From an uncultured delta proteobacterium (GTDB taxonomy: Bacteria; Desulfobacterota; Binatia; UBA9968): 40,379 nucleotides of DNA. This document shows positions 1 through 40,379 of this stretch, piece after piece. The stretch spans positions 1-40,379 of the forward strand of contig CAVTUQ010000035.1 in NCBI GenBank assembly GCA_963737905.1, in the 5' to 3' direction. The number at the start of each line of letters is the position of its first letter. Position 1 is the first letter of the stretch. A program made the position numbers and the translations under genes. Below the pieces are notes generated by a model. The model had not been told where the DNA came from, did not search any database, and saw only the letters and a list, made by a program, of their open reading frames with translations.

Positions 1-54
1 CTTTACCTTTGTACTTAACAATGACACGGCAGAAACAATTGCGCAGCTTTTCCA

Positions 55-324
55 TCAGTCGTAAACAGCAGCGCAGATCGAAACACCCTCTTCAACCAGA
101 ATGTCCACACATCTACTGGCGATTTTACCTTCGACCTCTTCGATCTCTTCTGCGCTTATCCCGGCTGGGGGATAAACCCGTATATGGCCGTCTTCATCTT
201 CGAAGGTCTCAGTAGTCGCTTCGATCTTAGCCTCAGGACAGATCTCTTTGGCTAATAAGCTCAACTCTGTAAGATATTTATCAACCAACATCCGCCGTTT
301 TCCAGCTGACAAAGATTTAGCCAT
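55..324 (-). CDS. Small acidic protein, probable degenerate minimal-nucleotidyltransferase (MNT)-like partner of the HEPN gene
   Basis: ORF 55..360, best started at ATG 324 (MAKSLS..., SD-like GGAG upstream), overlapping the HEPN stop. 89 aa, with FEDEDGHIRV and a C-terminal DILVEEGVSICAAVYD pattern reminiscent of MNT antitoxins, but no GS motif. Confidence 0.55.
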   Translation of the reverse strand: MAKSLSAGKRRMLVDKYLTELSLLAKEICPEAKIEATTETFEDEDGHIRVYPPAGISAEEIEEVEGKIASRCVDILVEEGVSICAAVYD

Positions 325-683
325 GAGATGCTCCCTTTCTGACCTCGCCAACAAACTCACGGGCTTTAGCGAGAGCCCGGGCGGCTTGCCTTCTGCTCAC
401 GCTGGCATCCCGATAATCCGCAGTGTGCCTGAGATCCTGTACGATATTGAAATCCCGAGCGTGAAAAGGTGAATAAAGTTTACGTCGACGAGTAAGCTCG
501 TTTGCAAAAGTTGCCTGCAATCCTGAGTGGCTCCACTCGGCCCGGACAAACCCTGCAGCCTCAAGACCAACCTGAGCTGCTTGATACATCGAGTAATAGG
601 CTCGACTCACGCAAGAGTTATAAAGCCCTTCTTTATAACAGTAGTGCAGCTCGAAGTGATTCATCAGCCTTGCCGATTTCCAT
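317..683 (-). pseudogene. HEPN domain protein (UPF0332-like), frameshifted near the 5' end
   Basis: The main frame gives YKEGLYNSCVSRAYYSMYQAA...SHSGL...DLRHTADY. The canonical N-terminus MEIGKADESLRAAL is in another frame, starting at ATG 683 behind TAAGGA and stopping after 16 codons. Frameshift at about 640-645. Confidence 0.75.
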
Positions 684-901
684 TCTTATTCCTTACAAAT
701 TTTATACGAGAAAAAAGCAACCTAGCAACGCTCTTGTGCCGGGCAGGCCAATCCGCATCCCGCAGTATACATAATTTGATCCGATCCCTTACCTGAAAAA
801 GCCAAAGTCACTATCGATCTCTATTTCCTTGACTTCAAATCGCCTACTTGATAACCGCCAGTCTAGTGCGGTATCTCCTAAATTCGCAACAAAGGTTCGC
901 C

Positions 902-989
902 GTCATTCCGGCCAAGTTGGCGCCAGCCGGCGCGAGCCAAAATCCTGGAAATAAAAGGAAACCTGGATTACCGCTTTCGCGCTAATGAC
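902..989. repeat. Palindromic GTCATT...AATGAC intergenic repeat (REP-like)
   Basis: GTCATTCCGGC...AATCCTGG...CCTGGATTACCGCTTTCGCGCTAATGAC has inverted ends and internal dyads. Related copies lie at 7085 and 32136. Confidence 0.6.
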
Positions 990-1102
990 AAAAGGGAGAC
1001 GCCGACCAGAAAAATGTATCGGGAGTCTTTTCCAGGCTTTGTTAAACATCAGGGACTGGTGGGCGGTGGCAGACAAACCACAAAGGTGGCATATTTGGGT
1101 TT

Positions 1103-1324
1103 ATGAGCAAACCTGCGCTAAACATAGGCGAACTGACTGCTGAAGAACGTTTGCGTCTGATTGAGGAACTATGGGACAGTCTCAGCGAGAAGCCGGGAGA
1201 TGTTCCGCTGACCAACACGCAGCGCGAGGAACTAGATCGGCGACTCGATGATCTCGAACGCTCAGGACCGGAGGGTATACCTTGGGAACAGGTCCTGCAG
1301 CAGATCCGCTCCCGGCCTAGGTGA
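1103..1324 (+). CDS. Addiction module antitoxin (TIGR02574 family)
   Basis: LTAEERLRLIEELWDSL...QREELDRRL...GIPWEQV signature; GTGA overlap with the downstream toxin. Confidence 0.9.
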   Translation: MSKPALNIGELTAEERLRLIEELWDSLSEKPGDVPLTNTQREELDRRLDDLERSGPEGIPWEQVLQQIRSRPR

Positions 1325-1614
1325 AGCCACCGATCTTCCGCCCTGCGGCCGCTGCAGATGTCGAAGACGCCTATCGATGGTATGAGGCTCAACGAGCCGG
1401 TCTTGGTGACGAGTTTCTTGTAGCGGTGAGTACCGTCGTTGAATCCCTGGTAGGATACCCTGAACGCTTCCCTATTGTTTACCGTGAGACTCGTCGTGTA
1501 CATATGCGGCGGTTCCCGTACAGTCTTTATTACCGAATTATTGACGATCAGGTTATTGTGGTCGCCTGCATGCATGGAAGGCGGCACCCCCGGCGGTGGC
1601 AATCTCGTAGCTAA
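1321..1614 (+). CDS. RelE/ParE family type II toxin
   Basis: FRPAAAADVEDAYRWYE...GLGDEF...RFPYSLYYRI...VVACMHGRRHP; translationally coupled to the antitoxin. Confidence 0.9.
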   Translation: MKPPIFRPAAAADVEDAYRWYEAQRAGLGDEFLVAVSTVVESLVGYPERFPIVYRETRRVHMRRFPYSLYYRIIDDQVIVVACMHGRRHPRRWQSRS

Positions 1615-1615
1615 T

Positions 1616-1676
1616 GGCTAATCCAACGCTTCAGACCGCCGCCTAAGAGGCGCGCTGAGCTTCGTTGCGTTTAGGC
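1616..1676 (+). other. Degenerate attC-like (59-be) site after the TA pair
   Basis: 61-bp imperfect palindrome GGCTAAT-CCAAC-GCTTCAG...CTGAGC-TTCGTTGC-GTTTAGGC, with an unpaired base in the L-box-like arm, starting just after the toxin stop codon. Confidence 0.4.
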
Positions 1677-1704
1677 GCAGAGGTAACGATTAAGGAGAAT
1701 AAAT

Positions 1705-3981
1705 ATGGTTACGATCGAATCGACTCCGGAAATGGCAGCCCATGTGTACGAAACGATGGAGCGTAATCTCACGATTGTCCGTCGCCGGCTGGGCAGGCCC
1801 TTGACCCTGGCGGACAAGGTCTTACTGGGACACCTTGACGACCCGGAAAACCAGGAAATAGAGCCTGGCAAGAGCTATCTCTTTCTCCATCCCGACCGCG
1901 TCATTCTGCAGGACGTGCTCGGACAGACCGCCATGCTCCAGTTCATGCAAACCCTGCGTGAGAAAGTCGCGGCGCCCACCACGATCCACTGCGACCATCT
2001 CATCCAGGCGCGAGTCGAGGGCGAGTCTGACCTGCACCAGTCGCTACAAGAAAATCAGGAAGTCTATGACTTTCTGCGTTCAGCAGCGGCTAAGTACGGC
2101 GCGGGTTTCTGGGGGCCGGGGGCCGGGATCATTCACCAGGTGGTGCTGGAGCATTACGCCTTCGCCGGCGAATTGATCATCGGCACGGACTCGCACACGC
2201 CCAACGCCGGCGGCCTTGGGGCGTGCGCTGTCGGCGTCGGCGGGGCTGACGCTGTAGACGTCATGGCCGGGCTCCCCTGGGAGGTGCTCTACCCCAGGCA
2301 TATCGCGGTGTACCTGACCGGGAAGCTCTCGGGGTGGACGGCCCCCAAGGACGTCATTCTCTACGTGGCGGGACAGCTGACCGTTGAGGGGGGCACCAAC
2401 GCCATCGTGGAGTATATCGGCCCCGGCGCTCGGACAATCAGCGCCACCGGTAAGGCCACGATCACCAACATGGGTGCCGAGCTGGGAGCAACAACCTCTA
2501 TGTTCCCCTATGATGAGCGAATGGCAAAATATTTGCGGGCGACGGGCCGAGGCGACCTGGTGCCGCTAGCCGAACAGTATAAACACCTGCTCGAACCGGA
2601 CGAGGAAGTGGAGGCCAACCCTGACAAGTACTACGAGCGCGTGGTCCAGCTCGACCTGTCGAAGCTGGAGCCCTACGTGGTGGGACCTCACTCCCCGGAC
2701 AGAGCCCGTCCGATCTCCAAGCTCGCCGCGGAGGTGACTGATTCAAACAATCAGTTCTGCGACGACATCTCGACGGCTCTGATCGGCAGTTGCACCAATT
2801 CCTCCTACGAGGATATGAGCCGCGCGGCGGATGTCGCCGAGCAGGCGAAAGCTCACGGCATCAAAACAGCCGTGCCCTTTCTGGTCACGCCGGGATCGGA
2901 GCAGGTGCGCGCCACCATTGAGCGCGATGGCCAGATGCAGTCTCTCAAAGACATAAACGGCGTCGTTCTGGCGAACGCTTGCGGCCCCTGTATCGGCCAG
3001 TGGCGTAGGGCCAATGAGATGGTGGGGATACCCAATACCATTGTGACCTCGTATAACCGCAACTTCCCAAGGCGCAACGATGGGCAGCCGACAACGATGA
3101 ACTTCATCGGCAGTACCGAGCTTGTGACTGCCCTTGCCTTAGCCGGTAGACTCTCGTTCAACCCGCTCACCGACACCCTCGCCGGCGCCGATGGCAAGCC
3201 ATTTAAACTCGACCCTCCCAAGCCGGCTCCTGAAGTGCCGGCCGAATCCTTTGCCCGCGGTCGAAACGCCTATATCGCGCCTCCCGAAGACGGCAGCAAT
3301 ATCGTGCTGAAAGTGGATCCTCACAGTCAAAGACTGCAGTTGTTGGAGCCTTGGCCCGCCTGGGATGGCAACGACTTTCGGGATATGCCTGTTCTCATGA
3401 AGACCAAGGGCAAGACCACGACGGACCACATTTCTCCTGCCGGCCCCTGGCTAAGTTTACGGGGACATCTCGACAAGTTCAGCGACAACATGTTTATGGG
3501 CGCGACCAACGCCTTTACCGGCGAGGCGGGTAAGGGCAAAAACGTTCTGACAGGAGAGACCGGGTTGGCCATAGCCAAAATCGCCAGGGCCTACAAATCC
3601 AATGGGATCAAGTGGGTCGTCATCGGCGACCATAACTATGGCGAGGGCAGCAGCCGCGAGCACGCTGCCCTCTCACCACGTCTTCTGGGGGGCGTGGCAG
3701 TGATTGCCCGGAGCTTTGCGCGCATCCATGAGTCTAACTTGAAGAAGCAAGGACTGCTGGCACTCACGTTCCAAGACCCGGCAGACTACGACCGCATCCG
3801 CGAGGAGGACCGCATCAGCCTCCTCGGGCTCGCGGCGATGGCACCCGGCAAACCTGTGGAGTGCCTTGTCAGACATGCAGACGGGACGACCGAGACGCTG
3901 CGGTTATCTCACTCCTTCGCGACGTCTCAGCTGGAATGGTTCCGTGCGGGATCGGCCCTGAACCTGTTCCACGGAGCCTAA
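1705..3981 (+). CDS. acnA: Aconitate hydratase (mitochondrial/Bacteroidetes-type)
   Basis: 758 aa; [30 protein letters not shown] and [10 protein letters not shown] (three Fe-S Cys), [21 protein letters not shown]; SD AAGGAG. Confidence 0.95.
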
Positions 3982-4001
3982 GCAATTACGCTGCTGGCGA
4001 T

Positions 4002-4026
4002 GGGCCACACCCTGGACCCTTTTTTT
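4002..4026 (+). terminator. Possible intrinsic terminator after the aconitase gene
   Basis: GGGCCA-CACCC-TGGACCC hairpin followed by a T7 run. Confidence 0.35.
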
Positions 4027-4127
4027 CAGCAAATCGCTGCGTGGCGTCCCATGACAGCTGTATACTGCCCCGGGAATTTCTCCTCCGAATAGATGTCTCC
4101 GCCTTTTTGTGCCTATAAAACTTCGTC

Positions 4128-4847
4128 GTGATCTATTGGTTTTTGCTAGGGGGTAGCGCATTTGTGGCGTCCACGATAGCAGCGGTCGCTGGTTTTGGAG
4201 GAGCTGCGGTACTTTTGCCGATTTTGGTCTCCATGTTTGGGGTACGCGACGCGATCCCGATTTTAACTGTGGCACAACTGATTGGGAATGCCAGTCGCGT
4301 CTGGTTTAACCGCCGTGAGCTTGAGTTGCCGGTCGTCGGTTGGTTCGCCGTCGGGGGTGTGCCTGCCGCGCTCATCGGCGGATTTTTCTTTGCCTCTGCG
4401 CCACTCTCTTTCCTCATGCGACTCTTAGGTCTGTTCCTGATCATGACAGTCTCGTATCGCCACATCGGCAAAGCTAGCGCGCTGCGCGTTCCCCTGCGCG
4501 GATTTGCCATCCTGGGCGCTGTATTCAGTTTCCTTTCGGCACTCCTGGGTAGCGTAGGGCCGATCATGATCCCCTTTTTCCTGGCGTATGGATTGGTGAA
4601 GGGGGGTCTTATCGGCACTGAAGCGTTGGCCACAGTCGTGATGCACGTCACCAAGCTAGTGGCCTATCGACGAGTCTCGATTCTGACATCCGACAGTATT
4701 GTGATCGGTCTTGCCCTCGGGTCGATCATGATTTTCGGTTCGTTTGTGGGGAAAAAGATCCTCGACTGGTTACCTGAGCGACTATTCATCCTGCTCATTG
4801 AGGCGACGCTGATCGTCGCGGGTATCGGATTTTTGGTTCACGGGTGA
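4128..4847 (+). CDS. Sulfite exporter TauE/SafE (TSUP) family membrane protein
   Basis: VAGFGGAAVLLP N-terminal motif, about 8 hydrophobic segments, second-half LLGSVGP repeat. Confidence 0.85.
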   Translation: MIYWFLLGGSAFVASTIAAVAGFGGAAVLLPILVSMFGVRDAIPILTVAQLIGNASRVWFNRRELELPVVGWFAVGGVPAALIGGFFFASAPLSFLMRLLGLFLIMTVSYRHIGKASALRVPLRGFAILGAVFSFLSALLGSVGPIMIPFFLAYGLVKGGLIGTEALATVVMHVTKLVAYRRVSILTSDSIVIGLALGSIMIFGSFVGKKILDWLPERLFILLIEATLIVAGIGFLVHG

Positions 4848-5012
4848 ATCTCCACATACCGAACGTCATGGACACGTTTCGATTTCTTGACATTACGCCC
4901 TCTTTTTAGAGGTGAGGAGCTTATGATGACACGGACGGGGCCGGGGAAACCCCGATGGGCGATCTGATGCCGACGCGTCTGGATTTCTCTGATTTAAAAT
5001 GAGGATGCACCG

Positions 5013-5753
5013 ATGAAGATAAAGAAGTTGGATGGATTGGTTGACGAGCTTAGATTTGGCACGCGATTGTTGTTTCAAGAGTTAGGGGATCCCTGGGGAC
5101 ACATCGCCGTGCGTTTGCCCAAGAGCGACGGCTATGACGGATTCCTGCTCAAGCATGTTAGGGTAACACCACCCCCGGGAGAGCCGGATGCGGTTATGAT
5201 GTTTGACTACGATGGAAAACTTCTCGAAGGGGAACGCAGAGTCCCTTGGGAGCTGCCCTTATACACGGCTATCTTTAAGACACGGCCGGACGTCCAGAGT
5301 GTCATTCACACGCACCCGCTTGTCGCCACCGCGCTCACCATGGCGGGAAAGACAGTGTTCGCGATCACCCATCAATCGGCACCCTTCGAGCATGGCATCC
5401 CGATTTTCGGCGGTGATATGGTGAACACTCAAGAATTGGGAGAAGGGTTGGCGGAAACTCTTGGCAAACGACCGGCGGCGCTGCTCAAAGGCCACGGCGC
5501 GGTGGTCGTAGGTTCGAGCATCGCCCATGCGGTTCAGAGCACATTGTATCTGGAGCAAGCCGCTCAACAGCAAATTTGGGCCGCCACCCTCGGCACGCCG
5601 GAAGTCCTTGATCAGCGCCTTATCGACTTTCATAAGAATCTTCCTCCAGGTGACGGCGGCCTGGCACTCTGGTACACCAAAAAGCACTACGACTCGCAGC
5701 CGGAACCCGCTTCGCGCGCGAACCATGCACGCGGCAGGTCTAAGAAACGGTGA
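5013..5753 (+). CDS. Class II aldolase/adducin family protein
   Basis: GHIAVR, E-LPLY-AIFKTRPDVQSVIHTH, and LLKGHGAVVVG (Zn-binding His residues). Confidence 0.88.
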   Translation: MKIKKLDGLVDELRFGTRLLFQELGDPWGHIAVRLPKSDGYDGFLLKHVRVTPPPGEPDAVMMFDYDGKLLEGERRVPWELPLYTAIFKTRPDVQSVIHTHPLVATALTMAGKTVFAITHQSAPFEHGIPIFGGDMVNTQELGEGLAETLGKRPAALLKGHGAVVVGSSIAHAVQSTLYLEQAAQQQIWAATLGTPEVLDQRLIDFHKNLPPGDGGLALWYTKKHYDSQPEPASRANHARGRSKKR

Positions 5754-5797
5754 ACTTCACTTCGAAGGCTGAGGGGGTTTCATCCTGGGAAGGGACA

Positions 5798-6856
5798 CTA
5801 GACGTTGGGGCGTAGCTCCAATCCGCCTATGTCGAGCAGGACGCGTCCAAACTGCTGTCGCCCTTCGAAGACTCGATGGGCCTCTGCAACGTTTTCTAGT
5901 GGAAATATATGGCCGATGGCGACCTTCAAATCACCCGCGGCGTGCAGTGATAGAACTTTTTCGCATTCGTCGGGACGGCTTCCCTTGGAGAATATCACTG
6001 TGGCCTGATTGTAAATCAACGCCGAGACTCTGAACGACACCGACTCGCCGGCCGTGCTTCCGGGGATCACGATCCTGCCATTGGGCTTGAGGGTTGCGGC
6101 CAGCTTCTCGAACCCACCTCCGCCCACCGTATCGAAAATCAGATCGACGCCGCGCCCATGGGTGATCTCCTTTACCCGCTGAACAACGTTCTCGCTATTC
6201 GAGTCGATGACTTCATCGGCGCCTAACGCTCTAAGCCGGCGGGCTTTCTCGCCTCCGCGAACCGTGGCGATAACCCGTGCGCCGGTGTAGTGAGCGACTC
6301 CTATCCCGCCGCTCCCTACCGATCCGTTGGCGGCGCGAATCAGTACCGTTTCATCTTTCTGCAAGCGTGCCTGTGTAATGAGATTGTGCCAGGCGGTCAG
6401 CGTGCTTCCCTGAAAAGAGGCGGTCTGGTCGTGACCAAGGTCGCGCGGCTTGCGAATGAGACTCGCGGCTGGAACCGTCACATAATCTGCGTAGCCTCCC
6501 CAGGAGGAAACTCCCTGATACCTCGGCGAACGGCACATTTCCGGGAGGTCGCTCCGGCAATTGTCGCAAGTTCCGCAAGGTGTAATGTTCCGGGTGATGG
6601 CTTCATCCCCTTCTTTCCAACCCGCAACACCAGGAGCTACGGCCGCGACGACGCCGCTGGACTCTCGACCCAATTGAAATGGCAGCGGCGCGCGAAAGTA
6701 GCCATCCTGTCCGGCGCGCATGTTGATATCGTTGCGGCGGATGCTCGTCGCATAAACTCTCAGCAACACTTCTCCTTGCGACGCCTTGGGCACGGGTACT
6801 TCCTCCAAACGCAAGACTTCCGGCCCGCCGTATTCGTAAAATCGCACTGCTCTCAC
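5798..6856 (-). CDS. Medium-chain dehydrogenase/reductase (zinc-binding ADH / quinone reductase-like)
   Basis: MRAVRFYEYGGPEVL; structural-Zn CGTCDNC...C; AANGSVGSGG nucleotide loop; GRGVDLIFDTVGG; FPLENVAEAH...FGRVLL. Confidence 0.88.
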   Translation of the reverse strand: MRAVRFYEYGGPEVLRLEEVPVPKASQGEVLLRVYATSIRRNDINMRAGQDGYFRAPLPFQLGRESSGVVAAVAPGVAGWKEGDEAITRNITPCGTCDNCRSDLPEMCRSPRYQGVSSWGGYADYVTVPAASLIRKPRDLGHDQTASFQGSTLTAWHNLITQARLQKDETVLIRAANGSVGSGGIGVAHYTGARVIATVRGGEKARRLRALGADEVIDSNSENVVQRVKEITHGRGVDLIFDTVGGGGFEKLAATLKPNGRIVIPGSTAGESVSFRVSALIYNQATVIFSKGSRPDECEKVLSLHAAGDLKVAIGHIFPLENVAEAHRVFEGRQQFGRVLLDIGGLELRPNV

Positions 6857-7084
6857 AACGCGTCCTCGCTAAAGTGTCTCACTAGCGCTATTCAGCAAAT
6901 GAAACGCTCTCGTGAAACTTACGTCAAAGCTACGTGAATCAACGCCGGGGAATCTAGCACTTTCGCCAGGCGCCGCCAACGGGCCTTCGCCTCGAATCAT
7001 GGCGCTGGTGAAAAAAAGCGACCTTGACTCGACGAAACCTGTCATATACTAGAGAAAAAAGTTGGTGAAGATCCCGCTGTGTAA

Positions 7085-7165
7085 TGTCATTCTGAGGCGT
7101 TAGCCGAAGAATCTGTATTGTCTAGCGTTCAATGCATGAAATTCTTCACTTCGTTCAGAATGACA
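7085..7165. repeat. Palindromic TGTCATTCTGA...TCAGAATGACA intergenic repeat
   Basis: Perfect 11-bp terminal inverted repeat plus an inner GAAGAAT/ATTCTTC dyad. Confidence 0.75.
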
Positions 7166-7216
7166 AACGTGGGATTCCATCATTACGAGAGCGTCTCTCG
7201 CACAGGAGAATAACGT

Positions 7217-8065
7217 ATGGGTCGCATTGTATTTGCAGCCGGAGTTCCCCATGTGGGAGCGATACTGATCGGCATCAAGCGCGCGGGGGAGCAAGGCGAA
7301 CGGGTCAAGCAGACGTTTGATCGCCTGCGCGAAGAGCTGCGGGCTACCGAGCCGGACGCGCTGATCATCTTCGGCTCCGACCATTTCAAGTCTTTTTTTT
7401 ACAATCTGGTTCCCCGCTTTTGCATCGGGGTCGGCGGGGAGTGCGGCGCGTGGGATGAAGGCGTTTTATCGAGGGACATAGCCGACACGTATCGAGTCCC
7501 GGTCCACCAAGAGCTGGCGCGCGATATCCTCACAAAGGCCGTTGAAAGGGGTTTCGATTTGAATTCCGCCGAGGAACTCCGGCTCGATCATTCCTTTTAC
7601 TCACCCATCGAGCGGTTGACCCCCGGACACGATATTCCAATCGTCCCGATTGTCATGAACGTCGCGATCGCGCCCCGGCCGTCGCTGCGCCGCTGCTACG
7701 ATCTCGGGCGAGCGATCGGGGAAATTATCAGGAGCCGTCCGGGAGACCAGCGCGTGGCGGTTATCGGCACCGGCGGCATGTCCCACACCGTCGGCGTTCC
7801 GGAATACGGGTTTATCAATCCGGATTTGGACCGTCAGTTCCTGGGTTTGCTTGCAACCCATCACATCGAGGAAATCCTGGAAAACTGGACTCAGGAGTGG
7901 CTTGAACGAGAGGGCGGCAATGGCATGAACGAGATTCGCATGTGGCTCGCTATGGCCGGCGTCGTCGCTGGCGCCACCGGACAGGTTTTACTGTACGAAG
8001 AAATGCGTTCCTGGGGCACGGGGGCCGGAATCCTTCGAATGGACCCGGAAACGGCGAAGATTTAA
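7217..8065 (+). CDS. Class III extradiol ring-cleavage dioxygenase, LigB-like catalytic subunit
   Basis: GVPH, SDHF, LDHS, GTGGMSH and NEIRMW carry the LigB-type Fe ligands (His, His, Glu) and the catalytic His; SD AGGAG. Confidence 0.9.
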   Translation: MGRIVFAAGVPHVGAILIGIKRAGEQGERVKQTFDRLREELRATEPDALIIFGSDHFKSFFYNLVPRFCIGVGGECGAWDEGVLSRDIADTYRVPVHQELARDILTKAVERGFDLNSAEELRLDHSFYSPIERLTPGHDIPIVPIVMNVAIAPRPSLRRCYDLGRAIGEIIRSRPGDQRVAVIGTGGMSHTVGVPEYGFINPDLDRQFLGLLATHHIEEILENWTQEWLEREGGNGMNEIRMWLAMAGVVAGATGQVLLYEEMRSWGTGAGILRMDPETAKI

Positions 8066-8080
8066 CCTGAGGATCGACGG

Positions 8081-8356
8081 ATGAGTGCCTACCAGGTCCA
8101 GAAATTCATCTGGGAGCTCGACCGCAACCGGCCGTTGAAAGAAAAGTTTAAAGCCAATCCTGACGGTGTTCTTAGCAATTATCCGCTCACCGACGAAGAA
8201 AGGCGCGTTCTCAAAGAGGTAGACGCATGGGGATTGCGCGGGATGGCAGTCCACCCGATTTTGATCAGACAGTACACACGCGTTTTTGGCATCGAGCACG
8301 AAAAGATTTTCACGGATAGCCCGCATCATCCATTCACGTCCAAAGCGGCTCCGTGA
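8081..8356 (+). CDS. LigA-like small subunit of the extradiol dioxygenase
   Basis: YQVQKFIWEL...EKFKANPDGVLSNYPLTDEERRVL...GMAVHPILI is a LigA-type pattern; starts 15 bp after the LigB-like gene. Confidence 0.8.
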   Translation: MSAYQVQKFIWELDRNRPLKEKFKANPDGVLSNYPLTDEERRVLKEVDAWGLRGMAVHPILIRQYTRVFGIEHEKIFTDSPHHPFTSKAAP

Positions 8357-8452
8357 TGGTGCGGACGCACTGCTCGGTGATTCGGTCTCAAAAGGCGACT
8401 TGACGGCATGCCTGGCGACGCCTCCACAGAGCCGAGATCGTCGCCAAAGAGC

Positions 8453-9436
8453 TTATCGGCTGGCCTTCTCAACGTAACTGCTATCGACCCACGTCTCCAG
8501 GGGCGGCACCGAAGTGATCCCGCCGTGCTCGACGGCAAGCTTGAGAAAATTGTTTATGCCTTTCATATTCGGGCGCGCATCCGTGCTGAGCATTTTCTGG
8601 CGGATGAGCATGTCGTAGGTTTGTTCTTGCCAGCTTGGTTTCCAATCGGGAAAGTAATCGAGCAATACGGCCATGGCAGCCTTCTTGTTGGCCGGATCGT
8701 GTAACCATCGGGTGGCCTTCACCAAAGCGCGCATCGTCGCGACCACGGTTTCCTCATTTTTCTCCGCCCATTTTCCATTCACGGTAAACCCGGCGTACTG
8801 AACATCTTTGAGGTAATCCTGGGTGAAGCCCAAACTCTTAAAGCCGTCGTCCAATAGGACAAAATCATCCGGCTGGCCGATCAAGCAACCCTGAATCTGT
8901 CCAGCTTTCATAGCGCCGATGCGGTCGCTGGATCGTCCGATGCTGAGATAGGAATAATCTCCTTTCTTAATCCCGTTGACGGTGAGCATCGTCGCGAACA
9001 TGGTATAAAAGGCGCCCCCGGGAGTCCCCGCCGCCAGCGTTTTTCCTTTCAGATCGCTCCAGCCTTTGATGTCTTTTGCAACGATGGCGCGGAAGCTGGG
9101 CTTTTCCTGCGACGTACCGATGAGCTTGAGCGGAGCGCCTTGCAGCAGCGGCTTTGCCGCGGAATCGATCGAATAGGTGTTCATATGAATGTCATTGGCC
9201 AGCAGCGCTTGAGTCTGGATCACGCTCGATCTTAAAATAATCACCTCGACATTTAGATTTTCCTGCTTGAAAAAGCCGCGTTTCACCGCGGCAAAGATCT
9301 GCCAATTGGAAGAGGAGTAGGCCGTTAAGGCGATCCGCACATTGGCCGGGTTGGGCGAAGCCCCCATTCCCGGGTTCGCTAAGAAAAACACGACGAGCAA
9401 CGCTAACGCTAAACTGGCGCTCCTCGGCACTGTCAT
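8453..9436 (-). CDS. ABC transporter substrate-binding protein, NMT1/THI5/SsuA-like (no cognate permease adjacent)
   Basis: Start moved to ATG 9436 (AGGAGG upstream); signal peptide; AVKRGFFKQENLNVE, DLKGKTLA, RALVKATRWL. Confidence 0.85.
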   Translation of the reverse strand: MTVPRSASLALALLVVFFLANPGMGASPNPANVRIALTAYSSSNWQIFAAVKRGFFKQENLNVEVIILRSSVIQTQALLANDIHMNTYSIDSAAKPLLQGAPLKLIGTSQEKPSFRAIVAKDIKGWSDLKGKTLAAGTPGGAFYTMFATMLTVNGIKKGDYSYLSIGRSSDRIGAMKAGQIQGCLIGQPDDFVLLDDGFKSLGFTQDYLKDVQYAGFTVNGKWAEKNEETVVATMRALVKATRWLHDPANKKAAMAVLLDYFPDWKPSWQEQTYDMLIRQKMLSTDARPNMKGINNFLKLAVEHGGITSVPPLETWVDSSYVEKASR

Positions 9437-9470
9437 ACGGCTCCTCCTATCGCAGTAGCCAAAAAACAAT

Positions 9471-10226
9471 CTAAGACTTCAAGTGACTTTCGAAAAACTG
9501 CAGTGCCCTCTCCCAGGCCAACCTCGCGCCCTCCGGATGGTAACGGCGAGCCGAATCATCGTGAAAAGCGTGTTGCGCCCCCGGATAGATAAAAAACTCA
9601 GCTTTCTTTCCATGCCGGTTTAGCTCTTGACGCAGTTGCTCGACGTGTTCCAAAGGACACACGACGTCTTGATCACCGACGTGGTATTGCGTTGGACAAG
9701 AGAGGGCCTTCGCAAAGGACAAATAAGATCTCTCTTTGCCATCCGGCGTTACTTCTCCCTTGACGATCACCGGTCCATAGAAATCGACGAAGCAGCGGAA
9801 CACGTCGGTTCGGCACACCGTGTAAAAACCTTTTCCTCCACCCATGCAGATCCCGTAAAGCGCGATGCGATCGCAAATCAACCCCTCACGATTTTTGAGA
9901 TATTGGTAGCCATTGACAAGATCGTCGAAGACTTGATCGTCGGGAAGCGCACGATCGATCTTTTGCCTCCGCTCCACGTCGGTGTCTCCGGCCGGAGGCT
10001 TTCCTCCGATGCGCGAAAAGAGATCGGGGGTGAGGATCATGTATCCCTGCCCGGCAAGCCGACGCGTGACATCCAATCGGTGTTCCGTCATTCCCGGATT
10101 TTCATGGATCATGACGATTCCCGGCCACGGACCCGTGCCGCCCGGCACCGCGAGGTATGCCCTCACTGCCGCGCCCCGGCTCGGATATTCGATCCATTCC
10201 GATGTTGCTTCCGAAGATGTGGCCAT
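9471..10226 (-). CDS. Dienelactone hydrolase family protein
   Basis: IHENPG, GICMGG nucleophile motif, GDQD, YPGAQHAF...ARLAWER; SD GGAGG. Confidence 0.92.
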   Translation of the reverse strand: MATSSEATSEWIEYPSRGAAVRAYLAVPGGTGPWPGIVMIHENPGMTEHRLDVTRRLAGQGYMILTPDLFSRIGGKPPAGDTDVERRQKIDRALPDDQVFDDLVNGYQYLKNREGLICDRIALYGICMGGGKGFYTVCRTDVFRCFVDFYGPVIVKGEVTPDGKERSYLSFAKALSCPTQYHVGDQDVVCPLEHVEQLRQELNRHGKKAEFFIYPGAQHAFHDDSARRYHPEGARLAWERALQFFESHLKS

Positions 10227-10292
10227 CTGTTACCTCCACTGGCTCCTTCAGGTACCAGGACTTCTTCTTTCAAGTCAAGCTCCGTTCATTCG

Positions 10293-10321
10293 TTGAATTC
10301 AGGCTTGCTACCCAATATGAT
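10293..10321 (+). promoter_or_regulatory. Putative sigma70 promoter of the carboxyltransferase operon
   Basis: TTGAAT-17 bp-TATGAT, ending 22 bp upstream of ATG 10344. Confidence 0.5.
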
Positions 10322-10343
10322 TCACGTTATGTCGGGAGGACAC

Positions 10344-11807
10344 ATGAACACCATTCGATTTGTTGACACCACACTTCGCGACGGCCATCAGAGTCTCTGG
10401 GCGGAAAACATGACCACCGGAATGATGCTCCCCATCGCCAAGCGGATGGACGACGCGGGATTCGAAGGCATCGAGCTCATTTCAGGTTCGCACCTCAAAA
10501 AAACCGTCCGGGAGCTTAAGGAAGATCCCTGGGAGCGGGTGCGGCTCGTCTCCAAAGAGATCCGGAAGACTCCCCTTCGCGTCATCGCCGGCAGAGTCAA
10601 CACTTTCGAATACAATCCTCCCTCAATGTACTGGCTGTTCATAGAGCGAATGTTTGCCAACGGCATTCGCGAAGCGCGCATTTCGGACGAATGGAACGAC
10701 TATGAAGGGTGGAAGTTCAGAGTCGGCGTCGCCCATGCGGTGGGAATGAAAGTGATTTTGAATCTCATCTACTCCGTATCCCCCAAGCACAGCGACGAAT
10801 ATTTCGCTGAACGAACGCGCCAGGCAGCCTCGCTCAAACCCTATCGTCTCTGCCTCAAAGATCCAGGAGGATTACTGACGCCGGAGCGAATGCAAACCCT
10901 TGTGCCGATCATTTTCGAGAATGCCAACGGAGTACCCGTAGAGCTGCACACCCATTGTACGACCGGCTTGGGTCCGCTTTGTTGCCTTGAGGGGATGAAG
11001 CTGGGAATTCGATCCATCAACACGGCGGTGCCTCCGCTAGCTGATGATTCTTCGAATCCTTCTCTGTTCAACGTCGCGAAAAACGCCCGCGCACTCGGTT
11101 ACCCAACCGAGATCGATGAAGAAATCCTAAGGCCGGTATCTAAACATTTCACCGCCATTGCCAAGCGCGAGGGTTTCACAATCGGCGCGCCGGTTGAATA
11201 CGATTTTTCTCAGTATCAACATCAGGTTCCCGGCGGTATGCTTTCGAACTTGCGGCATCAATTACGCAAGGTCGGCTTGGAAAGCAAATATCCCGAAGCC
11301 CTGGAGGAGACGATCCGAGTGCGCGCCGAATTTGGTTACCCGATCATGGTCACTCCCCTTTCGCAGTTTGTCGGCAGTCAGGCGGCGATCAATGTGATCG
11401 TCGGCGAGCGCTACAAAGAAGTCACGGACCAGGTGATCAAGTTCGCTTTAGGTCATGCTGGAGGGGAAGGCGCTCGCGACATGGACCCGAATGTGAAGGA
11501 CAAAATCCTTGATCGCCCGCGGGCCAAGGAGTGGGCCAAATGGCAACCGGACGAGCCTAGCGCCGACGATATGCGGCGGAGGCTCGACGCGGTCGGAACC
11601 TCCGACGAAGAGTTGCTGCTGCGCTGGATTGTCGGAAAAGAAGATATCGACGCCATGCGCGCGAATCCCCGCCCGGTCGAATATCTCAACGCGGAACAGC
11701 CGCTCGTCAACCTGTTGCAAGAGTTGAGCAAGCGCACAGACTGTAGCCAGATCCACGTCCAACGGCCGGGGTTCTCGATCACGCTGGAGCGGCGGGCGGG
11801 AGTGTGA
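10344..11807 (+). CDS. Pyruvate carboxylase subunit B / oxaloacetate decarboxylase alpha-like carboxyltransferase, without a biotinyl domain (copy 1)
   Basis: True start is ATG 10344 after GGGAGG; 487 aa; DTTLRDGHQSL, EDPWER, CLKDPGG, ELHTHCTTG, HQVPGGM, GYPIMVTPLSQ; no AMKM motif. Confidence 0.88.
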   Translation: MNTIRFVDTTLRDGHQSLWAENMTTGMMLPIAKRMDDAGFEGIELISGSHLKKTVRELKEDPWERVRLVSKEIRKTPLRVIAGRVNTFEYNPPSMYWLFIERMFANGIREARISDEWNDYEGWKFRVGVAHAVGMKVILNLIYSVSPKHSDEYFAERTRQAASLKPYRLCLKDPGGLLTPERMQTLVPIIFENANGVPVELHTHCTTGLGPLCCLEGMKLGIRSINTAVPPLADDSSNPSLFNVAKNARALGYPTEIDEEILRPVSKHFTAIAKREGFTIGAPVEYDFSQYQHQVPGGMLSNLRHQLRKVGLESKYPEALEETIRVRAEFGYPIMVTPLSQFVGSQAAINVIVGERYKEVTDQVIKFALGHAGGEGARDMDPNVKDKILDRPRAKEWAKWQPDEPSADDMRRRLDAVGTSDEELLLRWIVGKEDIDAMRANPRPVEYLNAEQPLVNLLQELSKRTDCSQIHVQRPGFSITLERRAGV

Positions 11808-11822
11808 ACGAAGAAGATGCCC

Positions 11823-11912
11823 AGTTCAAAGTTCAACGTTCAAAGTTCAAAGTTGCCGGATTGAGAGAATTTGTGACTTAAACCTTGAACATTGAACTTG
11901 GAACCTTGAACT
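11823..11912. repeat. Inverted heptamer arrays (GTTCAAA)x4 ... (CTTGAAC)x4
   Basis: Read directly; forms a long imperfect hairpin in the intergenic gap. Confidence 0.8.
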
Positions 11913-11978
11913 AAATTTCCGGCAGTGCAATAAGAGAGGTAATTTTGATTCGAGGCAAGTATAAGGAGGACTTATTCT

Positions 11979-12836
11979 ATGGCTAGCGACATCGTCGCGA
12001 TCGACGTTCACGTTCACCTATCCGATGAATTTACCCAGAAAGCCAAAGGTTCGCGCACGGCCCAAATGGCGAAATACTTTGGCCGTGAAAGACCGCCGGT
12101 CTCCATCGACGAGATGGCGGATCAGTACCGCGCGCGCAAGATGATGGCCGTCATCATGAATACGCGGGACGAGACGGTTACCGGGCTCACCCCTGTGCCG
12201 AACGACCACGTTGCCGGTGCGGTAAAAAAACATCCCGATGTATTTTTGGCGTTTGGCGCCATCGATCCTTGGACCGGGAAACTGGCTCTGGACGAAATCA
12301 AACGTTGCAAAGACCTGGGACTATCAGGAATGGGCGAGCTGAATCCGGCGCGGCAACATTTTTTCCCTAACGACGTGCGCTTTTATCCTCTATGGGAAGA
12401 ATGCGCGAAACTCAACATGCCGATTCTTTTCCATGGCGGTATGGCGGCGGCCGGCGCGGGAACTCCGGGCGGGATGGGCATCAAGTTGAAATATAGCCAG
12501 CCCATCGCCATCGATGAGGTCGCGGCGGATTTTCCGGAGCTGAAAATCATCAGCGCCCACCCGACCTGGCCGTGGACCGCGGAAAGCTTGGCCATCGCCC
12601 GTCACAAGGCGAACTATTACATCGATCTTTCGGGTTGGGCACCGAAGTACTTTCCGGCTGAGCTCGTCCACAACATCAACACGCTGCTCCAGGATAAAGC
12701 GATGTTCGGTTCCGACTGGCCGGCGATCGGCGTCGAGCGCTGGCTGGAAGAATTCCAACAGGTTAATATGAAACCTGAAGTGCGGAAGAAGATCATGTTG
12801 GATAACGCCAAGAAGTTCTTCGGTCTGGAATTCTAA
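11979..12836 (+). CDS. Amidohydrolase_2 family protein, CouO-like (4-hydroxyphenyl-beta-ketoacyl-CoA hydrolase type)
   Basis: AIDVHVH, PNDHVA, QHFFPND, ILFHGG...GAGTPGGMGIKLKYSQP, SAHPTWPW, DLSGWAPKYFP, FGSDWP; SD TAAGGAGG. Confidence 0.85.
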   Translation: MASDIVAIDVHVHLSDEFTQKAKGSRTAQMAKYFGRERPPVSIDEMADQYRARKMMAVIMNTRDETVTGLTPVPNDHVAGAVKKHPDVFLAFGAIDPWTGKLALDEIKRCKDLGLSGMGELNPARQHFFPNDVRFYPLWEECAKLNMPILFHGGMAAAGAGTPGGMGIKLKYSQPIAIDEVAADFPELKIISAHPTWPWTAESLAIARHKANYYIDLSGWAPKYFPAELVHNINTLLQDKAMFGSDWPAIGVERWLEEFQQVNMKPEVRKKIMLDNAKKFFGLEF

Positions 12837-12849
12837 GCAGGACTGCTGA

Positions 12850-12954
12850 CCACGAAGGACGCGAAGCTTCATTGCGCTCAATCGCCTCGTTACAAGTAGA
12901 TAAGTATCCTGCGCTCGTCGATTCGTGGCGCCTCGCCTCTGAGATCCTTCGTGG
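12850..12954. repeat. Intergenic inverted repeat CCACGAAGGA...TCCTTCGTGG
   Basis: Perfect 10-bp terminal inverted repeat. Confidence 0.55.
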
Positions 12955-13003
12955 AGCACCCTGCAAGAAGGGATTTTCAGTGAGAGGTTTGCAGAAAAAA
13001 TAC

Positions 13004-14474
13004 GTGAATACCGACGGCATTAAATTTGTCGACACCACCATCCGCGACGGCCATCAAAGCCTATGGGCGGAGAATATGACCACCGGCATGATGCTGCCGG
13101 TGGCGGAAGCGATGGATCGCGCAGGCTTTGACGCCATCGAGCTGATCTCCAGCTCGCACTTGAAGAAGTGCGTCCGGGAGCTGAAGGAAGATCCGTGGGC
13201 GCGTGTGAGGTTGATGAGCCAACGGATTACGCGCACGCCGCTCCGGTTGAACGCCGGCCGCTTTAGCGCCTTCGACCTCACCCCGCGGTCGATGTATCGC
13301 CTCTTCATGGAACGGATGGCTGCCAACGGCATCCGCGAAGCGCGCATTTCCGAAGAGTGGAACGAGCTGGAAGGTTGGACGTGGAAAACGCAAGTAGCCC
13401 GTGACGTCGGCATCAATCCGGTTCCCAACATCATTTATTCCGTCTCGCCCAAACACACCGATGAGTATTTCGCGCAGCGCACCCGCGACGCGGCGTCGCT
13501 CAAAGTAAATCGGCTCTGTCTCAAGGATCCCGGAGGTCTGCTCACGCCGGAACGGATAAAAACGTTGGTGCCGATCATGTTTCAAAACGCCAACGGCATC
13601 GAAATCGAGCTGCACACGCACTGTACTACCGGGCTCGGACCGCTGTGTTGCCTGGAGGCGGTCAAGCTGGGCATCAAAATCGTCAACACGGCTCTGCCGC
13701 CCCTCGGCCGACGGTTCGTCGAACCCGTCGCTGTTCAATGTCGCGAAGAACCTCCGCGCCCTCGGTTACAAGACCTTGATCGACGAAGAGCTACTCAAGC
13801 CGGTTTCCGAGCATTTCACGTTCATCGCCAAGCGCGAGGGCTTCCCCATCGGTGCACCGGTGGAATACGACTATTCCCAATACCAACACCAAGTGCCCGG
13901 CGGCATGATCTCCAATCTGCGTCACCAACTGCGCAAGGTCGGCTTGGAACAAAAGATCGATCAGGCATTGGAAGAGACCATGCAAGTGCGCGCGGAGCTG
14001 GGCTACCCGATCATGGTCACGCCGCTTTCGCAATTTGTCGGAAGCCAGGCGGCCATCAACGTCATCGTCGGCGAGCGCTACAAAGAAGTGACCGACCAGA
14101 TCATCCAGTACGCTCTCGGTTATTGGGGCCGAGAAGGGGCCGAGTTGATGGAACCCACCGTGAAAGCAAAAATCCTCGACCGTCCGCGCGCCAAGGAGTG
14201 GGCAGAGCGGCAACCGCCGGAACCGACGGTTCAAGAACTGCGCAAAAAAATGAATGCGGAGGGCGTATCGGACGAAGAATTCTTGCTGCGCTGGAACCTG
14301 AGCATAGACGAGATCGAGACGATGCGCGCCGCGGGCGCACCCAAGGAGTACTTCACCGCGCGCCAGCCCCTGGTTAATTTGATCGACGCGCTGAGCAAGC
14401 GAAGCGACTATCGCCAGATCGTTATTCAAAAGGGGGAAACGGTCATATCGCTGCAAAAAGGCGCTTCGGCGTGA
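13004..14474 (+). pseudogene. Carboxyltransferase paralogue (copy 2), split by a +1 frameshift that may be a sequencing error
   Basis: GTG start at 13004. Removing one G at 13706-13707 (CTCGGCCGAC) restores NTALPPLADGSSNPSLFNVAKN, colinear with copy 1, giving 489 aa with the same motifs. Confidence 0.85.
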
Positions 14475-14563
14475 GTCCTGAGTTCTTTTTGAATTTTCAA
14501 ATGTTTCACCGAGTATAATTTCTCTCCCCTCGACAGAACTCCCGATTCACTCTGTATAATCCC

Positions 14564-14929
14564 ATGGATCGCTTCTTCTTTGCTGCCGGCTCTTTGCTGG
14601 CCTTTTTAGCGGTGGCGCTGGGTGCGTTCGCGGCTCACAGCCTCAAGGCACGTCTCCCCGCTGATATGCTCGCCATCTTCGAAACCGGCGTGCGCTATCA
14701 CATGTATCACGCCCTTGCTTTGCTGGCGGTCGCCTGGGCAGCGTCGCGCTGGCCTGAAAGCAGCGCCGTCACCGCCGGTTGGGCGTTCATTATCGGCATC
14801 GCCATCTTCTCTGGTAGTCTTTACATCTTGAGCTTCACGGGAATGCGTTGGCTAGGAGCCATCACCCCCATCGGCGGCGTTGCCTTTCTCCTGGGCTGGC
14901 TACTCCTCGCCTGGGCCGCTTGGCGGTAG
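14564..14929 (+). CDS. DUF423 (YgdD/TMEM256) family membrane protein
   Basis: AVALGAFAAH, FETGVRYHMYHALAL, IFSGSLY, LGAITPIGG. Confidence 0.93.
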   Translation: MDRFFFAAGSLLAFLAVALGAFAAHSLKARLPADMLAIFETGVRYHMYHALALLAVAWAASRWPESSAVTAGWAFIIGIAIFSGSLYILSFTGMRWLGAITPIGGVAFLLGWLLLAWAAWR

Positions 14930-14938
14930 TAGAGAACT

Positions 14939-15036
14939 GTTCAAAACGTTCCAACCGTTCAAATCGTTCAAAACGTGCGCGCCGCCTATGGCTTATCGCG
15001 ATCCAGCTGTATGCCATAAGCGATCAGCCATAGGCG
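14939..15036. repeat. Composite repeat: four GTTCAAnnC 9-mers plus a CGCCTATGGCT...AGCCATAGGCG hairpin
   Basis: A reverse-oriented homologue lies at 34187-34311, and the hairpin module alone at 30713-30784. Confidence 0.75.
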
Positions 15037-15047
15037 TCTGCTTCGCG

Positions 15048-15076
15048 TTGACTGTCCGTAAACCTTCAAGTACCTT
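15048..15076 (+). promoter_or_regulatory. Putative sigma70 promoter giving a leaderless ald mRNA
   Basis: TTGACT-17 bp-TACCTT; the ATG begins 7 nt after the -10 box; no SD sequence. Confidence 0.5.
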
Positions 15077-15082
15077 GAATTT

Positions 15083-16201
15083 ATGATCGTCGGCGTTCCA
15101 AAAGAAATCAAGACCGAAGAAAATCGCGTCGCGGTGACTCCCACAGGCGTAGCCGGCTTTGTTTCGCGCGGGCATAAAGTTTTGATCGAAAAAGGCGCCG
15201 GTCTCGGTAGCGGGCTCGCGGATCGGGTTTACGAGGCCGCCGGCGCTACGCTCGTCGAGTTGGCAGAAGGTGTTTGGCGCCAGGCCGATTTGATTATGAA
15301 GGTCAAAGAGCCTCAACCCTCGGAATTCTCGCTGCTGCGCAAAGGACTCATCCTCTTCACCTACCTCCACCTGGCTGCCAGTGAGAGCGTTACGCGCGAG
15401 CTGCTCGAACGAAAGGTCACAGCCATTGCCTACGAAACCATACAACTCGACGACGGCTCACTGCCGCTCCTAACGCCCATGAGTGAAATTGCCGGACGCC
15501 TCTCGATTCAAGTAGGCGCTTGGTGCCTCCAGGCGGAAAATGACGGACGCGGCATTCTTCTCGGCGGCGCCTCCGGTGTCCGTCCGGGTAAAGTGGTCAT
15601 CCTCGGGGCAGGCATGGCCGGCACCGCCGCTTGCCAGATTGCAGCCGGCATGGGCGCCTATGTCAGTATTCTGGATATTCATCCAACCAAGCTTCGTTAT
15701 GTGCACGATATTCTCGGCGGTCATGTCACGACTCTCATGTCGAACCGCGCCAACGTGGAAGAAGCGGTCGTCGATGCCGACCTGGTCATCGGCTCCGTGC
15801 TGATTCCCGGTGCCAAAGCGCCCAAACTCGTTTCCCGCTCTTTGGTTCAACGGATGAAGGCGGGTTCGGCATTCGTCGATATTTCCATCGATCAGGGCGG
15901 TTGTGCCGAGACTTCTCGTCCGACGACGCATCGCCAACCGATCTATGTGGAAGAAGACGTCGTGCATTACTGCGTAACCAACATGCCGGCCATTGTGCCA
16001 CATACGTCGACCTACGCGCTGACGAACTCGACACTTTCCTACGGCTTGGAGCTCGTTAACCGCGGTTTTCCCCAGGCGCTGGCGAGAAACAAGGCGCTGG
16101 CCAAGGGACTCAACACCTATGACGGGAAAATCACCCACGAAGGTGTGGCCACTGCCTTCAACCTTCCATTGACCCGGGTCGAGGAGGTGATTCGCACATG
16201 A
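15083..16201 (+). CDS. ald: Alanine dehydrogenase
   Basis: MIVGVPKEIKTEENRVA, MKVKEP, FTYLHLA, IAYETI, PMSEIAGR, DISIDQGGC, HYCVTNMP. Confidence 0.95.
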   Translation: MIVGVPKEIKTEENRVAVTPTGVAGFVSRGHKVLIEKGAGLGSGLADRVYEAAGATLVELAEGVWRQADLIMKVKEPQPSEFSLLRKGLILFTYLHLAASESVTRELLERKVTAIAYETIQLDDGSLPLLTPMSEIAGRLSIQVGAWCLQAENDGRGILLGGASGVRPGKVVILGAGMAGTAACQIAAGMGAYVSILDIHPTKLRYVHDILGGHVTTLMSNRANVEEAVVDADLVIGSVLIPGAKAPKLVSRSLVQRMKAGSAFVDISIDQGGCAETSRPTTHRQPIYVEEDVVHYCVTNMPAIVPHTSTYALTNSTLSYGLELVNRGFPQALARNKALAKGLNTYDGKITHEGVATAFNLPLTRVEEVIRT

Positions 16202-17136
16202 GACTGGTCACCCGGGCCGATTTCGACGGACTTGTCTGCGGCGCGCTTATCACGAAGTTCGAGAACATCGATTCTTATCTTTTCGTCGAGCCCAAATTCA
16301 TGCAGGACGGACTGGTGGAAGTGCAGAGTGGCGATATCATCGCCAACCTGCCATACCACCCCAGCTGCACGCTTTGGTTCGACCATCACATCACCAACAC
16401 GATGCCGGAATTCGACCGCCCCATCATGCCCGGCAAGGGCGGCTTTCGCCTGGCACCCAGCGCCGCGCGCGTGGTTTGCGAGTATTACACCGAAACATCC
16501 AAGTCGAATGACCCCGAGGGGGCGATGCGATTGGCGTTTTTGAATACCCAGCGGATGAAATATCTTCTCGAGGAGGCGGACAAAATCGACGCGGGCAAAC
16601 TGAGCCGGGAAGATGTCTTGAACCCGCAAGGCTACGTCTTGATCTCGATGACCACAGACGGAAGGAACGCCGGGGATGAGCCCTACTGGCTGCGCGTTAT
16701 CGAGCTGCTCCGCGACGAAAATTTGGGAAACATGCTCAACGACGCTGAAGTGAAGCGCCGCTGCCAACAGATCCTCGACGAGCAAGAACAACTACGCAAA
16801 CTCTTGCTCGAACACTCGACCCTGAAGAGCAATGTGATCTACGTTGATCTCCGGGGCGTGGACAAGGTACCGGATGGCAACCGCTTCCTCATTTTTACGC
16901 TGTTTGCGGCGGGAAATATTCAGGTCAAGGTCACCGACGACAGCCAAAGAGCCAACACCACAGCGATCTCGGTGGGTTACAATATCTTCAATCCCACATC
17001 GAAGGTCAACGTGGGCGAGCTGCTGCAGAGATACGGCGGCGGCGGCCACAAGGTCGTCGGTTCCTGCCGCGTACCCAACGACAAAGCGGAACAAGCGATC
17101 AAGGAGATCGTCGAGGCGGTGACCGAAATGAATTGA
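16198..17136 (+). CDS. DHH-family phosphoesterase (exopolyphosphatase-related / nanoRNase-like)
   Basis: RLVTRADFDGLVC, WFDHH, APSAARV, YGGGGH DHHA1 motif; ATGA overlap with ald. Confidence 0.88.
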   Translation: MRLVTRADFDGLVCGALITKFENIDSYLFVEPKFMQDGLVEVQSGDIIANLPYHPSCTLWFDHHITNTMPEFDRPIMPGKGGFRLAPSAARVVCEYYTETSKSNDPEGAMRLAFLNTQRMKYLLEEADKIDAGKLSREDVLNPQGYVLISMTTDGRNAGDEPYWLRVIELLRDENLGNMLNDAEVKRRCQQILDEQEQLRKLLLEHSTLKSNVIYVDLRGVDKVPDGNRFLIFTLFAAGNIQVKVTDDSQRANTTAISVGYNIFNPTSKVNVGELLQRYGGGGHKVVGSCRVPNDKAEQAIKEIVEAVTEMN

Positions 17137-17210
17137 ACGTCTGGAACTTTTTGAACGTCTTGAACCACAACCGACCAGTTCAAATCGTTCAAGCCGTTCA
17201 AAACGTTCAA
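17133..17210. repeat. Inverted 9-mer arrays (TTGAACnnn)x4 ... (GTTCAAnnC)x4
   Basis: Read directly; the first unit supplies the TGA stop codon of the DHH gene. Confidence 0.8.
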
Positions 17211-17249
17211 CCCGTTGCTCTTGTGTCGCAGCGAATGCCTGCTTTCTAA

Positions 17250-17582
17250 ATGAAAGTCATCCATCTGCAAACTGCTCTCAAGCGCCTTCCCAAACTCAAC
17301 CAGGAGATTCGCTACCAGAGCTGCTTCCAAGAAAAGACTTTCACTAGCGGTATCATCGCCTTCCGGCCGCAAAAAAACTCGGACCTCAAGCAGATCAACC
17401 ACGTCGATAAGGACGTCGTTTGTCAGGTGCTCAAAGGTCGCGGCCGGCTGCGTATCAAAGGCCGCCGCATTCGGCTGCGCCCCGGAACGATCTGCCATAT
17501 TCCGAAGGGCACACCCCATGACTTTGCAGCAGGGAAAACCGGCGAGTTGATCTTATTTTATTCGTTGATCAAAACCGGATAG
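17250..17582 (+). CDS. Cupin domain protein (basic)
   Basis: NHVDKDVVCQVLKGRG...LRPGTICHIPKGTPHDF cupin motifs. Confidence 0.8.
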   Translation: MKVIHLQTALKRLPKLNQEIRYQSCFQEKTFTSGIIAFRPQKNSDLKQINHVDKDVVCQVLKGRGRLRIKGRRIRLRPGTICHIPKGTPHDFAAGKTGELILFYSLIKTG

Positions 17583-17607
17583 ACGATAAGCGAAGCCGGG
17601 CTAAGGA

Positions 17608-17635
17608 CGGTTTGAACGACTGGAACGATTTGAAC
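17608..17635. repeat. 9-mer array (TTGAACGAn)x3
   Basis: CGGTTTGAACGACTGGAACGATTTGAAC. Confidence 0.65.
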
Positions 17636-17647
17636 AGCCATTCAAAA

Positions 17648-18871
17648 TTACCACACGCGAACGAGTTTCGCTCTCAGATAGGCATCCCATTGCGCCTGGG
17701 CGGATTTGGGTCTCTTATCGCCGGTTTGCATTCCCGTAAAGGCCCAAATGCGGGCGATGTCATCCTGGGGCGGGCGCAGCTTGGCAACCAGTCTCTCAAA
17801 ATCCGTCGTCGCAAAATTTATCACAAACTCGTATTTGTCGCGGGCCGCGGTCTTGAGTAGCAATTCGGTGAACTGCTCCTGGTCGACATCGGAGCCATTA
17901 AGCACCAGCCCATAGGATCTCATGGGCACGTTCCGGGACGTCATGCCGCTCTCCGACACTGCGATCGGCTTCTTGAAGCGACTTGCAAAATCGAAGAAGT
18001 TCCCAGGCACCGGACGGGGCAACTCAGTGCTCATATGCGGATACACGCTCATGGCAAAGAGGTCGCTTTGTTTCATCAGCTCCGTTACTTCACGCTCCTG
18101 CTCCGTTCCTTTCGCCTCTTTTGTGAGCTTCTTGTAGTGTAAGACTTCGGTGGTGAAAAAGACCGGTAAGGTCGGGTGGGCCTTTTTCAAAGCCCGGTAG
18201 CTATCACGATACAGCTCCTTAAATTGTCGCCATTTGCCAGGCTCACGTGTCAATAAAACGTTCGATTCGACTCCGATGGCCAGGTAATCCGGCCTCATGG
18301 TTTGGACAGCCCGCAATACAAAATTCAAGTACGCCTTCTTTACCCTTGGACTATTGAGCGGTTCTTTGTCCCACGGCTTGGGCAACGGCAGATTGTCTTT
18401 GTCTCCCCAATAGGGGGATAGAGCCCGTCGGTCCCTGTCAAGCGGCGAGATCGATAAAAACAATTTCTTACCGGCGGGTGGGCGATAGCTCATGCTATCT
18501 TGAACGTTTTTAGAAAAGGGCTTTCCGTTAAGGGCTTCGGGCCACGGAATACCGCCAATGAGCACAATTGAAACGATATCACCATGTGCATACGCAAACT
18601 CCTGCGCCGTTTGAATCCCTTGATCCGATAGATCAGCTGGCCAAAGAGTAAAGCCCATATAAAAAGGCCGCGTCGGAGGCCCCGAAATCACCGCGGGTGG
18701 GGGCGGTGGCGCGGGCTCTGGAGCAGCAGGAACAGCCGGTGGAGTAACAGCCGGTTCGGGGCTGTCTGGAGTGATAGGCCCGCAGCCAAACACGGCAAGT
18801 CCCACCGCAAGCGCGATCACGACAAATTCTGAACCTGCCCTCATCCGAATTCGATTAACCGCAAACGACAT
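17648..18871 (-). CDS. Lipoprotein with a glycoside-hydrolase-like TIM barrel (clan GH-A / GH53-like)
   Basis: Start ATG 18871 after GGAGG; lipobox LAVFGC; Pro-rich linker; PDYLAIGVESN and KPIAVSESG carry candidate catalytic Glu residues. Confidence 0.65.
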   Translation of the reverse strand: MSFAVNRIRMRAGSEFVVIALAVGLAVFGCGPITPDSPEPAVTPPAVPAAPEPAPPPPPAVISGPPTRPFYMGFTLWPADLSDQGIQTAQEFAYAHGDIVSIVLIGGIPWPEALNGKPFSKNVQDSMSYRPPAGKKLFLSISPLDRDRRALSPYWGDKDNLPLPKPWDKEPLNSPRVKKAYLNFVLRAVQTMRPDYLAIGVESNVLLTREPGKWRQFKELYRDSYRALKKAHPTLPVFFTTEVLHYKKLTKEAKGTEQEREVTELMKQSDLFAMSVYPHMSTELPRPVPGNFFDFASRFKKPIAVSESGMTSRNVPMRSYGLVLNGSDVDQEQFTELLLKTAARDKYEFVINFATTDFERLVAKLRPPQDDIARIWAFTGMQTGDKRPKSAQAQWDAYLRAKLVRVW

Positions 18872-19250
18872 CAAGACCTCCATGTCTTGATTTTTTTCAA
18901 GTGTAACTTGCTGGGGGTTGCAAACGCAATAACAAATTCAATCGTAAAAAAGCCAGTAGCAGCTCCAAACCCGCGACGGCGCTTCTTCTGCACGAATCAA
19001 TTTCCCTTGACTTTGTCTTAAAACTTCGGAAACTATGCAGGCAATAAGGGACTTTGTCTAATCTTATCCCTTTCAACACAGTCACGTGTTGCTCCAAACC
19101 GTCGGCAAGTCCGATCCGCCCATCCATTCTCTAGTGAGAAGAACGTTATCCACGGAGGCGCGACATAGAATAAGATATGGACGAGATAACTCATCCCTGA
19201 GGATTGAGATCGTTCTCTGCATCGGGAGCCCGCGAAACCAAGAGACCATT

Positions 19251-20174
19251 TTGCCCTTGCATTTCAATTTCCTTCAGACTTTCATCCGGCTTTCACTCAT
19301 CATTGCCGTTTTTTCGGGAGGAGGCTGTTCCAGGGCCGTCAGTCCCGAGGTTCGCTATGTCCCGGCCGGCGACCTGCTTGATATCGTAAGAGACTTCCAA
19401 CGCCTTGCCCGAGAGGATACTTACCGATTTCCGATTCCCAAAGACGTCACCGGCGTCAACATTATGAAAGCCACCCTGGTGCGACTCGACGACTACGAAA
19501 AAAAGAACCCCGGGAAATTCACCGACATCATTCAATTCAATAAAGCATTAGCCTTGGAACGGTTGAGAGAATACGCGCAGGCGGCCGCCCTCTACCGGAA
19601 GGTGGCCGAAACCGAAGGCCGTCTAGGCAAGGAAGCAGCCAAGAATGCCGAAATTCTTGATTCGTTCCTGTTGATCCTGGATCGACCGCTGGCGAGCGAC
19701 GACCCTTTTGAATATATCAAAGGGCTCGACGAGAAGGTCGCCGCCTGGAATCAGCTCATCAGCAAGCATCAAGGGACCGCCTACGAGTTTCTCGCTCGCG
19801 TGGAGGAAGAACGAGTGGATCGCGCCAAAGTCGCCTTCGTCGAAGCCAACCGATACCGCCTCAAAGAAGGAAACCAACTGGTGATTCTGGGCTATACCCA
19901 GCTATCGACCAAACACCGGCAAAGTAAAAATATCTATCGTTTTTTGATCGACTTTGGCGACTTCTACCAGCTACTTGCAAAAGAGTACGCGTCTCAGTAC
20001 GATCCGGAGGGTCTGAGCTTTGATCCAAAAACCTTCGATCTGTTCGTGAAGTCAGCCCTCAGGCTCTATAATGAAGTCGCCCAAGTGGATGGCATCCTAG
20101 AAAAGATCGAGGCTCAGGGTAAGATTGAAGCCGTGCGGGGGTTTCTTGAGAAAACGACAAGGTTGAACCGATGA
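19251..20174 (+). CDS. Hypothetical helical-repeat (TPR-like) lipoprotein
   Basis: The ORF opens at 19086, but the likely start is TTG 19251. Hydrophobic stretch plus SGGGC lipobox; IQFNKALALERLREYAQAAALYRKV is TPR-like. Confidence 0.7.
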   Translation: MPLHFNFLQTFIRLSLIIAVFSGGGCSRAVSPEVRYVPAGDLLDIVRDFQRLAREDTYRFPIPKDVTGVNIMKATLVRLDDYEKKNPGKFTDIIQFNKALALERLREYAQAAALYRKVAETEGRLGKEAAKNAEILDSFLLILDRPLASDDPFEYIKGLDEKVAAWNQLISKHQGTAYEFLARVEEERVDRAKVAFVEANRYRLKEGNQLVILGYTQLSTKHRQSKNIYRFLIDFGDFYQLLAKEYASQYDPEGLSFDPKTFDLFVKSALRLYNEVAQVDGILEKIEAQGKIEAVRGFLEKTTRLNR

Positions 20175-22687
20175 CGGCAAAACTAATCTTGACCACCATA
20201 CTCTTGCTGGTCCTTGGCGGCGCTCCTCTTTGGCCCAAGCCGTGCCACGGCCAAGACCGAGAACAGGTGCTCGAAAAGATTCTCAACCCGATGCCGGATT
20301 ATGATCCCTTTGAGAAATCGACGCTAGCAACACCACAGTTCTTTCCCGACGCGGTGGACAAAAGATCTCGCGAACTCCTGATCGATGCGTTGACCCATCA
20401 ACAGGAATCGCTCAAGGATCACCTGCAGTTTTTCAAGGAAGAAGACACCCGGCTCCAGAAGGAATACAACACCTCCACCGGTTTGACAGATCGCGCGCAG
20501 GATCTGGTGAACAACACGATTCAAGACCGGCAACGGTATCTTGCCGCCCAGGAAGAGGCTCTGAAACATGCCTCAGCACCGGAGCGAAAGAAATATCTTC
20601 AGTCGATCATCAATAATGATGACTTGAACCAGGCGGATGATTTGATGCGGCAAAGCTCGACGAATCAATGGGGCGGCGTCCTCAATCGTATGATGAGTTC
20701 AGTGGATCTTGCCGGGGTCGCATCGGGCAATTACATCGGCGCGGCAGCGGAAACCGTCATTAGCCAACTCTATGCCCTTGCCGATCGAGACATGGCCATC
20801 GAAGAGCGCCGCGCACTGGCGCGTGATCTCGATCATCTCAAACGTTTTCCTAATGACCCGCGGAATGCCGAAATCCTGAGGCAAGTGGAAGGGATCGAGA
20901 CTAAAAAGAAAAGCGTTTTAGCGAAAAAACAACTCGCTCGAGGCGATGAGGCTCTTGCCAAGGGCGAGCTGGAGAAGGCCCTGTTTTATTATGAGATGGC
21001 ATCTTTCATCGAGCCCGAATCGACGGCCACCGAGAGGGCTCTACAAAAAGCCACCGAGCTCTTCCGGCAACAGGAGGAAGCAAGAAAGAAAGGGCTCGCT
21101 TCCGGCACAGAGGGCTCTTTCTCCAGCGATCAAGAGCAGGATGTAGGACAACTTCTGAGCGCGCTCAGTCTGCATGATCCGGCTCTCATCGAGCGCTCTT
21201 CGATCGATGTAGAAAAAAAATATCATGAAAAACCACTCGGGGATGCGGCGCTGGACGCCGAAGCCGTCGCGTTGGAAATCCGGGGACAGCACGAGGCGGC
21301 CAAAAGAATTATTGACCAGCTCGCCCGGTCATCGAAAAGTCCTGACCTGCAAAAGCGTGCAGCCGCGCTATTGGCGAGTCCGGAATACAATCTGCTCGGC
21401 ACTTTCCAAGACGCTCGTAATGACCGCCGCATAGAATCCGTCAAATATGTTCTGCTCGGCGAAGACCTGCTCAAGAAAAACCTTATCTATGCCGCTGGCG
21501 CCATGGTCGCCGGGGGTCCCAGCGGCGCCGCAACCCTTGGGGCTATCAACGCCTTGATGTTGGGTAACAATCTTGTCACCGTTCTTTCGAACAATCCGAT
21601 TTCCGCTCAACCGGTGATCGACGCGGGTGTCGCCTATATTCGTAACCATCCGAAATCGGAAGACGCTTCTGAGGTCTACACGGTTCTCGCGGATGCCTAC
21701 GCCGAGCGGGGCATGTTTGACAAAGCCGTCCATTTCCACCAGTTGGCCGGTACGCCAAAGGAGAAAATCGCGGCGCTGAAAGAAAAGGCGGCCAGTGCCA
21801 TGCTCAACGCCGCCACAAAGGGCAAAGGCAGGAGCACCCAGCAGTATTATTTGACGACCATCATCGATGAATATCCGGAAAGCCCGGCGGCGGCGGAAGC
21901 CACGAAGAAGCTTTCGGAGTTGGTCAAGAGCGACAATCAAGGGTTGCGCATGAGCAAACAATTTCTCGTGGAAAACCCCGAACTGTACGGACCCAACGGA
22001 CTCGGGCTGAAGGCATCTCTATTGGACGGAAACCCCAGCAATATGGAGTTGGCGCAGCGCGGGGTCAATCTTTTAAATGATAACGAGATCCTAATTCATT
22101 ACCAGACGCCGTGGGGGATACGGAGCCAGAGTTATCCGCTATCGACACCCGCCACGGAACGCTTTTTCGCAACCCTGCGCCAAAAAAACCAAGAGGTCGC
22201 GTTGGCCGACATCGACCAGCGAGCGAAAGGAACCGTCGGCGGCATCAAGAACATGCCAACCCCCATCCTGCAGGGCGTGCGCGCCAAGAGCACCGACGAG
22301 CCAGAGGACAATCAAGATTCCACCTTTTCATTTCTTCGCCAGGCGGATGGCACGGCGCCTTCCTTTCCCCGCGTTCTGGATCACGAGCTGCTGAGCGAGA
22401 ACGAGATCAATCCGGGAAGCAAGTATCTGCTGCCGCCGATTCAGGGAAGTATTTCCGCCAGTCGCTTCAGCCTGACCGGCGCGCTGCCGACAGGGCTCTG
22501 GGGTAACCAGATCGCCATCGGCAACGATCCGAAGAGTCCCTATGCGGGGGTTCAACTGCCGATTCCTCTTCTCGAGGGTTTCATCCCGGTTGATTTCATG
22601 GTCCAGGGAAGACCCGGCGGTTTCTCGGTCTATCCCAGGATTCACACCCGCGGCGATAAGGGCGCAGATCCGGAATTGTACAAATAA
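20171..22687 (+). CDS. Large exported hypothetical protein with TPR-like repeats and a beta-rich C-terminus
   Basis: 838 aa; signal peptide; TPR-like LARGDEALAKGELEKALFYYEMA, LADAYAERGMFDKAVHFH and IIDEYPESPAAAEA; ATGA overlap with the upstream gene. Confidence 0.8.
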   Translation: MTAKLILTTILLLVLGGAPLWPKPCHGQDREQVLEKILNPMPDYDPFEKSTLATPQFFPDAVDKRSRELLIDALTHQQESLKDHLQFFKEEDTRLQKEYNTSTGLTDRAQDLVNNTIQDRQRYLAAQEEALKHASAPERKKYLQSIINNDDLNQADDLMRQSSTNQWGGVLNRMMSSVDLAGVASGNYIGAAAETVISQLYALADRDMAIEERRALARDLDHLKRFPNDPRNAEILRQVEGIETKKKSVLAKKQLARGDEALAKGELEKALFYYEMASFIEPESTATERALQKATELFRQQEEARKKGLASGTEGSFSSDQEQDVGQLLSALSLHDPALIERSSIDVEKKYHEKPLGDAALDAEAVALEIRGQHEAAKRIIDQLARSSKSPDLQKRAAALLASPEYNLLGTFQDARNDRRIESVKYVLLGEDLLKKNLIYAAGAMVAGGPSGAATLGAINALMLGNNLVTVLSNNPISAQPVIDAGVAYIRNHPKSEDASEVYTVLADAYAERGMFDKAVHFHQLAGTPKEKIAALKEKAASAMLNAATKGKGRSTQQYYLTTIIDEYPESPAAAEATKKLSELVKSDNQGLRMSKQFLVENPELYGPNGLGLKASLLDGNPSNMELAQRGVNLLNDNEILIHYQTPWGIRSQSYPLSTPATERFFATLRQKNQEVALADIDQRAKGTVGGIKNMPTPILQGVRAKSTDEPEDNQDSTFSFLRQADGTAPSFPRVLDHELLSENEINPGSKYLLPPIQGSISASRFSLTGALPTGLWGNQIAIGNDPKSPYAGVQLPIPLLEGFIPVDFMVQGRPGGFSVYPRIHTRGDKGADPELYK

Positions 22688-22705
22688 ATTAACGAGGATC
22701 TGATC

Positions 22706-23524
22706 TTGCAAACACTCATCTCTGTGCTACGGCGATCCCGCCGCTGGGAGTTTCCGGACCTGCCGCTAAGCAAGGAATTCGTTCGAGGCTTTGTCTCTAT
22801 CCTGGTCGGCCTCGCCGTCTGGGAGATTTTGACCCGTGTCTTTCTTGAAAATGAGCTCCTGATCCCGCCGCCGAGCAGCGTCTTGCGGACGATGTGGAAG
22901 CTCGCCTCGACCGGGGCGCTCAACGAACACTTTGGCACCACGTTTTTGGAGTTCGCCTACGGTTTTTCCTTTGCCTGCGTAGCTGGCGTGATCCTCGGTT
23001 ATCTCATGGGAATGTACTCGTGGTTCGATGAAATCGCCGATCCCTGGATCGCGACCCTCTACTCCGTGCCCGTGATCGCGTTCGTGCCGCTGATCATCAT
23101 CTGGTTCGGCATCGGCATGCTCTCGAAGATCATCGTGGTTTTCAAACTCACCGCCGTCGCCATCGCGCTCAACACCGCGGCAGGAATAAAATCCATCGAG
23201 CCGACCTGGCTGGAACTCGCGACCTCGCTGCGCCTGACGCATTGGCAAACGACCTATAAGATCCGTCTCCCCGCGATCCTCCCCTATATCATCACGGGCA
23301 TGCGCCTGGGCGTCGGCCGAGCCCTGCTGGGCGTGATCGCCGCCGAGTTGATAGCCGCCAATTCCGGCTTGGGATATTTATTGCGAGACGCCTCCGAGAC
23401 CTGGGACAGCCCCAAGCTGTTTGTGACGGTGATTCTGCTCGCCTTGATCGGACTCTTGAGCTTCACCCTGATCAAGAAAGCGGAACAGAAACTCGCCCCC
23501 TGGCGTGAAACCGCGGAGTGGTAG
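22706..23524 (+). CDS. NitT/TauT family ABC transporter permease 1
   Basis: LIPPPSSV, PVIAFVPLIIIWFGIG, EAA-loop-like ELATSLRL...RLPAILPYIITGMRLG, AELIAANSGLG. Confidence 0.92.
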   Translation: MQTLISVLRRSRRWEFPDLPLSKEFVRGFVSILVGLAVWEILTRVFLENELLIPPPSSVLRTMWKLASTGALNEHFGTTFLEFAYGFSFACVAGVILGYLMGMYSWFDEIADPWIATLYSVPVIAFVPLIIIWFGIGMLSKIIVVFKLTAVAIALNTAAGIKSIEPTWLELATSLRLTHWQTTYKIRLPAILPYIITGMRLGVGRALLGVIAAELIAANSGLGYLLRDASETWDSPKLFVTVILLALIGLLSFTLIKKAEQKLAPWRETAEW

Positions 23525-24282
23525 TGAAAAGGGCGATCTTCAGACTCGGCTCTATTTGCGCCGGTCTTGTCCTCTGGCATGTGGTCGCGATCAAAGTCGA
23601 CGACACGGCATTTTTGGTTTCTCCACTGGTCGTCATCAACAAAGCCTACGAGATGCTCTTTCAAACGGGCGAGCTCTATCCGCATCTCTACGCGAGTTCG
23701 TGGATTTTCCTCGACGGTTTTTTACTCGCGATCATCGTTGGAGTCCCGGTCGGTTTTATGATGGCGTTAAGTGCCTCGGTCAGGGATTATGTGCACCCCT
23801 GGATGACAATGCTTTACAGCACGCCGCGCATCGCCTTTGCACCCGTGCTTCTGCTCTGGTTCGGCATCGGCGCGGGTTCGAAAGTCGCGATTGTTTTCCT
23901 CGGCTGCGTTTTCCCGATTCTCATCAATTCATACTACGGCATGCGCGCCGTAAATCGCGAGTTCGTCGAGTTGGCGCGATCATTTCGTCTCAACGGCAAA
24001 GCACTTTTTTTCAAAATTCTGTTGCCTGCATCCGTTCCTTTCATCTTGTCCGGTGTGCGATTGGCCATCGGCAGAGGTCTGACCGGAGTCGCGATAGCGG
24101 AGTGGTTCGGCGCCACGGAAGGGCTCGGTTATATGATCTTCTTCGCCGGTCAGACGTTGAATATTCCAACGCTCTTCGTCGGCGTAACTGCGTTTGCAGT
24201 TCTTGGCATCCTGTCATTTGAAATAGTCAGAAAAATAGAGGATTACGCGGCCCCCTGGAGAAAAAGCCTCGACCTACAATGA
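23518..24282 (+). CDS. NitT/TauT family ABC transporter permease 2
   Basis: PRIAFAPVLLLWFGIG, ELARSF...LLPASVPFILSGVRLA, AEWFGATEGLG; start may be GTG 23518 or 23524. Confidence 0.92.
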   Translation: MVVKRAIFRLGSICAGLVLWHVVAIKVDDTAFLVSPLVVINKAYEMLFQTGELYPHLYASSWIFLDGFLLAIIVGVPVGFMMALSASVRDYVHPWMTMLYSTPRIAFAPVLLLWFGIGAGSKVAIVFLGCVFPILINSYYGMRAVNREFVELARSFRLNGKALFFKILLPASVPFILSGVRLAIGRGLTGVAIAEWFGATEGLGYMIFFAGQTLNIPTLFVGVTAFAVLGILSFEIVRKIEDYAAPWRKSLDLQ

Positions 24283-25085
24283 TCATGGCGGGCACCGTCC
24301 TCGAAGTAAGAAATCTGAGCCGACAGATTCCCAGACCCACGGGAGATCCCTTCATCATCTTCAAAAACATCAATCTCTCTCTGCGCGATGGAGAATTCGT
24401 CAGCATCGTCGGACCGAGCGGCTGTGGCAAAACCACACTCCTGCGTGTGATCAACGGCCTCTTGCCCCCTTCGAGCGGACAAATCTTCGTCGACGGCAAG
24501 GAGCAAAAAGAAGCGGACGGCGAACTCGTCATGGGATTTGTCTTCCAAGGCTCCTCGCTGCTTCCATGGCGCACGAGCTTGAAAAACATTTTGCTCGGAC
24601 TCGAGGGACAGGGAAAGAATCCCAAACAAGCGGAGCCTCTCGCCAGAAAATACCTGGAACTCGTAGGGCTGGCGGGTTTCGAAAATCATTATCCGCACGA
24701 GCTTTCCGGAGGCATGCAACAGCGTATTAATTTGGCCCGCGCACTCGCCATCGAACCGAAAATCTTGCTCATGGACGAGCCTTTCGCCGCGCTGGACGCC
24801 CAGACACGTACCTTTATGCAGCTCGAGCTCCTGCGAATCTGGCTCCAAACCAAAAAAACCGTGGTCTTTGTCACCCACATGATCGCGGAAGCGATCTTAC
24901 TTTCCGACCGCGTCATCGTTTTCAGCCATAGGCCGGGCCAGATCAAGGCGGAGTTCAATGTTCCCTTCGCGCGGCCGCGCAATATGGATATCAAGTCGGA
25001 CAAGCGCTTTGCTGAGCTGGAGGATATGATATGGAAACAAGTCGAAGAAGAAGTGAAGGCAGCCGGAGGATTTAATAAACTATAG
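24279..25085 (+). CDS. NitT/TauT family ABC transporter ATP-binding protein
   Basis: GPSGCGKT, LSGGMQQR, LLMDEPF, VTH. Confidence 0.95.
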   Translation: MIMAGTVLEVRNLSRQIPRPTGDPFIIFKNINLSLRDGEFVSIVGPSGCGKTTLLRVINGLLPPSSGQIFVDGKEQKEADGELVMGFVFQGSSLLPWRTSLKNILLGLEGQGKNPKQAEPLARKYLELVGLAGFENHYPHELSGGMQQRINLARALAIEPKILLMDEPFAALDAQTRTFMQLELLRIWLQTKKTVVFVTHMIAEAILLSDRVIVFSHRPGQIKAEFNVPFARPRNMDIKSDKRFAELEDMIWKQVEEEVKAAGGFNKL

Positions 25086-25146
25086 ACTCCTGTATCCGCG
25101 CTTCATTTGGGTACTGAAACAACGCAGGACTGATAACGGAGGGCTT

Positions 25147-26151
25147 ATGCGAAAGATCTTAATCATCATCTGGATTCTGGCAATTGTCTATTGCCTAACG
25201 CCGCTTTTCTCCTGGGCGGGCGAAGGTGGACTTCCGACGGTCCGTTTCGTCCAGAGCGGGCGTACCGCGGCAAGCTGGCCACTTTTCGTCGGCGAAGAAA
25301 AGAAATTCTTCCAGAAAAATGGCATCTTTTTGGAGGAGATCATCATCCGCGGGGGTACTAACGTAACACGCGCCGTACTGAGCAATACGATCCCTATCGG
25401 TAGGATCAACCCCGATTACGTCATCGACGCCATGGAAAAAGGCGCGCACGTAAAGATCGTTTCGGGCGCGATGGAGAAACTGCCCTACGATCTAGTGGCT
25501 CGCCCGGAGATCAAAGCCGGCACGGCCTTGAAGGGTAAGACGATCGGGGTCGATAGCCTCACCGGCGGGACGACTCTAATGCTTCGTGAAGTGACGGAAA
25601 AAGCCTATGGACTAAAACCAACTGACTATAAACTTCTGGTTGTCGGAACCTCCCCGGACCGCTACGCGGCCCTCAAGGGAGGGTCCGTCCAGGCAACGTT
25701 CATGGGTCCTCCATTCAACTTGAGAGCGGAGAAAGAGGGCTTTACAAAACTCACGGACTTCCACCGGTATCTCGGCCCTATCCAATTCGTCGTTCAGTTC
25801 GCCCATGACGATTACCTCAAATCCAACCGGGCCGAAGTCGTCAAGTTTGTAAAGGGCCTGGCCGAGGCCACCCAGTGGCTGTACGATCCAAAAAACAAGG
25901 AAGAAGCGCTCAGTATCTACATGAAGATTTTGAAGAGCTCGCGAGAACCGGCTGAGGCCGACTACCGCTACATGATCGAAGAGTTTAAACCCTTCCCGGT
26001 CGACGGGGCTTTAAACAAGCAGGCGATCGAAAAAACTTTCGAGCTGAGGGAGAAAGCCGGAAAATACGAAGGCAAAAAGGTACCGTCCTACCTCCAGTAT
26101 GTCGACACCACGATCGTGGACGACGCCAAAAAACAGCTAGGGTGGAAATAA
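25147..26151 (+). CDS. NMT1/THI5-like ABC substrate-binding protein 1
   Basis: Signal peptide; WPLFVGEEKKFFQKNG, LKGKTIGV, RYAALKGGSVQA, FVKGLAEA. Confidence 0.88.
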   Translation: MRKILIIIWILAIVYCLTPLFSWAGEGGLPTVRFVQSGRTAASWPLFVGEEKKFFQKNGIFLEEIIIRGGTNVTRAVLSNTIPIGRINPDYVIDAMEKGAHVKIVSGAMEKLPYDLVARPEIKAGTALKGKTIGVDSLTGGTTLMLREVTEKAYGLKPTDYKLLVVGTSPDRYAALKGGSVQATFMGPPFNLRAEKEGFTKLTDFHRYLGPIQFVVQFAHDDYLKSNRAEVVKFVKGLAEATQWLYDPKNKEEALSIYMKILKSSREPAEADYRYMIEEFKPFPVDGALNKQAIEKTFELREKAGKYEGKKVPSYLQYVDTTIVDDAKKQLGWK

Positions 26152-26199
26152 TTAGAATTGCTATCCATCAGGAATTGAAAATAGTCGGAAAGGTAACGC

Positions 26200-27198
26200 A
26201 TGAAATTATTCTGCAGAATCGTGACACTGTCTATATTTATCGAGCTTTGTTTTTCTGCGCCGCTGTCCGCCCAGGAGCTCAAAAGGATCCGCATCGGCTA
26301 TCCGTCGCTTAGCTTTAGACAGAGCAACGTTTGGGTGGCAAAAGAAGACGGATTGTTTAAAAAGTACGGGCTGGAAGTGGAACCGATCTTTCTACGGGGC
26401 GGACAGATGGCCACCCAGGCCCTGGTGGCCGGCGACCCGCCCATCGTGAACATCGGCACCGTGGTCCAGGCAAGCCTGGCGGGCTACAATCTCGTTCTCG
26501 TGGCCGCGGTCGAAACGAACTACGATCAGATCGTCTTCGCCCGCCCCGGCATAACGAAACTGGAACAACTCAAGGGAAAAAATTTCGGCATCAGTGGGTT
26601 CGGGTCGGCAACGCACTATGCGTCGACGATCTTGGTGAAACACTTAAACTTCGACCCCAAGGATTTAATACTGATTCCAGGAGGTCCCGATGCGGAGCGT
26701 CTTGCCGCGTTATCTACCGGAAAAATCGATGCCACCTTCTTCAGTTCCTCGGGCGCTCCGGTAGCCAGAAAAGCAGGTTTTGTCGAACTCCTCCAGATTG
26801 CGGATTTAGGGGTAGAGGTTCAGGGAAATGGTTTTGCCACATCGCGCGAGTACATCAAGAGCAATCGGGACGTTGTCAAATCCGCACTGAAAGGCTTCGT
26901 TGAAGCTATCTATTTCATTTACGCGAACAAGAAGGAAGCCCAGAAGGTCTTCGCGAAGTACATGCGGACCAACGATCCGGCCGTCCTCGAGGATTCCTAC
27001 CAGGGCTATATCCATATGATCCCCAAGAAGCCCTATCCTACTCTTAAAGGCATTCAGTTTATGCTAGACATGCTGGCAGAGAAGATGCCACAGGCCAAGA
27101 ACGCCAAACCGGAGCAGTTTGTCGATTTGAGCTTCTTGCAAGAGCTCGAGAAGGAAGGTTTCTTTACCGATATGGCGAAACGCTATCCAAGCAAATGA
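26200..27198 (+). CDS. NMT1/THI5-like ABC substrate-binding protein 2
   Basis: Signal peptide; WVAKEDGLFKKYGLEVE, LKGKNFGIS, RLAALSTGKIDA, FVDLSFLQELEKEGF. Confidence 0.88.
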   Translation: MKLFCRIVTLSIFIELCFSAPLSAQELKRIRIGYPSLSFRQSNVWVAKEDGLFKKYGLEVEPIFLRGGQMATQALVAGDPPIVNIGTVVQASLAGYNLVLVAAVETNYDQIVFARPGITKLEQLKGKNFGISGFGSATHYASTILVKHLNFDPKDLILIPGGPDAERLAALSTGKIDATFFSSSGAPVARKAGFVELLQIADLGVEVQGNGFATSREYIKSNRDVVKSALKGFVEAIYFIYANKKEAQKVFAKYMRTNDPAVLEDSYQGYIHMIPKKPYPTLKGIQFMLDMLAEKMPQAKNAKPEQFVDLSFLQELEKEGFFTDMAKRYPSK

Positions 27199-27209
27199 GA
27201 AGAGGAAAC

Positions 27210-27269
27210 GGAGTATTGGAGTATTGGCAAGAGCATCACTCCAAAACTCCATTACTCCAACACACCATT
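27210..27269. repeat. Inverted octamer arrays (GGAGTATT)x2 ... (ACTCCAnn)x3-4
   Basis: Read directly. Confidence 0.7.
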
Positions 27270-27288
27270 CTTAAATGAGGAGGGAGCC

Positions 27289-27678
27289 ATGGCAAGAAAA
27301 ACTATTCAGCCGCAGTCATTGAATGATCCTAGACCGAGGTATTCTCAGGGCATCCTGAACGAAGGCGGCAAGCTGCTTTTCATCGCAGGACAAACCGCCT
27401 CGGACAAGGACGGCAATGTTGTCGGCAAGGGAGATATCAAAGCCCAGACGCGACAAGTATTCGCAAATATCAAAGCGGTTCTGGAAGCCGCCGGCGGTTC
27501 CTTTGATAACCTGGTGATGACAACGACTTACATCACGGACAGAAAGTATCGCGAAGGTTACAACGAAGTCCGGCGCGGAATATACAAAGCAGACCCGCCG
27601 ACCAGCACCCTCGTGATCGTCAGCGGTTTGGCCAACGAAGACTACTTGATCGAGATTGCCTGCGTCGCGGCTCTGTAG
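27289..27678 (+). CDS. Rid (YjgF/YER057c/UK114) family protein
   Basis: YSQG, LFIAGQ, QTRQVFANIKAVLEAAG, LIEI; PTST sits where RidA has PAR. Confidence 0.9.
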   Translation: MARKTIQPQSLNDPRPRYSQGILNEGGKLLFIAGQTASDKDGNVVGKGDIKAQTRQVFANIKAVLEAAGGSFDNLVMTTTYITDRKYREGYNEVRRGIYKADPPTSTLVIVSGLANEDYLIEIACVAAL

Positions 27679-27680
27679 TC

Positions 27681-28658
27681 GTGAAAATTGCGGTTCTCGA
27701 CGACTACCAGCGCGCCTTCGAAGGCACGGAAGCCATTCAACGGCTCCGCCAAAGGCTAGACGTTCAAATCTTGACCGAAAAGCTTCCTACGGAAGAGGCG
27801 CTGATTTGCGCCCTCAACGGCGTGCGAGCTATCATTCCCATTCGCGAGCGCACTAAGTTCCCGGCTTCCTTGCTGCAATCGCTCACCGATCTCGAATTTA
27901 TCTCCCAAACCGGCAATCACGTCTACCATATCGACATGGTGGCCGCCACCGATGCCGGAATCGTCGTCGCCATGGCTCCGGGCCGCAACAGTACGGCCGA
28001 GTTGGCTTTTGGCCTGATGCTTGCCGTCATGCGCCGCATACCACAGAGCGATCAAGCTATGCGGCGAGGCGAGTGGCCCTTGGTATTAGGTCACGTCCTT
28101 CGAGGAAAGACTCTTGGGATTTTGGGGCTTGGGAAGATCGGCACTGAGGTGGCCGAGATCAGTCGCGCCTTCGGGATGAAGGTCATCGCTTGGGGTCCGA
28201 CCCTGACTCCGGAGCGCGCGAGTCGATCGCAAGCAACGTTCCTGCCACTGGACGACGTCCTGAAACAAGCCGATGTGGTTTCCGTTCACCTGGCGTTGTC
28301 CGAGCAAAGCAAGAATCTCCTCAATGAAGTGCGACTGCGGCTCATGAAGAAATCGGCCTACCTCATCAACACGGCGCGGGGCGCGATCGTGGATGAGCGA
28401 GCCCTGGTAAAAATCCTCGAAGAACAGACCATCGCCGGAGCGGCCCTGGACGTCTTTGTAGAAGAGCCATTGGCGGCAAATCATCCGCTGCTGCGACTTG
28501 ACAACGTGGTCCTCACGCCGCACTTGGGCTGGCCGACGGATTCTGGTTTCGCGGGCTTTGCGGAAAATGCCGTCACTAACATCCTCGATTACATGGACGG
28601 CAAACTGACCCGGGTTATCAATCCCGAAGCGCTGCAAAACCGCCGCAGGCGCGGCTGA
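27681..28658 (+). CDS. D-2-hydroxyacid dehydrogenase family protein
   Basis: MKIAVLDDYQ, IRERT, GLGKIG, NTARG, DVFVEEP, TPHLG. Confidence 0.93.
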   Translation: MKIAVLDDYQRAFEGTEAIQRLRQRLDVQILTEKLPTEEALICALNGVRAIIPIRERTKFPASLLQSLTDLEFISQTGNHVYHIDMVAATDAGIVVAMAPGRNSTAELAFGLMLAVMRRIPQSDQAMRRGEWPLVLGHVLRGKTLGILGLGKIGTEVAEISRAFGMKVIAWGPTLTPERASRSQATFLPLDDVLKQADVVSVHLALSEQSKNLLNEVRLRLMKKSAYLINTARGAIVDERALVKILEEQTIAGAALDVFVEEPLAANHPLLRLDNVVLTPHLGWPTDSGFAGFAENAVTNILDYMDGKLTRVINPEALQNRRRRG

Positions 28659-28672
28659 TCCAGAAGACATAC

Positions 28673-28760
28673 TCACCGCGGAGGCACTGAGCGCGCAGAG
28701 TAAAGAGTTCTTGGTCAAGAAGGACTCCGATCTCTGCGAACTCTTGCGTCTCTGCGGTGA
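28673..28760. repeat. Inverted repeat TCACCGCGGAGGCAC...GCGTCTCTGCGGTGA between convergent genes
   Basis: Terminal and internal dyads (CGCAGAG/CTCTGCG); a related copy lies at 39438-39541. Confidence 0.7.
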
Positions 28761-28805
28761 AATCGGGCTGTTCCTGGGTTACGGGCCGGACGGCTCGGAA
28801 CCCAG

Positions 28806-30086
28806 TCAGGCCGGCTTGATCTTTGTGCTGTAAAAAAGCCGGTTGTCCTGATCGATGAATTCAACCAAAGCATGGACCGGCTCCACCTTCGGATCCACCG
28901 TGATTTTTGCAAAATTAAAATTTTCCGCCAAGAAGAACTCAAACCGTTTTGCCGTTCCATTGGTAATCCGATTCAAAGGCGCCGCTAGCGGCCCGGCGGT
29001 GATGTCTCTCAAGCCGCCGCTCTTGGGGATTCGCGTGATGGCTGCGCAATGGAGATCGGCGCTGAGGAAAATAACGCCGGTGATTTTTTTTTCCTTGATG
29101 TATCGAAGGATCTCCGCCCTTTCACCGGGGTAACCATCCCAACGGTCTTTGCCGCCGCCTGCCATCGGCACCGATGTCGCAACGAATTTGAAGATCGTTT
29201 CCGACCGGGAGATCTCCTCGAATAACCAGTCCCTCTGGGTTTTCCCGAGCATCGTTCCGTGTTTCCGGTCTCGATATTGCCGGGTGTCGAGCAAGAACAG
29301 CTCCAGCGCTTTGCCCCAACGAAACGATCGATAGATCCGTGTGGGTTCATTCGGATGTCGCCGTATCGGCCAGTAGTCCAAAAACGCCTTTCTTCCTATG
29401 GGCGCCAAAGGGTTTTCTGGAAGATAATCGTCGGCCACTTCATGATCGTCCCAGATCACATAAGTATTGGTCTCCCCGAAACAAAGCTGGGTCGCGACAT
29501 CGTCGCGGTTGGCTCGATATTTCGCCCAGAACTCGCTCAGCTGGCGCGCATCGCCGCCCCGGTCGGCATAGATCGTATCTCCCAGGTGCAAAAAGAAATC
29601 CGGATGTTGCGCGCGAATCGCGTTCATGATCGTAAAGGGTTGGTAGCTTTCTCTCGTGTCGCCGCTGCAGCAAAACGATACTTTCGCCGCATCGTCCGGT
29701 TTCGGCGCGGTGACAAAGCGCGCGATGTATCCCGGTTGCTTGCCGATCACAACGGCACGGTAATAGTACGGGGTAGCCGGCTCAAGCTTTTGGAGGTCAA
29801 TCAATGCCGTGTGATCGGCGTCCCTGTCCACCGGGAATGGTCCGGTTAAGGAAAAGTCGCTGAGACTCGGCTCCTTGCTGTACTGTAAGAACACCTCGCT
29901 ATCCGGTTCTGCGCGAAGCCAAACCATGGCTCCGTCGGGAGTCACATCTCCGGCCACATAGCACAGGGATAGGCCTGTTCTGCTATCTGTGCGGGTCAGA
30001 GCCGGAGTACAGGCAGACTCCCCAAACAGCGCAGGCATGGCGATGCCGGCGCTCCCAAGGAGTCGTAAGAATTCTCGTCGAGTCAT
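28806..30086 (-). CDS. phoD: Alkaline phosphatase D family protein with a Tat signal
   Basis: TRREFL Tat motif; GDV, HLGDTIYAD, WDDHEV, LDTRQYR, DRWDGY, LSADLH. Confidence 0.9.
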   Translation of the reverse strand: MTRREFLRLLGSAGIAMPALFGESACTPALTRTDSRTGLSLCYVAGDVTPDGAMVWLRAEPDSEVFLQYSKEPSLSDFSLTGPFPVDRDADHTALIDLQKLEPATPYYYRAVVIGKQPGYIARFVTAPKPDDAAKVSFCCSGDTRESYQPFTIMNAIRAQHPDFFLHLGDTIYADRGGDARQLSEFWAKYRANRDDVATQLCFGETNTYVIWDDHEVADDYLPENPLAPIGRKAFLDYWPIRRHPNEPTRIYRSFRWGKALELFLLDTRQYRDRKHGTMLGKTQRDWLFEEISRSETIFKFVATSVPMAGGGKDRWDGYPGERAEILRYIKEKKITGVIFLSADLHCAAITRIPKSGGLRDITAGPLAAPLNRITNGTAKRFEFFLAENFNFAKITVDPKVEPVHALVEFIDQDNRLFYSTKIKPA

Positions 30087-30092
30087 GCCCGT

Positions 30093-30593
30093 TTAGACGT
30101 GGATTTTTCCCCAAAGAATCTCGCAGAGCCAGCCGGCTAGGAACGGAAAGAAAAAACTGACGGCGAATCTTACCGCCACGATTTTGGGACCGAGAAAGGG
30201 AATCTCCCACATGATGATGCGCTGCATCCCGAATAGAGACCAGGCTGTCAGATAGGAAATCAAAGGACCGACACCAACCCCAACTTTAAAAAGAGAAGCG
30301 ATAATCGGAAAGTGAGTCATGGGGCCGCCGGGAGTCAGACTTCCGAGAGTCATACCGATCAGTATGCCCCTCGCGCCTGATCCGTGCCCCATCCATTTGA
30401 CGATCAATTCTTGAGGGACGATGGCCTGAATCAGACCTGCGAGCGTAAAAGCGGCCAGCATACGCGGAATGATCTCGAGGATGAGAGCGCCGGTAGCGCT
30501 CATTCCGCGGCTGGCTGCCGCAGGCGACTTCCAGTAGACGGCGGCAAGCGTGACCACCGCCGCGACCATCATAACCGCAGTTGAGGTGTCCAT
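30093..30593 (-). CDS. Small permease (DUF318/ArsP-like half-size)
   Basis: Start ATG 30593 after AAGGAG; LAGLIQAIVP, WMGHGSGARG, GSLTPGGP, YLTAWSL; ends 6 bp before phoD. Confidence 0.8.
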   Translation of the reverse strand: MDTSTAVMMVAAVVTLAAVYWKSPAAASRGMSATGALILEIIPRMLAAFTLAGLIQAIVPQELIVKWMGHGSGARGILIGMTLGSLTPGGPMTHFPIIASLFKVGVGVGPLISYLTAWSLFGMQRIIMWEIPFLGPKIVAVRFAVSFFFPFLAGWLCEILWGKIHV

Positions 30594-30712
30594 GGATCTC
30601 CTTAAAATAATATGGAAGTTCTCTCGATGTGACATGGATGCGTTTCGACGGGGTGCAAAATGAATCTTAACTGTAGACACCGGCCGCCGAATTTTCAAGG
30701 AGGGGCGCGTTT

Positions 30713-30784
30713 CGCCTATAGCTGATAGCTTATCACTTAGATGGAACCAGGAAACCATAGGCTATAAGCTATACGCCATAAGCC
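30713..30784. repeat. Heptamer-based hairpin repeat CGCCTATAGCTGATAGC...GCTATAAGCTATACGCCATAAGCC
   Basis: Aligns with 34187-34258, including the loop sequence ATnGAACCAnGnAACC. Confidence 0.7.
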
Positions 30785-30843
30785 AACTGAAGCGATGCGA
30801 TTAAGCGCGGCGAAGCCCATGAAGCTTTTTCCCTGCTATATAG

Positions 30844-32010
30844 CTACGGCTTGACGATGAACGAAGGCTCTTCTTCCGCTTTGCTCTTCTCCTGGGATAG
30901 ATAGAAGGCAAAACTCTTCTGCACGAGACCGGTGAGAAAGGAGATATCCAACGGCCCGGGATCTCCCTCTTTGATTTGTTGCGCTACCGCCAGCGCGAGT
31001 TTAGCGATTGACATGCGGCCGGCTTCGACGAAATAAAAAGCCATATCTTCCATTCGCCGTTGCATGATCTTTCCGGTCTCCCCCGTGCAGAGCGTCTTTA
31101 TGGCGTCACGGATGATACCGGCGACGCGTTCTTCCTTTTGCATGGGGTTGAGCACTAGGCGGCTCGTCTGTGCTTCCTGTAGCTGCCCGAGAAAGGGCTC
31201 TACCCAATCCGAGTCCAAGATCCAGAAACGAAACTCCGGCTCGTCGAGGAGTTGCCGCGACAGCTCTCGCCAAGCTCCTTCTCGAATTTCTGCAGAACCG
31301 AGCCTCTGATACACGGGGTGCTCCTGCTCTTTGGGCTTCCCCGTGTTTAGCATCGACCGCAGCTGGTGAAAATTTTCCAATCCGCTTCGACCCGTCGACT
31401 TGGCCTTTTCGAAGCTTTCGTAAAGCATCCTGTCGGCATATTCCCACGGAACCGAGACCATGTTTAACCCGTGTTGCTTTTTGATTTCCTCCGCCATGTT
31501 GCGCAGTTCCTTACGGCGAATATGCGCGCCGCCGATACGTTGGAGCCCTTCCCGGTCACTGATCATCGCCTGAATCGTTTGCAGGCCGTGGCCTGCTTGC
31601 GGTTTGGCGATCCACACAAGCCGGCCGCCCGCTCCGTCCACCGGCGACATGTAGCCCTCGATCTCCGGCGATCGGCCCAAGATTGGAGCCGGTGATGTCT
31701 CCTCTCCCCTCTGGTTTTCCGCAATCGCCAATCCCTTCTGCGACAGTCTGAACAAGGAGCGACGGATCTCCTTTTTGAACTCTTTATCCCCCGCTCCTTT
31801 TTCAATTCGCAGTAAAGCCTCGGCCGCCGCCGAGTCGGCAATTTTCCCCAGCGAGAAGACAATGGCCAGATCCGTTTCCCGTCCCTTGCCTAATTGCTCT
31901 TCGAGATGAGGCACAAGCTCCGGAGAGACGTCATCGAGCTTCAAGCCTGATCGGCGCAACTGCTCGCTGCCTCTCTGGATTTCTTCTTCGTGGAATTTCT
32001 TCTTCGCCAA
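30844..32010 (-). CDS. Hypothetical protein with a HEAT-like N-terminal helical pair
   Basis: 388-aa ORF with a TTG start after AGGA; AIVFSLGKIADSAAAEALLRI...KEIRRSLFRL. Confidence 0.75.
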   Translation of the reverse strand: MAKKKFHEEEIQRGSEQLRRSGLKLDDVSPELVPHLEEQLGKGRETDLAIVFSLGKIADSAAAEALLRIEKGAGDKEFKKEIRRSLFRLSQKGLAIAENQRGEETSPAPILGRSPEIEGYMSPVDGAGGRLVWIAKPQAGHGLQTIQAMISDREGLQRIGGAHIRRKELRNMAEEIKKQHGLNMVSVPWEYADRMLYESFEKAKSTGRSGLENFHQLRSMLNTGKPKEQEHPVYQRLGSAEIREGAWRELSRQLLDEPEFRFWILDSDWVEPFLGQLQEAQTSRLVLNPMQKEERVAGIIRDAIKTLCTGETGKIMQRRMEDMAFYFVEAGRMSIAKLALAVAQQIKEGDPGPLDISFLTGLVQKSFAFYLSQEKSKAEEEPSFIVKP

Positions 32011-32072
32011 GAAAATTTCCTAGTTCAGGAATGGCCTTGAAATATTCAACGGCACGACTTTGGGAAAATTTA

Positions 32073-32256
32073 TCGCACCAAGCATGTCCTGAGGCGTCGA
32101 AGGGACGCCAAGCACGCAATGTGACGGGCAAGGCCTGTCATCCTGAGCGAAAGCGAGGGATCTGAGAAAGATTTCTCCCGGAGTTTGCCCTGAGCTTGCC
32201 GGAGGGATCGAAATGACAATGTGTTCTTCCTTGGCGTCCTTTGCGTCTTTGCGCGA
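32073..32256. repeat. Nested cluster of three palindromic repeat families
   Basis: Outer TCGCACCAAG..ACGCCAAG / CTTGGCGTCCTTTGCGTCTTTGCGCGA; inner TGTCAT...ATGACA at 32136-32218; two CCTGAG..CG.AGGG units at 32083-32104 and 32187-32206. Confidence 0.7.
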
Positions 32257-32263
32257 GTCATCT

Positions 32264-33206
32264 CTATGCTTTGGTCAGATCGGATAATTTGCCCGGGCGT
32301 CCGGCGAACGCGAAGTTGGGCCATTCCTCCATTTGCGCATCGCGATAATTTTCCCGATACCATTTGGCGACTTCTCCGGCCGGTGCGAACCAGACTTTGC
32401 CATGGCTTTTGGCATAGCGGATAAACTCGCGGAGCATGTGAGCGCGGAAAGGCCTGCCGCCGACGAAGGGGTGGTTACCCCAAACCATGAATTTAGGATC
32501 TGTTTCACCCTCCTCATAGAGACAATCGAAACAGTCCTTCCACATCTGCAGCAGATCGCGTGGCGTTCTTCCGGCGCGCTGATAGCTCGAGTAGTCGTTC
32601 AGATCCTGAAAATAGGACAATACGGTGATTTCTTTTCCTTTGACCTTGAGCGTGTAGGGTGTTTCCTGGTGCTGCGGATCCATCCAGTAAGTGTAACCAC
32701 ACTCCACGATCACTTCCGGTGTATTGACGCTGGGCGCGATTCCCGTCGAGAGATAGCCCACCGGCGCTTTGCCGACGACTTTCTTGACGACATCGACGGT
32801 CTTCTGAAGGTCCTTCTTCTCCTTGTCGCGCTTTTTCATGTAACTATAGTCGTGAATCCAGGTCTCCGTGCCAACTTCGTGCCCGTACTCAGCCGCCTCT
32901 TTAAAGATTTCCGGATAATTCTGGACCGTGATCCCGGTGGGGAAAAATGAGGTTTTGATTTGTTCTTTCTCAAAAATCTCAAGAAAGCGATAAATACCCT
33001 ACCCGCTCACCGAACTCACGGTCAGTGATGACCCCCAGATCCTTTTTCGTCAACGCATTCTTCGGAAAGCCCCGCCGATTCTGTTGCTGCCGTGAATTTG
33101 CGCTGCCTAGATCCTCCGGCCACGTCTCGAAGGCAACGCATGGCGTGATGGCGATGCGCGCCCCCTCGGGCCATTTAATCGGTTGTCGCCTGGGTCTTAC
33201 TTTCAT
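32264..33206 (-). pseudogene. Polysaccharide deacetylase / PuuE-allantoinase-like hydrolase, split by a +1 frameshift that may be a sequencing error
   Basis: ATG 33206 after AGGAGG; IKWPEGARIAI...AFE. Removing one C at 32997-32999 joins FGERVGIYRFLEIFEK...GHEV to the 32264..32839 ORF (FDCLYEEG, HPFVGGRP, VWFA), giving 313 aa. Confidence 0.85.
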
Positions 33207-33371
33207 ACTGCCTCCTCTCTGCCATGAAGTTTGATTAGTCATGCCACAGTTCGACTGCGTTTCCAACCGTTTCGAAACAACGGCGATCGCGTCGTCGCCC
33301 TTGACTTGCGTGGGGATGCCGGCTAATTGAAAAGACACCAACGACCGATTGCAATGTAGGAGGCTTCAGCC

Positions 33372-34163
33372 ATGGCAGAAGGAAAAATGATTGAATACCG
33401 CGTGGAAAACGGCGTCGCAGTATTGGAAATCAACCGGCCGCCCGTGAATAGTTACACGACGGAACTTCTTAAGGAGCTTGACGCGGCGGTTCTCGAGGCC
33501 CGCTTTGACGACAACGTTCACGCCATCGTGATCACCGGCAAGGTAGAGAAGTTTTTCTCGGCCGGCGCGGACATCAATATGCTGTCCAGCAAATCTCTCT
33601 CCTTCAAGAACAACTTCGCTCTTCACGGCCACGAGGTGCTCATGCGCCTTGAGAATACCCCCAAGATTGTCGTCGCGGCCGTCAACGGCCACGCCGTCGG
33701 CGGCGGGCTGGAAATCGCCATGGCTTGCGATATCCGCATTGCAAAGAAGGAAGGCGGCCGGGTCGGGCTGGCCGAGATCAATCTCGGCGTGATGCCGGGC
33801 ATGGGCGGCACGCAAAGATTACCGCGCCTGGTCGGTAAAGCTCGCGCGATGGAGCTATGCGTGACGGGCAAGACGATCGCTTTCGAGGAGGCGTTGGACA
33901 TGGGCCTCGTCCACTACATCTACGAGCGCGAAAAGTTTATGGAACAAGTCTTAGATTATGCCCGGCAATTTATTGTGCCGAACAAGAGCAGTATGGCCGT
34001 CGGCAAAGTTAAACGCGCCATTCAAACCGGGCTGGAATTGTCCTTGCCGGATGGCCTCGCTTTCGAGAGAGAACTTCTGGCGCAAACCTTCGGCAGCGAA
34101 GACGGTCAGGAAGGCGTAAAAGCCTATCTCGAAAAGAGAACCGCACAATTCAAAGGCAAGTAA
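33372..34163 (+). CDS. Enoyl-CoA hydratase/isomerase family protein
   Basis: INRPPVN, FFSAGADI, AVNGHAVGGGLE, AEINLGVMPGMGGTQRLPR, GVKAYLEKR. Confidence 0.93.
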   Translation: MAEGKMIEYRVENGVAVLEINRPPVNSYTTELLKELDAAVLEARFDDNVHAIVITGKVEKFFSAGADINMLSSKSLSFKNNFALHGHEVLMRLENTPKIVVAAVNGHAVGGGLEIAMACDIRIAKKEGGRVGLAEINLGVMPGMGGTQRLPRLVGKARAMELCVTGKTIAFEEALDMGLVHYIYEREKFMEQVLDYARQFIVPNKSSMAVGKVKRAIQTGLELSLPDGLAFERELLAQTFGSEDGQEGVKAYLEKRTAQFKGK

Positions 34164-34186
34164 AGGGACCCTGGACTGCCGGAAAT

Positions 34187-34311
34187 CGCATATGGCTGAT
34201 CGCTTAGGGCATATGGATCGAACCAAGGAACCTACGCTATAAGCCATAGGCGATACGCCGATCAGAGCGCCGCGCCGTTTGAACCTTTTGAACGGCTTGA
34301 ACGATTTGAAC
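34187..34311. repeat. Composite repeat (reverse copy of 14939-15036)
   Basis: Hairpin CGCATATGGCTGATCGC...GCTATAAGCCATAGGCG followed by (TTGAACnnn)x4. Confidence 0.75.
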
Positions 34312-34336
34312 TTTAATACTTGTTGGAGGTTAGCTA

Positions 34337-35800
34337 ATGGCAAAGATGTTGATTGGCGGAGAGCTGGTTGACTCCGTCGGCAAAGACACGTACGAAGTCC
34401 GCAACCCGGCGACAGGTGCCGTGGTGGATACCGCTCCAAAGGGCAATGAGAAAGACGTTCTGCAGGCGATCCAGGCGGCTGAGACCGCTTTCAAGGAATG
34501 GTCCGATGTCACCGCGGAAGATCGCGGCAACGCTCTTATGAGCGCCTGCGAGCTGATCAAAAAGAACAGCGGTGAGATCGCCCAACTACTGACCCAGGAG
34601 CAGGGCAAGACCCTTTTCGAAGCCGGTTTGGAAATTCACCACCTGGTTCACGGCCTTGAATTCTACGCCGGGCTGGCCTCGAAAGTGCGCGGCGCTCATG
34701 TGCCGCTGCCTCAAAAAGGCGCCTACGGCATGGTCATTCGCCAACCCATCGGCGTGTGCGGTGGGATCGTGCCCTGGAATTTCCCTTTAACCTTAATGGG
34801 CACCAAGCTCGGCCCTGCATTGGCCGCTGGCAACACGATCATCATCAAGCCGGCCAGCACGACGCCTCTCGCAACCGTTCGTGCCATCGAATTAATCCAG
34901 CAGGCGACCTTTGGCGAAGGAAAAGCGCAAAAGCAAATGACCAAGGGCGCGGTCAACGTCGTCACCGGCCCGGGCGGCACTGTCGGTGAAGAGATTTTGC
35001 GCAACCCGCGCATCCGCCGCATCGCGTTTACCGGCTCGACTCCCGTCGGCCGTCACGTCATGGAAGTCGCCGGCCGTGAGATCAAACGAGTCACTCTAGA
35101 GCTTGGCGGGAGCGATCCGATGATCGTCATGGAAGACGCCAATTTAGATATGGCCGTGAAGATGGCCGACATCGGCCGCTTCTTTAACTGCGGTCAAATG
35201 TGTCTTGGCGTAAAGCGCTTGTTCCTCCACGAATCGATCGCCGAAAAATTTGTCGGCGGCCTGGTGGAAATTCTCAAGAAGAAAACCGTTGGCAACGGCA
35301 TGAGCAAGGAAACCCGCATGGGCCCGATTCATATCGAGTCCCAGAGGCAAGAAGTGGAAGAGCAGGTGGAGGACGCCAAGTCCCGCGGCGCCAAAACGCT
35401 GATCGGCGGCGAGCGCGCCAAGGGAGGTGACCTCGACAAGGGCTTTTTCTATTTGCCGACCTTGCTTAGCGACGTTCCCGAGGATGCGCGGGTCACCAAG
35501 GAAGAGGTTTTCGGTCCAGCGCTGCCTGTCTACACATTCAAGACGATCGACGAAGCCATTGAAAAGGCCAACGGTTCGGAGTTCGGACTTGGCTCTTCGA
35601 TCTGGACGCGCAATCTAGTCTACGCCAACAAGGCCATCGACAAGCTCCAGGCCGGCAATGTCTGGGTCAACTCGCTTCACTACGGTTACGACGAGCTTCC
35701 CTTCGGCGGCGTCAAGTCCAGCGGTGTTGGCCGCGAGCACGGCCCGGAGGCCTCGGATTATTACCTTGAGCCCAAAGGTGTCGTTGTCGTCAACGTTTGA
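34337..35800 (+). CDS. NAD(P)-dependent aldehyde dehydrogenase
   Basis: PWNFP, KPAS, FTGST, LELGG, NCGQMC (catalytic Cys), EEVFGP, PFGGVKSSGVGRE. Confidence 0.95.
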   Translation: MAKMLIGGELVDSVGKDTYEVRNPATGAVVDTAPKGNEKDVLQAIQAAETAFKEWSDVTAEDRGNALMSACELIKKNSGEIAQLLTQEQGKTLFEAGLEIHHLVHGLEFYAGLASKVRGAHVPLPQKGAYGMVIRQPIGVCGGIVPWNFPLTLMGTKLGPALAAGNTIIIKPASTTPLATVRAIELIQQATFGEGKAQKQMTKGAVNVVTGPGGTVGEEILRNPRIRRIAFTGSTPVGRHVMEVAGREIKRVTLELGGSDPMIVMEDANLDMAVKMADIGRFFNCGQMCLGVKRLFLHESIAEKFVGGLVEILKKKTVGNGMSKETRMGPIHIESQRQEVEEQVEDAKSRGAKTLIGGERAKGGDLDKGFFYLPTLLSDVPEDARVTKEEVFGPALPVYTFKTIDEAIEKANGSEFGLGSSIWTRNLVYANKAIDKLQAGNVWVNSLHYGYDELPFGGVKSSGVGREHGPEASDYYLEPKGVVVVNV

Positions 35801-35936
35801 GTAACGATTCTTCCTAAACACCGAACTCCGCTAGCTGGGTGCTCGAAGTGACGAGTCTACACAACCGGGTTTCTGCTTGGCCAGACAAGAAAACAGAAGC
35901 CCGGTTAAATTTTTTACAACGCAAGCGATCCTGCAC

Positions 35937-35973
35937 TGCCTAAAAATTAGATCTGCCGCCCAAATTTTCATCA
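35937..35973. promoter_or_regulatory. Tandem candidate NtrC-family enhancer sites
   Basis: TGCCTAAAAATTAGATC and CGCCCAAATTTTCATCA start 20 bp apart, about 140-170 bp upstream of the sigma54 site. Confidence 0.35.
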
Positions 35974-36109
35974 GTCTCTTTCGTTCGACAACCCCTCCGA
36001 CCGACAATTTGCCGGGCGTTGCGGTGTTGATTTTTATTTTTTCTGTCTTTCGGAACAGTTACGACGAAAGTATTAGGGTCACACATCTACGGGCAACGCA
36101 ACCAACGGC

Positions 36110-36124
36110 TGGTACACTCTTTGC
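36110..36124 (+). promoter_or_regulatory. Sigma54 (-24/-12) promoter of the cyn operon
   Basis: TGGTAC-ACTCT-TTGC matches TGGCAC-N5-TTGC with correct GG/GC spacing. Confidence 0.75.
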
Positions 36125-36212
36125 GTTTCGGTTTTGGCGTAGAGTACTACTCAGATCGCGCAGCTAAGTGATCTCGATCTGCAGTGCTTCGCAGGACTCA
36201 TGAGTTTTGTTT

Positions 36213-36288
36213 GCCCGTAACAATGCCGTTACGGGCGCAAAGGCAAAGGCGCCGAAATTCCCAACGGAATTCGTGCGCCTTATTTTTT
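36213..36288 (+). promoter_or_regulatory. ANTAR-protein target RNA: twin hexaloop hairpins overlapping an intrinsic terminator
   Basis: P1 GCCCGTAAC-AATGCC-GTTACGGGC and P2 GGC-AAAGGC-GCC both have A1/G4 loops. Terminator AAGGCGC...GCGCCTT-ATTTTTT (36246-36288) overlaps P2. Confidence 0.85.
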
Positions 36289-36310
36289 GCCTAAACTAGG
36301 AGGGTAAACC

Positions 36311-37681
36311 ATGGCGGATTTCAATCTCAAGAATCCTTATGATCCGAACGTCTCGCTGGTGCACTCCGAGCACGCCGGACCGGAAACTCGAACGGACAAC
36401 GAGTCAGAGATTCCCTCCGATTCGGAAGTTATCATAGACCGGGTCGTGGAGAGCGCCGTGGTCCGTGCCGTATTCGGTCACAACGACTTGGCGCGCCGGC
36501 AGTTCTTGCAGCTCGTCGGTACAAGCACGGCGGCAGCGATCCTCAACTCCGTCTTCCCCATGGGCGCTGCAAAGGCGATGGCGCAGGATAAAGCCAAAAA
36601 CATCGAGAAGAAAGATCTAAGCATCGGATTCATCCCCATCACCTGCGCCACTCCCATTATCATGGCCGAGCCCATGGGCTTTTATAAAAAGCATGGGTTA
36701 AACGCCACCGTCCGTCGCGCCTCCGGTTGGGCAATGGTCAGAGACTGGGCCATCAATAAGGAAGTGGATGCCGCGCACATGTTGAGCCCCATGCCCCTCG
36801 CCATCACCCTGGGAGCCGGCTCGCAAAGCGTTTCCTATTTCATGCCCGCCGTAGAAAACATCAACGGCCAGGCCATCACCCTGCACAACAAGCACAAGGG
36901 GGTAAAAACCGCTAAGGATATGAAGGGCTTTCGCTTCTGCGTTCCCTTCACCTATTCAATGCACAACTACTTGCTGCGTTATTACCTTGCCGAAGGCGGC
37001 ATTCATCCCGACAAAGACGTACAGATTCGAGTCGTGCCGCCGCCGGAGATGGTAGCCAATCTCAAAGCCGACAATGTCGATGGCTATCTGGCGCCCGACC
37101 CTTTCAACCAGCGGGCGGTGTACGAGAACGCCGGCTTTATATTCATGTTGTCCAAGGAGATATGGCAGGGCCATCCTTGCTGCGCCTTCGCAATTTCGCA
37201 GGAGTTCGCCAAAACCTACCCGAACACATTTCAAGCACTCTTCAAATCCATCGTCGACGCCACCCACTATGCTTCCAAGCCGGAAAACCGCAAGGACATC
37301 GCAAAAGCGATCGCGCCCCGCAACTATCTCAACCAACCCGAGATCGTGCTCGAGCAAGTTTTGACGGGAAAGTTCGCCGATGGGCTAGGCAACATCAAGA
37401 CCGTCCCCGATCGGATCGACTTCGATCCCTTTCCCTGGCATTCGATGGCGGTCTGGATTCTGACTCAAATGAAACGTTGGAAGCACGTGGAAACTGAATT
37501 CGATTACAAGAAAGTCGCCGAACAGGTCTATCTGGCTTCGGAGTGCGACAAGATTTCCAAAGAGATGGGATATAAGACACACGGGCAAACCTACAGCAAG
37601 CATACACTGATGGGCGGCAAGGTCTTCGATCCCTCGAAGCCCGATGAGTACGCTCGCAGTTTCGCCATAAGCAATCTGTGA
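36311..37681 (+). CDS. cynA: CmpA/NrtA-family ABC substrate-binding protein, probably for cyanate
   Basis: IGFIPITCATPIIMA, HMLSPMP, NINGQAI, PFTYSMHNYLLRYYLAEGG, PDPFNQ, HPCC, RIDFDPFP; internal RRQFL; operonic with cyanase. Confidence 0.85.
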   Translation: MADFNLKNPYDPNVSLVHSEHAGPETRTDNESEIPSDSEVIIDRVVESAVVRAVFGHNDLARRQFLQLVGTSTAAAILNSVFPMGAAKAMAQDKAKNIEKKDLSIGFIPITCATPIIMAEPMGFYKKHGLNATVRRASGWAMVRDWAINKEVDAAHMLSPMPLAITLGAGSQSVSYFMPAVENINGQAITLHNKHKGVKTAKDMKGFRFCVPFTYSMHNYLLRYYLAEGGIHPDKDVQIRVVPPPEMVANLKADNVDGYLAPDPFNQRAVYENAGFIFMLSKEIWQGHPCCAFAISQEFAKTYPNTFQALFKSIVDATHYASKPENRKDIAKAIAPRNYLNQPEIVLEQVLTGKFADGLGNIKTVPDRIDFDPFPWHSMAVWILTQMKRWKHVETEFDYKKVAEQVYLASECDKISKEMGYKTHGQTYSKHTLMGGKVFDPSKPDEYARSFAISNL

Positions 37682-37713
37682 TGCGGAAATAAACGCCTCC
37701 AAAGCGCGCGGCG

Positions 37714-38592
37714 ATGAAGACTTCCACACAACCGGCCTGGGTCATTTCCCTGGTTATCCTTGCCATTTTCTTGGTCAGCTGGCACCTGGGAACCGTTCAA
37801 CCCGCCTTCAATCCAGCCGGTCTTAACGAAGAGCAGTTGATGGCCCTGGAATTCAAGGGTGACATTGTCCGCGGAGAGAACGGCGGCTACATGTATAACC
37901 CGGAGAAATCCCGGGGTATTCCCGGACCATTAGCGGTGCTAAAGAAGACGCGCGACGAATTATCTGACGCCTTCAAGAAGAAAGGAACCAATGATCACGG
38001 CATCGCCTACTTGATCCGCTACACGGTGACGCGGTTCGCCGCCGGGTTCATTTCCGCTTCGGTGGTGGCCATGCTGGTGGGAGTGCTCATCGGTCTGTCT
38101 CCGTTGTTGTATCGGGCGCTCAATCCATTCATTCAAGTTCTCAAACCGATCTCGCCGCTCGCCTGGATGCCGCTGCTACTTTACAGCGTGCAGGATCCAA
38201 CCTGGACCGCAATCCTCGTCGTCTTCATGGCATCGCTTTGGCCCACCATCGCGAACACCGCCTTCGGCGTCAGCACCATCCGCAAAGACTACCTTCAAGT
38301 CGCCAGCCTGCTCCAACTCTCGTGGTGGCGGCGGCTTTTGACCGTTGTTCTGCCCGCGGCGGCTCCTGCGATCGTTGCCGGACTGCGCATCTCTTTTGGC
38401 AGCGCTCTCGTCGCCGTAGTGCCCGCAGAGATGCTCCTGGGTGAACTTGGGGTTGGCTACCTGACTTGGATCGAGTGGAATAACCTCGACATTTCGGGGG
38501 TGATGTTCGCCATTCTTGTCGTCGGCGTCGTCGGCGTTATCTTGGACTTCGGCTTTAACCGCCTGGCTCGATTGGTCAGCTATGCCGAGTGA
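37714..38592 (+). CDS. cynB: NrtB-like ABC permease (cyanate)
   Basis: NDHGIA, NPFIQVLKPISPLAWMP, WPTIANTAFGV, AEMLLG..GVGY..WIEWNNL. Confidence 0.85.
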   Translation: MKTSTQPAWVISLVILAIFLVSWHLGTVQPAFNPAGLNEEQLMALEFKGDIVRGENGGYMYNPEKSRGIPGPLAVLKKTRDELSDAFKKKGTNDHGIAYLIRYTVTRFAAGFISASVVAMLVGVLIGLSPLLYRALNPFIQVLKPISPLAWMPLLLYSVQDPTWTAILVVFMASLWPTIANTAFGVSTIRKDYLQVASLLQLSWWRRLLTVVLPAAAPAIVAGLRISFGSALVAVVPAEMLLGELGVGYLTWIEWNNLDISGVMFAILVVGVVGVILDFGFNRLARLVSYAE

Positions 38593-38601
38593 CGAAGTCC
38601 C

Positions 38602-39418
38602 ATGGATTATCTAAGCATCGATCACGTCACCAAACACTTTCCCCTATTGAACGGATCGGGCTCTTCCAGCAACGGTAAAAGCTTTTGCGTTTTAAAGAAC
38701 GTCAGTCTGCGCGTAGCCAAAGGCGAGTTCATCACGACCATCGGGCATTCCGGATGCGGCAAAAGCACCCTGCTCAATATCATCGCCGGCTTCGACAAAG
38801 GATCGGAAGGCGGAATCATACTAGAAGGCAAGGAAGTGAGCCAACCAGGTTTGGATCGCATGGTCGTGTTTCAGAGTTTCGCCCTCATGCCCTGGCTAAC
38901 GGCCTTTAACAACATCCGTTTGGCCGTGAAGGCAGCCTACCCTGATTGGCATGAAAGCAAAGTACGCGAACACACCCAAAAGTATATCGATATGATGGGG
39001 CTTAGAGGCGCGGAAGGAAAACAGGCCCGCTTTTCTTTCCGGAGGCATGCGGCAGAGAGTGGGGCTTGCCCGCGCGTTTGCAGTGGAACCCAAAGTTCTT
39101 CTTCTCGACGAGCCTTTCGCTCAGATCGACGCTTTGACCCGGGGAGTGATCCAGGAAGAACTCGTCCGCATGTGGTCGGCGACTCAAAGCACCGTCTTCA
39201 TGGTCACCCACGACGTCGACGAAGCGATCCTGCTATCGGATCGGATTGCTCTCATGACCAATAGTCCCGAAGCTAAAATTGCCGATTGCCTGGAAGTCAA
39301 TATTTCTCGGCCGCGCAGCCGGGCAACCATCATCGATTTGCCGGAATACACGCGGATCAGAAATCACATTTTACATTTTCTTATGACCCAGGGGTCACAA
39401 GGAAAGGCGGAGGTATGA
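38602..39418 (+). pseudogene. cynD: NrtD-like ABC ATPase (cyanate), split by a +1 frameshift that may be a sequencing error
   Basis: IGHSGCGKST in the first frame. Removing one base in GAAGGAAAACAGG (39013-39025) restores RPAFLSGGMRQRV...LLLDEPF...VTHDVDEA, giving 271 aa. Confidence 0.85.
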
Positions 39419-39437
39419 GCCAAACTGGAGCATAAGA

Positions 39438-39541
39438 ATTCACCGCCGAGACGCCGAGAGGCGCACAGTTGGACAAAATTCGGATTTCGAAATTCGAATT
39501 TCGAAACTTTACTCTGTGCGCTCCGTGCCTCTGTGGTGAAT
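39438..39541. repeat. Inverted repeat ATTCACCGCCGAG...CTCTGTGGTGAAT with an internal (TTCGAAA)-type heptamer array
   Basis: Same family as 28673-28760; the loop contains ATTCGGATTTCGAAATTCGAATTTCGAAA. Confidence 0.7.
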
Positions 39542-39608
39542 AAGGTTGTCAGACGACAGAATCATTCGACGAATGGGTAAAATACCACACTGAAAGGGAG
39601 GCAATGAC

Positions 39609-40082
39609 ATGGATCAAGGAAAATTGATGAGCCGCGATGAGGCGACGGATTATATGCTTGCGGCGAAAAAGGCCAAAGGGCTCAGCTTCGAGGAAATCAG
39701 CAAGTCCGTCGGACGAGACAAAGTATGGGTGACGGCCGCCATCATGGGCCAGGCGTCTATGTCCAAAGAGGAAGCCGAAAAAACCGTCAAGACCCTGGGC
39801 GTAAGCGAAGGCCTTGCGAGCCAGATCGCGGACTCGCTGCAGGAGATGCCGATGAAAGGTTCCCTGGATTCCAGCGTGCCCGTAGATCCGTTGATCTACC
39901 GCTTCCACGAAATTACCCAAGTCTATGGCACAACCATGAAAGCCTTAATTCACGAAATGTTTGGCGACGGCATTATGAGCGCCATCGATTTTGAGATCGA
40001 CATTCAGAAAAAGCCGGACCCGAAGGGCGACCGGGTCGTCGTCACGTATAGCGGCAAATTTCTCCCTTATCGGAAGTGGTAA
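39609..40082 (+). CDS. cynS: Cyanate hydratase (cyanase)
   Basis: PVDPLIYRFHEI, YGTTMKALIHEMFGDGIMSAIDF, GDRVVVTYSGKFLPY (catalytic Arg, Glu, Ser). Confidence 0.97.
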   Translation: MDQGKLMSRDEATDYMLAAKKAKGLSFEEISKSVGRDKVWVTAAIMGQASMSKEEAEKTVKTLGVSEGLASQIADSLQEMPMKGSLDSSVPVDPLIYRFHEITQVYGTTMKALIHEMFGDGIMSAIDFEIDIQKKPDPKGDRVVVTYSGKFLPYRKW

Positions 40083-40243
40083 ACTGTAGCTTCGTTCGAT
40101 CTATCTTCGCTTCCGCTCCTTAACCACGGAAGTGAAGGCAGCGCATTCTCGCGCTTTTTGTATTGGTCAAACGCCTTCCGTTTGACAACCGGCGCTTCCT
40201 TCGACTAGCTTAGGCTATCTATCCACAATAAAGGAGACCCGCG

Positions 40244-40379
40244 ATGTTCGCACAGATAAAGCACATGGCAATTGTCAGCAGCAACGTGAACCATGAAGGT
40301 GATTTCTACAAAGATATTTTTGGCATGAAGCGCTCTGGAGTGGCGCGGACCGGAGGTGCGGTCGTCGTGCGCGATGGTT
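40244..40379 (+). CDS. VOC/glyoxalase family protein (partial, runs off the window)
   Basis: AAGGAG then ATG: MFAQIKHMAIVSSNVNHEGDFYKDIFGMK...AVVVRDG; TTGACA at 40182 upstream. Confidence 0.75.
   Translation, partial: MFAQIKHMAIVSSNVNHEGDFYKDIFGMKRSGVARTGGAVVVRDG

Follow-up and report, generated by a model that had tools for sequence, protein, structure and literature searches.

Gene content of the locus

We analysed a stretch of 40,379 nucleotides (hereafter the window) on contig C35 of an uncultured Binatia genome, where two carboxyltransferase genes, CT1 and CT2, flank an amidohydrolase-like gene, AH2 (Table 1). The upstream block (8453..10226) was retained intact in the related loci L031 and L061, and most related loci showed the DUF423 and alanine dehydrogenase genes in synteny with CT2. 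CT1 and CT2 both carry a C-terminal tail, and in the same genome NMT1-like binding proteins adjoined all the tailed carboxyltransferase loci (3/3), while a dienelactone hydrolase adjoined 2 out of 3. The catabolic neighbours comprised a LigB/LigA-like dioxygenase, the dienelactone hydrolase and, at the paralogue on contig C1, an RraA-like aldolase.

The intergenic region after CT1 holds an inverted repeat, in which the GTTCAAN pattern was seen 7 times (0.25 expected) and which had a predicted fold of -29.4 kcal/mol (z -3.4). Public contigs were observed to pile up and break at this repeat.

Table 1. Features of the carboxyltransferase locus and its neighbouring genes, with positions in the window.
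Feature	Position	Strand	Description	Basis
NMT1-like solute-binding protein	8453-9469	-	divergent from CT1	Pfam
Dienelactone hydrolase	9471-10226	-	divergent from CT1	Pfam
CT1	10344..11807	+	carboxyltransferase-only, HMGL-like TIM barrel + PYC_OADA; ATG 10344 to stop 11807, 487 aa	Pfam
Tail 1 of CT1	11700..11807	+	residues 453-487	
GTTCAAN-heptad inverted repeat (hairpin)	11823..11911	.	intergenic	
AH2 (Amidohydro_2)	11979..12836	+	285 aa	Pfam
CT2 N-terminal part	13004..13705	+	HMGL-like, GTG 13004 start	Pfam
Extra base	13706..13706	+	CT2 frame shifted	alignment to CT1 and six relatives
CT2 C-terminal part	13707..14474	+	PYC_OADA and tail	Pfam, E 1.8e-28
Tail 2 of CT2	14367..14474	+	helix + hairpin module	tail HMM, E 1.1e-18
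DUF423 membrane protein	14564-14929	+	downstream of CT2	Pfam
Alanine dehydrogenase	15083-16201	+	downstream of CT2	Pfam

Family assignment of CT1 and CT2

CT1 and CT2 are paralogous carboxyltransferases of the pyruvate carboxylase/OadA type. CT1 matched the Pfam domains HMGL-like (E 1.8e-15) and PYC_OADA (E 1.2e-26), and both domains were above cut-off in CT1 and across the two halves of CT2. No Biotin_lipoyl match was found in CT1 with Pfam, in line with an earlier note, made from the sequence alone, that had described the carboxyltransferases as lacking a biotinyl domain. The motifs RDGHQ, LKD, HTH and VTP that it had listed are present in the translations of both copies: residue for residue, the alignment of CT1 with both PycB and OadA matched RDGHQS, HTH, the LKD lysine and the VTP threonine, which include the metal and catalytic positions (Asp of RD, Lys, both His of HxH, Thr), and CT2 also has RDGHQS, LKD, HTH and VTP. 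The Lys of LKD is carbamylated in known carboxyltransferases of the PYC/OadA/5S type. The best PDB match of CT1 was PycB of Methylobacillus flagellatus (5ks8_C, E 2.8e-62), and the best solved relatives were PycB (5ks8), OadA (2nx9) and transcarboxylase 5S (1rqb). The AF2 model of CT1 (mean pLDDT 91.7) had 5ks8, 5S and the OadA carboxyltransferase as top Foldseek matches, with PycB at rank 1-2 and TM values of 0.77-0.84 against 5ks8, 1rqb, 2nx9 and PC.

In the alignment to PycB and OadA, the canonical GGATFD and LLRGQN stretches were not kept in CT1 (SGSHLK and AGRVN, respectively), and close orthologues such as P0012 lacked the RGQN arginine. Because these two stretches have diverged, substrate binding and perhaps biotin binding would differ from those of known enzymes; the biotin pocket is where published work on PycB locates the GGATFD alanine (PMC5059739). 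CT1 missed every NCBIfam equivalog cut-off: it scored 320.9 bits for PRK09282, the best one (cut-off 402), 279.7 for oadA (756.5), 281 for PRK14041 (734) and 197 for 5S (827), and there were weak matches to 4-hydroxy-2-oxovalerate aldolase and to homocitrate/isopropylmalate synthases. The family comprised 3909 cluster representatives at E<=0.001, which currently carry names such as oxaloacetate decarboxylase alpha subunit, biotin carboxyl carrier protein and hypothetical protein. Distant members have Glu, Tyr or Leu at the position of the carbamylated Lys.

The identity between CT1 and CT2 was 69-72% at the protein level, with the N-terminal part of CT2 72% identical to residues 2-233 of CT1 and the C-terminal part 69% identical to residues 231-487. 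The earlier description of two colinear paralogues of about 488 residues holds for CT1; CT2 is broken into two frames in the assembly by a single extra base within a C/G run, a frameshift that had gone unremarked. The counterpart of CT2 was contiguous in 36 related loci. Among the four public runs compared at this site, the near-identical contigs of X1, X5 and X9 missed exactly this base and the X7 contig ended there. Since near-identical public contigs lack it, the base is probably an assembly error or a strain variant.

The C-terminal tail

Both copies end in a tail of 35 residues, at the positions first proposed for them. In the AF2 model of CT1 the tail forms a helix (453-463) and two strands (469-474 and 477-482) with pLDDT blocks of 62/68/81/84/66, after a linker of low confidence (441-452). 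The tail had no Pfam match, and it was conserved in all 108 full-length ORFs (108/108) of the 79 related loci and retained in family members as distant as ~29% identity.

The tail had been likened by eye to the N-terminal segment of AccB, a likeness that was recovered at the profile level and in the predicted secondary structure. The proposed profile-profile comparison, of 152 non-redundant tails with 20 AccB N-domains in HHalign, gave a Prob of 91.7 and P 8e-7 (score 28.9 over 31 columns). None of the 200 column shuffles reached this score (mean 8.3, sd 1.95, max 16.2), and the reversed-alignment control scored 11.7; a previous comparison with narrower alignments had given a Prob of 20% and P 0.0011. 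Sequence-to-profile searches in the same genome left tails and AccB unlinked: only four ORFs, all of them tails, were significant with the tail HMM, and the AccB-N HMM found AccB alone. The order and lengths of helix, strand and strand were alike in the tail and in the N-module of the genome's own AccB (H7-19, E24-29, E32-37), the latter taken from a low-confidence AF2 model. For E. coli BCCP, a predicted alpha/beta/beta motif in the first 30 residues is described as oligomerising (PMC11160672), and the AccB N-terminal module is reported as oligomerising or AccC-binding (PMC11160672, PMC10863985).

Biotin enzymes in the genome and the lineage

Whole-genome family searches placed no biotinyl domain (PF00364), biotin carboxylase (PF02785) or OadB (PF03977) on contig C35, so the window is, as had been claimed, without BCCP, biotin carboxylase and OadB. 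The genome (87% complete) has two biotin carboxylases, one in an accB-accC pair on contig C7 and another in a PccB-BC-BCCP cluster on C26, and its ACCA/Carboxyl_trans matches were two PccB-type genes only. The five complete relatives had 2-3 biotin carboxylases and 6-12 PYC_OADA matches each, with ACCA matches that were weak and partial only. An AccB-AccC pair without a true AccA was found in this genome and in all five, each of them with 4 to about 10 tailed carboxyltransferase paralogues. In a class-wide sample, a strong AccA match was present in 0/9 genomes of the same order vs 28/52 of other orders, and tailed carboxyltransferases (E<=1e-90) occurred in 7 out of 61 genomes, all within that order. 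Genomes of the order hold 2 to 10 tailed paralogues each, spread over different catabolic clusters. Two further, canonical carboxyltransferases of the genome analysed here (on C27 and C10) have neither tail nor BCCP; they too need a carrier, and AccB/AccC could have its main partners in them. The sole OadB lies in a separate cluster, together with a 76-aa BCCP without N-terminal module and a PccB-type transferase.

Gene order, fusions and phylogeny

The order accB-accC-CT-AH2 was found in 11 of the 79 related loci, and accB-accC-CT at a contig end in one more (1/79). These accBC-linked carboxyltransferases grouped together (n=12, support 0.89) as the sister group of the CT1- and CT2-type genes as a whole; as they belong to a single clade, they do not count as 12 separate events. 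As to the conservation of the neighbourhood, another of the checks suggested at the outset, one enzyme gene was flanked by two different carboxyltransferases in 36/79 loci and AH2 adjoined a tailed carboxyltransferase in 55/79; in 23/79 the carboxyltransferase had neither AH2 nor accBC beside it. In the five complete relatives, the AccC-type gene was at least 19 kb from any carboxyltransferase.

We also found five fusion proteins of 670-679 aa (Logan, JGI, ENA) that combine a tailed carboxyltransferase with a complete AccB and have both alpha/beta/beta modules in tandem. In two canonical carboxyltransferases fused to an AccB-type BCCP (P0199 and P0213), the AccB N-module takes the place of the tail. 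The earlier note had the enzymes borrowing a carrier and a carboxylase encoded elsewhere. The operons, the fusions and the AccB-AccC pair agree with the location; borrowing may be a misnomer, as no acetyl-CoA carboxylase transferase from which to borrow them was found.

AH2 covered the whole Amidohydro_2 profile (E 1.9e-49), and its translation has DVHVH (the HxH start) and FGSDWP (the late Asp). By these features it belongs to the superfamily of metal-dependent TIM-barrel hydrolases and decarboxylases, and by gene order it is the conserved partner of the tailed carboxyltransferase. No NCBIfam family was matched by AH2. The closest PDB entry was an uncharacterised protein (3IRS, E 8.1e-25), and known decarboxylases matched weakly, over residues 72-152 only. 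AH2 had been called CouO-like; CouO is reported to belong to the amidohydrolase superfamily (PMC4737184). The carboxylate-then-cleave route, the transcarboxylase alternative and the CT1/CT2 heterodimer that had been put forward are guesses.

Proposed mechanism and alternatives

Our preferred explanation, to which we give somewhat better than even chances, is that CT1 and CT2 are exchangeable carboxyltransferase subunits of a multi-subunit biotin carboxylase, docked through their tails to a shared AccB/AccC. We infer that the subunits dock physically, that ATP is needed, what the substrate is and what AH2 does. The two enzymes are of the pyruvate carboxylase/OadA/transcarboxylase-5S class and have no biotin carrier of their own, and the carrier and the ATP-dependent biotin carboxylase would be supplied by the single AccB-AccC pair of the genome (C7), for which no AccA/AccD-type acetyl-CoA transferase to serve was found in the lineage. 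The tail would be a homologue of the alpha/beta/beta assembly module of AccB and most likely tethers the carboxyltransferase dimer to the AccB/AccC complex, either through the oligomer of AccB N-modules or through the site of that module on AccC. Carboxybiotin formed on AccC would then swing into the carboxyltransferase site. A 2-oxo acid, though not plain pyruvate, is the probable substrate, and AH2 probably processes the carboxylated product or produces the substrate. As there are 2 to 10 tailed carboxyltransferases per genome, a single BC-BCCP pair would have many exchangeable ones to serve. The AccB-like module in place of a carrier suggests that the whole family shares one carrier and carboxylase pair in this uncultured group. 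More tentatively, and at rather less than an even chance, AccB-AccC may have left acetyl-CoA carboxylase altogether in one Binatia order and turned into a common ATP-driven carboxybiotin supply for radiating plug-in TIM-barrel carboxyltransferases (2 to 10 per genome), each recruited by its carrier-mimicking tail and with its own downstream enzyme, at this locus AH2; the outcome would be a set of undescribed carboxylate-then-process routes for 2-oxo acids derived from the breakdown of aromatic compounds and organic acids.

Other DRE-TIM enzymes act alone as decarboxylases or aldolases, and CT1 and CT2 might likewise be biotin-independent metallo-lyases, with oxaloacetate-like or oxalo-substituted compounds from the cleavage of aromatic rings as substrates and a tail that only holds their own oligomer. 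The lack of a carrier and a carboxylase in the window, the diverged GGATFD and RGQN stretches, the Glu, Tyr or Leu of distant members, the weak aldolase and synthase matches and the catabolic neighbours are all consistent with this, but we regard it as unlikely given that both copies keep the LKD lysine and the VTP threonine, that the gene lies directly 3' of accB-accC in 12/79 loci, that five fusions join it to a complete AccB and that the likeness of the tail is specific to the AccB assembly module. A similarly low probability is given to an ATP-independent use of biotin, with CT1 and CT2 either as transcarboxylase halves that move CO2 between two 2-oxo acids via a shared BCCP or as alpha subunits of a sodium-pumping decarboxylase. 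The sister clade, where a single carboxyltransferase gene comes after accC, which encodes an ATP-dependent carboxylase, in an uninterrupted run of genes, speaks against this, as do the cluster of the only OadB, with its own short BCCP and PccB-type transferase, and the 5S score far below its cut-off; in favour are the pairs of different carboxyltransferases around one enzyme gene, 5S as the closest known carrier-less carboxyltransferase and the presence of an OadB pump gene in the genome. Finally, the tail could be a functionless vestige of a once-fused AccB-type carrier that lost its linker and biotinyl domain, as the N-module in P0199 and P0213 sits exactly at the tail position. This we consider very improbable: the tail is present in every full-length ORF, persists in members at ~29% identity and, in the five fusions, is retained in tandem with the AccB N-module and not replaced by it.

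Comparison with known systems

PycB shares the carboxyltransferase fold and the catalytic motifs with CT1 and, according to the passages on its structure, a short module after the carboxyltransferase domain ties that subunit to a separate biotin carboxylase subunit (PMC5059739). It has a BCCP of its own, which CT1 and CT2 lack, and its docking piece is a four-stranded sheet wrapping a helix donated by the biotin carboxylase, whereas CT1 and CT2 have the AccB-like helix and hairpin. It also differs from CT1, which misses the NCBIfam cut-offs, in the GGATFD and RGQN stretches. The 5S subunit of Propionibacterium shermanii transcarboxylase (1RQB; E 3.9e-52 and TM 0.81 with CT1) is, like CT1, a carboxyltransferase-only protein of ~500 aa; it uses a separate small biotin carrier, as CT1 would. 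It operates without ATP, alongside the 12S acyl-CoA transferase and the 1.3S carrier. The tailed carboxyltransferases, in contrast, are linked to accB/accC and have no adjacent 12S-type gene, and CT1 scores 197 bits for 5S vs the 827 required. In AccB itself the module is N-terminal, with an Ala/Pro linker and then the biotinyl domain behind it, whereas in the carboxyltransferases it closes the catalytic subunit, with nothing after it.

In actinobacterial acyl-CoA carboxylases, several beta (AccD) subunits share a single alpha (BC-BCCP) subunit, the same logic as that proposed for the tailed enzymes, of one biotin-carboxylating module for several exchangeable carboxyltransferases. Their transferases are of the crotonase-like class and act on CoA esters, while the tailed ones are of the TIM-barrel 2-oxo-acid class and have a carrier-like tail.

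Few subunit arrangements of biotin carboxylases, textbook enzymes though they are, are known. If a transferase does recruit a free carrier through a copy of that carrier's assembly module, this would be a new way of building the holoenzyme; it would also give the N-terminal module of AccB, so far poorly understood, a role and account for the retention of accB-accC without accA and accD in these genomes. The findings point to several undescribed carboxylation reactions in abundant uncultured soil bacteria.

Gene layout and the frame break in CT2

We located the two paralogous biotin-less carboxyltransferases (CT1 and CT2) and the Amidohydro_2 gene between them (AH2). The translations placed the motifs RDGHQS, LKD, HTH and VTP in both copies, and a helix and hairpin tail at each C-terminus, where the earlier note had read them, and whole-genome family searches returned no biotinyl domain, biotin carboxylase (BC) or OadB for the window's contig, in keeping with what it had stated for the window. 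The earlier note had overlooked a frame break in CT2, which it took for a single open copy. Alignment to CT1 and six relatives traced the break to a single surplus base within a run of C/G, and among contigs of four public sequencing runs, exactly one base, 13706, was missing in the near-identical contigs of X1, X5 and X9, and the X7 contig stopped at that position. Since X1, X5 and X9 lack this base and the CT2-type gene is unbroken in 36 related loci, the break most likely reflects a mistake in assembly or variation between strains, with CT2 most likely intact in the population. A fourth tailed paralogue of the same genome (G000:C4:20434-21901; L016 8441-9900) was also split by a frameshift, so that 2 of the 4 tailed paralogues have a broken frame here. 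Both frameshifts fall in runs rich in G/C and may thus be indels introduced during assembly.

Features of the carboxyltransferase contig (positions in nt)
Feature	Position	Strand	Description
CT1	ATG 10344 to stop 11807	+	487 aa; HMGL-like TIM barrel and PYC_OADA; without biotinyl domain (Pfam)
Hairpin, CT1-AH2 spacer	11823-11911		Long hairpin with arms of GTTCAAN heptad runs (7 matches vs 0.25 expected); -29.4 kcal/mol, z -3.4
AH2	11979-12836	+	285 aa; Amidohydro_2 across the entire profile, E 1.9e-49 (Pfam)
CT2	GTG 13004 to 14474	+	Two frames in this assembly: 13004-13705 HMGL-like, 13707-14474 PYC_OADA
Adjacent ORFs	19086-22687		362 and 838 aa; without Pfam match at E<=1e-4

AH2 and CT2 were covered in part by contigs from the RNA-library run X9, a coverage that does not demonstrate transcription. 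A 487-aa ORF (34337-35800) considered as a third CT copy was rejected, as NCBIfam assigned it to aldehyde dehydrogenase. Contigs of four public runs piled up and broke at the edges of the spacer hairpin, as at a dispersed repeat, and translations hinted at GTTCAAN heptads in other spacers of the genome. In the Rfam scan of 9000-16000, the only matches were to microRNA models at the hairpin, all below threshold and attributable to chance, and a scan for promoters and terminators in 9400-15200 did not rise above chance.

Family assignment of CT1, CT2 and AH2

The closest solved relatives of CT1 were 5ks8 (beta subunit of a two-subunit pyruvate carboxylase, E 2.8e-62), 2nx9 (OadA carboxyltransferase domain) and 1rqb (transcarboxylase 5S subunit). 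The same chains were the top Foldseek matches (TM 0.77-0.84) of its AlphaFold2 model (mean pLDDT 91.7), and its metal and catalytic residues lined up with those of PycB and OadA. CT1 reached none of the NCBIfam cut-offs (PRK09282, 320.9 bits vs 402; 5S, 197 vs 827). GGATFD of the known enzymes is replaced by SGSHLK in CT1, and the Arg of LLRGQN has shifted position in CT1 and is missing from close orthologues. Both CT1 and CT2 have a Ser in place of the Ala of GGATFD, a residue that PMC5059739 places at the biotin pocket. CT1 and CT2 belong to the carboxyltransferase class as a subfamily of their own and are not orthologues of PycB, OadA or 5S. Among distant tailed members (29-38% identity), P0146, P0154, P0160, P0170, P0215 and P0244 have Glu, Tyr or Leu at the Lys of LKD in alignment A2, and P0226 and P0263 have also lost the RD of RDGHQS; such members may represent a chemically different branch or be inactive.

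AH2 adjoined a tailed CT in 55 of 79 related loci and is thus a steady companion. Its closest solved relative was an uncharacterised protein (3IRS, E 8.1e-25), known decarboxylases matched weakly, the NCBIfam scan assigned no family, and the ESM Atlas search returned only generic amidohydrolase clusters.

The C-terminal tail resembles the N-terminal module of AccB

In the CT1 model, the tail comprises a low-confidence linker (441-452), a helix (453-463) and two strands (469-474 and 477-482). We found it in 108/108 full-length ORFs of the 79 loci, none of which (0/108) ran on into a biotinyl domain, and it was still recognisable at about 29% identity among family members. The tail HMM gave significant matches to only four ORFs of the genome, namely CT1, CT2 and the paralogues on contigs C1 and C4, and a Pfam scan with the tail alone gave no match at E<=0.01.

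The genome's own biotin carrier (AccB) and 12 AccB proteins of related loci start with a helix and hairpin of lengths equal to those of the tail. The AlphaFold2 model of the whole own AccB (13 sequences, pLDDT 51.4) was of low confidence and was used for secondary structure alone (helix 7-19, strands 24-29 and 32-37). According to PMC11160672, residues 1-30 of E. coli BCCP are predicted to adopt an alpha/beta/beta motif, which may oligomerise into a barrel at the centre of ACC tubes, and PMC10863985 describes AlphaFold2 models in which the AccB N-terminal domain attaches to AccC.

An initial HHalign comparison of 109 tails with the N-termini of 13 closely related AccB proteins gave a weak match (Prob 20%, P 0.0011). 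The comparison of 152 non-redundant tails with 20 AccB-type N-modules scored 28.9 (Prob 91.7%, P 8e-7) over 31 aligned columns, and its register was the one that inspection by eye had suggested. None of 200 column-shuffled alignments scored as high (mean 8.3, sd 1.95, max 16.2); reversal of the alignment gave 11.7. The resemblance to the AccB N-terminal segment that the earlier note had proposed is real at the profile level, though the sequences are far apart. In hmmsearch against all ORFs of the genome, the tail and AccB-N HMMs gave no cross-detection. Complex prediction for the CT1 tail (444-487) with the first 44 residues of the own AccB gave 0.21 and 0.17 against a mark of 0.32, values that carry no weight for or against binding.

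We also found five proteins (670-679 aa, three sources) in which a tailed CT is joined to a complete AccB; the tail and AccB's own N-module stand in tandem, followed by an Ala/Pro linker and the biotinyl domain. In two canonical CTs that are fused to an AccB-type carrier, the AccB N-module occupies exactly the position of the tail.

Gene order across related loci

The CT-AH2-CT arrangement, whose conservation the earlier note had proposed to check, was found in 36 of the 79 loci. Another 11 had accB-accC-CT-AH2, one had accB-accC-CT at a contig end, five had CT-AH2 at a contig end, and three had AH2-CT with the upstream part cut; in the remaining 23, the CT had no adjacent AH2 or accBC. All accBC-linked CTs fell into a single clade (n=12, support 0.89), and its sister clade (n=97, support 1.0) contained every CT1-type and CT2-type gene; the 12 cases are counted as a single lineage, not as separate events. 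In these loci, unrelated housekeeping genes lie 5' of accB, and AH2 is followed by an isochorismatase-family gene, an LVIVD-repeat protein and an MFS transporter (e.g. L068 12318-15327, and several relatives). An LVIVD protein is also encoded near the canonical CT that this genome has on contig C10.

Divergent from CT1 are the genes for a dienelactone hydrolase and an NMT1-like binding protein, and DUF423 and alanine dehydrogenase lie 3' of CT2, syntenic in most close relatives. Upstream (1705-8356) we observed an aconitase, a TauE-like exporter, a class II aldolase, a Zn-dependent dehydrogenase and a LigB/LigA-like extradiol dioxygenase; the block 5' of CT1 that encodes this dioxygenase, the binding protein and the hydrolase is conserved in two related loci (L031 and L061). 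The other two tailed-CT loci of the genome (C1 and C4) also lie beside NMT1-like binding proteins and catabolic enzymes (RraA-like aldolase, MmgE/PrpD, arylmalonate-decarboxylase-like protein, CoA transferase and dienelactone hydrolase).

An AccB-AccC pair without a strong AccA match

The genome (87% complete) encodes two biotin carboxylases, one in an accB-accC pair on C7 and one in a PccB-BC-BCCP cluster on C26, and its only ACCA/Carboxyl_trans matches were two PccB-type genes (the C26 cluster, and a C45 cluster with a 76-aa BCCP and OadB). The accB-accC pair, the sole one in the genome (G000:C7:259806-261670; L021 5804-7671), lies within a peptide-type ABC transporter string, in the order SBP_bac_5, accB, accC and two permeases. 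The C45 genes form one string (G000:C45:42380-45510; L020), in which the BCCP lacks the N-terminal module and a small membrane protein, OadB and the PccB-type transferase are also encoded; by its gene content it looks like a sodium-pumping acyl-CoA decarboxylase, apart from the tailed CTs.

Each of five complete relatives had 2-3 biotin carboxylases and 6-12 PYC_OADA matches; their ACCA matches were all weak and partial, and the AccC-type gene lay at least 19 kb from any CT. In a class-wide sample of 61 genomes, a strong AccA match was found in 0/9 genomes of the own order (UBA9968) vs 28/52 of other orders. Tailed CTs at E<=1e-90 occurred in 7/61 genomes, all of the own order, of which two genomes had none; each of the other genomes with tailed CTs had 2 to 10 matches, and the 5 matches in the own genome correspond to 3 genes and split pieces. 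As kin are not independent, the combination of tailed CTs with no strong AccA match is a trait of the lineage and should not be read as a statistical association.

Proposed mechanism and alternatives

We consider it probable that the tailed CTs work with AccB/AccC, and we lean only slightly towards the whole reading, in which an ATP-dependent AccB/AccC serves them through tail docking with AH2 as companion; docking, ATP dependence, substrate and the role of AH2 are what we infer. AccC would carboxylate biotin on AccB at the expense of ATP, and the alpha/beta/beta tail would hold the tailed CT dimer near AccB/AccC, either by joining the oligomer of AccB N-modules or by using the site of that module on AccC. 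Carboxybiotin would then reach the CT site, where an enolisable 2-oxo acid would be carboxylated, presumably one other than plain pyruvate because the substrate-pocket stretches are altered. AH2 probably either supplies the substrate or converts the product by hydrolysis, hydration or decarboxylation.

The separation of 19 kb or more between the AccC-type gene and any CT in the five complete relatives speaks against this reading. With their diverged pocket, CT1 and CT2 could act as biotin-independent lyases or decarboxylases, and the twin CTs could carry out ATP-free transcarboxylation. The main clients of AccB/AccC could instead be two further canonical CTs of the genome (C27 and C10), which lack both BCCP and tail and stand alone. 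The tail could also be a relic, against which stand its conservation and its retention in the CT-AccB fusions.

Public records name the tailed-CT proteins oxaloacetate decarboxylase alpha subunit, biotin carboxyl carrier protein or hypothetical protein. The literature searched described no CT with an AccB-like tail and no accB-accC-CT-amidohydrolase cluster, and the text of the Binatota genome paper (PMC8262859) does not mention biotin. The tailed CTs belong to a known catalytic class, in which their putative docking device and subunit organisation would be new.
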